From: Candidatus Omnitrophota bacterium
Lineage (GTDB): Bacteria > Omnitrophota > Gorgyraeia > Tantalellales > Tantalellaceae
NCBI GenBank assembly: GCA_035403965.1
Contig: DAONGE010000001.1
Coordinates: 85,008 to 149,007, forward strand
Direction of reading: 5' to 3'
Length of the DNA: 64,000 nucleotides
A program made the position numbers and the translations under genes. Positions 1 through 64,000 of the stretch are shown here, in pieces (the first letter of the stretch is position 1; each line of letters starts with the position of its first letter). Under the pieces are notes generated by a model that ran no database searches, was not told where the DNA came from, and saw nothing but the letters and a program-made list of their open reading frames with translations.

Positions 1-547
1 GAACGCGGCTATCGAGGCCGCTCGGGCCGGGGAGCACGGAAAAGGTTTTGCGGTTGTCGCTGATGAGGTGAGAAAACTTGCCGAGCGCAGTGCTTCTTCC
101 GCTAAAGAAATACAGACGCTTATTATTGAAAGTTCGAAACAGGTGAAAGATGGTGTCGACCTTTCAAAGACGACCGGGGCCAATCTGATAGAAATCGTCG
201 ATGAGATCAACAAAATGGCAGAACAGATACAGGCGATCTCTTCCGCTACGCAGCAGCAGGCAGCGACGATGGAACAAAATACGTCAATAACGGAATCTAA
301 TGCTTCAGCGGCGGAAGAACTTGCGGCATCGGCAGAAGAAATGGCTGGCCAGGCCGATTCGCTGAACGCGATTGTAGGGAGATTTAAAATAGCTGGCAAT
401 AAAAGTGGGGATGAAGGTAAGGGTAATCTGCCAGGTTCAGTTGTGAATAAAACGGGTGCTACGGTAGCGACGAAGGCAAAGTCGACAGTGGCAGGAAATT
501 ATAAGAAGGGTGTGACAGGAAAAGAAGACAAATTAAAGATAGGATAA
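1..547 (+). CDS. methyl-accepting chemotaxis protein, C-terminal signalling-domain fragment (5' end lies outside the window)
   Basis: ORF is open to position 1 (same frame as the GTG at 68). Translation [41 protein letters not shown] matches the highly conserved MCP signalling hairpin. A Gln/Ala/Glu-rich helical tail follows. Confidence 0.8.
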
Positions 548-906
548 TTCGGGGTATGTTTATCTGGAAAACCCATGATTGTTGAAATGTCAGGGTTTTA
601 TTATTGCATACTTTAGGGTAGATGATACGTTTTCAGGAGAATTCTGATATAGGAACAATGGTCCGGATTTTAGGTTAATAACTCAATTTTACTGCTTTAT
701 ATGCCTATTCTGTGATGTTTTGTCCGCGTTTAGGATACACGCCTGTTAAGTATGAAAAAGCTAGTCATCTTCCTTTCCTATAGTTTAAACCATGTGATAT
801 AATAGAAGCGTCGAAGGAAAAGAAAAATAAGTTTAGACGAGGTAATTAAAGAATTTTAAAAAGACTGATTGTAACTAGTAGGAAACGAACCGATAACGAG
901 GGTGTC

Positions 907-1317
907 ATGAAGAACACAATAAAATACATAGCGGTATCTTGGATAGTGGCCGCCATGGTCTGCCCGGTGGTATATGCCGGCGCAGTTGCTTCAGTTGGGG
1001 ACACCTCAGACTCCAAATTTGTATCCCGTATAGAGAAAAAACAAGAATTCTTAATGTGTATGAGCCAGAGTATTTCCGAACTAAAAGATGCCTGTCGCAA
1101 AAGGGCGGTGGAAAGCAATAACGAAAGTGAAGCACTTTCATCGTCAAAATATGTCGAACGACTTGAAAAAAAACTGGGGGCCCTTGTTAAAGAGTCTGTT
1201 CAGGATATAGGTTATAAACAAATGCCAGCGGTACAGGCTGCCATGGTAAGCCATCTTTCGCCCGCGTCAAAGTTTGATCAAAACCCAAAAGAAGGAACCG
1301 GAAAAACCGAAGAATAA
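907..1317 (+). CDS. hypothetical secreted protein (N-terminal signal peptide)
   Basis: 136-aa ORF. N-terminus MKNTIKYIAVSWIVAAMVCPVVYAGA is a typical Sec signal peptide. No recognisable domain. Confidence 0.4.
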   Translation: MKNTIKYIAVSWIVAAMVCPVVYAGAVASVGDTSDSKFVSRIEKKQEFLMCMSQSISELKDACRKRAVESNNESEALSSSKYVERLEKKLGALVKESVQDIGYKQMPAVQAAMVSHLSPASKFDQNPKEGTGKTEE

Positions 1318-1383
1318 TGCCCGCGTTGTCTGAAAATGATCCACAAGAATTTACTTTGAGTTCGGTGCTTTGATCTGGAGAGA

Positions 1384-1884
1384 TTATTCTGTTCCGCCGA
1401 TCATGGAGGGGTTTTCTTTTATGCCGAGCTCCGATATATGCGCCAATTGTTCTATATTGGTCTTTGCGGTCTTGATATGGTCTAGAACGGCCGGATTTTT
1501 AATTTCCTTCATAGCTTCATCCAGATATTGGGTATCATACGCACACTGATTTTTAATAAAAGCCAGCCATTCATTAAGGATATTGACGCTAGTTTGCGTC
1601 GGATCGCCCTCTTGGGATATTGCCATTTTAAAAAGGCGAAAATAGGCCTCGATCGTAGTTAGCGTGGAAGTATTAAGCTCAAATATCCTTTCCAGTGTCC
1701 GCAGATCGTTGCCGACAGTTTGTTTGATGTTCTCGGGTAGCATTTTGCCCTGATTTGTGATAGCCGTCCTAAGGTCAAACATCTGTTCAATGTGTTTATA
1801 TTCCTGGCAGAAAGAGAAAGACGCCCCGCTGAAAATGACCAGGGCAGAAACAAATAGAGACTTGAGTATGTTTTTTTTTCTCAT
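1384..1884 (-). CDS. hypothetical secreted protein
   Basis: 166-aa ORF on the minus strand. N-terminus MRKKNILKSLFVSALVIFSGASFSFC looks like a signal peptide. No known motif. Confidence 0.4.
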   Translation of the reverse strand: MRKKNILKSLFVSALVIFSGASFSFCQEYKHIEQMFDLRTAITNQGKMLPENIKQTVGNDLRTLERIFELNTSTLTTIEAYFRLFKMAISQEGDPTQTSVNILNEWLAFIKNQCAYDTQYLDEAMKEIKNPAVLDHIKTAKTNIEQLAHISELGIKENPSMIGGTE

Positions 1885-2115
1885 AAACGAACGATCATTT
1901 TATAGTCGCGTGAAAACAAAATTCACAAAAGAATTATAACACATTTTCAAAAAATTACAAATTTAGATGGGGAAAAAGCTATTTGTGGGATAGTAGTGCG
2001 CACTCATGATATAATCATATTGATAGTAAGATTATTTAGTCTTTTGTGTAAAGAATAGTGTGAAAAAATGCGAGAAATAGATTTTGAAATTGAGTATTAA
2101 AGAAAGGACCATATC

Positions 2116-3165
2116 GTGAACGGGAAAAAAATAATATTTTTTGACGCTAAACCATATGATGAAGAGTTTTTCAATGCGGAGAACGAGTCTTTTCATTTTG
2201 AGCTTAAATTTCTTAAGAATCATCTCAATCCGGACACTTGTACACTTGCAAAAGGGTATGACGTTGTATGCGCGTTCGTGAATGATGATATTAAAAGTCC
2301 GGTTATCGATTGTCTTGTGAAGGGAGGGACGGAACTTATAGCTTTAAGGTGTGCGGGCTATAACAATGTTGATCTGAAATATATTTTCGGCAAATTACAC
2401 GTTGTCAGGGTCCCGGAATATTCTCCCTATGCCGTTGCTGAGCACGCTGTCAGTCTTATGATGACCCTGAACAGGAAGACGCATAAAGCGTATTCAAGGG
2501 TGAGGGATAATAATTTTACGATATCGGGACTTATGGGTTTCGATATGTTCGGCAAGACAGCAGGAATAATCGGAACGGGACGTATAGGAAAAGTGCTTAT
2601 TAATATTCTTAAGGGTTTCGGAATGCGTATATTGGCATATGATATGCGTCCGGATAATGACTACGCCGCAAAGACAGGCGTGGAATATGTTCCGCTGGAT
2701 AAGATATACGAGCAGGCGGACATTATATCGCTGCATTGTCCTCTTACGAAGGAAACGCAATATTTGATAAACGACGAAAGTATGAAAAAAATGAAGAAAG
2801 GGGTAATGATAATAAATACGGGCCGTGGCAAACTTATAGATACGAAGGCGCTTATTGATAATCTTAAGAACGGACATATCGGATCCGCTGGATTAGACGT
2901 ATATGAGGAGGAAAGCGATTATTTTTTTGAAGATTTTTCCGCATCATTCATAAGTGACGATGTCTTGGCCAGGTTGATCACGTTCCCGAATGTGCTTATT
3001 ACATCGCATCAGGGTTTTTTTACCAGGGAAGCGCTGGAAAATATAGCTGCTACGACGCTTGGTAATATAAAGGATTTTTTTGACGGTATATTCCTGAAAA
3101 ACGAGATCTGTTATAAATGTGAGCAGAAAATGTGCATGAAAAAAGAAGGGAAACGCTGTTTTTGA
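2116..3165 (+). CDS. D-isomer-specific 2-hydroxyacid dehydrogenase (D-lactate dehydrogenase-like), NAD-binding
   Basis: GTG start. Rossmann motif GIIGTGRIGKV is present. AGYNNVDL and the catalytic-domain layout are typical of the D-2-hydroxyacid dehydrogenase / LdhA family. An unusual Cys-rich C-terminal extension (CYKCEQKMCMKKEGKRCF) is present. Confidence 0.75.
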   Translation: MNGKKIIFFDAKPYDEEFFNAENESFHFELKFLKNHLNPDTCTLAKGYDVVCAFVNDDIKSPVIDCLVKGGTELIALRCAGYNNVDLKYIFGKLHVVRVPEYSPYAVAEHAVSLMMTLNRKTHKAYSRVRDNNFTISGLMGFDMFGKTAGIIGTGRIGKVLINILKGFGMRILAYDMRPDNDYAAKTGVEYVPLDKIYEQADIISLHCPLTKETQYLINDESMKKMKKGVMIINTGRGKLIDTKALIDNLKNGHIGSAGLDVYEEESDYFFEDFSASFISDDVLARLITFPNVLITSHQGFFTREALENIAATTLGNIKDFFDGIFLKNEICYKCEQKMCMKKEGKRCF

Positions 3166-4025
3166 ACATTATCCTTATTAATAAAATATGTCGGGCGGTA
3201 CTTTGTGTTTCGAGTTTTTTGACCGTCTTTTTTCTGGCAGATATGTCGTATGCCTTTTTCCCTGGTGACAGTAAAATTGAAAAGATGGCGACTGATAACG
3301 GATTTTGTCGCACGGATATTAAAACAAATAAATTCATTCTTGCGTCATGGTGGAGATTCCAGGCAGACGGCGATACGGTAAGGATATATATCGAAGGTGA
3401 CGGAAGGGCATGGAAGACAAAAAGAAAGTTGTCATCGGACCCGACTCCGAGAGATCCGTTAGCGTTTAAACTTGCTGTCGGAGATCGATTCCCTAAAATA
3501 GCTTATCTTTCTCGCCCCGGACAGTACGTCATGAAAAAAGAAATAACGTATGATCCGGAATATTGGTCAGGCAAACGATTTTCCGAAGAGGTCATCGAGT
3601 CGGAGAACGAGGCAGTTGATGAGATCAAAAGATCATCCGGGGCTAAAAACGTGGAACTTATAGGATATTCGGGTGGCGGTGCGGTGGCCGTTCTTGTAGC
3701 GGCGAGAAGAACAGATGTGGTCGGGTTGCGCACGGTCGCCGGAAACCTTGATCCCGAAGAAGTGAATAAATACCATAAGGTCGATCAGCTGGCGGGTTCC
3801 CTGGATCCGATGGGCAGTGCGTCCGATATCGCGTATATCCCACAGCGGCATTTTGCCGGAGAAAGAGACAAAACTATTCCGATATTTGTTACAAGGATGT
3901 TCGCTAGGAAAGCCGGGGATACGAATTTTAAGACTGTTACCGTTGCTGAAGGGGCAACGCATCATGACGGCTGGGTCGAGAAATGGCCGGAATTGTTAGC
4001 CGTTCCGCTTGTATCCGCCCGGTAA
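3132..4025 (+). CDS. alpha/beta-hydrolase-fold serine hydrolase (esterase/lipase-like), membrane-anchored or secreted
   Basis: GYSGG nucleophile-elbow motif (IGYSGGGAVAV). An N-terminal hydrophobic segment is present. The start is uncertain: 3132 overlaps the upstream gene by 34 nt, and an alternative start lies near 3243 (MSYAFF). Confidence 0.45.
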   Translation: MHEKRRETLFLNIILINKICRAVLCVSSFLTVFFLADMSYAFFPGDSKIEKMATDNGFCRTDIKTNKFILASWWRFQADGDTVRIYIEGDGRAWKTKRKLSSDPTPRDPLAFKLAVGDRFPKIAYLSRPGQYVMKKEITYDPEYWSGKRFSEEVIESENEAVDEIKRSSGAKNVELIGYSGGGAVAVLVAARRTDVVGLRTVAGNLDPEEVNKYHKVDQLAGSLDPMGSASDIAYIPQRHFAGERDKTIPIFVTRMFARKAGDTNFKTVTVAEGATHHDGWVEKWPELLAVPLVSAR

Positions 4026-4060
4026 ATTGTATGATACCGCTGTTTAGGCATGTAATTTAT

Positions 4061-5263
4061 CTATTCTTTTTTCACTCTAAAATGCTGATATTGTTTTGAA
4101 GGGCTATTCTGATGTGTATTTATCATATCCGTAAGAAATTTCGATTTTAACATGCCTTCCTCCCATTCTCCCAAAGGGGTGGAATCCCAGACAATGCCGC
4201 CTCCGATACCGAGCTCGCCTTTTCCGTTTTGTAACAGTATGGTGCGTATCGGTATATTAAAATAAAGATCCTTGTGTGGTGTGATATAACCGATCGCGCC
4301 GGTGTAAATTTTTCTGTCGTCGGGTTCAAGGTCTCGTATGATTTGCATAGCTTTAATTTTGGGCGCGCCGGTTACCGATCCGGAGGGGAAGAGATTTGCA
4401 AAAATTTCATAAAGTGAAAGGGGACAGTTAATGGTTCCCTTTACAGTCGATGTCATTTGGAACAATGTGCGGTAGCCTGTTATATCAAACAGCTTAGGGA
4501 CATGGATATTATGGGCGATGCGTCCGAGGTCGTTACGCATGAGATCCGCTATCATAACATTCTCGGCGCGGTTTTTCGCGTCGTACTGGAATTTGAATCT
4601 GTGAAATATATCATGTATCGGGGATTTCCCGCGCGGCCAGGTTCCTTTCATGGGTTTTGTTTCGATATTGGCTCCTGTTTTTTTTAGAAATTTTTCCGGA
4701 GAAAGCGAAAGGATCTGAAATCTCCCAGTGTCGATATACGCATTATACGGAACGGGTTGTTCACGGAAAAGAGAGGAATATAAAGAGAATCTGTCCCCAT
4801 CAAAATCGAATAAATTTTTTATGCAATACGTTATCTGGTAAACATCCCCCGATGCTATATGATCGCGGATGGTCTCTATGTCGGAAAAATATTTTTTCAG
4901 AGAAGTATTGATGCGGAGGTTTTTTATTTTGAAGCTTTTCTTGCGGCAAAATACTGGCTTTGCTCGAAAAACGGGCTTTTCATAGATCCCGAAATATAGA
5001 AGAGGGAACTCTGTCCGGTTTTTAAAATTCAGGCTTTCTTCAAAAGAGTATCCGGATTCATAGGAAAGAAAACCCGCAGCGTAAAATCCGTTACTCAGAC
5101 AACTATCGATCATGTCCAGGCAGGATTTTATTTGATCGTGGTTATGTGTGGATATTATTTGGATGGGAGAAGTAAAATAAAGATCTTTTCTGTCGAATTG
5201 TATCAATATTTGCATATCATGACCTTTTCCGGTCTGGGTGCTTCGTAAGAAGCTTAAGGTCAT
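4061..5263 (-). CDS. chorismate-utilising enzyme, aminodeoxychorismate synthase component I-like (PabB/TrpE family)
   Basis: Conserved chorismate-binding motifs: LSPEKFL, TKPMKGTWPRG (the PIKGT-like lysine favours PabB-type), SGSVTGAPKIKAMQII, GGGIVWDS. At 400 aa the N-terminal domain is short. An alternative start lies at 5215. Confidence 0.6.
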   Translation of the reverse strand: MTLSFLRSTQTGKGHDMQILIQFDRKDLYFTSPIQIISTHNHDQIKSCLDMIDSCLSNGFYAAGFLSYESGYSFEESLNFKNRTEFPLLYFGIYEKPVFRAKPVFCRKKSFKIKNLRINTSLKKYFSDIETIRDHIASGDVYQITYCIKNLFDFDGDRFSLYSSLFREQPVPYNAYIDTGRFQILSLSPEKFLKKTGANIETKPMKGTWPRGKSPIHDIFHRFKFQYDAKNRAENVMIADLMRNDLGRIAHNIHVPKLFDITGYRTLFQMTSTVKGTINCPLSLYEIFANLFPSGSVTGAPKIKAMQIIRDLEPDDRKIYTGAIGYITPHKDLYFNIPIRTILLQNGKGELGIGGGIVWDSTPLGEWEEGMLKSKFLTDMINTHQNSPSKQYQHFRVKKE

Positions 5264-5462
5264 GACCTTTGGATATATTTATGTTTCAGATGGGAAATGG
5301 TATTACATTTTTCCGTTCTTTGCTATTTCTTTTAAGATATCCCGCATTTGTTTCAAATAAGTTACGATCCTTATTTCAAAGGCGAACAAAAGAGAGAACC
5401 CGGCTAGAACTATGATGGAAACCCAAAACATAGAAAGTTCTTTCATATGACTCCTTTAAGTT

Positions 5463-5867
5463 TTACTCTTTCCGCGCATCAATACATTTTTGTAATGTTG
5501 AAATAATAATATAAGGATTGTACGGTTTTGTCAAAAAATCGTCCACGCCGTGTTGTTGGCATTCAGGCATATGTTCGGGATGAGCCGTTAAAACGATTAT
5601 AGCGACTGAATTCTTTTTCGTCACGCCGGATTGTTTTTCGGTGTTTCTGATGTTTTTAAGTACCTGTATTCCGTCAACGACCGGCATCAGTATGTCCAGA
5701 AATATGGCTATGTAGGGGCTATTAAGTTTTTTTGCCATTTGGTAGGCATCAAGGGCTACGGCGCCGTTCGGGGCCTCGTCGCAGGCGAAATCGGGGCCTA
5801 TCTGATGGCGTAATAATTTCCTGTTCGTGGCTTCGTCATCTACGATAAGGATCTTCCACATAATCAC
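5463..5867 (-). CDS. single-domain response regulator (CheY-like receiver)
   Basis: KILIVDDE at the N-terminus, an acidic pocket, the phospho-acceptor Asp in IFLDILMP, and a conserved Thr/Lys layout typical of REC domains. 134 aa with no output domain. Confidence 0.65.
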   Translation of the reverse strand: MIMWKILIVDDEATNRKLLRHQIGPDFACDEAPNGAVALDAYQMAKKLNSPYIAIFLDILMPVVDGIQVLKNIRNTEKQSGVTKKNSVAIIVLTAHPEHMPECQQHGVDDFLTKPYNPYIIISTLQKCIDARKE

Positions 5868-5948
5868 CTCCGAGAATATTATAACATATAAAATAAATAG
5901 AGGCTAATCATCAGCTGATCCTGTTGTTGTGGAGGCGAAGAGAGGATA

Positions 5949-5978
5949 TTGACATTTTGCAGGTGGAAACGGTACAAT
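5949..5978 (+). promoter_or_regulatory. sigma-70-type promoter upstream of the parvulin gene
   Basis: TTGACA (5949-5954), an 18-nt spacer, then TACAAT (5973-5978). An AAAGGAA ribosome-binding site lies 6 nt before the GTG start at 6013. Confidence 0.45.
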
Positions 5979-6012
5979 CTATCTTCTTGGCAACTAAAAA
6001 GAAAGGAATATC

Positions 6013-6294
6013 GTGAAGAAAGCTAAAGCAAGGCATATTTTAGTGTCATCCGCGGAGAAATGCGAAGAACTCAAAAAAAGGATAACCTCCGGTGAGGATT
6101 TCGCGAAGGTAGCGAAAGAATGTTCATTATGTCCGTCCGGGAGGACCGGCGGCGATCTGGGCGAATTCTGCCAGGGCGATATGGTGCCTGAGTTCGATAA
6201 AGTTGTATTCAGCGCCGAAATAGGCAAGGTCCACGGCCCCGTTAAAACCGATTTCGGGTATCACCTTATTGAGGTCACAAAACGGGTGGATTAA
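6013..6294 (+). CDS. ppiC: parvulin-type peptidyl-prolyl cis-trans isomerase (PpiC/Par10-like)
   Basis: 93-aa single rotamase domain. ARHILV...GGDLGEF...GYHLIEV are hallmark parvulin motifs. GTG start with a good ribosome-binding site. Confidence 0.75.
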   Translation: MKKAKARHILVSSAEKCEELKKRITSGEDFAKVAKECSLCPSGRTGGDLGEFCQGDMVPEFDKVVFSAEIGKVHGPVKTDFGYHLIEVTKRVD

Positions 6295-6480
6295 GCCGTA
6301 GCGGAGAGCGAAACTATCGGTGAAAAGGTGGTTTATCCGCGTATGAAAGATGCTGACTTTGAACATAGAATTTGGTAATATTATAGCGCTTTATGAGAGG
6401 GGTATTGAATTAAGACCTCTCACCCCTTCAAGGGGTTCGAGGTCCGCTTTTCTTAGTAGAGATTTTATATGTGGAAAAGC

Positions 6481-6570
6481 GGAGGAGTGGCAGAGCGGTC
6501 GATTGCGGCGGTCTTGAAAACCGTTGACCTCGCAAGAGGTCCGTGGGTTCGAATCCTACCTCCTCCGCCA
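6481..6570 (+). tRNA. tRNA-Ser (anticodon TGA)
   Basis: Acceptor stem GGAGGAG/CTCCTCC, discriminator G and an encoded CCA. D-arm GCAGAGCGG. Anticodon stem-loop GCGGT-CTTGAAA-ACCGT places TGA at positions 34-36. The long variable arm (TGACCTCGCAAGAGGTCC) is typical of Ser. T-arm GTGGGTTCGAATCCTAC. Confidence 0.85.
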
Positions 6571-7010
6571 TGAAATGCACAAAAGCGGGAGAAAACTATG
6601 TTTTCTCCCGCTTTTTTTGCATTTCATTCAAACATTGCTTCCATACATATTTTAAACGGGCAATGTTTGCGCCATTCGCTCGCAGCGGTTTTGAAAAGGA
6701 ATTTCAAAACCGCTTTTCACACTCATGCCGGGCGGAGGAGGCAGGGCACCTTCGCTCACCTTGTTCGCTTCGGGGTCCTATCTCCTCCGCCAGAAAAATG
6801 CAAAGGGCGGGTTAAGAATAAATTCTTCCCCGCCCTATTTGCATTTTTCTTAAAACATTGCCTGCCGTTTTGCCACTCGTTGCAATGTTTTGGCATCCGC
6901 TCTTTCGGTTTTTATGAATAAATTCCTAAAAACCTCATTCGCTTCTGCCGGCGGTGTCGGTAGGGCACCTTCGCTCACCTTGTTCGCTTCGGGGTCCTAC
7001 CTCATTCGCC
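6571..7010 (+). repeat. two tandem degenerate ~220-bp units, each ending in a direct repeat of the tRNA-Ser 3' end (att-like)
   Basis: The tRNA 3' end tcctacctcctccgcca (6554-6570) recurs as tcctatctcctccgcca (6776-6792) and tcctacctcattcgcca (6994-7010). A 45-nt block agggcaccttcgctcaccttgttcgcttcggggtcc precedes both copies. Each unit starts with a GC hairpin plus T-run. Confidence 0.6.
6585..6618 (+). terminator. rho-independent terminator after tRNA-Ser
   Basis: Perfect 12-bp stem GCGGGAGAAAAC / GTTTTCTCCCGC with a 2-4-nt loop, followed by TTTTTTT. Confidence 0.65.
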
Positions 7011-7271
7011 AGTTTTATTATGCAATGGGGTATCATTTTAAAGAGATACCCTTTATTATTTCAATAAACAATATCCATCTGTGAGAATACCGTGGAATAA
7101 CCCATTTCTTAACGTAATATGCTTGATACATACTGAAAAACGAGTATTATATATCATTATAATTCCCAGAGATGTCGGTTTGTCTAAAGACCAGTAGATT
7201 AAACTTATTATGGACGAAGTCGTTCATGACCGCGGTAATTAAGCTTTTGCCGCAGAAGGAAGATAATAATT

Positions 7272-8150
7272 ATGAGCGGAGAGCCGATCCATTTAAAAAA
7301 TACGGCGTTAGCTATAACCGAGCGATGCACCCTCAGGTGTAAATTGTGTTTCGCCTATATACCGTACCATGATAACCCGCAGGATATTACTATTGATGTG
7401 CTCGACACGATTTTACGGCGATATTTTTCTATTGTATCAAGCGTGGATCATTTTTGTGTAACGGGAGGGGAGCCATTAGTGCATCCGCATTTGTGCGCTA
7501 TTTTAAATATGATAAACGGGTATTCGGGACAGATAAACAAAACGATAGACATTATAACCAATGGGACATTGGACATTAAGGATGATGTACTCGGATTTTT
7601 GAAGCAGAACAAAGATAAAACACGTGTTATTATCAGTGACTACGGCAAATATTCTCCTAAAACAAAGACTTTAGAGGAACGATTGCGTTCTTCGGGGATA
7701 ATTGTCAGGATAGAAAGATATGCCGCGGATGATCCGCTTTATGGCGGATGGATAGATTGCAGGGATCATTCTTTGAAACACTTTACGCAGGAAGAAATTG
7801 ACAGACAAGGGAAACACTGTTATTTCAAAAATAAAAGAGGGTATACTATCCGTAAAGGGGAATTGCATAACTGCGGACGGTCATATTGGCGAATGCTGAA
7901 GAATATTATTCCGCGCAATCCGGAGGAATATCTGAATTTGCTGGATATGGAGACGCCGATCGAACATCAGCGCGAAATATTGAGAAAATTGCATAAAAAG
8001 GACAGTGTAACCAGTTGCGCGTATTGTTGGGGAGCGAATGCCCGGAGTAAGAGATATAAGCCGGCCGAACAACTTCCGGCCAAAGTTAATAGATGGTCGA
8101 TAAAATACATAAGAGATCGGTTTTTTTCAAAGTGGCTTAGAACCTGGTAA
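7272..8150 (+). CDS. radical SAM protein, small paralog A (CxxxCxxC near the N-terminus, C-terminal Cys cluster)
   Basis: ITERCTLRCKLC gives the canonical CxxxCxxC motif. GGEPLVHP is the glycine-rich SAM motif. A TNGTL motif is present. Four further Cys are conserved with paralog C (HCYF, HNCGR, SCAYCWGA). A ribosome-binding site AAGGAAG precedes the start. Confidence 0.7.
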   Translation: MSGEPIHLKNTALAITERCTLRCKLCFAYIPYHDNPQDITIDVLDTILRRYFSIVSSVDHFCVTGGEPLVHPHLCAILNMINGYSGQINKTIDIITNGTLDIKDDVLGFLKQNKDKTRVIISDYGKYSPKTKTLEERLRSSGIIVRIERYAADDPLYGGWIDCRDHSLKHFTQEEIDRQGKHCYFKNKRGYTIRKGELHNCGRSYWRMLKNIIPRNPEEYLNLLDMETPIEHQREILRKLHKKDSVTSCAYCWGANARSKRYKPAEQLPAKVNRWSIKYIRDRFFSKWLRTW

Positions 8151-8170
8151 AAAAGGCGAAAAGAGGAAGC

Positions 8171-8836
8171 ATGACAGACGGGCCCTTGCGTTTTAAACAT
8201 ATGGCATTGTGTATAACCGAGCGGTGTACGTTAAAATGTAAACTATGCCATGCGCATATACCGTATCATGATGATCCGCGCGACATGACGCTTGATGAGG
8301 TCGAAACCGTCCTTCATAGGCTTTTTTCGATAATAGAAAGTGTGGACGCTTTTGACATAGCGGGCGGGGAACCTTTGCTTCATCCGGACTTAGCCACTAT
8401 ATTAAAAATCGTTGATAAATATTCCAACCAAATAAACAGGACCATCGATATCACTACTAACGGCACGTTAGAAATGACGGATGAAACCGTTGATTTTTTC
8501 AGGGCCAGAAAAGACCGGACCCGCGTGATAATCAGCGATTACGGCAAATATTCCCCTAAAGCCAGACTATTAGCCGAAAAATTGAGTTCGTTGGGGATAA
8601 ATGTCCGGGTTGACCGTCACTACGGCGATTCCCCGATCTATGGCGGGTGGATAGATGACCGGGATCTTTCGTTGAAATTTTTTACACAACGCGAGATAGA
8701 TGAACACGGAAAAAATTGCTTTTATCGGGAGAAAGGGTGGCCCATAAGGAAAGGCGAGTTGCATAATTGTTCAAGGGGCTACTGGCGAATGCTTAAAAAA
8801 GTTATTCCGCGTAATCCTGTTCGCGGGGTTCAATGA
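8171..8836 (+). CDS. radical SAM protein, small paralog B (C-terminally truncated relative to A and C)
   Basis: ITERCTLKCKLC and GGEPLLHP are present. It is collinear with A and C up to IPRNP, then stops. It lacks the ~55-aa tail that carries the SCAYCxGA pair. It may be a decaying copy. Confidence 0.6.
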   Translation: MTDGPLRFKHMALCITERCTLKCKLCHAHIPYHDDPRDMTLDEVETVLHRLFSIIESVDAFDIAGGEPLLHPDLATILKIVDKYSNQINRTIDITTNGTLEMTDETVDFFRARKDRTRVIISDYGKYSPKARLLAEKLSSLGINVRVDRHYGDSPIYGGWIDDRDLSLKFFTQREIDEHGKNCFYREKGWPIRKGELHNCSRGYWRMLKKVIPRNPVRGVQ

Positions 8837-8879
8837 TAGTGAGATAGGTGTTTAATATCATACTTAAATTTGGGATAGA

Positions 8880-9557
8880 ATGAAGAACAATTCGGTTAAA
8901 TTCGGGTTTTATACGTCAAATCGGGCCACGCGGCTTCGCAAATTTCTTTCAGGCCCGCTTCGCGGGAACTCGATTATTGGAATGGTTTTGCATGACGGGA
9001 TCCCGTCCGATGAGCTTAAAAACTTATGTGATCAGAACGGGATAGACCTTATGGCCGTTGATTACGTTGAGCTTGGTGTTGACAAGAGCCGCCGTAATAA
9101 ATATTTGTCTGATGTTTTATTAGAGCAGCTTGTCGCCCGGGGAGTAGATTATTGTTTTTGTTTTGGGTCATGTATACTGGTCGGGGATCTGTTGCGGGTT
9201 TTTCGTAACAGGATCATCAATTTCCATCCTTCGCTGTTACCGGCGTTCCCCGGCATAAAAGCGGTCGATCAGGCTATTGAATACGGGGCGCGATTTCTGG
9301 GGAATACAGCCCATTTTATAGATGAAGGAGTGGATACCGGGCCCATAATAATGCAGTCCATTATTTCGGCGGAAGCGTTCAGTGGGTATGATTCGGTGCT
9401 TGACCAGCAGTTGCTCATGTTGGCCCAGATCATTAAGTGGTTGGAACAAGGACGGATCGAAGTTAGCGGGAGAAAAGTAAATGTACGCGATGCCGTTTGT
9501 GATGATTTGACCTTTATGCCTAATGTCGAGCCCGATTTGTTACAAAAATTATTGTAG
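8880..9557 (+). CDS. formyltransferase-domain protein (sugar N-formyltransferase-like)
   Basis: INFHPSLLPAFPGIKA and FIDEGVDTGPIIMQ match the catalytic N..H..D signature of the Formyl_trans_N family (PurN/Fmt/ArnA-like). The 225-aa size and glycan-cluster context suggest a sugar formyltransferase. Confidence 0.65.
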   Translation: MKNNSVKFGFYTSNRATRLRKFLSGPLRGNSIIGMVLHDGIPSDELKNLCDQNGIDLMAVDYVELGVDKSRRNKYLSDVLLEQLVARGVDYCFCFGSCILVGDLLRVFRNRIINFHPSLLPAFPGIKAVDQAIEYGARFLGNTAHFIDEGVDTGPIIMQSIISAEAFSGYDSVLDQQLLMLAQIIKWLEQGRIEVSGRKVNVRDAVCDDLTFMPNVEPDLLQKLL

Positions 9558-9603
9558 TCGGGGTAGATCAGACTGACGATGTGTTTTTAGGAGGAACAGA
9601 GAG

Positions 9604-10917
9604 ATGCGGATATTGCTTACCGGACTGATGACAGTGCACTGGGGGAGGCTGGAGAACGGGAATATCGGGAATTACTATATAACCGAAGCCACAATAAGGG
9701 AATTGCACAGGGTTTTTCCGGGAGCCGAGATCGTCACGACCTTTCAAATGTCTGATGAATTCAGCCGCCGGGAAAAAATAAAAGTTTTGCCGATGGATAT
9801 ATTCTATTCATGGAACGAATCGGATCTTGATACATGTTTTAAGGAAATGGGTATCGCCGGGGTCTTTAATTTAGCCGGACACCTGATCGCCTCAACGCCG
9901 TATATCGACGAGGTCATGAAAAGCGACCTTGTTCTGGATTTTAGCGGGGAGATGTGGGGGGATCACGCCGAACCGGTCGGAAAAGACAGGTTTCTGACGG
10001 TTTTAATGAAGGACAGGGTGGCGCAACTTTTAAAAAAACCGGTGGTGCTATTAGCCGGTTCGCAGGGGCCGTTCGATAAAACGGCACATTTGAAGGAGTT
10101 TGCTTCGGCCGTCATAAGTGATTATAAAGCTATTTTGAACAGAGAACCGTCATCGGTCAATGTGCTGAAAGAAAACGGGTTTGATATTAAGAACGTTAAA
10201 AGCTTTACGGATGTGTCTTTTCTTTTTGAGCCCGCGCCTTATGAAGAGATCAAAGAGATCTTAAGGAAGGATTCCATAGTGGCTACGGATAAAAAAACCG
10301 CGGGTTTTATCCTGTGCGGATTCAATATGTTAAGGGGGCCGTATGACGCGGAGCCACGCTCCGACGACGAATTTACGCAGTTCGCGGAGGCGGTGGAGTT
10401 TATAACGGGGGAACTGGGCGCCAGGGTGTTTTTAATGTCGCATCAGAACGGGTTTGTAAAGACCCCGGAATTTAAACTTATCAACGGAAGGGATTATCCT
10501 TACGCGCGGCAATTGTACGATGTCGTGAAAAAAAGGGGGAAAGTGAATATCAGTGACGTGATCCTTGCCAAAGGGCCGTATACGCCTAAGCAGACGATGG
10601 CTATCATCGGCCAGTTCGACATCTTTGTCACGGGCAGGATACACGCGTTTGTGGCAGCGGTTTCGCAAAAAGTCCCGACGGTTATCATCAATAGGGGGCA
10701 TGGGGGAAGGGCGCATCGGAATATAGGGTTTGCGCGAAGCGTCGGCATGGAGGACTATATCGCCGATCCGGCGTCCGCGGACGACTTAAAAACTAGGATC
10801 AAAAAATGCTGGAATAACAGGGAAAAAATAAAAGAGGAATTAAAAAACAGGATCCCGATAGTGAAAGATACCGCCAAAACGATGTTTGATGTTTTAAAAG
10901 AGGCGGTCAGGGTATAG
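9604..10917 (+). CDS. polysaccharide pyruvyl transferase family protein (CsaB/WcaK-like)
   Basis: N-terminal GN.G(N/D) motif (ENGNIGNYYI) and C-terminal TGRIHAFVAAVSQKVPTVII, which resembles the conserved TRLH...G.P motif of pyruvyl transferases. Strong ribosome-binding site AGGAGG. Confidence 0.5.
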   Translation: MRILLTGLMTVHWGRLENGNIGNYYITEATIRELHRVFPGAEIVTTFQMSDEFSRREKIKVLPMDIFYSWNESDLDTCFKEMGIAGVFNLAGHLIASTPYIDEVMKSDLVLDFSGEMWGDHAEPVGKDRFLTVLMKDRVAQLLKKPVVLLAGSQGPFDKTAHLKEFASAVISDYKAILNREPSSVNVLKENGFDIKNVKSFTDVSFLFEPAPYEEIKEILRKDSIVATDKKTAGFILCGFNMLRGPYDAEPRSDDEFTQFAEAVEFITGELGARVFLMSHQNGFVKTPEFKLINGRDYPYARQLYDVVKKRGKVNISDVILAKGPYTPKQTMAIIGQFDIFVTGRIHAFVAAVSQKVPTVIINRGHGGRAHRNIGFARSVGMEDYIADPASADDLKTRIKKCWNNREKIKEELKNRIPIVKDTAKTMFDVLKEAVRV

Positions 10918-10921
10918 AGAT

Positions 10922-11632
10922 ATGAAGATCGCCATTATGCAGCCGTATTTTTTTCCGTATCTGGGATATTTTAGTTTGATAAAACATACGGATCGGTTCA
11001 TCTTGCTGGATGAGGTTCAGTATATTCGTCACGGATGGATCGACAGGAACAGGATACTTAAACCTGGAGGAGGATGGCAGTATATCAAAGTTCCCGTAAG
11101 AAAGCACGCACGGGATACAAGTATCAAAAATATCAGGATCAATAATGATCTCGACTGGAGAACTAAAATGCTGGGGCAATTGCAGCATTATAAAAAGAAT
11201 GCTCCGAATTTCGCCCGGGTGGAAAAGATAATGGAAAAGGTATTGGTGAGTGAATATGATTCTATCGTTCAGCTAAATCTCGCCGGGCTTAAGGCGATCT
11301 GCGAATATTTAAAAATATATCCGGTTTTACAAATATTTTCCGAAGAGAGGTTTGCCATAGACCCCCCTAATGAACCGGATGAATGGGCGTTGAATATATG
11401 CAAAGCGATACCCGGCGTGAAAGAGTATTGGAATCCTCCCGGGGCACGGGATCTGTTCGATAGAAAAAAATATCGCTCCGGCTCGATAGAACTTAGGTTT
11501 CTCGAAAATCGTTTGCGCCGGTATGACCAAAAACGAACGGTTTTTGAGCCGGGTTTATCTATTATAGATGTTTTGATGTTCAATGACCCGGATCATGTAA
11601 ACTTAATGTTGGACGATTTTGTCCTTGATTGA
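10922..11632 (+). CDS. WbqC-like family protein (O-antigen/glycan cluster accessory protein)
   Basis: N-terminus MKIAIMQPYFFPYLGYFSLI...FILLDEVQY...DRNRIL...VPV matches the hallmark WbqC-like family N-terminal signature. Confidence 0.6.
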   Translation: MKIAIMQPYFFPYLGYFSLIKHTDRFILLDEVQYIRHGWIDRNRILKPGGGWQYIKVPVRKHARDTSIKNIRINNDLDWRTKMLGQLQHYKKNAPNFARVEKIMEKVLVSEYDSIVQLNLAGLKAICEYLKIYPVLQIFSEERFAIDPPNEPDEWALNICKAIPGVKEYWNPPGARDLFDRKKYRSGSIELRFLENRLRRYDQKRTVFEPGLSIIDVLMFNDPDHVNLMLDDFVLD

Positions 11633-11688
11633 CGCCGGGATTATTTTAATAATAGCAAGCGGGATAAATTGGAAAAGGTGGAGTAGCT

Positions 11689-12492
11689 ATGGGCATGATA
11701 CAATTGCAACGATCCGCGATAGCCGTAACGCAGCGTTGTACTTTAAGATGCAAGTTGTGTAACGCGTATATGCCGTATTATGTTAAACCGGCGGATATGC
11801 TTTTTGACAAGATAGAAAAAGTCCTGGATAGGTATTTTTTAATCGTGGACAAAGTGGGCATATTCGGCGTGCTGGGAGGGGAACCGTTGTTGCATCCGGA
11901 TATAGCGAAGATCCTGAAAAAAATAAATTCGTATACCGATCAAATTTCCGAACGGATAGATCTGGTGACCAATGGTACGCTGGACATGGATGATGAGACA
12001 TTCGCTTTTTTTGTCGATAACGCGCCAAAGGCCAAGGTCATTATCAGCCACTATGGCAAGCATTCCCCGAAAGCCGATATCCTCGCTAAAAAACTCGAAG
12101 CCCATGGCGCGAATTACAGGGTAGCCGTCTATCACGGAGAGGATCTGTTGTACGGCGGGTGGATAGATTATAGGGATCATTCAAAAAAACATTTTACTCA
12201 GGAGGACATTGATCGGCAGGGGCGGAATTGCATTGTAAGGAAAGGGCAGTATTATCTGATCAGCGAAGGCGAAATGCATACCTGCACAAGGGCGCACTGG
12301 CGCATGCGGCAGGGGATAATTCCCCGTAATGCGGACGAATATTTGAATCTGCTCGACGATACTATATCCGTGGAAAAACAAAGGGAGATTTTGAGCAGGA
12401 TAGACAGCCGGGTTAGCATGACATCTTGTGCTTATTGCGAAGGCGCAAGTAATGAAAGCAAGCGATATCAACCCGCAGAGCAGTTAAAATAA
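11689..12492 (+). CDS. radical SAM protein, small paralog C
   Basis: VTQRCTLRCKLCNAYMPYY (CxxxCxxC), GGEPLLHP and TNGTL are present. The C-terminal Cys (NCIV, HTCTR, SCAYCEGA) and the final KRYQPAEQL are shared with paralog A. Confidence 0.7.
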   Translation: MGMIQLQRSAIAVTQRCTLRCKLCNAYMPYYVKPADMLFDKIEKVLDRYFLIVDKVGIFGVLGGEPLLHPDIAKILKKINSYTDQISERIDLVTNGTLDMDDETFAFFVDNAPKAKVIISHYGKHSPKADILAKKLEAHGANYRVAVYHGEDLLYGGWIDYRDHSKKHFTQEDIDRQGRNCIVRKGQYYLISEGEMHTCTRAHWRMRQGIIPRNADEYLNLLDDTISVEKQREILSRIDSRVSMTSCAYCEGASNESKRYQPAEQLK

Positions 12493-12601
12493 CTCTAAAA
12501 TTTTGAGATATTGATCATTAAATTATGAATAGTGTGTTATGGCAAGGCAAATGCTAATTTGCGATAAATAAACAGATGAATGCGTAAATTTAAAATAGGA
12601 G

Positions 12602-13699
12602 ATGATGGTGAAACAAGAAAATGAGAAGATAAATGTCACCAGAACGTATTTGCCGGATAGGGGGAAATTATCCAAATATATTAATAAGGTATATGATTCC
12701 GGGTGGATAACAAACAATGGAGAGTTTTGTAAAGAACTCGAACTTAGATTAAAGAATTACTTAGGCGTTAGGAACTTAATTCTTGTAGCAAATGGGACTT
12801 TGGCGTTACAGCTTGCGTATAAGGCTTTAGATGTAAAAGAAAAGGCCATAACTACTCCGTTTAGTTTTGTCGCTACGACTAATTCGTTACTATGGGAAAG
12901 GATAGAACCGGTATTTGCCGATATAGATCCGAGGAAATGGACTATTTCTCCGGAACAGATCGAAAAAAACATGACCCCGGAGATTACCGGCATTGTGCCG
13001 GTACATGTGTTCGGGAATGCTTGTGATGTTGAGGATATAAAGAGGATAGCGGACAAAAATGGATTAAAGGTTATTTATGATGCGGCGCATGCTTTTGGGG
13101 TTAAATATAAAGGAAAGTCTTTGTTCGAATGGGGCGATGTTTCCGTTTTGAGTTTCCATGCCACTAAACTTTTTCATACTATAGAGGGAGGCGCTGTTAT
13201 TACGGCGGATGACGAGATCGCCGATAAGATCAGGCTTTTCAGGAATTTTGGCATTACAGGGCAGGAGAGCGTAAAGTGTGTCGGGATAAACGCAAAGATG
13301 AATGAATTTCAGGCCATAATGGGGCTTTGTGTTTTGGATGACATAGAGGAAATAAGTGAGAAAAGAAAGAAAGTTTGGATGAGCTATTATAATAAGTTGA
13401 AGGACATCGTAAACTTACAAGAGATAAATAAAAAAGGGAGTAACAATTATGGTTATTTTCCGATTTTATTTAAAAATGAAACGACAGCAATAAAAGCGCA
13501 GAAAAAACTGAATAATAAAAACATATTTCCAAGAAGATATTTTTATCCTTCCTTAGATACGTTGCCTTATGTTGATCACGGGCCTGAAATGGCCGTATCA
13601 AGAGACGTGGCAAGCCGGGTTTTGTGTTTGCCAATGCATGGGGAGATAACAGAGCAGACGATTGCAGTAGTTTGTAAGGAAATAGAATCCCAGAATTGA
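12602..13699 (+). CDS. DegT/DnrJ/EryC1/StrS-family PLP-dependent sugar aminotransferase
   Basis: Characteristic family layout. The PLP-binding lysine lies in SFHATKLF. Ribosome-binding site TAGGAG. Confidence 0.8.
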   Translation: MMVKQENEKINVTRTYLPDRGKLSKYINKVYDSGWITNNGEFCKELELRLKNYLGVRNLILVANGTLALQLAYKALDVKEKAITTPFSFVATTNSLLWERIEPVFADIDPRKWTISPEQIEKNMTPEITGIVPVHVFGNACDVEDIKRIADKNGLKVIYDAAHAFGVKYKGKSLFEWGDVSVLSFHATKLFHTIEGGAVITADDEIADKIRLFRNFGITGQESVKCVGINAKMNEFQAIMGLCVLDDIEEISEKRKKVWMSYYNKLKDIVNLQEINKKGSNNYGYFPILFKNETTAIKAQKKLNNKNIFPRRYFYPSLDTLPYVDHGPEMAVSRDVASRVLCLPMHGEITEQTIAVVCKEIESQN

Positions 13700-13736
13700 G
13701 GGCGTTGATAACTAGTAGGTATGTTAAAAATATTTT

Positions 13737-14915
13737 TTGTCGTTGTGTCGATCCGGGAAAAATACAAGGGCAGAGGTAATAATAACTCATTTTATGCTGG
13801 AGGGTGGGGGTGTGAATTTTTTTGAACTGTTACTAATGGAGATATTGAACAGTCAATATAACTATTTCACCGATAATTATGACCAGAATAGGTTCGGTCG
13901 AAAATCGTACAGAAGAATGGTTTACGAACAGGTTTTAAGTGTGGTCAATAGTGTCATGCGTTATCTAGGCGTGTATTATTATAGAACCGGTTACAAGAAG
14001 AATATAGGGGCTATAAGAAATATTGGCGGTTATTTTGACGCATTCAATAGTGTGTATGATTTGTTGGAAGATGATTATTCCAAGAAGTTACTTGTTAAGA
14101 TAATCGCCTACAGGATAATGGGCGAAAAAAAGGTTAAACTGCCTTTGAATAACCCGACCTATTGGGATCATATAAAGAAAATTAAGAGCATAGTTTCCAA
14201 AACTGATAAATTGTGTATAGATTTTTTAGGTTGGGAACTTAATAGGATAGATCTCAACCTGTTAAATATTCCGGTTGTCTATTTTTCACGGCCTACCGGG
14301 GCGGCCTTGTTATGGTTTCTGCGGCTCTACCAGGGAGGTCCTGGCAAAACGATAAGAGTGCGTCCGGGAGATGTAGTTATAGACTGCGGCTGTTGCTGGG
14401 GAGATACTGCGCTTAAGTTCGCTTTTGATGCGGGTAGGAAGGGACATATTTACTCTTTTGAAATTAACCAGAAAAACATTGAGGTTGCAACGAGAAATTT
14501 TGAACTTAATCCCGTACTGAAAGCTAACATTCAGCTTATTAATGCTGCGTTGTGGCATGAAAGTGACAAAGAGATTTTAGTCGACGATAATGGTCCGGGG
14601 TCAGCTTTTACGATCAAGAATACAAAGAATAACATTGTTGCAAAAACTCTAACGATCGATGATTTTGTCGAGCGATGGAATATTAGACAGGTGAATTTTA
14701 TAAAAATGGATATTGAAGGTGCGGAATTGAAGGCCCTGGAAGGTGCAAAAAAAACCATCCAGAAATTTAAGCCTAAATTGGCGATATCTCTTTATCATAC
14801 TTTGGATGATTTTGTAAATATTCCCAAGTTTGTAAAAGAAGTGAATAAAGACTATAAATTATACGTAGAACATTTTTCTATCCACAGAGAAGAAACTGTT
14901 CTTTTTGCAGGTTAA
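13737..14915 (+). CDS. FkbM-family methyltransferase
   Basis: VIDCGCCWGDTALKFA is the SAM-binding motif and FIKMDIEGAELKALEGA is the conserved FkbM/Methyltransf_21 block. The start is uncertain: 13737 is TTG, and ATG alternatives lie at 13794 and 13836. Confidence 0.6.
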   Translation: MSLCRSGKNTRAEVIITHFMLEGGGVNFFELLLMEILNSQYNYFTDNYDQNRFGRKSYRRMVYEQVLSVVNSVMRYLGVYYYRTGYKKNIGAIRNIGGYFDAFNSVYDLLEDDYSKKLLVKIIAYRIMGEKKVKLPLNNPTYWDHIKKIKSIVSKTDKLCIDFLGWELNRIDLNLLNIPVVYFSRPTGAALLWFLRLYQGGPGKTIRVRPGDVVIDCGCCWGDTALKFAFDAGRKGHIYSFEINQKNIEVATRNFELNPVLKANIQLINAALWHESDKEILVDDNGPGSAFTIKNTKNNIVAKTLTIDDFVERWNIRQVNFIKMDIEGAELKALEGAKKTIQKFKPKLAISLYHTLDDFVNIPKFVKEVNKDYKLYVEHFSIHREETVLFAG

Positions 14916-14970
14916 TGGTAGACTGGCTATTCTGTTGCTATGGGGTGTAGTGTCATTGCGAAGGGAAAAT

Positions 14971-15930
14971 ATGCTGGATAGAACGCAAGAATCAATCATG
15001 AAAAATTGGAATAGAGTGGGGCCGCCTCTGGTTAGTATTGCGTGCACAACGTTTAATCATGAAAAATTCATCGCGGAAACCATTGAAAGCTTTCTCATGC
15101 AGTGTACTAATTTCCCGTTCGAGATAATCATTCACGATGATGCTTCTACGGATTCCACCAAAGAGATAATCAAGTCGTATATGGAGAGATATCCCGATAT
15201 AATTAAGCCGATATTTCAGACGGTTAACCAAAGTTCGCAAAGAAAAAGTTGTTTTAGCATTGTTATAAGCCATGGCCGCGGGAAATATATCGCTCTTTGC
15301 GAGGGAGACGATTTCTGGGCCGACCCTGAAAAACTTCAATTGCAAGTTGACTACCTTGAGGCACATCCGGAGTGTGTTGTGTGTTATCATGATGCTATGA
15401 TAGTAAATGATGAGGGTAAATTGATCAAAGCATCCAAGATGCCGGCAAATTTCAAAAGAGATTGCACGGACTGGGAGTTAGCTAGCGGTTTTTTTATTTC
15501 TACGCTTACAATGGTTTTTAGAAATGTAATAAAGGAATTCCCGTACGAAATGTCGAATTGTAAATACGGCGATATTTTTCTCACTTCTCTTTTAGGAGGT
15601 TATGGCAAAGGCAAGTATCTTGGAAATATTAAACCGGGTGTTTATAGGGTCCACCACGGATCGATTTGTTCGACCGCTTCTCCACAGAATTTTAATATTT
15701 ATTTTTTCACTTCGCATTATTGGATCTCAGAATACTACCGTAGAATAGGCAATATTAAATTATCGCGGGTATATGGCCGATCAATGGTCAGGTGCTTATT
15801 GAACAATATGATCAGGCCTTATATGGGTCTTAAAGATATGATCTTAATCCTACTGCCGCCTTGGCTGGCAAGGCGGGCATGTAAAGTGTATGATGTTTTG
15901 TGCGGAAGATATTTTGGCCGCAGGCTTTAA
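14971..15930 (+). CDS. family 2 glycosyltransferase
   Basis: VSIACTTFNHEKFIAETIESFLMQ...EIIIHDDASTDST is the GT2 N-terminal signature with a DxD-type motif. The ORF track start at 14905 overlaps the upstream gene, so ATG 14971 is preferred. Confidence 0.7.
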   Translation: MLDRTQESIMKNWNRVGPPLVSIACTTFNHEKFIAETIESFLMQCTNFPFEIIIHDDASTDSTKEIIKSYMERYPDIIKPIFQTVNQSSQRKSCFSIVISHGRGKYIALCEGDDFWADPEKLQLQVDYLEAHPECVVCYHDAMIVNDEGKLIKASKMPANFKRDCTDWELASGFFISTLTMVFRNVIKEFPYEMSNCKYGDIFLTSLLGGYGKGKYLGNIKPGVYRVHHGSICSTASPQNFNIYFFTSHYWISEYYRRIGNIKLSRVYGRSMVRCLLNNMIRPYMGLKDMILILLPPWLARRACKVYDVLCGRYFGRRL

Positions 15931-16130
15931 CAAAAAAATCATCAGACGCTACGGATTAATTGCGCCGAATTATTCTCTTTCGCTGAAAACACGGGCGTTC
16001 AAGCCGGGGTTAGAATGCCATATGCGATGAAGGTTCGAGTAATGACTTATTTCTTGCCATACAGAAGAAAAAAGGTATCATATAACAATACTAATATACC
16101 GAGGATATTTTAATGGGTTAAAAGGTCAAA

Positions 16131-17924
16131 ATGCTGAAAGCTGCGAAACAGATATTCTATCTATTCGATAAAAAAGAGAAATATTTCATCACATTTATGT
16201 TTGTGTTGATGCTTATCGGTACATTCTTTGAGGCTTTGGGTATGGGAGCCATCGTTCCTTTTGTCACGTTACTTAGCCGTCCGGATTTTGTCAAGACCAA
16301 TGCTTTTTTCGGAGAACTTTATAATCGCACCGGGGCCAAAAACATCAATGAGTTTTTGATCATTCTTTCGGCCAGCCTTATGGGATTGTATGTGGTGAAG
16401 AACGCGTATCTTTTCGCGGTAGTGTATATACAGAGTTATTTTTGCAACAAAAAGAATCTCAAATTATCGTCCGAACTTTTTCAATTGTACCTGTACAGCC
16501 CATATACATTCCATCTTCAACGTAATACCGTAGAACTTATGCGCAACCTAAATCTTATTATGCCTATTATGTCGGGAGTCTTATACCGCATGTTGGATCT
16601 TATAACCGATGTGGTCGTAATTATCGTGATAATAGTCTGTCTTATTTGCGTTCACCCGGTATCGTCGGTGGCCATTATTTCGATAATGGCAGTTTCAATG
16701 GGTTTGTTTCATCTTTTTATCCGCAAACGTATGAAAATATACGGACAGATGTATTCCGAATATCTCAACAAAACAAGTAAGCAAATGCACCAAGGTTTGG
16801 GAAGTATTAAAGAAACCAAAATCTTTAAAAGAGAACAATTTTTTGATTTACAATACTCCTCTCATCAGAAACAACTCGTAAAAACGCTTCACTGGCAGAA
16901 GGTTATAACCGAGATTCCAAGGTATTATATTGAGACGGTTACCATGATCATGGTGATGGGGGTTATGATCTATTTTCTAAGGAGAGGCGATAATCCTCAG
17001 GTGGTGCTTTTTACATTGTCTTTTTTCTGCGTGGCCGCCGTAAGAATGATGCCGTCGATATATCGCATGGGCTCCTGCATGACGTCGATACGATTTTATC
17101 TGCCAAGCCTTGATACGGTATACAATGAATTGTTGATCGTGCGCTCGGAAGAAGAGCGGGTCACTCGGTGCGGGAATGAGGGGGCGATAACTTTCGCGGA
17201 TAAAATAACAGTAGAGGATATGACATACAGTTACGGGAACAACAGCAAATTTTTGCTGAATAAAATATCATTGGAAATAAACAAAAACAATACAGTTGGG
17301 TTTGCCGGTTCTTCCGGTGCGGGGAAAACGACTCTTGTTGATCTTTTGATCGGGCTGATGATGCCAAATTCCGGAAGGATACTCGTCGACGGTAAAGATA
17401 TTCAGACAAACGTATCTTCCTGGCAAAGACAGATCGGATATATTCCGCAGACGATATACCTGATGGATGGTTCTATAAGAGATAATATCGCTTTTGGTTT
17501 ATTTGACGAGGATATTGATGACGAAAAAGTCAGACGTGCTATAAAATTATCCCAGCTCGAGGATTTTATAAATAGCCTTCCGGACGGAATGAATACAATG
17601 GTGGGGGAACGTGGTATACGTCTATCCGGCGGGCAAAAGCAACGCATCGGCATAGCAAGGGCGCTTTATTATGATCCGGGAGTTCTTGTAATGGACGAGG
17701 CGACGGCCGCGCTTGATAACGAGACCGAACGTGCATTTATGGAGGCCGTTAAAACACTCAGCGGAGCCAAAACCATATTGATCATTGCGCACAGGTTAAC
17801 AACTATTGAGCATTGTGACGTCATTTTTTTTATAAATAACGGGACTCTTGTCGCTAAAGGGAAATATCACGAGTTGCTTGAAAAAAGCCCTGATTTTCGC
17901 AAAATGGCCGGGCGGGAAGTATAG
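16131..17924 (+). CDS. ABC transporter, fused permease/ATP-binding protein (MsbA/PglK-like exporter; candidate glycolipid or glycan flippase)
   Basis: Six-TM N-terminal domain. Walker A GSSGAGKTT, the ABC signature LSGGQKQR, and Walker B VLVMDEATAALD. No C39 peptidase domain. Confidence 0.8.
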   Translation: MLKAAKQIFYLFDKKEKYFITFMFVLMLIGTFFEALGMGAIVPFVTLLSRPDFVKTNAFFGELYNRTGAKNINEFLIILSASLMGLYVVKNAYLFAVVYIQSYFCNKKNLKLSSELFQLYLYSPYTFHLQRNTVELMRNLNLIMPIMSGVLYRMLDLITDVVVIIVIIVCLICVHPVSSVAIISIMAVSMGLFHLFIRKRMKIYGQMYSEYLNKTSKQMHQGLGSIKETKIFKREQFFDLQYSSHQKQLVKTLHWQKVITEIPRYYIETVTMIMVMGVMIYFLRRGDNPQVVLFTLSFFCVAAVRMMPSIYRMGSCMTSIRFYLPSLDTVYNELLIVRSEEERVTRCGNEGAITFADKITVEDMTYSYGNNSKFLLNKISLEINKNNTVGFAGSSGAGKTTLVDLLIGLMMPNSGRILVDGKDIQTNVSSWQRQIGYIPQTIYLMDGSIRDNIAFGLFDEDIDDEKVRRAIKLSQLEDFINSLPDGMNTMVGERGIRLSGGQKQRIGIARALYYDPGVLVMDEATAALDNETERAFMEAVKTLSGAKTILIIAHRLTTIEHCDVIFFINNGTLVAKGKYHELLEKSPDFRKMAGREV

Positions 17925-17993
17925 TTAATTTGGTACATCCGAAGAGTTTTGGATCCCGGCGTATGTAAAAAAAGATAAGGGGAAAGAAGATAT

Positions 17994-18677
17994 ATGTCGA
18001 AAGTTAATCTTTATAAACTTGTTCCGTCGGAGATAATGAAGACGTTCGATAATTACAAGATACTTAGTGTCCGGTACGGGCAGTATAGATCCATGCGGGC
18101 AAAAGAAAGTATTGATGCTTCGGGTGAGCCGGTGCCTTGGTATACATATCCGGCGATAGAATATTTAAAACAAATGGACCTGAAAGATAAAACCATTTTT
18201 GAGTATGGGGCGGGTGGCTCGACAAGATTTTTCGCTAAACGATGTAGGCGTCTTGTTTCTGTTGAAGATGATAAAAGTTGGTATGATAAGGTCAATGCAC
18301 TTCTCCCGACCAATGCCAAATGCCAGTATATAAAAGAAAGATTGGAGTACGTTAATTATTTAAATACTGTAACGGATAAGATCGATATTATTGCGATCGA
18401 CGGGAAATATAGGATGGCGTGTGCGAAAGAATCCGTTAAGAGGATAGCAGACGATGGTTTTATCATTTTGGACAATTCTGATCATAATCAAAAAACTTCT
18501 GCTTTTTTGAGGTCAGAAGGACTTATAGAAGTAGATATGTCTGGATTTACTCCGATCAATGGATTTACATGTGTAACATCGTTCTTTTTTAAAAGAGGCG
18601 TACAGCTTAAACCGCTATATGAAAAACATCCGATGTGCCCGATCGGGGGTATAGAGGTCGAGGAAGCCGTTGAGTAA
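17994..18677 (+). CDS. hypothetical protein, class I SAM-dependent methyltransferase-like
   Basis: IFEYGAGGST resembles motif I, followed by an acidic motif II (LVSVEDD) and IDIIAIDG. Weak assignment. Confidence 0.35.
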   Translation: MSKVNLYKLVPSEIMKTFDNYKILSVRYGQYRSMRAKESIDASGEPVPWYTYPAIEYLKQMDLKDKTIFEYGAGGSTRFFAKRCRRLVSVEDDKSWYDKVNALLPTNAKCQYIKERLEYVNYLNTVTDKIDIIAIDGKYRMACAKESVKRIADDGFIILDNSDHNQKTSAFLRSEGLIEVDMSGFTPINGFTCVTSFFFKRGVQLKPLYEKHPMCPIGGIEVEEAVE

Positions 18678-18735
18678 TGAAATTTTAAGATTACGGCGGG
18701 AACTTATTGAATGTAACAATAAGGAGAGGGGCAAA

Positions 18736-18897
18736 ATGTCCGGATGTGTTAGAAAGACAGAGAATTATAATACAAGAAAAATGTTATCAGACGCGTTTGG
18801 TGGGATTATTGCCAGGGTTTACGTGATCTGTAATTGGAAGAGATGCAAATGGGCGTATGCTTTGGAAGGTGAAGATATCATGTATGGATTGGAATAA
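18736..18897 (+). CDS. small Cys/Trp-containing peptide ORF (53 aa) in the gap upstream of a B12-radical-SAM gene
   Basis: Strong ribosome-binding site AAGGAGAGG 6 nt before ATG 18736. The peptide is MSGCVRKTENYNTRKMLSDAFGGIIARVYVICNWKRCKWAYALEGEDIMYGLE. An in-frame TTG at 18670 would extend it to 75 aa. Confidence 0.25.
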   Translation: MSGCVRKTENYNTRKMLSDAFGGIIARVYVICNWKRCKWAYALEGEDIMYGLE

Positions 18898-18986
18898 ATA
18901 CCGTCCCAAATGTGTTATCGTGGAACATTCCGATCTATGTGGAATCAGGGAAGTGTTTAAAGAGGAAGAGTAAACATACCTTGAAA

Positions 18987-19118
18987 ATGAAATATATGAA
19001 CTTGTCGCCAAAACATACTACAACCTTATCTTTAAGGACAAAGGATATTGTGACGGGGTTTTCTATACGAAACGGAGTTAAATGCTGGTTTTGTGAAGAA
19101 TGGAAAATAATTTTATAG
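18987..19118 (+). CDS. second small Cys/Trp-containing peptide ORF (43 aa)
   Basis: MKYMNLSPKHTTTLSLRTKDIVTGFSIRNGVKCWFCEEWKIIL, with a weak ribosome-binding site. It ends 26 nt before the B12-rSAM start. Confidence 0.2.
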   Translation: MKYMNLSPKHTTTLSLRTKDIVTGFSIRNGVKCWFCEEWKIIL

Positions 19119-19143
19119 GGAAAGCAGACAGAGGGCATGGTTC

Positions 19144-20586
19144 ATGAATGATGTTAAACGCGGTCGAGTACTTCTTGTATATCCGGCATACATAGGGGAG
19201 ATCGGAAAACCTGATCGTCCGCCGCTTGGCCTTTTGACGATTGCGGCCCCTCTTGTGGAAAAAGGGGTTGAGGTATGCCTTCTTGATGAGAGGGCGGATA
19301 GAGAGGATTTTGATTCTAAGCTTGTAGCAGAACTCAAGAAAAATCCAATTTGTGTCGGTATTAGTTCAATGAGCGGCCGCCACATAGCGGGTGCGTTGCG
19401 TGTTAGTAAACTTGTCAAAGAAAATTCAGATGTGCCGGTTGTTTGGGGTGGGGTGCATCCTTCTCTTGAACCCGAATCTACCATTCGACATCCGCTGGTG
19501 GATATTATCGTTAGAGACGATGGCGAGGAAACATTCCAGGAACTTTTGGAAGCACTTAAAGATCCCAATTGCGATCTAAGTAAGATCAACGGAATAGGTT
19601 TCAAGGATAGCGACGGTAAGGTCGTGCTTACGGAGCTATCGTCCCCCGCGGATATCTCTAAAATACCGTATATACCATATCATCTTGTTGATTTTGACAG
19701 GTATGAATCTAAGGATCCATGGACAATCGGCCGCGGCCTTATCCCGATGGAAACGAGTCGCGGATGTCCTTTTAGGTGTTCTTTTTGCACCGAATCCGTC
19801 AGGAAGAAGAAATGGCGCTCCCTTCCTCCGGAACGAGTTATCAACGACATAAAGTACTATATTGAGAAGTACGGGATATATAATTACACCTTTATTGATG
19901 ATAACCTTTTCGGAAATATAAAACGTGGTGAAGATCTGATAGATCTTTTGGCGAAAGAGGATCTTGGTATCAGATGGTATACGAACATCCGCACGGATTA
20001 TATGTCCAGGGCAACGCCTGAATTTCTGCAAAAACTTGAGAAAGCGGGATGTTGTATGCTGACATTCGGTGCCGAGTCCGGGTCGGAGCGGATACTGAAA
20101 ATGATAAGTAAACATGCCACTCAAGAGCATGTAATAAAGACAAATTTGAATTTAAACAGAGTGAATATCTCCCCGCACTATGTTACGATCCGTGGGTTCC
20201 CGACGGAAACCGGCAAGGACATGCTGGATACTTATCTATTGCTTATTCGTTTGGTCCTGGATAATAAAAAGGCTATTTGTGATTCGCCTTTTTTAATACC
20301 TACTCCGGGTACGCAGATATTCAGACAGTGTTTTCAAGACGCATCGGAGAGAGACCGGGATCTTACCCTTGAAAAATGGGCGGAGGCCTTTGACCTTGAG
20401 AAAATGGGATGTCCGATGTGGTTGGATCCAAAAACGTTCAGCGTGATAAAACACTATAAATGGCTGGTAGGGATCATACAAAAAACTAACCGGCGAAAAA
20501 CGGGGTGGCTGAAAAATGGCATCTATCGATTGTTTCTCAGACTTATGTATAAGGTGATCTATCTGCAAAGGGGCTTTTTAAAATGA
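19144..20586 (+). CDS. B12-binding-domain radical SAM protein (class B)
   Basis: An N-terminal cobalamin-binding-like Rossmann region (RVLLVYPAY...GISSMSG...VVWGGVHPS) is followed by ETSRGCPFRCSFC (CxxxCxxC). Confidence 0.75.
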   Translation: MNDVKRGRVLLVYPAYIGEIGKPDRPPLGLLTIAAPLVEKGVEVCLLDERADREDFDSKLVAELKKNPICVGISSMSGRHIAGALRVSKLVKENSDVPVVWGGVHPSLEPESTIRHPLVDIIVRDDGEETFQELLEALKDPNCDLSKINGIGFKDSDGKVVLTELSSPADISKIPYIPYHLVDFDRYESKDPWTIGRGLIPMETSRGCPFRCSFCTESVRKKKWRSLPPERVINDIKYYIEKYGIYNYTFIDDNLFGNIKRGEDLIDLLAKEDLGIRWYTNIRTDYMSRATPEFLQKLEKAGCCMLTFGAESGSERILKMISKHATQEHVIKTNLNLNRVNISPHYVTIRGFPTETGKDMLDTYLLLIRLVLDNKKAICDSPFLIPTPGTQIFRQCFQDASERDRDLTLEKWAEAFDLEKMGCPMWLDPKTFSVIKHYKWLVGIIQKTNRRKTGWLKNGIYRLFLRLMYKVIYLQRGFLK

Positions 20587-21668
20587 AGTTTCTTCTGGTG
20601 AACACGGATTATGACGGTTTCCTGAAGTGGCTTTACGGGCGGGAGGATAGATTAGCCGGTAAGTCTTACGAGGAACAAATGCGTGTCAGGAACGATAGCC
20701 TGTTCGGGACCGCGGATTTTTATTCGACGAACCTTAAAAAATTAGGGCACGAAGCCATTGATATTCACGCGAACAATGTTCCTTTACAGACAGCATGGGC
20801 CAAGGAGCAAGGTTTTGATCCTAAAGAGAGCGTTCTGAAAAAGCTTTTCTGTTCCGGCGGCGCTAAAAAGAAAGTGTTAATGGGAATATTAGCCGAGCAG
20901 ATAAAATATTATAGGCCGGATATAATATTGAGCCATGATATTACGATATCGGGGAATTTTTGGAGAAGTACAAAGCCATATTATAAATTGTTGATAGGGC
21001 AGCACGCTTCTCCTATGTCAAAAAAATGTGACATTAAAGAATATGACCTGCTACTATCGTCTTTACCGAACCTTGTGCAGTATTTCCAGCGAGAAGGGGT
21101 TAAAAGCCGTTTGTGGAGGTTAGGTTTCGAAGAAACGGTTCTTGAAAAGCTGGGGGAGGTTAAGGACGAGTATCAGGTTTCATTTATTGGCAGTGTATCT
21201 TCAGCTCACGAGACACGAAAAAAATGGTTGGATAAGATAAATAAAAAGATACCGGTGCATATTTGGGGTGAAGGTGATATTCGGGGATATCAGCATTATC
21301 ACGGGGTCGCCTGGGGCAAGGAGATGTTCAGGATACTTAAGGCGTCAAAGATAGTGTTGAATTGTCACATAGATATGGCTGGGGATTATGCGAACAATAT
21401 GCGTTTATTTGAAACGACCGGATGCGGGAGTTTGCTAATGACTGACAGCAAAAAAAACATGTCCGATATGTTTGAACCGGGGAAAGAGGTCGTGTGCTAT
21501 AACTCGGCGGAGGACTGCTCGGAATTTATTGAATATTATTTGAGCCATGAGGAGGAACGGAAAAAGATCGCTATCGCGGGGCAGTCGAGGACATTGAGGG
21601 AGCATACGTACTACAATCGTATGGAAGAATTGGTGTTTATTGTCAAGGAGACTATCGATGGGAAATAA
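20583..21668 (+). CDS. CgeB-family / GT1-like glycosyltransferase
   Basis: The C-terminal block MRLFETTGCGSLLMTD...EEERKKIAIAGQSRTLREHTYYNRMEEL resembles the CgeB/Glyco_trans_1_2 family. ATGA overlap with the upstream rSAM gene. Confidence 0.5.
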   Translation: MKFLLVNTDYDGFLKWLYGREDRLAGKSYEEQMRVRNDSLFGTADFYSTNLKKLGHEAIDIHANNVPLQTAWAKEQGFDPKESVLKKLFCSGGAKKKVLMGILAEQIKYYRPDIILSHDITISGNFWRSTKPYYKLLIGQHASPMSKKCDIKEYDLLLSSLPNLVQYFQREGVKSRLWRLGFEETVLEKLGEVKDEYQVSFIGSVSSAHETRKKWLDKINKKIPVHIWGEGDIRGYQHYHGVAWGKEMFRILKASKIVLNCHIDMAGDYANNMRLFETTGCGSLLMTDSKKNMSDMFEPGKEVVCYNSAEDCSEFIEYYLSHEEERKKIAIAGQSRTLREHTYYNRMEELVFIVKETIDGK

Positions 21669-22545
21669 GAAATTGAATAATATAAAGCGGTTCGTAAAAG
21701 CGGTAGTTCCGCCGATCTTTATAATTTTGTTAGATAAAGTGAAAAAATATTTTGCGGATCGCGGCAAAACGGAATTTGAGTATATACCGGAAGGGTGGTC
21801 GTATGTCGCTAAGCCCGGCGCAATGGATGGGTGGAATGAAAAGTCGATCTTAGAGGTTTATAAAAAAGAATGGCCTAAATATTTGTCGATGACGAGCTCC
21901 ACCGCGCCCTTATACAGCAATCCAGCCGCTCCTTATAGTAGTGATATAAATACCCGGGTAAAAGGCCATAATGTGATAATGTCGTTCGCGTATTCTGTTT
22001 TGACCGCGGCCGGCGGAAAGAAGTCGCTATCACTGTTTGATTGGGGGGGCGGGATCGGATTTTATTCTTTATTTGCCAAGGCCATACTTCCCGGGGTTGA
22101 TATACAATATAGTTGTCGTGATATGGATGTGTTCGTTAAACATGCGAACGAAAATACGCCCAACGCTTTATTTTACTCGGATGATTCGTGGATAAAGAAT
22201 AAGTATGATTTTGTCATGGCGAGCGCCTCGGTCCAGTATAAAACGGAATGGAAGGAACTGCTCAGGGATCTGGTCAGCGTAGCGTCGGGTTATGTATACA
22301 TCGCGCAGCTGCCGGTTGTTCCGAAAGAAAAATCGTTCGTGTTCATACAGCGCCCTTATAAATACGGTTATAACACGGAGTATCTGGGGTGGTGTCTGAA
22401 TAAGAAAGAATTTCTTTCGTGCGCGAAAGACCTCGGGCTGGAATTAGTCAGGGAATTCACGTATGGATATGAATTGCCTATTTTAAACGCCCCGGAACAA
22501 AACGAGTATTCGGGGTTTTTATTTTTTAAGAAGGGAACAGCATGA
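21640..22545 (+). CDS. hypothetical protein, putative methyltransferase-like
   Basis: LSLFDWGGGIGFYSLFA is glycine-rich and motif-I-like, and YDFVMASASVQY is present. Weak assignment. Overlaps neighbours at both ends. Confidence 0.35.
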   Translation: MSRRLSMGNKKLNNIKRFVKAVVPPIFIILLDKVKKYFADRGKTEFEYIPEGWSYVAKPGAMDGWNEKSILEVYKKEWPKYLSMTSSTAPLYSNPAAPYSSDINTRVKGHNVIMSFAYSVLTAAGGKKSLSLFDWGGGIGFYSLFAKAILPGVDIQYSCRDMDVFVKHANENTPNALFYSDDSWIKNKYDFVMASASVQYKTEWKELLRDLVSVASGYVYIAQLPVVPKEKSFVFIQRPYKYGYNTEYLGWCLNKKEFLSCAKDLGLELVREFTYGYELPILNAPEQNEYSGFLFFKKGTA

Positions 22546-24101
22546 GAATTATCTCAGGCAATGTGACAGGGCCGGTTGTTTTGGTTTCTCGTCCTATAAA
22601 GTATACGTTCCCGCTGTCGTATGCGTACCTTGCGGGGTATTTGAAAGAACAGGGAGAGGAAGTAAAAATCCTCTTTAGGCCCACGGTCGATAAAGCTGAA
22701 GATTTTGCCAAAGAGATAATCGGTATGAATCCGGTATTGGTAGGGTTCGGGAATTTATATCCAGAGTTGAAAGAAATATCGGCGTTTATAAAATGTCTGG
22801 ATAATGCGGGACGAAAATTTCCGATAGTTATCGGCGGGCAAATGGTATCTCCCATACCGGAATTTGCGGTGCGTATTACCGGGGCGGATATAGGAGTAAT
22901 AGGTGAAGGTGAAATAATTTTGCACAATGTAGTAAAGGCCCTGAGGGAAGGAAGTAACATAAAAGAAGTAAAGGGGTTGGCGGTCAGAGAGGGAAACGAG
23001 GTTTTTTTGACAGGACCGGGAGAGGTGATCCCGGATCTGGATAAACTTCCGAAAATACCGTATGAATTTTTCCCGGAAAAAGAGTGGCTTAATATAGGCC
23101 GATGGTATACGCGATATCATCAGCAACCTCATTGGCATTTTGACGACAGGGTGATAAACGCCCATTCCGGAAGAGGCTGTCCGTACACATGTAATTTTTG
23201 TTATCACCATAGTAAGCCCAGATATAGATCCATGGGCGTCGTGATGGATGAAGCCCGGGAAGCGTTAGAGAGATTTAACGGTAACATGCTCTATTTTTCG
23301 GACGAGACCGCGCTCGCTTCCCCGAAACGTGTAAGGGAAATGATAGACGGTATAAGAAATTTGCCCCGGCGCATAGAGTTTTCGGTGTCGTGCCGTTTCG
23401 ATATCTTAAGCAGAATAGACGATGCGGTGCTTCGGGAAATGAAAGACGCGGGATGTCGGATAATGGGGCTTGGAATAGAATCCGGATCGGACCGTATTCT
23501 GCAGATAATAGGAAAAAGATATCCCGCGAATATTATACGGGAAGGATTGGATCGGCTTAAAAAGGCAGGGATCTTACCGACGGTATCAATAATGGTAGGG
23601 CAATACACCGAGACCGTGGAGGATGTCGAAATGTCGATCGATCTGATGCGAGAGTCGGTAAGAAATAATCATAACATACAGTATGCGTTCACGGTCACGA
23701 CGCCGTTTCCGGGGTCAGCCCTATATGAGCATATATTCAAAACAGGTTTATTAAAAGACGACCGGGAATTTTATGATATATATTTTAAAAGTAGAAAAGA
23801 GTTTCAGTATGTGGTTAATTTATCAAAAATGAGCGACGCGGAGTTAATGCGGATGTATCAGAAGATACTGGAAGAGTATAATAAGGAAAAAGAGAAGGTA
23901 TTAAATAAAAAAGCCGTAGTTGTGGAAAAAACAATGATAAATGTGAGTAAAGCGTACGAGATATTTATGACGCGTTTATTCGGGGGATTAGCCGCTAAAA
24001 ATGCGATAGCCGACAAATTCTGCCGTTTTTGCGAATTTTTATTTGTGGCGATCGAAGTGTGGCTTGACGGGATACGGCTTAAGATCAGGGGGCTGAGGTG
24101 A
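22542..24101 (+). CDS. B12-binding-domain radical SAM protein (class B), second copy
   Basis: N-terminal B12-like region (PVLVGFGNLY...VIGGQMVSP) and HSGRGCPYTCNFC (CxxxCxxC). ATGA overlap with the upstream gene. Confidence 0.75.
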   Translation: MRIISGNVTGPVVLVSRPIKYTFPLSYAYLAGYLKEQGEEVKILFRPTVDKAEDFAKEIIGMNPVLVGFGNLYPELKEISAFIKCLDNAGRKFPIVIGGQMVSPIPEFAVRITGADIGVIGEGEIILHNVVKALREGSNIKEVKGLAVREGNEVFLTGPGEVIPDLDKLPKIPYEFFPEKEWLNIGRWYTRYHQQPHWHFDDRVINAHSGRGCPYTCNFCYHHSKPRYRSMGVVMDEAREALERFNGNMLYFSDETALASPKRVREMIDGIRNLPRRIEFSVSCRFDILSRIDDAVLREMKDAGCRIMGLGIESGSDRILQIIGKRYPANIIREGLDRLKKAGILPTVSIMVGQYTETVEDVEMSIDLMRESVRNNHNIQYAFTVTTPFPGSALYEHIFKTGLLKDDREFYDIYFKSRKEFQYVVNLSKMSDAELMRMYQKILEEYNKEKEKVLNKKAVVVEKTMINVSKAYEIFMTRLFGGLAAKNAIADKFCRFCEFLFVAIEVWLDGIRLKIRGLR

Positions 24102-24104
24102 TAT

Positions 24105-25040
24105 ATGTATAAACGCGACGCAATGTCGGATATCCTGAAAAAAACCGATATAAAACCGGTTCTTTTTGATGTCGGGGCGGCAGGTGGCACTCCGCATATT
24201 TGGAAAAAGATAGCAAAACGATCGGTGTATGTCGGTTTTGATCCGGACGCGAGAGAGATCAAAGAAATATCCGACGGGGCGTTCTATAAGTCCATCATAA
24301 TAAATAAAGCTGTTTCCGCCGAAGTTAAACAAAAAACATCCTTTTATTTAACGAAATACCCGTATTGTTCCAGTACTTTGGAGCCGGATTCCGCCGCGCT
24401 GGATAATTATGGTTTTGCCGATTATTTTAAAGTTTTAGGTAAGGCCGAAGTCGGATCCGTCACATTGAATGAAGTGATAAAAGAGATATCGCTTGGCGGT
24501 ATAGATTGGCTGAAGATCGACACGCAGGGCACGGATCTCAGGATATTCAAAAGTCTCAACGACGAGACGAGAGAAAAGGTATTGGCTCTTGACGTGGAGC
24601 CCGGACTGATAGACGCTTACAAGGGAGAGGATCTTTTTACGGCCACGCATGAGTATCTTACGAAGAACGGGTTTTGGCTGTCGGATATGCGTATAGGTAA
24701 AACCGTACGCATTAAACGGACCTCGGTCAATCATATGGAGTCTCCGGATAAAGCGGTATTAAATATTCAGAAGAATGTCAAAGCCTCTCCGGCATGGTGT
24801 GAAGCCAGATATTTGCGGACATTGGATCGGTTATCATTAAATCGGCCGGATAAACGGTCGTATATCCTTTTGTGGATATTCGCGATGTTGGATGGCCAGT
24901 TCGGTTTCGCGTTCGATGTTGTATGCGAATATGGGAAGTTTTTCGGGGAAGACGGGGAATATATGCACATGAAAAAGAATGTTCTTTCCGCCCTGAACAT
25001 AGGGATCGGCAGAAGATTCCTTAACATGTTGCGTAAATAA
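24105..25040 (+). CDS. FkbM-family methyltransferase, second copy
   Basis: LFDVGAAGGT is motif I and IDWLKIDTQGTDLRIFKSL is the FkbM conserved block. Ribosome-binding site GAGGTGA. Confidence 0.55.
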   Translation: MYKRDAMSDILKKTDIKPVLFDVGAAGGTPHIWKKIAKRSVYVGFDPDAREIKEISDGAFYKSIIINKAVSAEVKQKTSFYLTKYPYCSSTLEPDSAALDNYGFADYFKVLGKAEVGSVTLNEVIKEISLGGIDWLKIDTQGTDLRIFKSLNDETREKVLALDVEPGLIDAYKGEDLFTATHEYLTKNGFWLSDMRIGKTVRIKRTSVNHMESPDKAVLNIQKNVKASPAWCEARYLRTLDRLSLNRPDKRSYILLWIFAMLDGQFGFAFDVVCEYGKFFGEDGEYMHMKKNVLSALNIGIGRRFLNMLRK

Positions 25041-25067
25041 GAGTATATCCGATAAGAGGAGAAACTT

Positions 25068-26054
25068 ATGGCCAAAGAAACGTTCCGGGACAGTAAGGTT
25101 GTTATTACCGGTGGATTAGGTTTTATAGGATCGAATCTCGCCCGTACCCTGGTGAATATGGGCGCGCGAGTTTTTATTATAGACAGCCTTATCCCCGAGT
25201 ATGGAGGCAACCTGTTCAACATAAAAGGCATAGAGGATAAGGTGACCGTAAATATATCGGATGTGCGTGACGAGCATAGCATGAAATATCTGATACAGGG
25301 GCATGATTATCTTTTTAATCTCGCAGGGCAGACAAGCCATATGGATTCCATGAGTGATCCGTATGTCGATTTGGAGATAAACGCAAAAGCGCAGTTGTCC
25401 ATTCTGGAAGCATGCCGTAAGTATAATTCTAAAATAAAAATAGTTTTCGCCAGTACGAGGCAATTATACGGGAAACCGCAGTATTTGCCGGTGGATGAGA
25501 AGCATCCGGTCAATCCGGTGGATGTTAACGGGATAAATAAATTGTCGGGGGAGATGTACCATATCTTATATAACAATGTTTATGGGATTCGTTCTACGGT
25601 ATTGAGACTTACGAATACCATCGGGCCGTGCATGCGTATAAAAGACGCGCGCCAGACGTTCTTGGGTATATGGGTAAAAATGCTGGTTGAGGGGAAGCCT
25701 TTTGAGGTGTGGGGCGGGGAACAGCTCCGTGATTTCACTTATGTAGATGACGCCGTCAATGCGTTCGTGACCGCCGCGTCGGACAAACGATCGGACGGAA
25801 AAATTTTCAATATAGGAGGGGACAAGGTAATTAAATTGAAAGTACTCGCGGATCTTTGTATCAAGGCCAACGGTGGAGGGAAATATGTCATAAAAGATTT
25901 TCCTGAAGAGAGGCGATCTATCGATATAGGGGACTATTACTCTGATGACGGCCTTTTTAGAAAAACTTTCGGCTGGAAGCCCGGAGTCTCTCTGGGCGAG
26001 GGACTGAAACGGATAATCGCGTATTATAAGGAACATATAGTGAAATATGTTTAG
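25068..26054 (+). CDS. NAD-dependent nucleotide-sugar epimerase/dehydratase (short-chain dehydrogenase/reductase family)
   Basis: VVITGGLGFIGSNLARTL is the Rossmann motif, and an extended-SDR layout with a YxxxK region is present. 328 aa. Confidence 0.8.
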   Translation: MAKETFRDSKVVITGGLGFIGSNLARTLVNMGARVFIIDSLIPEYGGNLFNIKGIEDKVTVNISDVRDEHSMKYLIQGHDYLFNLAGQTSHMDSMSDPYVDLEINAKAQLSILEACRKYNSKIKIVFASTRQLYGKPQYLPVDEKHPVNPVDVNGINKLSGEMYHILYNNVYGIRSTVLRLTNTIGPCMRIKDARQTFLGIWVKMLVEGKPFEVWGGEQLRDFTYVDDAVNAFVTAASDKRSDGKIFNIGGDKVIKLKVLADLCIKANGGGKYVIKDFPEERRSIDIGDYYSDDGLFRKTFGWKPGVSLGEGLKRIIAYYKEHIVKYV

Positions 26055-26072
26055 TTTCGACAGGATGGTTTT

Positions 26073-27683
26073 ATGAGCATGAAAAGATGCATGAAAGAAA
26101 ATATTATCGCCGTGATGTTTTTTACGGTGTTTTTTTTAGCCGTTCTTTTCGGCGCGAAAGTATATTTTTCCGGTTTTCATCTTACAGACGATTTTAAAAC
26201 ACTGAACATTATCTCGGGATTCAGGGAGCAACCATTCTTTAAGGAGATGGCCAAGCAGATATCTGAAAACACGAGCAGACGGTTTAATCCGCTTAACAGC
26301 GTTCAGTATGTGGTCAGGGCGAAATTGTTCGGGGATAATTTTTCTTTATGGTTTTTAAGCCAGATATTTATTTTTGTGCCGACATGTTTTTTCCTTTACG
26401 GATTCGCCAGGAAGATAGGGGCTACGTTCTGGCAATCCGTGTTTTTCCCGTTCTTTACTTTGTTGGGGCAGCAGATGCTGACATGGTGGATGCTTTGTAC
26501 CGCCGAACCGATCGCGATGTTCTTTGTGTCTTTAGCCATGTACCTGATGGCGAAGGCGTCACAACGGGAAGGGGATATCCTCTCTGTAACCGGTTTTGTT
26601 GTCAGCATAGCGTTGAGCACGTTATGTAAAGAAAGTTTCATATTGTTCATTCCGGCCGCGGTGGTTATGTGGTGGGCGCTTTTGTGCTACGGTAAGATGA
26701 AACCTGACATGGCGAACATTTTTTTTAAAGCGTTGTTACCGTCGGTTACGCTTTTGATCGTTATGCTGTTCGATCTATGGGTGATATTATATGTCGTAAA
26801 GACCACGACTGAAGGATATAACGGTATCGACGGGCAAATGCCCTTGATAGGGTTATTGAAAGACCCGCATATGTTCTTAATGCGGCTTAAGGTGGATATA
26901 TGGGTGCTTTTAGACATGTATACTTTCGGGGTGATATTATTCGGTATTTTTTTAATAATGAATGCTTTGTCGGAGAAAAAAGACGAATTTCTGCGGATCA
27001 TTCGCAAAATGTCTTTATTCGGGTTTGTTTTCGCGATGATATTTATTCCGCAGGTTATTCTCTATGATAAATCTGGAATGCAAACAAGGTATTGGTTGCC
27101 GGCGTTTTTGGCTTTTTCTATAGCGGCCGTATATCTATTAAAAACCATATCGAAATCGAAAGAAATCTCTTTTTTCGGGAAACGGGTCTTTTTGGTGTTG
27201 ATCATCATCGCGTTTATACCGCGTGTTGAGCACGCGGTCTCGAGAGCGAAGGATTTCGCGTCCGAAGGTTTAGCGACACGGGATCTATTTCGGGCGGTTC
27301 TGTCGGGGGATATACATGATCCTAAGATACTGGTTGTCGGGGATCCTATCGTAAATTATGAATGGTCGGTAGCCCTAGTGAAATATTTCAGTTTTTACGG
27401 GGATGTGAAAAAAATAAGTTTTTTTGAGGTGGGTACCGATCGCGGCGCCGAACTCAGACCGGACTTTGTGGAAATGGTGTCGAAATCATTCCGGGAAGTG
27501 TTCGGGAACAATACGGTTAAAACGGTGAACAAAGGAGATTATGATTTTATTATCATAATGCCTAACGCCGAGAGCGGTTTTGCGCCGGTTGCTCGGAATG
27601 CCGATATATTTGCGCAGTACAAGAGAAGCGGATATTTTTGGGGAAGGGGCGAGTTCGTTCTTTACTCGAGAACGGTTAAATAG
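26073..27683 (+). CDS. polytopic membrane protein, putative GT-C-type glycosyltransferase/polymerase (paralog 1)
   Basis: About 11 predicted TM helices plus a ~150-aa C-terminal soluble domain. It is a paralog of 30883-32466 (shared FSGFHL, WQSVFF..FTLLGQQ, RYWLPAFLAFS). Function is inferred only from architecture. Confidence 0.45.
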   Translation: MSMKRCMKENIIAVMFFTVFFLAVLFGAKVYFSGFHLTDDFKTLNIISGFREQPFFKEMAKQISENTSRRFNPLNSVQYVVRAKLFGDNFSLWFLSQIFIFVPTCFFLYGFARKIGATFWQSVFFPFFTLLGQQMLTWWMLCTAEPIAMFFVSLAMYLMAKASQREGDILSVTGFVVSIALSTLCKESFILFIPAAVVMWWALLCYGKMKPDMANIFFKALLPSVTLLIVMLFDLWVILYVVKTTTEGYNGIDGQMPLIGLLKDPHMFLMRLKVDIWVLLDMYTFGVILFGIFLIMNALSEKKDEFLRIIRKMSLFGFVFAMIFIPQVILYDKSGMQTRYWLPAFLAFSIAAVYLLKTISKSKEISFFGKRVFLVLIIIAFIPRVEHAVSRAKDFASEGLATRDLFRAVLSGDIHDPKILVVGDPIVNYEWSVALVKYFSFYGDVKKISFFEVGTDRGAELRPDFVEMVSKSFREVFGNNTVKTVNKGDYDFIIIMPNAESGFAPVARNADIFAQYKRSGYFWGRGEFVLYSRTVK

Positions 27684-27695
27684 CGGGAGAGGATA

Positions 27696-28802
27696 ATGGC
27701 AAAAAAAATACCTCAATGCGATCCGAAAGCCAACTACCTTTTTTACAGGGAAGAGATAGAAAAGGCTATAAAAAGGGTATTAGAGGCCGGCAGATATATA
27801 CTGGGCGGGGAAGTGGAAAAATTTGAAAAGGACTTCTCTTCCTACATAGAGGTCAAATACGGGATAGGGGTTGGTAGTGGCACGGATGCCATTCAATTGG
27901 CTCTTCGGACATTGGCTATAGGGCAGGGAGACGAGGTTATTACCGTATCGCATACCGCGGTAGCGACTGTGGCGGCTATCGAACTCGCCGGAGCGTTACC
28001 GGTGCTTGTCGACGTAGATCCCGTAACATATACGATGGATCTTGATATGATGGAAAAAGCGGTCACGTCCCGGACTAAGGCTATAATCCCGGTACATCTG
28101 TATGGTCATCCCGTGGAAATGGATCGTGTAATGGCTTTTGCCCGTCGTAATGGGCTGAAGGTGATTGAGGATTGCGCTCAATCTCACGGAGCGGTCTATA
28201 AAAATAAAAAAACCGGATCGTTCGGGGATATGTCCGCGTTCAGTTTTTATCCCACGAAAAATCTTGGGGCGATAGGCGATGCGGGGATGCTGATCACGGA
28301 TGATAAAACGCTGGCCGAAAAAGCGAAAGCGTTGCGTGAATATGGATGGGAAGAAAGATATATAAGCAGTATTCCCGGCTTGAATACAAGATTGGATGCG
28401 ATACAGGCCGCCATTTTAGGGGTAAAATTGCGGGGGCTTGATAACGATAATAAAAAACGGCGGAATATATCCGAGGTATATAATTCCGGATTATCCGGAT
28501 CAGATATTATATTGCCGGTTCAGAAAAAAGACAGCATTCATGTTTATCATCAGTATGTCGTTCGCGTAAAAGACAGGGATAAAGTGCGGGAATCTCTTAA
28601 GACGGAAGGTATAGATACTTTGATACATTATCCCGTTCCGGTACATCTGCAGCCGGCCTATTTTAAAAGAATAAAATATTTCGGAAAAATGAACGCGACG
28701 GAAAAAATATGCTCCGAAATATTGAGCCTGCCGATATATCCGGAACTCTCTTTGGATGAGGCCGGAACAGTGTGCGATGTAATTAGGAAAAAACTGAAAT
28801 GA
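27696..28802 (+). CDS. DegT/DnrJ/EryC1/StrS-family PLP-dependent sugar aminotransferase, second copy
   Basis: Family-typical layout. The PLP lysine lies in [10 protein letters not shown]. Confidence 0.8.
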
Positions 28803-30808
28803 GACATTTTTGTACATATTTTGACTCAAACTATTTGTCCAAAGGGATCGCTTTGTACAGATCCCTTAAGCGGTTCGCGTCGCCTTTCATACTTTGGGTC
28901 TTATGTTTTGATGACCTGGCATACAGGATATTGAAAGAACTGGATTTGCCGGGAGTGAAACCCGTTTCCCTGACGGATTTCGAGCGGGAGAACAAAGAGC
29001 TTTCCGATATTAAAAATTCCAGGACGAAGATAGAATATTATTTCACCTGTTCGCCTTTCTGGCCGGCATATGTATTCAAAAAAGATGAAAGTGTAGATCT
29101 GTTAACGTATGTTGACGCCGATCTTTTCTTTTTTTCCGATGTAACCCCGATATTCAAAGAATTGGGGAATAATTCGATTTTGATCATTGAACATCGGTTC
29201 CCCAAATGGCGGACTGGAATGGATAAGTTCGGCAAGTATAATGTCAGCATTCTTTGCTTCAGGAGGGACGATATCGGGTTTAGATGCCTCAAATGGTGGC
29301 AGGAGAGGTGTATAGAATGGTGCCATGATAGAGTGGAAGACGGGAAATTTGCCGACCAAAAATATCTGGATGATTGGTGTGAAAGGTTCGGGAGGGTAAC
29401 TGTTCTTCGGCATAAAGGTGCAGGACTGGCTCCGTGGAACGTGATGAATTATGAATTATCGGAATGGCACGGGGAAGTGTTCATAGATGATATTCCGCTT
29501 ATTTTTTTTCATTTTCACCGCCTTGAGGAAATAAAGCAGGGGGTTTATGCTACCGGGCTTGAGATGTACAATGCCCATAAAAATGGAGTACTGCGGAAAC
29601 ATATTTACTTACCGTACGTGACTGAATTAGACCGTATCTCGGCCTATCTGAACGAAAAGGCAGCTCATAGAGACGAAGATATACGGAGTAAGACTATCCG
29701 GTCATGGGATAAGGATTGGAAGATGGATGCTGGTGCAATTAAGTGGATGATCCAATATATGATGGGGAGACTGTTCGGATGGTTCGTGTCTGTGAAAAGG
29801 GGAGGGAAACCATTCGATATTATTGAGGATGAAATGACTTTCGCCGATAATTTGCCAGGAAAATCGAGCGAGAAAGAACATCGCAAAATTTTAAAAGTTG
29901 GATATAGATTTAAAATCCGGTCTGAATACAACATGGATGTTATATCTAAACACGATACGCGATATCCGAGAATGTCCGTGATCATGCCGACTTATAACCA
30001 GGGTGCTTTTATTGAAAGAGCCATACTAAGCATTCTTAATCAGAATTATCCAAATTTGGAATTTATTATTATCGATGGTGGGTCTACGGATGATACGATC
30101 AATATCATAAAAAAATATGAACGATATATTTCGTACTGGCAAAGTAAACCTGATAACGGTCAGGCGGATGCTATCAATCAGGGGCTTGCGAAGGCCACCG
30201 GGGTATATGTGTCATGGCTTAATTCGGATGATTTTTATTTAAGCGGTGTTTTGAAAAATGTGGCGGGCTTTTTTGAGAAAAGCGGAGCTGATATAGTGCA
30301 CGCCAATGAGTATGTGGTAGATACGAAAGATATGATAATAGGGGAAAATAGGGGGCTGCCTTTCCCGGAAATGATGGGTTTAGCGTTTTTCATATATGGT
30401 GGATATTGGACGTTCCAGACCACTATGTTCTGGAAAAAGGAACTTCATGATAAGTACGGGTTTTTGGACACCAAGTATAATTTTGCTTTAGATCTCGAAC
30501 TTTTTTCGCGTTTCGCCGTTAACGGTGCGAAGTTTAGATATATGAACCAGCATGTGGCAGGCTTTAGGTATCATGCGTTTTCAAAGAATTGTACATTGCA
30601 GGAGGTCAGAGCTCGGGAACGTAAAATAATAATGATGGAGTACGGCAAATATATCCCGCGTATTTTTCGAAATAAGTTTTTAATGGGCAAATTGAGCGAG
30701 TTGTATTTTTTGCGACATTTCTTTATTGGTAATGCCGATTTTGAATTGTCGGAAATCGCCAAAAAAACAGGGTTAATAAAACGTCATCCGATAATACCGT
30801 ATAAGTAA
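28799..30808 (+). CDS. two-domain glycosyltransferase (N-terminal nucleotide-sugar-transferase-like domain plus C-terminal GT2 domain)
   Basis: The C-terminal half has [24 protein letters not shown]...[12 protein letters not shown] (GT2). The N-terminal half has a DxD-like motif DADLFFFSD and a nucleotide-diphospho-sugar-transferase-like pattern. Confidence 0.65.
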
Positions 30809-30882
30809 CGGGAAGGATAAAAGTTGTTTGTGATATAGAATCCCGGGCGGGATGTATCCCGGGGGCAAAGTGAGGAGGTACT

Positions 30883-32466
30883 GTGCGAGGACATGTTAGA
30901 GTGATTTTATTATTTGCGGCGTATTTTTTGATATTCTTTATCTCCACGAAATTTCTGTTCTCCGGTTTTCATCTTTATGATTATCCAAAATTCGGTTTTG
31001 TTGAGAGTTTGAACAAAAAAGGTCTTGTGAAAACGATTGATGAACGCATAGGGATAACATTAAAGGCTCGATTTGTGCCTATGCGGGAGATCGATATGAC
31101 TTTAAGATCCTGGTTTTTCGGGCTGGTCCCGTACAGGTACTATCTTTATATGTGTTTTCTGCTTGTATTGTGCAGTTTTCTTTTATATCGGTTTGCAGAA
31201 ACGATAGGGTTTACCAGATGGCAGTCTGTATTTTTTGCGCTTTTTACACTGACAGGACAGCAGGCTGAATGTTGGTGGTGGATGGGGACTGCCGAGCTTA
31301 TGGGGATGGTATTCCTAAGTATTGCGTTTTATGCGCTTGCAATGGCTGCTAGGACGCGACAGAAGATGCTATTTGACATGATTTTTATGGTTGGGTTAAT
31401 AGGAGGGTCTTTCTCGAAAGAGAGTTTTATTATTGTGATCCCGGCGGTTCTTTTTTTAAAGATATGGATCGATGCGTATCTTAACGAGAAAAGTTTTTTA
31501 AAGGCGTTTTTCGGAAATATTTTGCCGGTGATATTAATGATGTCCCTTATGGTATGGGAAGTTACATATATCTTACGGCATATCGGGACAAAGAGCGAGC
31601 TTTTGGCCACGGTGAATATCGAGGTCGGCACCGGGGTTGTTAAAACTTTGATTAACATGCTTAGGAATTTCAACCTTTCGTTTTTTGTGCTACTGGAGAC
31701 TGTTACGTTTTTTGTGATCATTTTTGGCTGTTTTCTTATATTGCAGGCGTCTTATGACGGGCATAGACTTTGGCATGATGCAAAAAGAAAAGTGATGCCG
31801 CTTATTTTATTCTTTCTTCTGTTTGTTGTGCCGCAATTTATAATGTATAGCGGGACGGGGATACGCCAAAGATGGTGGCTTCCGGCTTTTCTGGCTTTTT
31901 CATTTGCCGTCACATATTTACTCAGAGAGATCATCGTGAACCGTGGCATAAACAAGTTCACAAAAGTATTATTTATCATGCTTGTGGTAATGGTGGCTTT
32001 GCCGCGGCTTGGGCACGCATATTTCCGGGGCAGCATTGTGGCGGAAAGAGGGCTGCAAAACAACGCAATGATAGCCGCGATCACCGCACATACGTCGGTC
32101 GATTCGAACATCGTTATAGTCGGCGACCCGGTTATGAACGCTGAAGCAATGGGGGGCGGGGTTCCGGCCTTTTTAAAGAATATAGCGCATAGGGATAATT
32201 GCTATTTTATTTTGATCGATACGGGACGTATATTCCATACTGCCGAGATAACGGAATGTTTGAGGCGGAACAGTAAAACAGAATTAAAGAACAGAGATAT
32301 TACAAATGATGTCCCGCAGGGATTTCAGACCGACAGTGTTTTTGTGTTTCCATATATTGAAGATGCTTTCCTCCGCGTGTCGTCAGGATGGTTCCATAAA
32401 GAGGAATATGAGCGCGTTGTTTTTAAACATTTTGATGGGGATTTTGTTTGTTACTTTAAAAAATAG
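30883..32466 (+). CDS. polytopic membrane protein, putative GT-C-type glycosyltransferase/polymerase (paralog 2)
   Basis: GTG start with a GAGGAGG ribosome-binding site. Same architecture and conserved blocks as 26073-27683. Confidence 0.45.
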   Translation: MRGHVRVILLFAAYFLIFFISTKFLFSGFHLYDYPKFGFVESLNKKGLVKTIDERIGITLKARFVPMREIDMTLRSWFFGLVPYRYYLYMCFLLVLCSFLLYRFAETIGFTRWQSVFFALFTLTGQQAECWWWMGTAELMGMVFLSIAFYALAMAARTRQKMLFDMIFMVGLIGGSFSKESFIIVIPAVLFLKIWIDAYLNEKSFLKAFFGNILPVILMMSLMVWEVTYILRHIGTKSELLATVNIEVGTGVVKTLINMLRNFNLSFFVLLETVTFFVIIFGCFLILQASYDGHRLWHDAKRKVMPLILFFLLFVVPQFIMYSGTGIRQRWWLPAFLAFSFAVTYLLREIIVNRGINKFTKVLFIMLVVMVALPRLGHAYFRGSIVAERGLQNNAMIAAITAHTSVDSNIVIVGDPVMNAEAMGGGVPAFLKNIAHRDNCYFILIDTGRIFHTAEITECLRRNSKTELKNRDITNDVPQGFQTDSVFVFPYIEDAFLRVSSGWFHKEEYERVVFKHFDGDFVCYFKK

Positions 32467-32504
32467 ACAGGTAGAGTATCATGTGGCTTTAGGGAAATAC
32501 TAAA

Positions 32505-32545
32505 ATAAAAAAGGCGCTTACAAAGCGCCTTTTTTATTTTTCGAT
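32505..32545. terminator. bidirectional rho-independent terminator between convergent genes
   Basis: Stem AGGCGCTT/AAGCGCCT with loop ACAA, flanked by an A-run upstream and a T-run downstream. Confidence 0.6.
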
Positions 32546-32556
32546 CAAAAAGAGAA

Positions 32557-33069
32557 TTATTTTTTTCGTCTTGCGAAAGCTAAGATACCTCCGCCGAGAA
32601 CAAAAAGCGCGGAGGAGATCGGCTCAGGTGTAGTTGAACTAATGCCGCGGTATTCATTCCACTGGGTATCTGTTAATGCATTAAAAGATAGTCCGCCGGC
32701 ATTTGAAAAAGTTACCAGCCAACGCCCCATGATATCGGAATTATTGGACGTTTCATAGAGTAAGGTGCTTGAATAATTCGAACCGGAGAAATTTAAAGTG
32801 TAATTTATGTTATCATAGGTAGAAGTTCCTGTAAAAAAAGCGTTTGTATCTGAGAGGTTCTGATTTGTCCATGCTGAATTGTTTGTGAAAAACGGATCTG
32901 CGAATTTGTCTCCGGACATCCACCACATGCCAATGGTGTTTACAAGACTATCGCCGTTTCTTCCGGTGGTATCTTCTGCGCCGCTCCATGTCCAGTCTGC
33001 AGCCATTGAGATGCCTGCGAAACAAAAAACGCTCGCTATTATGACCAAAACACTAAGTAATTTTTTCAT
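32557..33069 (-). CDS. PEP-CTERM sorting-domain protein (putative exosortase substrate)
   Basis: Signal peptide MKKLLSVLVIIASVFCFAGISMA. The C-terminus TPEPISSALFVLGGGILAFARRKK has the PEP motif, a hydrophobic helix and a basic tail. The mature region is rich in N-x-S/T sequons. Confidence 0.8.
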   Translation of the reverse strand: MKKLLSVLVIIASVFCFAGISMAADWTWSGAEDTTGRNGDSLVNTIGMWWMSGDKFADPFFTNNSAWTNQNLSDTNAFFTGTSTYDNINYTLNFSGSNYSSTLLYETSNNSDIMGRWLVTFSNAGGLSFNALTDTQWNEYRGISSTTPEPISSALFVLGGGILAFARRKK

Positions 33070-33242
33070 CTTTATCTCCTTGGGTTATTTTAAAAAAGTA
33101 AGCTTTTACTAACTTAACTAAAGATATTATCCACAAAAAAACCAGAACGTCAACAAAAAGCTCAAAGTTTTGATTTAGAGTAGTAGTTGTTGTGGTCATA
33201 ACAATGATCGGAACGTTTTATGTTTCGTGAGCCTAGTTATGT

Positions 33243-34628
33243 GTGCTAAAATCCATATCAACAAAGGTTATGTTTATTCTGAGAATGAAGTATCGAACGA
33301 AAGAGATAACTGATTGCAATATGGGAACCGAAAAGAACGAAAAAATAGAATTTAATGAGGATTTCAGCGCGGCGTTTGCCGAAATGGAATATACGAAAAA
33401 CCACGTTTTTGTCACCGGCAAGGCCGGTACCGGAAAATCCACGCTATTGAGGTTCTTTAAAGAAAATACAAAAAAGAAAGTGGTTGTTCTTGCGCCCACC
33501 GGGGTTGCCGCTGTCAACATCGATGGACAGACTATTCATTCTTTTTTCGGCTTCCCGCCGAAATACATAGATGTCAGAAGCGTCCGTAAGGTTCGAGGGA
33601 GAAATCTCATGGAAAAATTAGACGCTGTCGTGATAGACGAGGTGTCTATGGTAAGAGCGGATCTTATGGATGGGATAGATCAGGCGCTGCGGGTTAACAG
33701 GGACGAGCCCGGTAAAAAATTCGGCGGTGCACAGATGATATTTTTCGGGGATCTTTATCAGCTTTCACCCGTTATAGACAGGGAATCACGGGAGCTTATG
33801 GAGGAACAGTACAAAAGCCCGTATTTTTTCAGCGCCGATGTGTTCAAAGGATTATCGTTACGTTTTTTTGAGCTTCAGAAAGTGTACAGACAGTCCGATA
33901 AAAAATTTATTGAAATGCTTAATAGATTCAGGGATAACGGTAATACAAAAGAGGATATCGAGCGGCTTAATGAAAGGGTAGACCGGACCGCGGATGACAG
34001 GAAAGATGGAACGGTCATTCTTACGGCCACGAACAGCGTCGCCGGGGCGATAAACGCGAAAAGGCTTTCTGAAATAAAAAGCGAACAGTTTGAGTATAAA
34101 GCCACCGTTACCGGTGAGTTTGAAGAAAAATCTTATCCTACCGAATCGTCTCTTATGCTTAAAAAAGGCGCGCAAGTGATGCTCATCCGGAATGACCCCG
34201 GGAAAAGATGGGTGAATGGGACTATAGCGGAAATAACGGCATTGACCGAGCGATCTATTGAGGTGAACATTAATGGCGAGAAATATGAAGTATCACCTGT
34301 GATATGGAACAAAATAAGATATGTTTATAACCGTCTTGAGGATAAAGTGGATGAGGAGATCGTCGGAACGTTCTCGCAATATCCTATAAAACTTGCCTGG
34401 GCCATCACTATTCATAAAAGTCAGGGGCAGACATTCGATAAGGTGATCATAGAATTGGGCAAAGGCGCGTTCGCGCACGGACAGGTATATGTGGCTCTTA
34501 GCAGATGTACGGCGCTTCAGGGGATCACTTTGAAACGTCCCATACTTCGGGAAGATGTGATCTTCGATCAGCGGATACATTATTTTCAAAAGGGGCTTTT
34601 GGGAGAGATAGTAAGGGAGGAAATATAG
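33243..34628 (+). CDS. PIF1/RecD-like superfamily 1 DNA helicase
   Basis: Walker A GKAGTGKST, Walker B VVIDEVSM, and the C-terminal IHKSQGQTF...VALSRC motifs are typical of the Pif1/RecD family. The true start may be ATG 33321. Confidence 0.7.
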   Translation: MLKSISTKVMFILRMKYRTKEITDCNMGTEKNEKIEFNEDFSAAFAEMEYTKNHVFVTGKAGTGKSTLLRFFKENTKKKVVVLAPTGVAAVNIDGQTIHSFFGFPPKYIDVRSVRKVRGRNLMEKLDAVVIDEVSMVRADLMDGIDQALRVNRDEPGKKFGGAQMIFFGDLYQLSPVIDRESRELMEEQYKSPYFFSADVFKGLSLRFFELQKVYRQSDKKFIEMLNRFRDNGNTKEDIERLNERVDRTADDRKDGTVILTATNSVAGAINAKRLSEIKSEQFEYKATVTGEFEEKSYPTESSLMLKKGAQVMLIRNDPGKRWVNGTIAEITALTERSIEVNINGEKYEVSPVIWNKIRYVYNRLEDKVDEEIVGTFSQYPIKLAWAITIHKSQGQTFDKVIIELGKGAFAHGQVYVALSRCTALQGITLKRPILREDVIFDQRIHYFQKGLLGEIVREEI

Positions 34629-34672
34629 GTTGTAGGGTCGAGGGTGAAGGGGGTAGGGCAGGGTGGAGGGTT

Positions 34673-35095
34673 ATGAGATTTAGTGTAAGCATGGAAAAAG
34701 AAGAGGCGTTGAAAAAAAAGATGGATTCTCTCGGGATCAAGGAAAACGATATCGAGGAAAAATTCATTCTTTCAGGCGGCAAAGGCGGGCAACATGTGAA
34801 CAAGACGTCGTCCTGTGTTTATTTAAAGCATGGCCCTACGGGTATCGAAGTGAAATGCCAAAAAGACCGCTCGCAGTCTTTGAACCGTTTTCTGGCGCGG
34901 AGGATGCTCGCCGAAAAAATAGAATCCATGGTACTTGGAAGAGCGTCTGAGGAACGGCGAGCGATAGAGAAGATCAGGCGCCAAAAAAGGAAAAGATCGA
35001 AACGGGCAAAAGAAAAAATGCTCAGGGATAAAAAAATAAATTCCGAAAAGAAAGAACTCCGTCAGTTCGATGTGTCTGAGACGGATGTCGAGTAA
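34673..35095 (+). CDS. arfB: ArfB-like GGQ-domain peptidyl-tRNA hydrolase (alternative ribosome rescue factor)
   Basis: GGKGGQHVNKTSS is the GGQ motif. The size is ~140 aa, and a Lys/Arg-rich C-terminal tail is present as in ArfB/YaeJ. ATG 34673 is preferred because the upstream 34505 start would overlap the helicase gene. Confidence 0.65.
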   Translation: MRFSVSMEKEEALKKKMDSLGIKENDIEEKFILSGGKGGQHVNKTSSCVYLKHGPTGIEVKCQKDRSQSLNRFLARRMLAEKIESMVLGRASEERRAIEKIRRQKRKRSKRAKEKMLRDKKINSEKKELRQFDVSETDVE

Positions 35096-35099
35096 TAAT

Positions 35100-36060
35100 T
35101 CGGCTGTGGGAACATGTGCGATACTACTTTTAGGATATAGTTAAGAAATGGGCAATCGGCAAGTTTTGTCGTTCAGACGATTTCCTTTTTCGGAGAATTT
35201 TCTGACAATTTTGGCGCTTGCGGAACTCGCCTTAACGTGACATCCGTTCTTTACCAGAACGTATGCCACGTTAAAGCTCAAACAGTCCTCGGCGGCCTTG
35301 TCATTCACATTCCAAGCCTCCCCAAAATAGTCATAAAATTCTCCGGGAAATCGTATTCATTCCAAAACTTACCGACGGCCCATTCTTAGCCAGAGTCTAA
35401 ATGAAGGATAGTGTATGCTTTCCGATCCGCCTGTTCGGAAGTTCTGCGCGCTTTTAATATGGGAGCGAAGGAGGAAGCGGGAATCTACGGCGTCATTGCG
35501 AGGAGCGAAGCGACGAAGCAATCTTTGGGTAGCGAATAGAGCATTACGCATAGATTGCTTCGCTTCGCTCGCAATGACAGCTAAGAGATGCTTCATCCTA
35601 CGTCAAATTACTTTATATTATTTGGCTTCGGAGGAATAGTCGTTGCTTTGCTCCTCGCTGTGGCGTGGAAAGAGAAGTTTGTGTTCTTTCGTGCGGGGGC
35701 ATCGGGAGGCCGAGCGGGCACGGTTCCGGCGGAGCGACATTTATTTTAATTGTATGGATCCCCGCCTAAAGCGTGCGGGGATGACATTTTTGGCGACGCC
35801 GGAGAGCGAGGCCGAACGTTGAGCGAAGAAATTCGGCCTCGTCCGGTGGCCTCGGCACTCCCTCGGACATTTCGTCCTCGGTCGCAGGGGATTTCAAGCA
35901 GCCTGTCCGCCGTAGCCAAATAATATAAAATAGTTCGGCGAAGGTGGATCCCCGGCAGAAAGAACACAAACTTCTCTTTGAGGTGCCCAAGGACAAAAAA
36001 ACCTTTTTTTTAGAATAAAAGGTGTGATATATTAAGCGTATTGTTTTTAAAAAATTAACG
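35100..36060. repeat. mosaic intergenic repeat locus 1 (modules shared with 41.1-41.6 kb and 56.8-57.2 kb)
   Basis: Contains cggagaattttctgacaattttggcgc (35192-35218), gtcataaaattctccgggaaatcgtattcattcca (35330-35364) and gcctgttcggaagttctgcgcgcttt (35429-35454). A long imperfect hairpin lies at 35482-35578. tattatttggcttcggagga and agaaagaacacaaacttctc each occur in both orientations. The overlapping ORFs (35369-35596, 35415-35639, 35746-35967, 35766-36083) are judged spurious. Confidence 0.6.
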
Positions 36061-36073
36061 AACAGGCATACAA

Positions 36074-37180
36074 ATGTCGTCACATGATAATGCAGATCTA
36101 AAAAGGACTCCGCTTTACGAAGAGCATGTAAAGCTTAACGCGCGCATGGTACCGTTCGCCGGATGGGAAATGCCGGTGCAGTATCCACAAGGCATCATCG
36201 AGGAGCATCTGCATACCCGAACCAAAGCCAGTATCTTTGATATCTGCCACATGGGTGAGTTCATTATCGGAGGGCCAGCGGCGTTCGATGACGTGAACAG
36301 GATTGTTACATGCCGTATAGATGATCTTCCGGACGGAAAAGCAAGATACGGTTTTTTGCTGAACGAAAAAGGCGCGATCATTGACGATCTGATAGTGTTC
36401 AGGTTGTCTAAAAATGATTATATGCTGGTCGTGAACGGCGGAACTATAGACAAAGACGCTGAATGGGTGGAGTCGCAGTTATCTTCAGGGACACACTTTC
36501 GTAATGAGTCGGAAAGTACGGGTAAGATAGACGTGCAGGGTCCGTTATCGACCGGGATAGTACAGGAAGCATTAAAACTGCAGGATGTATCAGGGATAAA
36601 ACGTTTTTCGTTCAGATATGATAAATGGGAAGGCGTAGATCTCTTGATAAGTTGCACGGGATATACCGGTGAAAAAGGGTATGAACTTTTTATGCCGGCT
36701 CCCGGAGTGAAAAAAGTCTGGGAACGTCTTTTAGAGTTCGGAGACCTAAAACCTGCCGGTCTTGGTGCCAGGGATTCTCTCCGGCTCGAGATGGGATATT
36801 CGTTATATGGGCATGATATAGATGATAAACGGACGCCTGTCGAAGCGGGCCTTGAGAGGTTTGTCCATTATGGAAAAGATTTTATAGGTAAACCGGCGCT
36901 TCTTACGCAAAAAGAAAAGGGTACAGAAAATATCCTGTCCGGATTTATATGTGAAGGGCGGCGTGCCGCGCGTGATAATTTTAATGTTATTCGCGATGGA
37001 AAAATATCAGGAAGAGTGACGAGCGGTGTTTTCTCGCCGTGTTTAAAATTGGGTATCGGGCTTTGCTATATAAAGAAGGAATTGTCGGCTGAGGGAACCG
37101 ATATTCAGCTTGGCGATACCGACGGTAAAATAATTATAAATGCTAAAATTAAAAAGCCGCCTTTCGTTCAGAAGGCATGA
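36074..37180 (+). CDS. gcvT: glycine cleavage system T protein (aminomethyltransferase)
   Basis: Typical GcvT sequence throughout (MPVQY..., ASIFDISHMG-like block ASIFDICHMGEF). 368 aa. Confidence 0.9.
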   Translation: MSSHDNADLKRTPLYEEHVKLNARMVPFAGWEMPVQYPQGIIEEHLHTRTKASIFDICHMGEFIIGGPAAFDDVNRIVTCRIDDLPDGKARYGFLLNEKGAIIDDLIVFRLSKNDYMLVVNGGTIDKDAEWVESQLSSGTHFRNESESTGKIDVQGPLSTGIVQEALKLQDVSGIKRFSFRYDKWEGVDLLISCTGYTGEKGYELFMPAPGVKKVWERLLEFGDLKPAGLGARDSLRLEMGYSLYGHDIDDKRTPVEAGLERFVHYGKDFIGKPALLTQKEKGTENILSGFICEGRRAARDNFNVIRDGKISGRVTSGVFSPCLKLGIGLCYIKKELSAEGTDIQLGDTDGKIIINAKIKKPPFVQKA

Positions 37181-37192
37181 AAAGGAGAAAAT

Positions 37193-37573
37193 ATGGTCCC
37201 GGCAAATCTTAAATATTCGAAAGAACATGAATGGGTGAAGATCGAAGGGCAGGAAGCCGTTATGGGTATAACTGATCACGCTCAGTCGGCTCTGGGAGAT
37301 ATAACGTTCATAGATCTCCCGAAAAAAGGGCGGGACGTAAAATCCGGGGATAGTATATCGACGGTAGAGTCTGTTAAGGCCGCCAGCGATATTTACGCGC
37401 CGGTGACAGGCAAAATAACATCGGTTAACGATGCGCTTAACGGCGCTCCGGAAATTATCAATAAATCACCGTATGGAGATGGATGGATATGTAAAATTTC
37501 CGTTCAGTCCGTAGACATGTCGCATCTTATGGACGCCGCTGCGTACGAATCATATCTGAAAGGTCTTAAATAA
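37193..37573 (+). CDS. gcvH: glycine cleavage system H protein (lipoyl carrier)
   Basis: 126 aa. The lipoyl-lysine motif lies in VESVKAASD. Typical GcvH N-terminus (KYSKEHEWV). Confidence 0.9.
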   Translation: MVPANLKYSKEHEWVKIEGQEAVMGITDHAQSALGDITFIDLPKKGRDVKSGDSISTVESVKAASDIYAPVTGKITSVNDALNGAPEIINKSPYGDGWICKISVQSVDMSHLMDAAAYESYLKGLK

Positions 37574-37574
37574 A

Positions 37575-38918
37575 GTGAATTACGTATCTAATACCGCTCA
37601 GGATAAAAAAGAAATGCTGGATGTTATCGGCATAAAATCGGGGAACATTGACGAACTGTTTAAATTTATCCCTGCGGCGCTCAGAACAAAATCTTTCAAT
37701 ATCCCTTCCGGCAGATCCGAATTCGAGGTGGAAAAATATCTGCGTTCGCTCGGGGAAAAGAATGTGACTGATCTCATCTATTTTGTAGGCGGAGGTTTTT
37801 ATGATCATTATATCCCTTCGGCGGTAGATGCTTTAGTTTCGCGTTCGGAATTTTATACCGCATACACACCGTATCAGCCGGAGGCTTCGCAGGGAACATT
37901 ACAGGCCATATATGAGTACCAGAGTTGCATATCGCGGCTTACAGGGATGGATGTCGCGAATGCGTCTTTGTATGACGGCGGAACCGCTCTTTATGAGGCT
38001 GCGATGATGGCGATACGTATAACGGGCCGGAGAAAAATAATTATGGACGGTGGAGTAAGCCCGATATACCGGAAAATGATGTATTGTTACACAAGTAATC
38101 TGTCGATAGATTTTGTAGAGATACCAGTAAGCCACGGACAGAGTAATCGTAAAGAGATAGAAAAATATATTGATGAAGATACGGCCGCGGTTATAACGCA
38201 AAATCCGAACTTTTTCGGCGCCGTGGATGATTTTTCGGATATTACGGCGATGTGCCACAAAAAGGGTGTGCTTGTTATCGGCAGTGTCTATCCGATAGCG
38301 CTTGGTATTTTGAAAAGTCCGAGGGAGATGGGAATAGATATAGTAACCGGAGAAGGACAAAGTCTCGGTATCCCGCTTTCTTTTGGGGGCCCATATCTGG
38401 GTTTTATGGCTACGACAAAAGAACATGTAAGGAAAATGCCGGGAAGGATAGTTGGCGCTACCGTGGATAACAAAGGCCGCCGGGCTTTTGTTCTTACGTT
38501 ACAGGCCAGAGAACAGCATATCAGGCGAGAAAAGGCGACATCGAATATTTGTTCAAATCAGGCGTTATGCGCGCTTCGCGCTCTTATCTATATGTCGCTG
38601 ATCGGGGACGAAGGGCTTATCGATCTGGCTAAACTCTGTTACGATAAAACGGAATTCGCTAAAAATCGTTTAAGCGAAATAAAGGGAGTAGAGGTTAAGA
38701 GAAGTTCGCCAACGTTCAACGAGTTCACGGTGAAGCTTCCGAAAGATTCGAATGAGGTCATAGGAAAACTTATAGACAAAGGTATTGCTGCGGGGTTCCC
38801 GCTTGGAAGATATTATCCCGAAATGGAAGAGTATCTTCTTGTGGCCGTTACTGAGAAAAGGACGAAACATGAGATCATCATGTTTGCCGATGCTTTGGAG
38901 GACGCGTTATGGAGTTGA
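37575..38918 (+). CDS. gcvPA: glycine dehydrogenase (decarboxylating) subunit 1
   Basis: GTG start 2 nt after the gcvH stop. N-terminal P-protein half with typical motifs (YTPYQPE). Confidence 0.88.
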   Translation: MNYVSNTAQDKKEMLDVIGIKSGNIDELFKFIPAALRTKSFNIPSGRSEFEVEKYLRSLGEKNVTDLIYFVGGGFYDHYIPSAVDALVSRSEFYTAYTPYQPEASQGTLQAIYEYQSCISRLTGMDVANASLYDGGTALYEAAMMAIRITGRRKIIMDGGVSPIYRKMMYCYTSNLSIDFVEIPVSHGQSNRKEIEKYIDEDTAAVITQNPNFFGAVDDFSDITAMCHKKGVLVIGSVYPIALGILKSPREMGIDIVTGEGQSLGIPLSFGGPYLGFMATTKEHVRKMPGRIVGATVDNKGRRAFVLTLQAREQHIRREKATSNICSNQALCALRALIYMSLIGDEGLIDLAKLCYDKTEFAKNRLSEIKGVEVKRSSPTFNEFTVKLPKDSNEVIGKLIDKGIAAGFPLGRYYPEMEEYLLVAVTEKRTKHEIIMFADALEDALWS

Positions 38919-40366
38919 TATTCGAAAGATCTAAAAAGGGGAGAAGGGCTTTCAAGCTTCCGGTAAGCGATGTCCCGGAAGCGAAACAGCTTGATAAAAA
39001 ATTTTTGAGGGATAAGTCAGCCGCACTTCCTGATCTTTCAGAACTTGATGTCGTAAGGCATTTCACAAATCTTTCGCAGCAGAATTTCGGAGTAGATTCT
39101 AATTTTTATCCGCTCGGTTCGTGTACGATGAAATATAATCCTAAATTTCTTGAAAAGATAGCTAATCTAGAATGTTTTACGTCGTTGCATCCGCTTCAGC
39201 CGCAGCTTATTAAAGGGGCTATGCTGACGCAGGGGGCACTTGAAATAATTTTCAATCTTGAATCCGTGCTTGCGGAAATAACTGGGATGGATGAGTTTAC
39301 CACTCAGCCTATGGCGGGGGCGCACGGCGAGCTTACGGGTGTTATGCTGATAGCGGCTTATCATCGCAACAAAGGGAACAGAAGAAAATATGTGCTTATC
39401 CCGGATTCGGGGCACGGGACAAATCCGGCATCTGCGGCTATAGCCGGGTATGAAGTCCTGTCAGTCAAAAGTGATCCCCGTGGTTGTGTGGACATGGAGG
39501 ATATTAAAAGGCTTATGAACGACGAAGTCGCGGCCGTTATGCTGACGTGTCCGAATACGTTGGGTATATTCGAAACCAACATAAAAGCGATAGCCGATCT
39601 CGCTCATTCGCATGGCGCGCTTATGTATTACGACGGAGCGAATCTAAACGCGATTTTAGGTAAGGCCCGTCCGGGGGATCTGGGTTTTGATGTTGTACAT
39701 ATCAATGTTCATAAATCATTCGCCACGCCTCATGGTGGCGGCGGACCCGGGGCAGGTCCGGTGGGAGTGAAAAAGGAACTTGCGCCTTTTATGCCGACGT
39801 CGCGTATCGTGAAAAGGAAAGACGGTACGTTCTTTCTTGATTATGACAGACCGCTTTCGATCGGTTATATTTCTCAGTTCTACGGGAGTTTTCTGGTTCT
39901 TCTTAAGGCATACGCGTATGTCCTGCTTTTAGGAAAAGAAGGGTTGATAGAAGCCGGAGAGAACGCGGTACTGAACGCGAATTACATAAAAAAACGGCTG
40001 GAAAAATATTACGACGTGCCGTACGCTGAGAATTGCATGCATGAATTCGTTATCTCCGCGGACAAACAGGCGCAAAAGGGCGTTCACGCGATAGATGTCG
40101 CGAAAGCCCTGATAGATAAAAAGATACATCCGCCTACGGTATATTTTCCTTTGATAGTCAAAGAAGCTATCATGGTCGAACCGACCGAGACGGAATCGAA
40201 AGAAACGCTTGATAAGTTCATCGATATAATGATAGATCTCGCTAAATTGGCCGATTCAGATCCGGCGGTATTCAAGGATTTCCCGGCGACTACCCCAGTT
40301 GGGCGAGTTGACGAGTTTAAAGCCGCCAGGGATATGGATCTTGCCTGTCTTGATCAGAATCAATAA
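38909..40366 (+). CDS. gcvPB: glycine dehydrogenase (decarboxylating) subunit 2
   Basis: C-terminal P-protein half. The PLP lysine region is NVHKSFATPHGGGGPG. Overlaps gcvPA by 10 nt. Confidence 0.88.
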   Translation: MELIFERSKKGRRAFKLPVSDVPEAKQLDKKFLRDKSAALPDLSELDVVRHFTNLSQQNFGVDSNFYPLGSCTMKYNPKFLEKIANLECFTSLHPLQPQLIKGAMLTQGALEIIFNLESVLAEITGMDEFTTQPMAGAHGELTGVMLIAAYHRNKGNRRKYVLIPDSGHGTNPASAAIAGYEVLSVKSDPRGCVDMEDIKRLMNDEVAAVMLTCPNTLGIFETNIKAIADLAHSHGALMYYDGANLNAILGKARPGDLGFDVVHINVHKSFATPHGGGGPGAGPVGVKKELAPFMPTSRIVKRKDGTFFLDYDRPLSIGYISQFYGSFLVLLKAYAYVLLLGKEGLIEAGENAVLNANYIKKRLEKYYDVPYAENCMHEFVISADKQAQKGVHAIDVAKALIDKKIHPPTVYFPLIVKEAIMVEPTETESKETLDKFIDIMIDLAKLADSDPAVFKDFPATTPVGRVDEFKAARDMDLACLDQNQ

Positions 40367-41086
40367 ATGAAGATAATCACTGCCGATATATTATCGCCGG
40401 AAGAATTGATCGCCGCGGACGAATATATTCTTACGAAGGCCGAGAGCGGGGACATGGGAGAGACTCTCAGGTTCTGGGGATCCAAAAAATATTTTGTGGT
40501 GCTCGGGCGTTCCGGGAAAGCCGGTGAAGAATGTTTTTTGGAGCGTTGTAAATCTGACGGCATCCCGGTGATAAGGCGTATATCCGGCGGGGGGACTGTT
40601 CTTCAGGGGCCGGGGTGCCTCAATTATTCGCTCATACTTTCCAATAAAAATATAAATTCGCGAGAGATCCGTTCATCTTTCGAGGCGGTACTTGGAAAAA
40701 TTATAGGCGCTTTAAAAGATAAAGGCATTGACGCGGAATTCTTTCCTGTATCAGACCTTGCGGTGTCAGGAAAGAAATTTTCAGGTAACGCTCAGGCCCG
40801 GAAAAAAGATTTTTTTCTGCAACATGGGACCTTTCTGCTCGATTTTGATATAAATAAAGCCACTCTATATCTTAAACATCCACCTAAGGAACCGATATAC
40901 AGAAAAGGTAGAGAACATGGGGCCTTTATGGATAATATCGGGTTATCCGAAAACGAAATAAAAGAAATGATCCTGTCTATCTGGCCTGTTGACGGTGAGT
41001 ATAAACTTTTCAGCCACGACCTATCCTCGATAAAAGAACTTGTTCTGATAAAATATTCTCAAGACGCGTGGAATCTGGTGTTTTGA
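40367..41086 (+). CDS. lipoate-protein ligase / octanoyltransferase-family protein (BPL_LplA_LipB domain)
   Basis: RRISGGGTVLQGPG and GKKFSGNAQARKKDFFLQHGTFLLD match the LplA/LipB catalytic domain. It starts 1 nt after the gcvPB stop, so it is co-operonic with the glycine cleavage genes. Confidence 0.7.
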   Translation: MKIITADILSPEELIAADEYILTKAESGDMGETLRFWGSKKYFVVLGRSGKAGEECFLERCKSDGIPVIRRISGGGTVLQGPGCLNYSLILSNKNINSREIRSSFEAVLGKIIGALKDKGIDAEFFPVSDLAVSGKKFSGNAQARKKDFFLQHGTFLLDFDINKATLYLKHPPKEPIYRKGREHGAFMDNIGLSENEIKEMILSIWPVDGEYKLFSHDLSSIKELVLIKYSQDAWNLVF

Positions 41087-41089
41087 GCG

Positions 41090-41560
41090 GAGAGCTTCAT
41101 TCGGAGAATTTTCTGACAATTTTGGCGCCGAGGAACAGTCCCTCCCATGATGTTTCCGGACCTGCCTGTTCGGAAGTTCTGCGCGCTTTAGAAAAATACC
41201 CTGTTATTTTTGATCTCCAGGCGTTTGATGCTTCGCTGAAGCGTAAAATAATTTTATCTTTTGCGGGTATTTTTCTTAAGTGCTCGAACATTCCGAATAG
41301 GCGGATCGACGGGAAAACGTTTTTAAGGTTTAGTATGGGGTGAATCCGTGAATGACGCGCGACATCTAAGAGATAGAAAGTATATATTTTGTAGAGATTG
41401 CTTCCTCCTGCGCCAAATTACTTCATACTATTTGGCTTCGGAGGACGTCCCCACAACGGTTGGTGCCCGATAGAAACATTCGGAATGAAATAGGGCGAGC
41501 GTCCACGGTAGAAAGAACACAAACTTCTCCGAAAAAGGAAATCGCCTAGGACAGAACGTC
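41090..41560. repeat. mosaic intergenic repeat locus 2
   Basis: cggagaattttctgacaattttggcgc (41102-41128) and gcctgttcggaagttctgcgcgcttt (41165-41190). A ~105-bp block at 41190-41295 is near-identical to 56907-57010. caaattacttcatactatttggcttcggagga (41416-41446) and agaaagaacacaaacttctc (41508-41528). ORF 41068-41343 is spurious. Confidence 0.6.
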
Positions 41561-41588
41561 TCGTTCGCAAGGTAAAGCAAAATGGGAA

Positions 41589-42053
41589 TTATTTATTTTC
41601 AGTTAGTTTAATGGTCCCCACCGCTACCGAAGACGGGATCTTTCCGGCAAGTCCGTCATTTATGATCTTTTCGGCTTTTTGGAGTGCTGTCGCGCTTGCC
41701 GAACATATGGTCATAACGGTTTTGCTGTCGCTTGAAGCGGCAAAAAAGAAACCCACTTGTGTGGTGTTGGTCTGCTTGGGATAATCCATCGATACGATAT
41801 AACCTTTTGCGAGACTTTTGCGATATATCATGATATCGTTACCTTGCAATATATTTACGATCTTGTCGAATGCGTCTTTGATGGGCATATCGAGTTCTTT
41901 TTTTATCCCTTTATCGCGTGTTTTTTCGAGATCCGACAGGCTTATTCCAAGGACGTCACTGAAACTTTCCGGATAGGAGACGCAGCCGGATAATCCAAAT
42001 GATGATATGATCAGACACATGGCCAAGGCTAACGCAGTTCCGGAACGTTTCAT
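41589..42053 (-). CDS. hypothetical lipoprotein
   Basis: Signal peptide with a lipobox (SSFGLSGC). 154 aa. No known domain. Confidence 0.5.
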   Translation of the reverse strand: MKRSGTALALAMCLIISSFGLSGCVSYPESFSDVLGISLSDLEKTRDKGIKKELDMPIKDAFDKIVNILQGNDIMIYRKSLAKGYIVSMDYPKQTNTTQVGFFFAASSDSKTVMTICSASATALQKAEKIINDGLAGKIPSSVAVGTIKLTENK

Positions 42054-42332
42054 TGCAGGATCCTTTCAATAGTTAAGATTTTTATAAATTATATCTCCTC
42101 AAAACATAAAACACAAGCGGCAAAATATGGTGGATGTGAATCAGCGCAACAATAAATGCAATTTGCATTAAAGCCCCATTTGTATTATCATATCGGATAT
42201 TTAAAGAAAGGGTTGAAAAAAACAACAACCTTTTTCTTGAATTAACAGTAGTACTGTGATAAAATGTTTCCATAATCGAGCGTATTGTTAACAAAATAGC
42301 ATCTTAAATTTGCTGCAACGAAAGGAGAAGTA

Positions 42333-45300
42333 ATGTTCTCTTCACTTAAACGGTATGTAAGCGCGATTATAATCATCGTTTTTACATCAACAAATTCTTG
42401 TTATGGTCTTGATACCTCAAGTTTACTCAATTCGCAGGATATTTCTACGGATTATCGTTTTGGCGCAAAACCTCTTACGCCCGAAGGAGAAGCGGCACAG
42501 CAGGTGACAAGTTACAGCATATCTTTCACTGCGCTCGCCGAAGAAATAGCAAAGTATTATCTGGGTGATGTGAAAGGTGTAAAAAACGCGGCTGGTCTTC
42601 GTAAAGTTCTTAGGGAGGGTTTTAATGTTGAAGAATCGGAACAGGCGATACGTTTACTTGAGGGGCAGGTATTCGATCTTAATGATATAAAAATAGAAAA
42701 CGGCATAGTTAGTATCAAATTTGAGGAAAAGTTTAAACTGAAAGAAGCGTTGATTTGTAAAACTAGCGAATTATATGCATACCCCGCAAAAGATATGACT
42801 TGGTCCACTATCGGTGAGTATTCTATCAGTATCAGAGAGTATCAGGAGAAAGGTGCTAATGGAGAAAAAGATTTTAAAGGCACATATGCTCCGTCCACAG
42901 ATCCCGAAATATTAGAGTTGATCAAACGTGGGCAAGTAGTGGAAGTTTATCCGGATAGTCAAACGGGGCATCTTAAAGCAAATCGTATAAAACTTACAAA
43001 AGATTACGCTCCTATAAGAACCCCGGCCGACATTTATCGCGGACAGGATGTGGATCTGAGACAGTTGTTTACGGAAAAAGAGATTGCCAAACTTGAGAAC
43101 TGGATAAGATCCAATTATGTAAGAGGTTCTCCCGTAAAATTCAGGGTGATAATGGGAGATATCGCGCTAGGCTGGAGGGATGACGTGGATCATTCGATCA
43201 TAGGCCATGCGGCCGTACGAGATAAGGCGATATATATAGGGAGTTTACTTTTGTCCGAGGCATTGAAAGAAGAGAATAATTCATTGTGGCACAGCATAAT
43301 AGAAGAAGACGAGCTGCGTCATTTGCGTGGTTTGGATCATGGTGACGAAAATGCATATAAGGACAGGCTGAATAAAGTAGCCGGGGTCGTAAAAGACGCG
43401 CAGTTAGTGGAGATACGTCAGGCGATGATGAATAGAGATGTGTATTTTATAAAAGGGCTTTTGGAAAAGCACATTAGCCAGAATGATACAAAGAGTCTTT
43501 TAAAAACGATATTTATCGCGAATAATTCGGCACTTAGTTTATATACCGCCCCGTTAGAAAGCCGGTATCCATTCAAGCAAGCCGTCGCGCTTTTGTCGCG
43601 TGATGAGCAGAATAAACTTTTGAATGCGCTGGAAAGCGAAGAAGCGAAAGAATACAGAAATCTTATACTTGTTGACGAGATTTTTCTTATGCTCGTCGAT
43701 AATGAATTTGAATATTTGAAAGATTGGATAAAGAACAATGCCGCTAATTTAGAAGGTCGTTCCATATGGGAAGTGTCTCCCGAAATATGGCATGAAGCGG
43801 GAGGACTCGCGAGGGTTATGCAGTATCATGGCGCTGAAATGAGGGCACTCATCAGTGAATCGAATATACGATTTAGGCAATTGGAACCGCACTATCAGAA
43901 CCGTATAGATGCTTTTGGAAACGCATCTCCGTTCGATTATAGGAAAGATATAACACATCCGATACAGTCGTTGGAGGAAGTGGATAGTTTTTATGTAAAC
44001 GTTGGAGGGCGTGAGGTTAAGGTGGTAGTAAGCCGCGGGATCAATGATCTGGGGATAGAAGTATACCTTATTAGAGATATACAGGATGATGGAACAAGTT
44101 ATTATACTCATTCGTTATACAACTATTCCGATGCTTCTCCATGGGGTAATCACGCCAATATCCCGACCTGGGAAGAGTTCTCTGTTTTTTATTCGAAAGC
44201 GGCTCTCAAGTTTATAGAAAGACAGGAGAACAAAGAAAGAAAAACAGATCTTAAATGGAAGGCCCCTGTGGTCCATTTAAACGATTCGCAGGTGGCGTTA
44301 GTCTCGGTGTATGCCAAGATAGAGTTGGATAAAGAAATAGAAAAAGCTGAAAAAGACAACTCATACATAGTTAACCCGGTTTTAGACGATATGGTCATGT
44401 GTTTTACAACCCATACATACGCGAACCGTAAAGAGTATTCTCTTGAGGGTGGGGCAAACGATTACAGCGAAGGGATAATGAGTTTTATGGATATTCCTTC
44501 CAAATATCGAGGGTTGTTTGTGAATTATAAACAGGGCGGGTATAGATATGATATGGCATCCGGTGGTTTAAGAACGGCGGATTGGCAGGGCGCGGTAGCA
44601 AGAGCGCACAGAGATGACGTCGCTATCTGGGATGAGTGGATTAATGATCCGTATAACGATATTGCCAATCAATTGAAAGCACAAGTTAATGGATATGACA
44701 TTGAAGTAAATGTTACAGCTGTTTCCAATGGGGATCATCGGGCCCTGACGGCCAGATATTTCAGGGATATATTAAATAAACTTTTCGGTAGTCAAGTCGA
44801 TGTAGAACAGCCTACAGGAGAGCAGATATTTGGTGAAAAGAGAGAAGCAAAAAAACAACTGAAACTTGCGAAAGGAACTTTTTATTCGACACATGATTTT
44901 GAAGTAGATGAAGAAGGTATGTGTACTATACTAGATCCCAATCAAATGGTAATTACATATTCCGGAAGGGGTGTTCCTGAAAAAGTCGGTATGGGTATGG
45001 ATTTTAGAGAATACATTGTTACGGGTACCGATGGAAGAGGGGCCTTTGATCATTATGCGATTGAAGAAGCGCTTAAACGCGGAGCACAAATTGTTTTGTA
45101 TGCGAATGTTCAGACAAAACATGAGTTAAGTAGGCGAATTCAGAAAGACATGATCAAATTTATCGATGATATGAGATCTATGAAATACCCCGGTCGGTGT
45201 ATTTTTGTGCCTCGTTTTAGTCAGGATGATCAACGAAAACTTTTAGCTGCTTCGGATGTTCAGGTCCAAGATTCATATCCTAAAAGCGAGGCTGCGGGTT

Positions 45301-47858
45301 TTACGGAGTGTGATATGGCTGACTGTGGTGGGATAGAGGTCTGTACATTGCGAACTGATAATAACGGTGTTGGTGAGGGGTTACTTCAGGCGCAGGGCAT
45401 GTTGATGGATCTCGGTAGACTTGGAGAATTGAGTATAGAAGAATTGGATCAATTGACAGACGAACAGATTTTGGAGTATCTTGGGGATGCTCCGGGGCGC
45501 GGTAATACGATATTACCTAAAGAGCTTAGTGCCAAGGGATATTTGCACGCATATGTGATCCTTTTAAAAATATATCAGGTAAAACAATTAAAGGCGTATC
45601 AAGCGACATCGGTGCGTTTAAGTCGTGTTCTTGACGCGCGTTTGACATCGGCTGAATATCTCAGGCAGTTCAGTTATGCCGTCAGCAGAAAAGAGACAAA
45701 GAAAAAGATAGGTGAGAAGATAAAGGAGTTGGAGGATATGCAGAGGGCAAGAAAGACGCTGTTGGCGCAGTTATTTACAAATCAAAAAGACGAACCAAGG
45801 GGGTATGCGATACGTAATATTGCGAAGGATGTTTTGTATGGACAGATAGAGTCAGCCCTGATGTTGTTTTTTACTTCGGCGTCATTCCAAGGAGCAGATG
45901 AAAATTTGAGTACCGTCGCAGAAATATTTGATAAATTGATAGAAGCGTATAAAGGCGATAAGGCTACGGGCGAGTATATTATCAGATTTTTAAAGGCTGT
46001 TATTGCGCAGAGCGTTAATATGGCCGAAGAAGACGAAAACCAGAAGAAGGTATCTCAAAATCTCCAGGTTTTGGCCGGCCAGACTTTGACCATAATTTCA
46101 TGGATGAAAGATGGCGTTCCAGAGGCTGAGAATATGCGTGTTTCAGCCGAAGAGAATAAAATGATCGCCAACGATAAATATGGAAAAGGTTTTATCAGTA
46201 TAGATACGAATGCCCTGCCGGTAGGATTGTCGCATACGCAGAAAGAAGGAAAGATAGGCCTTTTCTGGCGAGGTATCGAGAAAATAAAGAAATTAGCAGA
46301 TAATATTTGCAAGTTATTAATGATTGATGACAATATTTTTAAAAAGGCGAAAGAAAAAGTCGTTATGTATTTAATGGATCATGGCTTTATAAAAGTCCCG
46401 CACGGACTCAGAAAAGCTACTGATGACGGAGATGTCAGTACAATACATTATACTGCTTTTATTAATGACAAGTTGCCGGGTTTTGTTCAAACCACAAGTA
46501 CTGGTGCCGGGCATTTTCAGGCCGACAAATTAGATATTAAATATGTGCCCGAAGGAAAAGGGATACAAGTCTGCGTGCGATATGATATGTCCGGTAATAT
46601 CGTGGATAAGAAATGTTTTGAGGTTGAGGCCGGTGACTGGTGTGTGGCTTTGCCGGGCTACGTGGATTATTTTATAAATAAAGGAGGTCTTCGTTTCTAC
46701 GATTTTTCGATAAAGTTATCTCCTGAAATGGCAAAAAAATTTAACCCGCATATGGATTTTACGCCGGAAAACATAGCTGCTATGAAAAAGGTTGTTGAGG
46801 AACATGCTAGGGCCCCGTATTTAGGTGCTTTGATCGGTGGCCAATCATTTATTGTGAAGACAAGGCCGGAAGATGATAATAACACAGAATGGTTAAGCCT
46901 GACTGAGGAGATTCTTCCGGAGTTGGCTGCGAATTATTCGCTTGTAAAAATTTATGCCGAACAATTAACTTCGATGGAAAAATTGAACGCTTTTGTCGAA
47001 GGGTTTGCCGATGCTTATAATAAAAGTTTGGTATCCCCCAAAAAGGGACCTTCTAGCCCGTTGATCATCGAGGATGAAGCAAAAAAAATGATCGATTCGG
47101 AACAACCGGTTCCGGATAAGGGTTATATGGATAAAGTGGAAGGTGTACTGGCGTTTTTGGATGATAACGGTACTTTTATTAAAGAGCTTTTTGACGAAAA
47201 AACAGGACAGGATAAACTTATACGTGTATCTGTTGAATCGATAAGTTCGATAGGAAAGGAAAATGTAGTTGGATTTTTGCAGGCGATACAAACAGGCCGT
47301 GGATATGTAGAGCTTTTCTCGACTGAGAATCCGGGGGAGATCTCGGAAAATGTGTATAAAAATATGGGACTAGTTAAAAAGGCACTTCCGGCATCTCTTC
47401 AAGAAGGGAACAGAAGTAAATCCAATACGATCACCATTTTCCCGGTATTTAAAGGGGAGTCCTTGCCGGAGAGTTTGGTTAATGCCAGATGGGGTGTTGT
47501 CAAACCGGGCGAAACCATTATCGCGCCTGTCGGGTTTAACTATGACGCTGCGGGACTGGCGAGGAGTGTTATGCTTGGATTTCGGTTGTCGGAGATTGCC
47601 AGGAAGAATCTTGATAGTGACAGTCATTTCGTAGAATATACTTTAGCGCAGTACATGGACTTGTGCTTATCTCAAGGTGAAACGGCGGAAAATTTTGATC
47701 TGACGAAAGAAGATATCGTTAATATCGCCTTGGGGAATATTGATGTAATGGTCAGGTCTTTGAATAAATTAATAAGGTTACTTCCGATAATGCCGATCAA
47801 CGTTGAGCAGCTTCATGAGATATACGAGAGGGCCAGAGAGATTGCGATACGCGCGTAG
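42333..47858 (+). CDS. giant (1841 aa) signal-peptide protein with an embedded glycogen/starch-synthase-like GT-B glycosyltransferase domain
   Basis: N-terminus MFSSLKRYVSAIIIIVFTSTNSCYG is a signal peptide or anchor. Residues ~470-520 (VSPEIWHEAGGLARV...RQLEPHY) align by eye with the GT5 N-terminal KTGGLADV block. Residues ~975-1000 (EAAGFTECDMADCGG) align with the GT-B C-terminal E..FG....EAMA.G.P motif. The rest is of unknown function. Confidence 0.7.
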   Translation: MFSSLKRYVSAIIIIVFTSTNSCYGLDTSSLLNSQDISTDYRFGAKPLTPEGEAAQQVTSYSISFTALAEEIAKYYLGDVKGVKNAAGLRKVLREGFNVEESEQAIRLLEGQVFDLNDIKIENGIVSIKFEEKFKLKEALICKTSELYAYPAKDMTWSTIGEYSISIREYQEKGANGEKDFKGTYAPSTDPEILELIKRGQVVEVYPDSQTGHLKANRIKLTKDYAPIRTPADIYRGQDVDLRQLFTEKEIAKLENWIRSNYVRGSPVKFRVIMGDIALGWRDDVDHSIIGHAAVRDKAIYIGSLLLSEALKEENNSLWHSIIEEDELRHLRGLDHGDENAYKDRLNKVAGVVKDAQLVEIRQAMMNRDVYFIKGLLEKHISQNDTKSLLKTIFIANNSALSLYTAPLESRYPFKQAVALLSRDEQNKLLNALESEEAKEYRNLILVDEIFLMLVDNEFEYLKDWIKNNAANLEGRSIWEVSPEIWHEAGGLARVMQYHGAEMRALISESNIRFRQLEPHYQNRIDAFGNASPFDYRKDITHPIQSLEEVDSFYVNVGGREVKVVVSRGINDLGIEVYLIRDIQDDGTSYYTHSLYNYSDASPWGNHANIPTWEEFSVFYSKAALKFIERQENKERKTDLKWKAPVVHLNDSQVALVSVYAKIELDKEIEKAEKDNSYIVNPVLDDMVMCFTTHTYANRKEYSLEGGANDYSEGIMSFMDIPSKYRGLFVNYKQGGYRYDMASGGLRTADWQGAVARAHRDDVAIWDEWINDPYNDIANQLKAQVNGYDIEVNVTAVSNGDHRALTARYFRDILNKLFGSQVDVEQPTGEQIFGEKREAKKQLKLAKGTFYSTHDFEVDEEGMCTILDPNQMVITYSGRGVPEKVGMGMDFREYIVTGTDGRGAFDHYAIEEALKRGAQIVLYANVQTKHELSRRIQKDMIKFIDDMRSMKYPGRCIFVPRFSQDDQRKLLAASDVQVQDSYPKSEAAGFTECDMADCGGIEVCTLRTDNNGVGEGLLQAQGMLMDLGRLGELSIEELDQLTDEQILEYLGDAPGRGNTILPKELSAKGYLHAYVILLKIYQVKQLKAYQATSVRLSRVLDARLTSAEYLRQFSYAVSRKETKKKIGEKIKELEDMQRARKTLLAQLFTNQKDEPRGYAIRNIAKDVLYGQIESALMLFFTSASFQGADENLSTVAEIFDKLIEAYKGDKATGEYIIRFLKAVIAQSVNMAEEDENQKKVSQNLQVLAGQTLTIISWMKDGVPEAENMRVSAEENKMIANDKYGKGFISIDTNALPVGLSHTQKEGKIGLFWRGIEKIKKLADNICKLLMIDDNIFKKAKEKVVMYLMDHGFIKVPHGLRKATDDGDVSTIHYTAFINDKLPGFVQTTSTGAGHFQADKLDIKYVPEGKGIQVCVRYDMSGNIVDKKCFEVEAGDWCVALPGYVDYFINKGGLRFYDFSIKLSPEMAKKFNPHMDFTPENIAAMKKVVEEHARAPYLGALIGGQSFIVKTRPEDDNNTEWLSLTEEILPELAANYSLVKIYAEQLTSMEKLNAFVEGFADAYNKSLVSPKKGPSSPLIIEDEAKKMIDSEQPVPDKGYMDKVEGVLAFLDDNGTFIKELFDEKTGQDKLIRVSVESISSIGKENVVGFLQAIQTGRGYVELFSTENPGEISENVYKNMGLVKKALPASLQEGNRSKSNTITIFPVFKGESLPESLVNARWGVVKPGETIIAPVGFNYDAAGLARSVMLGFRLSEIARKNLDSDSHFVEYTLAQYMDLCLSQGETAENFDLTKEDIVNIALGNIDVMVRSLNKLIRLLPIMPINVEQLHEIYERAREIAIRA

Positions 47859-47890
47859 TTCACGCATACGCGAAAAATATATGTATCGAA

Positions 47891-47935
47891 GGGGCGGAGG
47901 ACATCAAAAGATGTGCGCCGCCCCTTTTGTTTGGT
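47891..47935. terminator. bidirectional rho-independent terminator
   Basis: Stem GGGGCGG...CCGCCCC with a 20-nt loop, followed by TTTTGTTTGGTGTTTTT. It lies between the giant gene (+) and the EF-hand gene (-). Confidence 0.5.
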
Positions 47936-47939
47936 GTTT

Positions 47940-48320
47940 TTAAAGACTTTCTTCGATCTCCTGCGATTCCTGCAGATCCAGCATTCCGTCATTGTTTGTA
48001 TCGAATTTTTTCTCGTGAACTGACTCAACTTTTGCTTTGCCTCTGGCGTGAATAAGTGAGTTCTTATGTTGCAGTAACAGTTTGATCTCATCCAGGTTAA
48101 GCGAGCCGTTTTTGTTTTTGTCGAATTTCTTCTCGATCGGTGTCACGGCCGGGGTTTCGGTCTGAGCCGGTTTTGCTTCCTCTTTCGCGGCGGGCGCCGT
48201 TTGTTTGGCTTTGTGCGCCGGCTCAAAATTCACATTTTCGCCTTTTGAAGGGGCTGAAAAGGCCGCAGAAGGGGCGAGCGTGAGTGAAAACATGATAAAA
48301 AAAGATAGAAGTTTTGCCAT
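47940..48320 (-). CDS. secreted EF-hand calcium-binding protein
   Basis: Signal peptide MAKLLSFFIMFSLTLAPSAAFSA. Two canonical EF-hand loops: DKNKNGSLNLDE and DTNNDGMLDLQE. Confidence 0.65.
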   Translation of the reverse strand: MAKLLSFFIMFSLTLAPSAAFSAPSKGENVNFEPAHKAKQTAPAAKEEAKPAQTETPAVTPIEKKFDKNKNGSLNLDEIKLLLQHKNSLIHARGKAKVESVHEKKFDTNNDGMLDLQESQEIEESL

Positions 48321-48428
48321 GATTTTGTCCTTTCGTTTTAAAGTTATGATATTACTAACAGTCTATATCTTGTCCGGCGGGAAGTCAAATCACGCTTTTT
48401 AAGGTATAATTTATCGGAGTGAGAGCGG

Positions 48429-49868
48429 GTGCTATTTGCGTTTTGTCGTGAGATGACAATTGGGAGAACAATGGTCGGTTTTTTAAAATATAATATGATC
48501 CGTATCAGTGCGATATGTTTAGCGGTGATGTTTTGTGTAAGCGCCTGCGGCCGTCGCGAGGTTGGTTTATTTGAATATGTGCGTAAAGGGCAGAAGTTCA
48601 TAGAAGAAGGAAAATACCAAAAAGGGCTTATGCTTCTACATAAGGCATACGAAGAAGCCCCGGACAGTAAGGATATCGCCGAAAACCTTTTTTATGGATA
48701 TTTGAAATATGCCGAAGTTCTTGAGAGTGACGGTGAGTTGGATAAGGCCATAGATTATCTTTCGATGGCGTATGAGATGGAACCTTCAAACATGGTGGTT
48801 TCGAATAATTTAGCGGTTCTCATATGCAAAAAAGCCGTAAACGAGACGGAAAATGGCGATTATACGCGAGCTATGGAGCTTTTGAAACAGGCCGTTGGAA
48901 TGGTGCTCGAATTCAAAAAGCCGAGAGAGAACGTATCAGCGTTTCTTTTTAATTCGTCAGTGGAGGCGTATAACCGGCGTGATCAGAAAGCCGCGTTTAT
49001 GTTCCTGACGGCGTCACATTTGCTGGTGAACAGGTTCGAGACACATTATATGCTGGGACAGTATTTTTACGATATTGGGAAGCTGGACAAGGCCGAATTC
49101 TACTGGGAGAAAGCTCTTAAAATGAAACCGGGCAATACAGAGGTGAAGGATAAACTTGATAAAGTATACAAAGAGAGAAATATCAAAAGTGAAATGATAG
49201 GGATGGATACGGCGCATTTCAAGATACAGTTTTATCGTGATTATGACATCGATGCCGCTAAACTTGACGAAATATTTGTAAGGATATATAACGGGGTCGG
49301 CGATGATCTGGATTATTTTCCGGCAACTGATACCGGTGCGATATTTTATTCCGAGGATGATTTCCGGAAAATATTTAATCAGAGCGGCATAGTAAGGGCA
49401 TTCTATGACGGTAAGATAAGGATGTTCCTTTCTTCCGGAATAGACGATCCGAATTTCCCCGGTCTGATGGCGCATGAATATACGCATGCCGTTCTTTCGA
49501 TGATGACAAATAATCATTGCCCCGTATGGCTTCATGAAGGGATCGCGACATACGAGCAAAGTAAGTATATGCCGGTTAACAGCGGTTTTGTCAGGGCCTT
49601 TCTTGCGTCCGGGGAACGTGTGGAACTCGCGAAACTTGAAACGGGTTTTTCCAGCAAAGAGGTAAGGATCTTGGGGCTGAGTTACGAAGGTTCTTATTTC
49701 GCCGTAAGTTTTGTGATAAATAAATGGGGATGGTCCGGATTACGGGGGCTTTTGGAAAGAATAAAAGACGGCGAGCATTATGCTAACGCGATAGATGAGG
49801 AATTCCTTATATCGACGGAATCCTTTGAAGCTATGATGAATTACTACATAAAAAAGAAACTGAAATAA
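48429..49868 (+). CDS. TPR-repeat lipoprotein with an HExxH zinc-metallopeptidase-like motif
   Basis: Probable lipoprotein start near 48471 (MVGFLKYNMIRISAICLAVMFCVSACG). TPR-like repeats occur at residues 60-250. HEYTHAV (HExxH) plus a downstream HEG fits an MA-clan-like domain. Confidence 0.55.
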   Translation: MLFAFCREMTIGRTMVGFLKYNMIRISAICLAVMFCVSACGRREVGLFEYVRKGQKFIEEGKYQKGLMLLHKAYEEAPDSKDIAENLFYGYLKYAEVLESDGELDKAIDYLSMAYEMEPSNMVVSNNLAVLICKKAVNETENGDYTRAMELLKQAVGMVLEFKKPRENVSAFLFNSSVEAYNRRDQKAAFMFLTASHLLVNRFETHYMLGQYFYDIGKLDKAEFYWEKALKMKPGNTEVKDKLDKVYKERNIKSEMIGMDTAHFKIQFYRDYDIDAAKLDEIFVRIYNGVGDDLDYFPATDTGAIFYSEDDFRKIFNQSGIVRAFYDGKIRMFLSSGIDDPNFPGLMAHEYTHAVLSMMTNNHCPVWLHEGIATYEQSKYMPVNSGFVRAFLASGERVELAKLETGFSSKEVRILGLSYEGSYFAVSFVINKWGWSGLRGLLERIKDGEHYANAIDEEFLISTESFEAMMNYYIKKKLK

Positions 49869-49914
49869 GTGGATATCCAGCAAATGTCCGGTAAAGACGC
49901 GTATTTTTCACGAT

Positions 49915-51348
49915 TTGCCGTATAAAACATATTTCTGGCGGTTAACGGCGCTAAAGAGAAATAGAGAGGGGTACACTGTGGATAAAAAGGGTTTAATATG
50001 TATGATGTTAATATTTTGTTTATCGTCGTCGGCTATCGCCGCCGTGAATATTTCGCGTGAAGAAGCCAGCAAAGATCCGAGAAAATGCGCGCTTCTTCTA
50101 GCATATAGAATAACGGATATTTATTATAAGCCGTGGATGCTTTCAGAAGTAGTCCTGAAATTTCTAGGGACAAAAGACAGTGCGGTGATCCCGGAGGTGC
50201 TTTCCGACGCGGAAAAAATAGCACGGGGACTGGACAACGCATCATACCGATCTGATGCCTTGCTTGAGGTCGCCCGCGGATATGCCAAAACCGGAGAGTT
50301 CGAAAAGGCTTTGAATATCGCCGGTAGTATAGAGGCGCTGTTGCCGAGGGTTAAAACTTATTGTCTGATATCGCGTTTATATGTCGAAGGGGGCAAGGCC
50401 AAAGAGGCGCGCGATGTCCTGACGGTCGGGCTTAGAACGACGGAAGGCAGTACGGATCAGAACATGGATGTCGCGCTTCTTGAAACAGTATCGGCTTTTG
50501 TGAATGCGGACGGACTTGACGAGGCCGTTTCGGTTTCTGAAAAAATAAATAGCGGCGCAAAAAAAACCGAGGCGCGGTGTAAGGTATCAGTTGCGTTTTA
50601 CCGTAAGAACGACGCAAAACAGGGAGACATCGTTTTAGCCGAGGCCGAGACCGTGGCAAAAAATATAGAAGACAGGATAGATACTTCTAACGCATATGTT
50701 GAGATATCTCGCGTGTATCTGGCCAAGGGCGACAAAGCAAAAGCGCTTGGTTTTGTCGGAGAGGCTTTCGATATATCCGAGAAAATAGATTCAAAATATC
50801 TGAAGCCGGAACTATTATCTCGCATAAGCGCGGTGTACGCGGAACTTGGCGAAATAGATCAGGCTATTATTATCGCCGAGTCTATTTCAGACAAGAATTA
50901 CGGGCCGCGCGCGCTGGCGGAAGTGGCTTCTTATTGCGCTTCGACCGGGAATAAAGAGGAGGCGAATAAGATATTGATGGCGGCTTTGGGGAATACAAAA
51001 GGGATACGTTCCGTTTATGCGCAGGCTAACGTAATGGCGGATATAGCCGATAGCTATGCGGGGCTTGGAGATTTTGAGTCTGAACTTTCGGTTTCTGAAA
51101 GCATGAAGGACGATTATAATAAACCGCGTGCATTGGCCAGAACAGCGGTGAATTTTTCAAAGTCAGATAATAAAGAAAAAGCGCAGGAAATATTCTGCAA
51201 GGCCATAAAAGCCGCCGATGCGATCGAAGATGATTTTTATAAAGCATGGGCGTTATCCGAAATATCCGCGGAATATGACAGGGCAGGGCTGGCCCCTGAT
51301 AGGCAGGCATGCACGATATTAAGAAAAATAGTGAATGAGGGGAAATAG
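49915..51348 (+). CDS. hypothetical secreted alpha-helical repeat protein (TPR/HEAT-like)
   Basis: Signal-peptide-like segment LICMMLIFCLSSSAIAAVN. Repeated ~35-aa units follow the pattern Y..A...VA..YA..G....A. The start is uncertain; GTG 49978 is an alternative. Confidence 0.45.
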   Translation: MPYKTYFWRLTALKRNREGYTVDKKGLICMMLIFCLSSSAIAAVNISREEASKDPRKCALLLAYRITDIYYKPWMLSEVVLKFLGTKDSAVIPEVLSDAEKIARGLDNASYRSDALLEVARGYAKTGEFEKALNIAGSIEALLPRVKTYCLISRLYVEGGKAKEARDVLTVGLRTTEGSTDQNMDVALLETVSAFVNADGLDEAVSVSEKINSGAKKTEARCKVSVAFYRKNDAKQGDIVLAEAETVAKNIEDRIDTSNAYVEISRVYLAKGDKAKALGFVGEAFDISEKIDSKYLKPELLSRISAVYAELGEIDQAIIIAESISDKNYGPRALAEVASYCASTGNKEEANKILMAALGNTKGIRSVYAQANVMADIADSYAGLGDFESELSVSESMKDDYNKPRALARTAVNFSKSDNKEKAQEIFCKAIKAADAIEDDFYKAWALSEISAEYDRAGLAPDRQACTILRKIVNEGK

Positions 51349-51351
51349 GTT

Positions 51352-51735
51352 TTATTCGCTGTATTTTTTCCAGAGTTCGACCAAAGTGTCTTTATCTTTT
51401 TCGTTCATGTCGCGGAAATGAACCCCAAGTATAAAATATTTTTTGTATTTGCCTTTTACCTGTTTGAACCATTTTATAGTTCCGTTGGCTTTCATCAGAT
51501 TGAGTCCGGTATCGTCCGGGATGAGCATCTTCATCTGGATCTTCGATTCTGGCGGAAGTGTTTTTGAGCACATGATCTTTACGCCGTCCGGAGAAAAATC
51601 AAGGCCGGATTCGTCATAAAACTTCGGATGCCTTTTTATATTATCGAAACGAAGACTTTTGCCGTTAGTGTCGACCGAGACTATGTTGACGGCGAAGTAT
51701 TTTAAAGCTCTTTTTTCTTTTCTCCGTTCTTTCAT
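51352..51735 (-). CDS. PilZ-domain protein (putative c-di-GMP effector)
   Basis: N-terminal RRKEKR (RxxxR-like) and DFSPDGVKI (D.S..G) are the two PilZ c-di-GMP-binding motifs. 127 aa. Confidence 0.55.
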   Translation of the reverse strand: MKERRKEKRALKYFAVNIVSVDTNGKSLRFDNIKRHPKFYDESGLDFSPDGVKIMCSKTLPPESKIQMKMLIPDDTGLNLMKANGTIKWFKQVKGKYKKYFILGVHFRDMNEKDKDTLVELWKKYSE

Positions 51736-51737
51736 AA

Positions 51738-52451
51738 TTATTCTCCGATCAAGTGTTTTAGTGTGTTCAAGATCTGCTCCAACGCAAAGGGTTTTTCTAT
51801 ATATCCCTCTATGTGCAGTTCGTTCAAGTGTATATCCACCACGTCTTCGGGATGCCCGGTTATTATCAGTACCGGGACATTGCTGACTTTACGGATTATT
51901 TTCAGGACCTCTATCCCGTCTATATCCGGCATGGTAAGGTCAAGAAGTATGACGTCGGGTTTTATCTCGTTGAAGTACTCTAGCCCCATCTGCCCGTTAA
52001 AAGTCAGGAATACTTTATAGTTGTGGGGGACAAGGTAGGAGTAAAGTGTTTCACAAATTTCCTGTTCATCGTCTATGATGAGTATTTTTTTAGGTTTTGA
52101 TCCGGATTTTCTGTCTATTCCGGAGGGTTTCGATTTTTTTTCGGATTTTAAGGAGTTCACCAGCTTAACGATTTGTTGAATGTCCTTGACGTCGAGTTCT
52201 TCCACCTTTTGTCCGTCGACGTACAGGGCATCGTTCGTTATCTCTACTTTCTGCTGATTATCACTTATAAGGCGTTCCACTGTTATATTGAGGACCAGGG
52301 CCATACGGCGCAGTTCATGAAGTTTAGGCGTCCGACGTCCCGTTTCCCACATCCCCACGGCAGACTGGCGTACTTCCAGTATCGCAGCCAGTTCCTGCTG
52401 GGTCAGTTTTTTTTCAAGGCGTATCTGTCTAAGATTCTCGGCAAAACTCAT
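51738..52451 (-). CDS. transcriptional regulator with an N-terminal XRE-type HTH and a C-terminal receiver (REC) domain
   Basis: LRQIRLEKKLTQQELAAILEVRQSAVGMWETGRR is an XRE HTH. The C-terminus KILIIDDEQ...DVILLDLTMPDIDGIEVL...VPVLIITG is a REC domain. The start was set at the MSFAENL Met, whereas the ORF track extends to 52499. Confidence 0.6.
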   Translation of the reverse strand: MSFAENLRQIRLEKKLTQQELAAILEVRQSAVGMWETGRRTPKLHELRRMALVLNITVERLISDNQQKVEITNDALYVDGQKVEELDVKDIQQIVKLVNSLKSEKKSKPSGIDRKSGSKPKKILIIDDEQEICETLYSYLVPHNYKVFLTFNGQMGLEYFNEIKPDVILLDLTMPDIDGIEVLKIIRKVSNVPVLIITGHPEDVVDIHLNELHIEGYIEKPFALEQILNTLKHLIGE

Positions 52452-52618
52452 AGTTATCTGTACCGTCCTTTGTGTTAATGTACAACTAAAAGTGTACATG
52501 ACAAGGTGGGTCGAGTCAACACATAAAGTGGTTTTTTATCACATTGACATAATCACCAAAAGTGATATAATAATAGGTGAAATTTAGGGGGTAAGATCAT
52601 AACCCATGAGGGGGACAT

Positions 52619-52858
52619 ATGAAGATCTTGGCACGGAAGTGTAAAAACAGTGGTAAATATGTCTTGCTATCTCTACGTGGGGAAAAAGCTCATAAAAGGG
52701 TTAAAAAATATCTTACGGCAGGAAAGTATGCACATGCCATGTCGGAGATACTCTCTAAAGGTGAATCGCTGGGTGAAGTAACATATTATGACGGCCGAAC
52801 AGTGAACGCCGATCTGATCCTCACCGAAAAAAATGTTCATTGGGACCTTACCGCGTGA
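52619..52858 (+). CDS. small basic hypothetical protein (79 aa)
   Basis: ORF with a plausible ribosome-binding site GAGGGGGACATATG. No recognisable motif. Confidence 0.3.
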   Translation: MKILARKCKNSGKYVLLSLRGEKAHKRVKKYLTAGKYAHAMSEILSKGESLGEVTYYDGRTVNADLILTEKNVHWDLTA

Positions 52859-52954
52859 TAAAACACTATTTCCCGGTGCATACGTAAACGGTCTTGCTTT
52901 TTACGGCAGAAAGATATATATCTTACAAAGCGGATCCTGAAAGGGGGATACATA

Positions 52955-53719
52955 ATGTTGTTCAGATTCAGCAGGGTGCTTTGTACGGCATTGATTTTAA
53001 CGGCTTTTCATGAGGAACTATTTTCCGAGGAGTTCTCTGCTAGGGAAAACCATTCTATATCTCAGGTGAAAGAGATCGCGACAAAAATAATAAGACAAAT
53101 AGAGATACCAAAGGGATATCATGAGGGGCTTCTTCTTTCAGGTGGCGAGATATGGGTGAATAACGGAGAAGAAGGGGAAACATGGGTGATAGATGTTTCG
53201 ACTGGAACTAAACTTCGCGATATTAAACCGATAGGGAGTTTTTCTGAAGGAATATCATGGGTGTCCGGGAATAAATATTGGGTTACGGATTGGCGAGAAG
53301 GGGCATTGTATCTTGTGCATATTTCGGCCGATATTACGATCGCCGAAAAAGAGTACAGGCTGGGACAGATGTACCCCGCGGGTGTTGTGTGGACCGGGCA
53401 ATATATTTTCGTGATTTTGTGGGGCCGGGGGCCTGAAGGCACATACGATATCCTTAAAATGGACGGTGAAGGGAATATTATCCGGGTCGACAGGCTAAAG
53501 GAGATCAATGAACCGTCGCAGTTGACATGGGACGGGAAGAATCTATGGATAACCAGCTGGTGCGATAAAAAAGCGTACAAGCTGGATCCCGACACTTACG
53601 AAATACTGGGTTTTTTTGAGACACCGATGAATGACGCTACGGGGATAGCATGGGACGGGAAAAGTTTTTGGATAACGGGGACAAGGTCCGATTTGTATCA
53701 GGTAGAATTGGTCGAGTAG
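52955..53719 (+). CDS. secreted beta-propeller protein, glutaminyl-peptide cyclotransferase-like
   Basis: Signal peptide. YHEGLLLSGGEIWVNNG, FSEGISWVSGNKYWVTDW and GIAWDGKSFWITG resemble the bacterial/plant-type glutamine cyclotransferase five-bladed propeller family. Confidence 0.45.
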   Translation: MLFRFSRVLCTALILTAFHEELFSEEFSARENHSISQVKEIATKIIRQIEIPKGYHEGLLLSGGEIWVNNGEEGETWVIDVSTGTKLRDIKPIGSFSEGISWVSGNKYWVTDWREGALYLVHISADITIAEKEYRLGQMYPAGVVWTGQYIFVILWGRGPEGTYDILKMDGEGNIIRVDRLKEINEPSQLTWDGKNLWITSWCDKKAYKLDPDTYEILGFFETPMNDATGIAWDGKSFWITGTRSDLYQVELVE

Positions 53720-53933
53720 GGGTGGGGGAATTGTGCCAGAGTGTCATGTGTCAGGTGTCATGAAGCAGAAAACAAAATTGTCATTCCCGCATGTCTTTAG
53801 TGGGAATCTATGATATGAAATATTTTAATTTTACAGATCCCCGATAAAAGCGTTCGGGGATGACAGGGTTGAGAAATTCGAGATTCGAAATTCGATGATA
53901 ACGTAGGGGCGAACATCGTTCGCCCGAATCTTT

Positions 53934-53960
53934 GGCGGAGGCGGGTGTCCGCCTTTTTTA
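53934..53960 (+). terminator. putative rho-independent terminator
   Basis: GGCGG-aggcgggtgt-CCGCC followed by TTTTTTAA. Confidence 0.4.
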
Positions 53961-54016
53961 ATATGTGAGATGTTGATTAATTATAAAATAAATATTGATA
54001 AAAAGGAAATATACGA

Positions 54017-54394
54017 ATGAGTATGGATATTGGGAAAACAGAGAAAGCCGCGATAATGATACTGACGATCTTGTTGTTCGCCGGCACGGTTCTCTTTGCG
54101 GTGCGTCTCAGGGCCACTGAAAATAGAATAGAAGTTATAGAGGGGGGGATATCCCGCATGTTGTCATTGATTGAGGTGGAACGGATCCTGGACGAAAAAA
54201 GAAAAATTAATATGAATACCGCCTCGATAGCCGACATTGAACTATTGCCCGGAGTAGGTCCGGGACTTGCCCGACGTATTGTCGAATACAGGGAACTTGT
54301 CGGAAAATTCAGGTCACCCGAGGATCTAAAGTCGGTCAAAGGGATAGGAGAGAAAAAGCTTGAGGTAATACGGCCTTTTCTGAAGTTCCAATGA
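54017..54394 (+). CDS. comEA: competence protein ComEA (helix-hairpin-helix DNA-binding)
   Basis: N-terminal TM segment. The C-terminus INMNTASIADIELLPGVGPGLARRIVEYRE...GIGEKKLE has tandem HhH motifs typical of ComEA. Confidence 0.8.
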   Translation: MSMDIGKTEKAAIMILTILLFAGTVLFAVRLRATENRIEVIEGGISRMLSLIEVERILDEKRKINMNTASIADIELLPGVGPGLARRIVEYRELVGKFRSPEDLKSVKGIGEKKLEVIRPFLKFQ

Positions 54395-56805
54395 AAAAAT
54401 ATTTATTGATATGCCCGTTTATCTCTTTTCTGATGGGGATAATAGCGGTTAAATGTTTTTCGGTTTTCCGATGTCTGTCGGAGCCCCTGATGATCTTTTT
54501 GATCTTATCGGTGCTTATCGTTTTGCAGGTTGTTTTGTTTCGGATAAATAGATGGTTTTATCTGATCGTATGTACATCATTCTTTCTTTTAGGTTTTTCC
54601 AGATATATGGTCTCAATGGAATATGGAAGTGACCATATATCGCGGTATATTCACGATATACCGGAAAAAACTTTGATCTATGGTACGGTGTCGGGCTATC
54701 CCGAGATCAGAAAAGGCCGGTTTTCAGAATATCATGTTTTTCCTCTGACTGTCGATAAGATCGCGGTAAACGGTGAATTTGTCAGGGTTGAAGGAAAGAT
54801 CATGGTAAAACGATACGGTGTTTTTTCGATATCAGCGAGTGACAAGATCGTTATCGGGGGAGAGCTTGTGTCCCCTGCGAATGTTCGGAATCCGGGAGGG
54901 TTCGATCAGAGAGAATATATGCGTAGCGTTGGTATAAGCGGTGTTTTGCGTTCAAGGGATCTCGACCGGTATATGAAAGTCGGTACTTCAAATGCTTTTG
55001 CGATGGGGATCGTTCGAGTGCTGTTTTTCGCGCGTGAAAAAGCTAAAAAAATAGTGGAACAATATGTGCCCGATGATATGGCGCGAAGTATCATAGTTTC
55101 CATTATTATCGGCGCCAGAACTGACATCCCTCCTGAGCTGAATGATTTGTTCATAAGGACCGGGACTTTGCATATACTCGCGGTGAGCGGCCTCCACACA
55201 TGTATCGTTGGTCTTGTGCTGCTGTGGTGTCTGAGGGGCATAAATGTTCCGTGGAAAATGGTGTACATAATATCGTCGATGGGAGTGTGTCTTTACGCGG
55301 TGTTTACGGGATGGGCCCCGTCGAGCTTGCGCGCGGCGATAATGACATCATTAGCTTTTTTAACGAAGGCTATCGGGCGGAATGTCCCGTTGATACACGC
55401 ATTATTTTTGTCGGCGTTCATTATTTGCTTCGTCTCTCCAGGGCAACTTTTTCAGCCGGGTTTTATACTTTCATACGCGGCGGTGCTAGCTATTTTATGG
55501 CTTGTTCCGTACAGTGACAGGCTTTTAAATATTCCAAGCGAGAAAGTTACGGACCTGCCCGGGAAAATATGGGTTGGCGCGCGAAGGTCTTTCTCGTTGT
55601 CTCTTGCCGTGTGGATAGGCATGATGCCGATCATAGCTTTTTATTTTAATCTGGTAACGCCGGTCGTGGTTCTCGCTAACTTAATAGCTGTTCCAGTTTT
55701 TTTCGTTATTTTGATACTCGGAGGGGCACTTATTTGTGCGGGATCGATCGGTGTAATGAGTTTTCTGTCCGCCGCGTTAGGCACGGTAGTGGTTTGGGTG
55801 ATAAATTTTTTTATTTATTCATTGCGGATATTCGATAGTGTACCGTTCTCAAGTACGCAGATATCTTCCCCGGGAGCCGGTTTGATAGCGGCATATTATC
55901 TTTTACTGTGCGGGTGTGCCGTTATTTACGCCGGATCCGGTCGAAAAAGGATCGCTATAATCTTTATCCTTTTCGCGTGCAATCTTTTTTTATGGAAAGA
56001 AATTTTTGTTTCAGGCCCGCCTGAAAATACGAGGATCACCTTCTTTGACGTCGGGAAGGGGGATGCCGCGCTTATCGAAACGGCTAAAGGAGGGGTTGTG
56101 CTTATTGATGCGGGGCCCGGCGGTGAAAAGGGCGACGCGGGAAGGAACATTATAGCGCCGTACCTTCGGAAACATGGGATACGTTCCGTAGATTGTGTCG
56201 TTGTGACCCATCCGCATGACGATCATTATGGGGGCATGGACTACATCCTTGATAATTTCGATGTGGAGATGATGATATCCCCGCCTCAGGCGTTTGATGT
56301 GGATGGGGGATTCTCCGACATGGTCAACAAGGCGAAGAAGAAAAAAATATCATGTAAACCGGTTTCGGCCGGAGCTGTTGTTTCCGGTATCCCCGGGGTA
56401 GGTTTATACGTTTTGGGGCCGGATGGCAAAAAGAAGGATACGGGATATAATGAGATGTCGGTGGTGCTTAAGGCCGTGACAGATAAAGGCAATAGCGTTC
56501 TTTTTTGCGCAGATGTTATGGGTGAGGCTTTAAAGGATGTCGCGGGGTATCAGAAAATGCTTGTGTCGGATGTCGTAAAAATCCCGCATCACGGCGGGAA
56601 TGTAGGAGAGTTAAAGACGATAGAATATTTTCTGGAGACTACACAAAGTAAATATGTTGTGGTATCGAACAATGACAAGAAGTACGTCAATAAGGAGATC
56701 ATGCGTATTTTGTCTATGCAGGGGGCGGAGATCTGCACGACATATGAAAGAGGGGCGATTGTGTTCGAAGAAGGCGATAAACTAAAAGCGCGTCATTTTC
56801 GTTAA
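54391..56805 (+). CDS. comEC: DNA internalisation competence protein ComEC/Rec2 with a C-terminal metallo-beta-lactamase domain
   Basis: Polytopic competence domain (LHILAVSGLH). The C-terminus has VVVTHPHDDHYGG and FFDVGKGDA, a metallo-beta-lactamase fold. ATGA overlap with comEA. Confidence 0.85.
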   Translation: MKKYLLICPFISFLMGIIAVKCFSVFRCLSEPLMIFLILSVLIVLQVVLFRINRWFYLIVCTSFFLLGFSRYMVSMEYGSDHISRYIHDIPEKTLIYGTVSGYPEIRKGRFSEYHVFPLTVDKIAVNGEFVRVEGKIMVKRYGVFSISASDKIVIGGELVSPANVRNPGGFDQREYMRSVGISGVLRSRDLDRYMKVGTSNAFAMGIVRVLFFAREKAKKIVEQYVPDDMARSIIVSIIIGARTDIPPELNDLFIRTGTLHILAVSGLHTCIVGLVLLWCLRGINVPWKMVYIISSMGVCLYAVFTGWAPSSLRAAIMTSLAFLTKAIGRNVPLIHALFLSAFIICFVSPGQLFQPGFILSYAAVLAILWLVPYSDRLLNIPSEKVTDLPGKIWVGARRSFSLSLAVWIGMMPIIAFYFNLVTPVVVLANLIAVPVFFVILILGGALICAGSIGVMSFLSAALGTVVVWVINFFIYSLRIFDSVPFSSTQISSPGAGLIAAYYLLLCGCAVIYAGSGRKRIAIIFILFACNLFLWKEIFVSGPPENTRITFFDVGKGDAALIETAKGGVVLIDAGPGGEKGDAGRNIIAPYLRKHGIRSVDCVVVTHPHDDHYGGMDYILDNFDVEMMISPPQAFDVDGGFSDMVNKAKKKKISCKPVSAGAVVSGIPGVGLYVLGPDGKKKDTGYNEMSVVLKAVTDKGNSVLFCADVMGEALKDVAGYQKMLVSDVVKIPHHGGNVGELKTIEYFLETTQSKYVVVSNNDKKYVNKEIMRILSMQGAEICTTYERGAIVFEEGDKLKARHFR

Positions 56806-56809
56806 TGAT

Positions 56810-57150
56810 GCTGTTGGATTGAATTGTCATATTCGATCACTTCGGAGAAGTTTGTGTTCTTTCTTCCGGGTATTTCCCTCCGACTGTTCGGAAGTTCTGC
56901 GCCCTTTAGAAAAATACCCTGTTATTTTTGATCTCCAGGCGTTTGATGCTTCGCTGAAGCGTAAAATATTTTTATCTTTTGCGGGTATTTTTCTCAAGTG
57001 CTCGAACTTCCAAACAGGCGGATTGTGGGAAAAGTGTTTTAAGGTGCATGTATTTTTCTGTTCTTTTCAAAATAGTCATAAACTTCTCCGGGAAATCGTA
57101 TTCACTCCATTCCTTCTCGTTTCGCCAAGTCAACTAATGGGTGATTACTT
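56810..57150. repeat. mosaic intergenic repeat locus 3
   Basis: gagaagtttgtgttctttc (56850-56868) is the reverse complement of the module found at 35957 and 41508. gactgttcggaagttctgcgccctttagaaaaataccc... (56883-57010) is near-identical to 41165-41295. gtcataaacttctccgggaaatcgtattcactcca (57077-57111). ORF 56819-57211 is spurious. Confidence 0.6.
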
Positions 57151-57358
57151 CCATAGCTATGCAGAAAGAACAAATGGATCAACATTTACTGGTGTGAAAA
57201 GATGCGCATGATAAGGTTCTGATCTGACATTCGTGTCGGATTTGGTGGCATTTTTTAAATTGCATGAGATGGTTGACTGGGTATTTTTTATGTGATAACC
57301 TAACTTTTGAATAAAAACTGTAATATATAGTAAACATATGTGTTTATAGGAGGATAAT

Positions 57359-58153
57359 ATGAGAAGAAGTTTTTTGATGTGGATCGTCGCTGTGGCGGTT
57401 ATGTTCATCGGGATCATTAAGGCGGAAGCCGGTGTTGACGCCGAATTCGAGGCGGCCATTATTTCCGTAAATGGCGATGTTCAGATCGATATGAAAGCCG
57501 ATAATAACTGGGTACAGGCTAAGGTCGGTATGAGGCTTAAGGTAGGGGCTAAACTTAAAACAGGACGGGGATCCGAAGCGGATATCGTGTATGACGCTGA
57601 GGGTTTAAACGTAGTTAACATTAAATCTGAAAGTGAGATAGTCATAAGATCATCGGAGATGGATCTGCCGGAAGGCGCGGTGCTTGTAAAATTCGATAAT
57701 TTGAAAAAAGGATCGCAATTCGTTGTTAAAACCCCGATTGCGGCCTGCGCTATAAGGGGTTCCGGTATGGGGATTGAACATATTGCTGAGATAACTGAAG
57801 TTTACGCGTTCGAAGACAAGGTATATGTCACGGGTTTTGATAAGAACGGGACCCAGGTGTCGGCGCAAGTGACCGTTCCCGAGGCATGGATGGTTCAGGT
57901 AAGAGGAGGCAATATTACCCCTCCCTCCGAATTTGACGAAAGGGAACGTGGAATATGGGATAAGTGGGTGACGAAGGTTACAAAGGGGGCCGGCTCTAAG
58001 AGCGATCAAGCGGGAAATAAGAAAAAAGATCTAAATAAAATTGAGAAAGACGCCGCAGATGAGAACGAAATATTGGATACGAAAGATATAGCGGATAAAA
58101 AGGGAGGCACGTCACCACAACCCGAGATCAGTCCGTCGGGACACGACAAATAA
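57359..58153 (+). CDS. secreted FecR-domain-like protein carrying a conserved C-terminal tail shared with the next two genes
   Basis: Signal peptide MRRSFLMWIVAVAVMFIGIIKAEA. FecR-like beta region (AKVGMRLKVGAKLKTGRGSEADIVYDAEGLNVVNIKSES). The C-terminus is DENEILDTKDIADKKGGTSPQPEISPSGHDK. Confidence 0.55.
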   Translation: MRRSFLMWIVAVAVMFIGIIKAEAGVDAEFEAAIISVNGDVQIDMKADNNWVQAKVGMRLKVGAKLKTGRGSEADIVYDAEGLNVVNIKSESEIVIRSSEMDLPEGAVLVKFDNLKKGSQFVVKTPIAACAIRGSGMGIEHIAEITEVYAFEDKVYVTGFDKNGTQVSAQVTVPEAWMVQVRGGNITPPSEFDERERGIWDKWVTKVTKGAGSKSDQAGNKKKDLNKIEKDAADENEILDTKDIADKKGGTSPQPEISPSGHDK

Positions 58154-58332
58154 AAATACAGGGTGGTCACAGTATAGCGCATAGTTTGAATTGTTAACGG
58201 CGGAATGATGGAAAAACTGAAGAATTGTTTGTTGAATCCCGTGTTTACGTGTAAGATAATCTGCGGACTTTGTGTAGTAAAATTCGGATAGACGCGTGCA
58301 TGGTAAAACAAAATAAGAGGGAAAAGGACTAT

Positions 58333-60096
58333 ATGAAAAAAATAACCGTGGCTTTGATCTTCTTTTTTCTGGCGAATGTAATTTATTTTACTACCGGGAG
58401 CGTTACTGCGTATGCGGTGGATGAATCAAATTCACGCGATGCGGCTACTGCGAAAACTACGCTTAAGAGATCAGCGATGGCGGCGGAAGCGCTGAAGCAT
58501 TTGGGAGATACTGAGAAGTATGATCCGAGTGCCGCGTACCAGGGAACAGGTGGTAAAGCGGCAGCAGATAAAGCGGCAGCAGATAAAGCGGCAGCAGATA
58601 AAGCGGCAGCAGGTGAATCAAGTATATCCGAGTTTGCCAAGATGAAGAAAGCGGAGGCGGCGGCAGTGAAAAAGCAGATTGAAAACTATAGTAAAAGAGA
58701 GGATACGATTGATTACGGTGCAAACTTGACTCAGGCGAATTCCTCGGCACTTAAAAGGCCGACGGGTGCAACCTTTAGAGACAAGTATAAAGACTATACC
58801 GCCGAGACCCAAGATAAAGGGGAAAAGGCCTCCCAAGCGGGCTTTTATGAGGGAACAAAACAAGGATCCGGTTACAGTAAGCCAAAGACAGAGGCTTCCA
58901 AAACACAGATAATGCTAAACAATGTGGGTAAAGCACCTGAGGCGGCGCAGGAGAGAAATTTGACAGACGCGAAACAATTGATCGTTGGAAACGCCACAGC
59001 GGGAAAAACGGCAGCGGATAAAGCAGCAGCAGATAAGGCAGCAGCGGAAAAAGCGGCAGCTGAAAAAGCCGCTGCTCAGAAGGCAGCCACTGACGCAAAA
59101 GCTCTAGCGGCGGAAAAACAGGCTGCGGCGGAAAAAGCCGCGGTTTTGGCGGCAAAAGCCGCCGCTGACGCAAAATCTGCCACCGTGATAAGGGAACATG
59201 CGGATAGAAGATTAAGCGGAACAAAAAGTGCAGTCGAAAAGGCGAAAAAAGAAGGGATTCCTTCGGGTACACAAAATACCATGGACGATGTTGTGAAAGT
59301 AAGAGAGAAATACAAACAGGAAAAGTCTACAGAAGAGAACGCGGCGAAAAAAGCCGCAGAAGACGCGGCAAAAGCGGCGGAAGCAGCTGAAAAAGAGGCA
59401 AGGGAAGCGGCGGAAAAAGCCGCGGAATTAGAGAAAGCCGCCGGAATATCGTCGGGGGATAAAACGGTAAGTCAGGCTGAAGAAGAAGCCAAAAAAGCAA
59501 AAAATTCCGTCGCCGCTGCGAAAAAGGCGCTAGAAAAAGCGATAGAAAAAGTAAAAACAAATAAAGCGGACGCCGAGACAAACTCGCTTGAAATAGAAGC
59601 AGCGAAAAAGACAGCGGATGATTTTGAAAAAAGGGCGGAAGATTATGCCAGAGAGGCGCAAAGGCTGAAAGAAGAAGCTGAAAAGAAAAAAGGAACTAGT
59701 GATGAAGCAGCTGCTAAACGGCGAGCAGATCTGGCAGCACAGGAAGCGGATAGAGTAGCTAAAGAAACTGCCGGACCGAAACAAAAGGTGAAAGATCATA
59801 TGGTCAAAGCCGCATCCTTGGACCGCGCGATAAAATCAGCGGAAGAAGAAATAGAAAAAGCGGCAAAGGCTTTATCAGCTGCGAAAGCCGCAGCGGCGGC
59901 GGCGGATAGGGCGGTAGCTGACGCCACCGAGCGCGAAAAAGCGACATCGAAAAATAACGATAAGGGGGAAAATCAATCCGCTAATAACGATCTAAAGTCT
60001 CTGAAAGATGACATGGCGAATGATAACGAGATATTGGATACAAAAGATATACAGGCGCAAAAACAGGCACAAAACGAGATAAGTCCGTCACGATAA
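58333..60096 (+). CDS. secreted Ala/Lys/Glu-rich low-complexity protein (predicted long alpha-helical; TolA-domain-II-like composition) with the conserved C-terminal tail
   Basis: Ribosome-binding site GAGGGAAAAGG precedes ATG 58333. Signal peptide MKKITVALIFFFLANVIYFTTGSVTAYA. Contains (AADKA)n and EKAAKEAAE repeats. It ends DDMANDNEILDTKDIQAQKQAQNEISPSR. The ORF track's upstream start at 58270 was rejected. Confidence 0.6.
   Translation: MKKITVALIFFFLANVIYFTTGSVTAYAVDESNSRDAATAKTTLKRSAMAAEALKHLGDTEKYDPSAAYQGTGGKAAADKAAADKAAADKAAAGESSISEFAKMKKAEAAAVKKQIENYSKREDTIDYGANLTQANSSALKRPTGATFRDKYKDYTAETQDKGEKASQAGFYEGTKQGSGYSKPKTEASKTQIMLNNVGKAPEAAQERNLTDAKQLIVGNATAGKTAADKAAADKAAAEKAAAEKAAAQKAATDAKALAAEKQAAAEKAAVLAAKAAADAKSATVIREHADRRLSGTKSAVEKAKKEGIPSGTQNTMDDVVKVREKYKQEKSTEENAAKKAAEDAAKAAEAAEKEAREAAEKAAELEKAAGISSGDKTVSQAEEEAKKAKNSVAAAKKALEKAIEKVKTNKADAETNSLEIEAAKKTADDFEKRAEDYAREAQRLKEEAEKKKGTSDEAAAKRRADLAAQEADRVAKETAGPKQKVKDHMVKAASLDRAIKSAEEEIEKAAKALSAAKAAAAAADRAVADATEREKATSKNNDKGENQSANNDLKSLKDDMANDNEILDTKDIQAQKQAQNEISPSR
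58556..58611 (+). repeat. tandem 15-nt coding repeat (aaagcggcagcagat x ~3.7) encoding (AADKA)n
   Basis: Direct inspection. Similar imperfect 15-nt arrays lie at 59010-59060 and 60913-61003. Confidence 0.7.
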
Positions 60097-60241
60097 AGGA
60101 TATGGTTTTAAAAGACGAGGGAACGAATAATTATACGTTTTAATTTTGATATGCGGAATAATGTGTGGTACTGTTGTAAAGATATTCTGACGGAAAGGAA
60201 GCGGTGAAGATGAATCTTTGCAACAACAATTTGAGGAGCTT

Positions 60242-61975
60242 ATGAAAAAACTTACCATTAGCATTGCCTGTTTTTTTCTGATGAACATTATATGTTGTAC
60301 GGCTTCGGATGTCAGTGTGGCCGATGAATCAAAAAATATAATCACTCCGGGGAATTCTAACTTGACAACAGGATCAGGGACAGGCGCGGCATCAAAAGAC
60401 GAGACAAAAAAAGGAGCTTCTGGCGCAAATGTTCGCGCGGGTGCAGGCGCAGGTGGATCCGCAGCTGCTGGACTAACAAGTGGAAAGCTTGCAGGCATTT
60501 CCAGTGGAGTAGCCGCAGTAGCTGCTGGAATAGCCGCAGCGTCTGGAGCCGGAGGAGGTGGTGGAGTAGTACCATCATCAGGAGCAGGTGCGAAATCAAC
60601 CGCTGCAGCGGATAAAGCGGTAATAGCCGCAGCCGCAGCAGCAGTAACAGTATCAGATCAAGCGGCAACGTATAAAGCAGCAGCGGGTGTATCTGATCAA
60701 AACGATGGGGCTACTACGAAAACTACGTCTCAGAAATCAGCGGCGGCGGAGGCAGCACTGAATCAGCTGAAAAATTTTGGTAAAGATAAGAAAAAATATG
60801 ATCCAGGTGCCGCCTTGACTAAGGCGGATTCCTCGGCAATAAAAAATGCGTTGGGTTCAACTGATGCGAAACAACAAGCCTTTAGTACCAAGTACCAGCA
60901 ACCAGGTGAGAAGTCGGCAGCAGAAAAAGCAGCAGCGGATAAAGCGGCGGCAGATAAGGCAGCAGCAGATAAAGCCGCGGCAGATAAAGCAGCCGCAGAG
61001 AAGTATTCAGCCGCGGAAAAAGCCGTAGTAGAGAAGGCTAAAGCTTCTGTCGCGTTAACCGCGGCGGAAAAGGCGCAAGCCGAGGCGGAAAGCGAATTGA
61101 AGAAATTGGAAAGTATGGACTCCGCAACGCGATTTCTACTCTTTGGTGTAGCTAGGGAGGGGGATCAAAAATATAAGGGAGCTCTAAAAGAAGCGGAAGC
61201 GAAAGTTGCCGCGGCAAAAGAGGCGACAGAGAAAGCTGAAAAGACGGCAGAGGAAACTAAAGAAGCGGCGGATAAAGCTGAAAAAGAGGCGATAGACGCC
61301 GCTAAAGCGGTAAAAGCCCTTACAGTCGGGGCTACAGGAGAAAAAACAGCGACGGAAAAAGCGGCAGCGGCGGAAAAAGCGAAAAAGGAAGTTAGCGAAG
61401 CAAAAGACAATGTTAAGGCGACGGAAAAAGCCGCCGCTTTGGCGGTAGAAAAAGCAGCCGAAGCCGTGGCAAAAATAAAAGCGAATAAAAAAGCGGCGGA
61501 AGAAGCCAAGTTAGCGGCAGAACAAAAGACAAACGATGCAAAGGAAATAGCAAGAAAGTTAGAGGCGGCAAAAGAAGTTAAGGAAAAAGAAAATAAAAGA
61601 GGGAACACCAATCGTGCAACCGATCTGGTGATCACAAGGAATACAGCATCCCTTGAAGAGTATAAAGCAGAAGCAAAAAAATTCCAGCAGGAAGAGGCTG
61701 ATAGGTTAGCGGAGATAAAAAAATTAGAAGCAGAGGCAAAATTAGCTGAAGAAGAAGCCGAAAAAGCGGCATTAGCGGCATTGTCGGCAAGAAAGGTGTT
61801 AGCTGACAAATCATATGAGGCAGAAAGAGCGGAAGAAGCCGCGAAAGGTACGTCAAGTAAAACAGGTTCGGCGGATAAAGACCTAAAGTCTTTGGAAGAA
61901 GACATGGCGAATGATAACGAGATATTGGATACAAAAGATATACAGGCACAAAAAGAGATAAGTCCGTCACGATAA
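60242..61975 (+). CDS. secreted Gly/Ala-rich then Ala/Lys/Glu-rich low-complexity protein, paralog of 58333-60096, with the conserved C-terminal tail
   Basis: Ribosome-binding site GAGGAG precedes ATG 60242. Signal peptide MKKLTISIACFFLMNIICCTAS. Shares KKYDP.AA and (AADKA)n with the upstream paralog. It ends EEDMANDNEILDTKDIQAQKEISPSR. Confidence 0.6.
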   Translation: MKKLTISIACFFLMNIICCTASDVSVADESKNIITPGNSNLTTGSGTGAASKDETKKGASGANVRAGAGAGGSAAAGLTSGKLAGISSGVAAVAAGIAAASGAGGGGGVVPSSGAGAKSTAAADKAVIAAAAAAVTVSDQAATYKAAAGVSDQNDGATTKTTSQKSAAAEAALNQLKNFGKDKKKYDPGAALTKADSSAIKNALGSTDAKQQAFSTKYQQPGEKSAAEKAAADKAAADKAAADKAAADKAAAEKYSAAEKAVVEKAKASVALTAAEKAQAEAESELKKLESMDSATRFLLFGVAREGDQKYKGALKEAEAKVAAAKEATEKAEKTAEETKEAADKAEKEAIDAAKAVKALTVGATGEKTATEKAAAAEKAKKEVSEAKDNVKATEKAAALAVEKAAEAVAKIKANKKAAEEAKLAAEQKTNDAKEIARKLEAAKEVKEKENKRGNTNRATDLVITRNTASLEEYKAEAKKFQQEEADRLAEIKKLEAEAKLAEEEAEKAALAALSARKVLADKSYEAERAEEAAKGTSSKTGSADKDLKSLEEDMANDNEILDTKDIQAQKEISPSR

Positions 61976-61997
61976 AAATAAAAGGGAGCCAAGACTA

Positions 61998-63161
61998 ATG
62001 AGAAAATATCTAATCAGATCAGTTGTCGCGTTGATAGTGGGGATAGGCATGATCTCGCCTGATACCGGTTTCGCATGGGAAAAGGGCGCGGTCAAGGTTG
62101 ATTCTTTCTTTAAAACACAGGAACAGTGGGACAGTAACGTTTTCTACGATCATGACGACCCGCAACACGATTTTATAACGATACTTACGCCCGGGATAGC
62201 CGGTGAATATGGTTTTGGGGTGGGGAAAAAACATAAAATTTGGACAAAATATCTTTGTGAAATGGGTATCTTTGGAAAATATGATGAGCAGAACTATGGA
62301 AACCATGATGCTCAAGGCGGCATATTCCTGGATATGGACAAATATACGGTCGATGTGAATAACCGTTTTCAGTTCACTTCAGACAGGGCCGGCACGGAGT
62401 TTGAAAACAGAACCTTGCGAAAAATAGATACATTGAACGCCGTTGTGGGGTGGAATTTCAATAAATTCAGTTTTGATACGGGCTACCAATTTTATATTGT
62501 GAATTTTTTAAGCGATGTTCTTGATGGTTTCAATAGATATGAGAACACGGGTTTTATTACCGGCTATATCGAGATAGCTCCAAAGACCAAAGGCCTTTTG
62601 GAGTTCACTTATACAAATTTGCAATATCCCGACGCCAGCGGTAGGAATGGTAACGCGTACAGGGGTATGGCCGGTGTAAAAGGTGACATAACGGCCAAAC
62701 TGACGGGTATCGCCAAAGCGGGTTATAAGTACAAAGCGTATGAGAATTCTACGATGGAAGATTATTCAAACGCGGCGGCAGAGATCGCCCTTGTATACGC
62801 CATCAACGACAAAATGGATACCACGTTTTCTTATACAAGGGAACCGTTCGAGTCGACGTATAGCAACAACAACTATTACATCGGTGACCATTTTCTTGGC
62901 GCTTATAATTACAGGTTCGGGAACGGTTTTTTATTTAAGACGGAAGGCATGTATTTCCATAACGATTATCCGAATGTGGGATCAGGCGAAACTAAAAAAA
63001 GACGGGATGACGAATGGGCCGTTGGCCCCCGGCTTGAATACGCCTGGAAAGAGTGGATAGTGGTAGGGATTGAGTATAAATTCCATCAGAGACATTCGAC
63101 TATTACCTTGCGTACTTATGATGAGAACGTTGTAAGCAGCGATGTGATGTTTAAGTTCTAA
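61998..63161 (+). CDS. putative outer-membrane beta-barrel protein
   Basis: Signal peptide MRKYLIRSVVALIVGIGMISPDTGFA. Alternating hydrophobic/polar strands rich in Y/F/G/N. The C-terminal residue is Phe (…DVMFKF), typical of OMP beta-barrels. It follows the stop of the preceding gene by 22 nt. Confidence 0.5.
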   Translation: MRKYLIRSVVALIVGIGMISPDTGFAWEKGAVKVDSFFKTQEQWDSNVFYDHDDPQHDFITILTPGIAGEYGFGVGKKHKIWTKYLCEMGIFGKYDEQNYGNHDAQGGIFLDMDKYTVDVNNRFQFTSDRAGTEFENRTLRKIDTLNAVVGWNFNKFSFDTGYQFYIVNFLSDVLDGFNRYENTGFITGYIEIAPKTKGLLEFTYTNLQYPDASGRNGNAYRGMAGVKGDITAKLTGIAKAGYKYKAYENSTMEDYSNAAAEIALVYAINDKMDTTFSYTREPFESTYSNNNYYIGDHFLGAYNYRFGNGFLFKTEGMYFHNDYPNVGSGETKKRRDDEWAVGPRLEYAWKEWIVVGIEYKFHQRHSTITLRTYDENVVSSDVMFKF

Positions 63162-63189
63162 AAAACATATAAACAATTATCAGGGACTG

Positions 63190-63228
63190 AAGGGGCAAAA
63201 GGCAGTAACTTGCCCCTTTGTTTTTTAT
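63190..63228 (+). terminator. rho-independent terminator after the beta-barrel gene
   Basis: Stem AAGGGGCAA / TTGCCCCTT with an 11-nt loop, followed by TGTTTTTTAT. Confidence 0.55.
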
Positions 63229-63232
63229 ATCG

Positions 63233-63261
63233 TTGACAACCTCGAACCGATAGGTACAATA
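63233..63261 (+). promoter_or_regulatory. consensus sigma-70-type promoter for the polysaccharide-export gene
   Basis: TTGACA (63233-63238), a 17-nt spacer, then TACAAT (63256-63261). The predicted transcription start lies almost at the annotated ATG 63270. Confidence 0.5.
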
Positions 63262-63269
63262 AACTTACT

Positions 63270-63887
63270 ATGATGCTGAAAAAACTGTGTTTTATCACAA
63301 AAGCGGCGATGTTTTTTGCGATCGTAACGGCATGTAACTGTGTGTATTGCGATACGTCCGGGAACAACTCCAAAGTAAAAGTATCGGATGATTACCAAAT
63401 AGGGCCGGAGAATGTGCTGGTCATAGATGTGTATTATGGGAAGGATATGAACCTTTCCCGTAAGGTACGAGTTTCGCCGTCCGGAAAAATGAACTTTCCA
63501 CTTCTTGGCGAAGTAGAAGTGAAAGGGTTGACTGTATCTTCCTTGGAGAATAAACTTCGTGAGCTTCTTGAAAAAGACTATCTTGTAAATCCGCAGGTTT
63601 CCGTATTTATCGAAGAATACAGCAATGTTTCGATCCTGGGACAGGTAAATAAACCCGGGGTATATCCCCTAAAAGGGAAGATGACCGTAATAGAACTTAT
63701 TTCTCTTGCCGGTGGATTCACTAAAATAGCCGCTCCGAACGATGTTAAGGTAATACGCACGAACGATGACGGTTCGAAAGCTGCGATCAACGTCAAGGCG
63801 AACGATATAATAAACGGCGGTAAACAGGAAGAAGATGTGATTGTCAAAGCCGGGGATATAGTTACTGTCCCGGAAAGTTTTTTCTAA
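63270..63887 (+). CDS. polysaccharide biosynthesis/export protein (Wza/EpsE-like: Poly_export plus SLBB domains), probable lipoprotein
   Basis: NPQVSVFIEEYSNVSILGQVNKPGVYPLKGKMTVIELISLAGGFT is the Poly_export/SLBB signature. A lipobox-like VTAC lies near the N-terminus. A downstream alternative start at 63309 is possible. Confidence 0.7.
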   Translation: MMLKKLCFITKAAMFFAIVTACNCVYCDTSGNNSKVKVSDDYQIGPENVLVIDVYYGKDMNLSRKVRVSPSGKMNFPLLGEVEVKGLTVSSLENKLRELLEKDYLVNPQVSVFIEEYSNVSILGQVNKPGVYPLKGKMTVIELISLAGGFTKIAAPNDVKVIRTNDDGSKAAINVKANDIINGGKQEEDVIVKAGDIVTVPESFF

Positions 63888-63898
63888 GGCGATGAAAG

Positions 63899-64000
63899 AT
63901 GAATAGACATTTAGAGACGGAAATAGATCTTAAAAAATACGCGGACATTTTATACGCTCGCCGGTGGATAATATTCGCCTCGATGACGGTCGCATGCGTG
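63899..64000 (+). CDS. polysaccharide chain-length determinant (Wzz-like) protein, N-terminal fragment (continues beyond the window)
   Basis: MNRHLETEIDLKKYADILYARRWIIFASMTVACV. The DL..Y..IL.RR.WII plus TM pattern is the characteristic Wzz-family N-terminus. Confidence 0.5.
   Translation, partial: MNRHLETEIDLKKYADILYARRWIIFASMTVACV

What the first reader, a model, noticed from the sequence alone, without database searches (positions are those of the whole stretch)
57359..61975. Three consecutive secreted proteins share a conserved non-hydrophobic C-terminal tail (…NEILDTKDI…EISPS): candidate novel sorting/recognition tag
Seen in sequence:
- All three ORFs have N-terminal signal peptides and end with a homologous ~30-aa segment: DAADENEILDTKDIADKKGGTSPQPEISPSGHDK / DDMANDNEILDTKDIQAQKQAQNEISPSR / EEDMANDNEILDTKDIQAQKEISPSR. 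In the latter two, DLKSL precedes the tail.
- The tail has no TM helix, so it is not PEP-CTERM/LPXTG-like. It is acidic then basic, and I do not recognise it as any described sorting domain.
- Protein 1 has a FecR-like beta-domain.
- Proteins 2 and 3 are 600-aa Ala/Lys/Glu-rich proteins with (AADKA)n arrays, a composition like the long helical domain II of TolA. They are paralogs at their N-termini too (…KKYDP.AA…).
- The trio sits immediately upstream of an outer-membrane beta-barrel, a Wza-like exporter and a Wzz-like gene.

Inference: a shared C-terminal tag is recognised by a dedicated protease, secretion component or anchoring partner (possibly the adjacent beta-barrel). It delivers fibrous helical proteins to the cell surface or matrix alongside exopolysaccharide. 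This is potentially an undescribed envelope/matrix system.
Basis: partly seen in the sequence, partly recalled or inferred. Interest (0 to 1): 0.8.

Follow-up and report, generated by a model that had tools for sequence, protein, structure and literature searches.

The report
Conserved tail on polysaccharide-export accessory proteins
Three neighbouring secreted proteins of an uncultured Omnitrophota bacterium do share a conserved, non-hydrophobic end-piece, but it belongs to one protein family that always sits beside a sugar-polymer export pore and was copied locally onto two orphan helical proteins, so it looks like a docking motif for that export machine and not a new genome-wide sorting signal.

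Summary
P1 (57359-58153), P2 (58333-60096) and P3 (60242-61975) have signal-peptide-like N-termini and share a C-terminal tail with two conserved boxes, [ILV]D-x-KD[LI][DE] and E[IV]SPS.

The tail is older than this genome. Of 17 P1 orthologues (39-51% identity) from other Omnitrophota, 16 keep both boxes and one keeps a degenerate form. The boxes are conserved about as well as the folded domain, inside a poorly conserved acidic linker, and their codons vary synonymously.

In 11 lineages P1 lies between ComEC and a BBP2_2 beta-barrel, and where the contig extends it is followed by a short OPX ending in ESFF, a PCP-kinase and Wzy_C. This matches a Class-3 OPX/Wzp polysaccharide export locus.

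P2 and P3 exist only in this strain cluster, have no detectable homologues, are mostly long helices, and share only their last ~45-50 residues with P1.

I found no other carrier family, no TM segment and no sortase- or exosortase-like gene nearby. My tail searches were insensitive and did not cover the whole genome.

Best reading (confidence ~0.4): a docking motif that tethers its carriers to the export machinery. A PEP-CTERM-style sorting system is not supported. The function is untested.

The parts
57359..58153 (+). P1: secreted FecR-fold protein (264 aa). It has a signal peptide, beta-domains (~30-172), a conserved IWDxWV helix (~194-208), an acidic disordered linker and the tail.
58052..58153 (+). 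P1 tail: DAADENEILDTKDIADKKGGTSPQPEISPSGHDK (box 1 ILDTKDI, box 2 EISPS, then a 4-residue extension).
   Evidence: Column information is 2.97 bits (box 1) and 3.32 bits (box 2), against 1.82 bits in the linker and 3.14 bits in the folded domain.
58333..60096 (+). P2: orphan 587-aa secreted Ala/Lys/Glu-rich protein. The N-terminal ~200 residues are low-confidence or disordered and include a (KAAAD)n array. Residues 203-581 form five long helices, followed by DLKSL and the tail.
   Evidence: pLDDT >=90 over most of 230-540. No homologues beyond itself. Two-unit repeat polymorphism between strains.
60007..60096 (+). P2 tail: DDMANDNEILDTKDIQAQKQAQNEISPSR.
60242..61975 (+). P3: a 577-aa paralogue of P2 with a Gly/Ala/Ser-rich N-terminal region, an (AADKA)n array, a helical Ala/Lys/Glu-rich body, DLKSL and the tail.
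61898..61975 (+). P3 tail: EDMANDNEILDTKDIQAQKEISPSR (short form).
61998..63161 (+). BBP2_2 outer-membrane beta-barrel (387 aa). It has a signal peptide, a conserved mature N-terminus AWExG..K and a C-terminal Phe. It is the Wzp-like porin candidate and is adjacent to P1 in the other lineages.
   Evidence: Pfam PF10082 at E 1.9e-15, with weak EpsL/TIGR03016 matches. Synteny. Termini.
63270..63887 (+). Short OPX (205 aa; Poly_export plus SLBB, with no room for Wza domains D3-D4) ending in VPESFF.
   Evidence: The ESFF terminus is found in all 7 orthologues examined. Published S-F-F docking motif of WzaB (PMC12819527).

Best explanation
The tail is a bipartite short linear motif, [ILV]-D-x-K-D-[LI]-[DE] followed after 3-15 residues by E-[IV]-S-P-S. 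It lies at the end of an acidic, disordered linker.

It is ancestral to one family of secreted FecR-fold proteins (P1). In a clade of Omnitrophota, the P1 gene lies immediately upstream of the beta-barrel porin of a Class-3 OPX (Wzx/Wzy-dependent) polysaccharide export locus.

In the window's strain cluster, two paralogous orphan proteins made of long helices (P2, P3) lie between P1 and the barrel. They carry a copy of the last ~45-50 codons of P1.

The most likely function is a docking peptide. It would hold its carrier on a shared periplasmic or outer-membrane partner of the export machinery (porin, OPX or PCP), so that P1, and here also P2 and P3, are recruited to the site of polymer export.

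It is probably not a cleaved sorting signal handled by a dedicated enzyme.

Shown: motif conservation, selection at the peptide level, synteny, absence of a TM segment, absence of a nearby sorting enzyme, the orphan status and helical nature of P2/P3, and the fold of P1.

Inferred: the docking function and the identity of the partner.
For: 1. Conservation. Of 17 orthologues at 39-51% identity, 16 keep both boxes and P0008 keeps a degenerate form, ISNE. The boxes carry 3.0-3.3 bits per column against 1.8 in the linker.
2. Peptide-level selection. Codons of both boxes differ synonymously among 7 lineages. P1 versus P3 tail gives dS ~2.5 and dN 0.38.
3. Fixed neighbourhood. ComEC-P1-barrel is seen in 11 lineages, followed by OPX, PCP-kinase and Wzy_C wherever the contig extends that far. 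P3 ends 22 nt before the barrel gene, and no + strand terminator-like site lies between P1 and the barrel.
4. Precedent in this machinery. WzaB binds WzpB through its C-terminal S-F-F (PMC12819527), and all 7 OPX orthologues examined end in ESFF.
6. Structurally unrelated proteins in the same operon carry the tail (P2/P3), and a full P1 duplicate in L021 keeps it.
7. Extensions after ISPS are tolerated, as expected for an internal linear motif.
Against: - No direct evidence of binding, and no co-variation or complex model could be computed.
- The partner is unidentified.
- Adjacency in a compact genome can persist without physical interaction, and ComEA/ComEC are just as syntenic.
- The P2 and P3 tails may have been homogenised by gene conversion, so they count as one event.
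- The P1 model has low overall confidence (mean pLDDT 55.6).
- The invariant Ser in box 2 would fit a modification site equally well.
- Myxococcal Class-3 OPX systems work without any P1-like component (PMC9601211; 'FecR' occurs 0 times in its text).
Confidence: 0.4

Rival explanations
1. Glycan-acceptor tag. The invariant Ser of the ISPS box, in a disordered segment of periplasmic proteins, would be O-glycosylated by a Wzy_C-family ligase or oligosaccharyltransferase encoded in the locus. This would covalently link a repeat unit or polymer to P1/P2/P3, acting as a protein anchor or primer for the exopolysaccharide.
For: - The first Ser of box 2 is the only invariant tail residue in 19 tails.
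- One Wzy_C protein is conserved in every locus that extends that far, and a second one (438 aa) occurs only in the lineage that also has P2/P3.
- All known O-linking OTases contain Wzy_C. TfpO/TfpM act on C-terminal Ser/Thr, and PglL acts on Ser in disordered, low-complexity segments (PMC9829042).
- An Und-PP-linked repeat-unit pathway (Bac_transf, Wzx) is present.
Against: - The Wzy_C proteins match only the core PF04932 domain, with no PglL_A or Wzy_C_2 match. A Wzx/Wzy pathway needs a polymerase anyway, which the conserved Wzy_C protein could be.
- The terminal residue is variable (R, S, Q, E, N, A, K, G, Y), unlike TfpO/TfpM acceptors.
- The carriers are not pilin-like.
- Box 1, which is equally conserved, has no counterpart in known sequons.
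Confidence: 0.17
2. One reading: a true sorting or secretion tag recognised by a dedicated protease or secretion component (for example the adjacent barrel), which exports the carriers to the cell surface or matrix.
For: - N-terminal signal peptides combined with a shared C-terminal motif on unrelated proteins.
- An adjacent outer-membrane barrel.
- The acidic, disordered tail (mean net charge -9 over the last 45 residues of the 18 P1-family proteins) could thread a channel built for anionic polymers.
- The RIN-like N-terminal domain of P1 resembles the periplasmic stopper of adhesins that remain threaded through an outer-membrane pore.
Against: - Only one family plus one local derivative carries the tag.
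- No dedicated enzyme lies nearby.
- No TM segment or basic anchor.
- The motif is not strictly terminal.
- Folded ~100-residue helices in P2/P3 are unlikely to pass a polysaccharide porin.
- The barrel already has a well-supported role as the OPX partner.
Confidence: 0.12
3. No shared function. The tail has a P1-specific role (for example intramolecular regulation, folding or stability). Its presence on P2/P3 is a by-product of a partial duplication of the P1 3' end that created fast-evolving, possibly dispensable, low-complexity genes.
For: - P2/P3 are restricted to one strain cluster and have no homologues.
- P2 varies in repeat number between near-identical strains.
- The homology with P1 extends beyond the motif to ~45-50 residues, as expected from a DNA duplication.
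- P2 and P3 tails are nearly identical in DNA.
- The locus is prone to duplication (L021).
Against: - Since the duplication, synonymous sites have saturated (dS >1), yet both boxes remain identical while the flanks and spacer diverged.
- P2 and P3 are intact ~580-aa ORFs with signal peptides and ribosome-binding sites, and are identical or nearly so across five assemblies.
- The P2 helical body is modelled with high confidence.
Confidence: 0.25

Closest known systems
C-terminal S-F-F docking motif of Class-3 OPX proteins (M. xanthus WzaB binding porin WzpB; PMC12819527)
   Same: A short C-terminal linear motif on a periplasmic protein of the same kind of export locus. The OPX encoded here ends in ESFF.
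   Different: The P1/P2/P3 tail is acidic and bipartite with a Ser-Pro-Ser box, is not aromatic, tolerates C-terminal extensions, and its partner is unknown.
Composite short-OPX/beta-barrel translocons (EpsY/EpsX, WzaB/WzpB; PMC9601211, PMC9603273)
   Same: A short Poly_export/SLBB OPX, an adjacent beta-barrel and a PCP tyrosine kinase, together with Wzy_C, Wzx and Bac_transf.
   Different: The myxobacterial systems have no FecR-fold accessory protein or helical tail carriers. The gene order differs (barrel upstream of OPX here). Most OPX orthologues in this clade lack a lipobox.
PEP-CTERM/exosortase and related C-terminal sorting signals
   Same: Signal peptide plus a conserved C-terminal motif, encoded in an EPS locus whose OPX, PCP and barrel give weak matches to PEP-CTERM-associated models.
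   Different: No TM helix or basic cluster, no exosortase found nearby, and one carrier family instead of many.
FecR/PupR C-terminal cell-surface signalling domain and the RIN retention module of RTX adhesins (5ix9)
   Different: P1 has no cytoplasmic anti-sigma domain or TM anchor, is not part of a giant T1SS adhesin, and has an acidic tail with the two conserved boxes.
TfpO/TfpM/PglL O-glycosylation sequons
   Same: A conserved Ser near the C-terminus of periplasmic proteins, encoded beside Wzy_C-domain proteins.
   Different: The acceptors are not pilins, the terminal residue is not a conserved Ser/Thr, and the enzymes lack PglL-specific accessory domains.
TolA domain II and (EAAAK)n-type long helices
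   Same: Ala/Lys/Glu/Asp-rich composition and long predicted helices in P2/P3.
   Different: No TolA N-terminal anchor or C-terminal domain III, no Pfam match, and no significant structural neighbour.

Membership tests
PEP-CTERM-type (exosortase) sorting signal | C-terminal motif followed by a hydrophobic TM helix and a basic cluster | tested here: not met
   No hydrophobic 19-mer near the C-terminus. The last 40 residues have mean Kyte-Doolittle values of -1.2 to -1.4. No NCBIfam or Pfam sorting-domain match.
PEP-CTERM-type (exosortase) sorting signal | Dedicated sorting enzyme (exosortase, sortase or rhombosortase) co-occurring in the genome | tested here: inconclusive
   None found among the called genes within ~10 kb upstream and ~17 kb downstream of P1 here, nor in 10 orthologous loci. 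The rest of the genome could not be examined.
PEP-CTERM-type (exosortase) sorting signal | Tag carried by many unrelated proteins per genome | tested here: not met
   Only P1-family proteins and P2/P3 were found in 64 kb plus ~20 kb of flanks and in all fetched loci. The short-form DNA pattern found only P1 orthologues in two public collections. Limits: only the short form was searched, the collections are incomplete, and the whole genome was not available.
Class-3 OPX / Wzp composite translocon (downstream genes) | Short OPX with Poly_export plus SLBB and no outer-membrane-spanning C-terminal domain | tested here: met
   205 aa, with PF02563 at 38-114 and SLBB at 119-200. Best NCBIfam matches are pepcterm_export, EpsE and EpsY, all below their cut-offs.
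Class-3 OPX / Wzp composite translocon (downstream genes) | C-terminal Phe-Phe motif of the OPX | tested here: met
   ESFF terminus in 7/7 orthologues examined. The motif is defined in PMC12819527.
Class-3 OPX / Wzp composite translocon (downstream genes) | Adjacent 18-stranded beta-barrel porin | tested here: inconclusive
   The adjacent BBP2_2 barrel scores E 1.9e-15 and has a C-terminal Phe.
Class-3 OPX / Wzp composite translocon (downstream genes) | PCP with tyrosine kinase, plus Wzx/Wzy-pathway genes | tested here: met
   Wzz + GNVR + AAA_31 protein, with TIGR01007 at 180.7 bits (above its cut-off). Wzy_C, Bac_transf and Polysacc_synt are present.
FecR domain family (PF04773), for P1 | Match to the FecR domain model and fold | tested here: met
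FecR-type anti-sigma factors | Cytoplasmic anti-sigma domain and a TM anchor N-terminal to the FecR domain | tested here: not met
   P1 begins with a cleavable signal-peptide-like segment directly followed by the beta-domain.
TolA | N-terminal TM anchor, helical domain II and C-terminal domain III | tested here: not met
   No Pfam or NCBIfam match in P2/P3. Only the composition and helicity resemble domain II. The best Foldseek E-value was 0.33.
TfpO/TfpM-type C-terminal O-glycosylation acceptors | Ser/Thr as the C-terminal residue of a pilin-like acceptor encoded next to its OTase | tested here: not met
   Terminal residues are R, S, Q, E, N, A, K, G and Y. The carriers are not pilins. Criteria come from PMC9829042.
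PglL-type general O-OTase system | OTase with Wzy_C plus PglL_A/Wzy_C_2 features, and Ser acceptors in disordered segments | tested here: inconclusive
   Wzy_C is present but no accessory-domain match. The acceptor-like Ser lies in a disordered region. Glycosylation itself cannot be tested with these tools.

The most novel reading that the evidence does not exclude
The two-box acidic tail is a previously undescribed recruitment tag of Class-3 OPX polysaccharide export machines in Omnitrophota. It would attach structurally unrelated envelope proteins (a FecR/RIN-like 'stopper' protein and long helical rods) to the Wzp porin/OPX complex. It could do this by docking, by threading the anionic tail into the polymer channel, or by covalent glycan attachment at the invariant Ser. 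This would define a new accessory module that couples proteins to exopolysaccharide export.
Probability: 0.3. Interest if true: 0.6.

Novelty: new variant of a known kind. Interest (0 to 1): 0.42.

Why it matters
Class-3 OPX/porin translocons are described as the most widespread polysaccharide export systems (PMC12819527 abstract), and their assembly rules have only recently been worked out. This Omnitrophota clade has a conserved extra periplasmic component beside the porin gene. It carries a selectively maintained linear motif that has been transplanted onto other proteins.

If the motif is a docking or modification tag, it would show how proteins are coupled to exopolysaccharide export in an uncultured, possibly host-dependent phylum. 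It would also give a portable peptide handle for that machinery.

If not, the case still shows that a shared tail on adjacent genes can arise from local 3'-end duplication and does not by itself indicate a sorting system.

Tried and rejected
1. Tail-profile search of the 5.8-billion-protein word index. The extended alignment A3 gave 1233 candidates, none at E<=10, so the motif is too short for that database size.
2. Exhaustive HMMER search with the tail profile against 1.84 billion representatives. It returned only P2 itself (E 1.6e-5). Known P1 tails were not recovered, so this negative result says little.
Only the short form could be scanned.
4. Genome and metagenome pattern scans gave 1 and 3 hits. 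Three are P1 orthologues and one is a chance match in a 75-aa ORF. The scans missed JGI contigs known to carry P3 (L002), so those collections are incomplete.
5. The search for P2/P3 homologues returned only (AAEKA)n low-complexity matches without a tail.
6. BLASTP with composition correction found no P2-P3 alignment. The paralogy only appears with the correction switched off or with MAFFT.
7. An RNA or DNA element explanation for the conserved 3' end is rejected because the codons vary synonymously.
8. PDZ- or carboxylate-type recognition, and Lpp-like C-terminal Lys cross-linking, are rejected because the terminal residue varies and extensions are tolerated.
9. The TolA reading is rejected as membership and kept only as a compositional analogy.
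10. A fused tail-barrel structure prediction was not attempted.
Full report
**Observation**

The three ORFs are present as described. The window comes from a Candidatus Omnitrophota MAG, going by the source name of the identical protein P0001.

Likely true starts follow Shine-Dalgarno-like sequences:
- P1: ATG 57359
- P2: ATG 58333
- P3: ATG 60242

Each product has one N-terminal hydrophobic segment with an AxA-like cleavage site and a hydrophilic C-terminus.

The tails read DAADENEILDTKDIADKKGGTSPQPEISPSGHDK, DDMANDNEILDTKDIQAQKQAQNEISPSR and EDMANDNEILDTKDIQAQKEISPSR. BLASTP aligns only the last ~40-50 residues of P1 with P2 and P3 (E 8e-7 and 9e-9). No other copy exists in the 64-kb window.

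P2 and P3 are full-length paralogues once composition correction is switched off (32% identity over 661 columns). Their tails are almost identical in DNA. That pair therefore counts as one event, possibly homogenised by gene conversion.

**The tail is older than this genome**

P1 has 17 homologues at 39-51% identity, all from metagenomes or Omnitrophota MAGs. Sixteen of them end with the same two boxes, [ILV]-D-x-K-D-[LI]-[DE] and E-[IV]-S-P-S, separated by 3-15 residues. P0008 keeps a degenerate form, ISNE.

| P1 region | Information per alignment column |
|---|---|
| Box 1 | 2.97 bits |
| Box 2 | 3.32 bits |
| Folded beta-domain | 3.14 bits |
| Acidic linker before the boxes | 1.82 bits |

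The last 45 residues have a mean net charge of -9.2.

Across seven lineages the box codons differ freely at synonymous positions, including AGY/TCN serine switches. Selection therefore acts on the peptide and not on an RNA or DNA element.

Between P1 and P3 the alignable 45 codons are 61.5% identical in DNA, with dS ~2.5 (saturated) and dN 0.38. The sharing is old, and the boxes have been held constant while the flanks drifted.

Three variants continue after ISPS with a Gly-led extension: window P1 (GHDK), P0004/P0005 (GSGSTSYSYSVGY) and an L021 paralogue (GSSSGGGQSLVVG). A free carboxy-terminus at that position is therefore not required.

**Context**

Eleven independent lineages were examined: the window, L007, L009, L011, L013, L015, L016 and L021-L024. 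In all of them P1 lies directly downstream of ComEC and upstream of a BBP2_2 beta-barrel. ComEA and a Glu_cyclase_2-like gene precede ComEC wherever the contig extends that far.

Where the contig continues downstream, the next genes are a ~200-aa Poly_export/SLBB protein, a Wzz-GNVR-tyrosine-kinase PCP, a Wzy_C protein and a 160-aa unknown. Further downstream in this genome come a second Wzy_C, glycosyltransferases, Bac_transf and a Wzx flippase.

This is the architecture described for composite short-OPX/beta-barrel translocons (PMC9601211; PMC9603273, listed). In M. xanthus the OPX WzaB binds its porin WzpB through the C-terminal Ser-Phe-Phe (PMC12819527). All seven OPX orthologues examined here end in ESFF. 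The barrel thus has a well-supported role as the polysaccharide porin.

The gene tables for these neighbourhoods list no exosortase, sortase, rhombosortase or PDZ-protease family. A TPR/Peptidase_MA_2 protein lies ~8 kb upstream in this genome only.

**Who carries the tail**

Searches for other carriers found none:
- **Profile searches.** They were too insensitive. Nothing scored at E<=10 in the word index. The exhaustive scan returned only P2 itself and did not recover even the known P1 tails.
- **DNA pattern scan.** A degenerate pattern for the short form had zero matches in window shuffles. It found one locus in 596 Gb of species-representative genomes and three loci in JGI metagenomes. Three of the four are P1 orthologues next to the barrel, and one is a chance hit in a 75-aa ORF.
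- **Relaxed regex.** Over all fetched loci (255 kb, plus the loci scanned) it found only P1-family proteins and P2/P3.
- **P2/P3 homologues.** None are detectable. The only other hits are (AAEKA)n low-complexity matches without a tail.

In the other lineages P1 abuts the barrel, so P2 and P3 are an insertion specific to this strain cluster. L021 shows an independent duplication of the whole P1 gene that keeps the tail. The locus therefore tends to duplicate P1 or its 3' end.

Limits of these searches: only the short form could be scanned in public collections, those collections miss contigs known to carry the tail, and only ~84 kb of this genome was visible.

**The proteins**

- **P2.** The N-terminal ~200 residues are low-confidence. 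Residues 203-581 form five long helices, with pLDDT >=90 over most of 230-540. The tail has lower confidence (block means 47-66). There is no significant PDB neighbour (best E 0.33). TolA is only a compositional analogy.
- **Strain variation.** P2's (KAAAD)n array differs by two units between near-identical strains, while P3 is invariant.

**Interpretation**

The inference that the tail is functional and linked to the adjacent envelope genes is supported. The specific analogy with PEP-CTERM-like sorting is not supported, because I found:
- one carrier family plus one local derivative;
- no TM segment;
- no partner enzyme nearby;
- no requirement for a terminal position.

I favour a docking motif that recruits its carriers to a shared partner in the Class-3 OPX machinery (confidence ~0.4). 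Four points support this: the fixed P1-barrel adjacency, the precedent of the OPX S-F-F tail, the channel-engaging relatives of P1's fold, and the retention of both boxes on unrelated proteins in the same operon.

Rivals:
- A relic of 3'-end duplication with a P1-specific role (~0.25).
- An O-glycan acceptor tag at the invariant Ser, served by a Wzy_C-family enzyme (~0.17; lead from PMC9829042, with no specific support).
- A true export or sorting signal through the barrel (~0.12).

None of these can be separated without experiments or complex modelling.

**Novelty and score**

The export locus is a known kind. The P1 family with its two-box tail, and its transfer to orphan helical proteins, is not covered by Pfam or NCBIfam models. 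I found nothing describing it in the literature searches I ran.

I rate it a new variant of a known kind, with moderate interest (0.42). It is a concrete, testable lead for an accessory component of Class-3 OPX translocons in an uncultured phylum. It is phyletically narrow, and its mechanism is unproven.

Noticed in passing
window 63270-63887; L007 12074-12679; L009 13324-13905; L011 4845-5471; L021 11814-12506; L022 8203-8796; L023 4120-4746: All seven OPX orthologues end in (P/G)ESFF. This is the same S-F-F terminus shown experimentally to dock M. xanthus WzaB on its porin WzpB, so the motif extends to Omnitrophota.
   Followed up: yes
window 63270-63370 and the OPX N-termini in L007, L009, L011 and L021: Only the window-lineage OPX has a lipobox-like VTAC. 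The other lineages have no Cys in the N-terminal region, although WzaB oligomerisation depends on lipidation in M. xanthus. These OPX proteins may need another way to associate with the outer membrane.
   Followed up: partly
window 58554-58612 (P2 KAAAD array); L001/L005 versus L002/L004/L006: The 15-nt tandem array differs by exactly two units (10 aa) between otherwise near-identical strains, while P3 is invariant.
   Followed up: yes
L021 ~10980-11772: A second full-length P1 paralogue sits between the barrel and the OPX. It keeps the tail and adds a 12-residue Gly-led extension (DISPSGSSSGGGQSLVVG).
   Followed up: partly
L017 14481-15797 (about 4.5 kb beyond the window end): A second Wzy_C-domain gene (438 aa) is present in the window lineage but was not seen in the stretches examined of L007, L009, L011, L022 or L023. 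This is the same lineage that has P2/P3. Its size falls in the range of TfpM-type O-OTases, but it has no specific domain support.
   Followed up: partly
window 52955-56805 and the orthologous loci: A Glu_cyclase_2-like gene, ComEA and ComEC are conserved immediately upstream of P1 wherever the contigs reach that far. Whether this is functional linkage or just conserved gene order is unknown.
   Followed up: no
window 58001-62000: Extreme AT skew (0.39-0.42, against about 0.05 elsewhere), caused by the purine-rich Ala/Lys/Glu codons of P2 and P3.
   Followed up: yes
window 42333-47858: A 1841-aa ORF with only a weak Glyco_transf_5 (starch synthase-like) match at residues 479-666. The rest is unannotated.
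   Followed up: no
window 7272-13699: A separate sugar-modification cluster: three radical SAM genes, Formyl_trans_N, PS_pyruv_trans, WbqC and DegT aminotransferase. It lies ~45 kb upstream of the export locus.
   Followed up: no
window 56819-57211: A 130-aa ORF, called as a 119-aa gene in some assemblies, lies in the ComEC-P1 spacer. It has no recorded family hit and follows a terminator-like hairpin at 56946-56962. It is probably not a gene, and the spacer is more likely the P1 promoter and leader.
   Followed up: partly
barrel N-termini: window 61998-62130, L007, L009, L011, L013, L015, L016: After the signal peptide, the barrels share a conserved mature N-terminus, AWE-x-G-x-x-K-[VIL]. Its role is unknown.
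   Followed up: no
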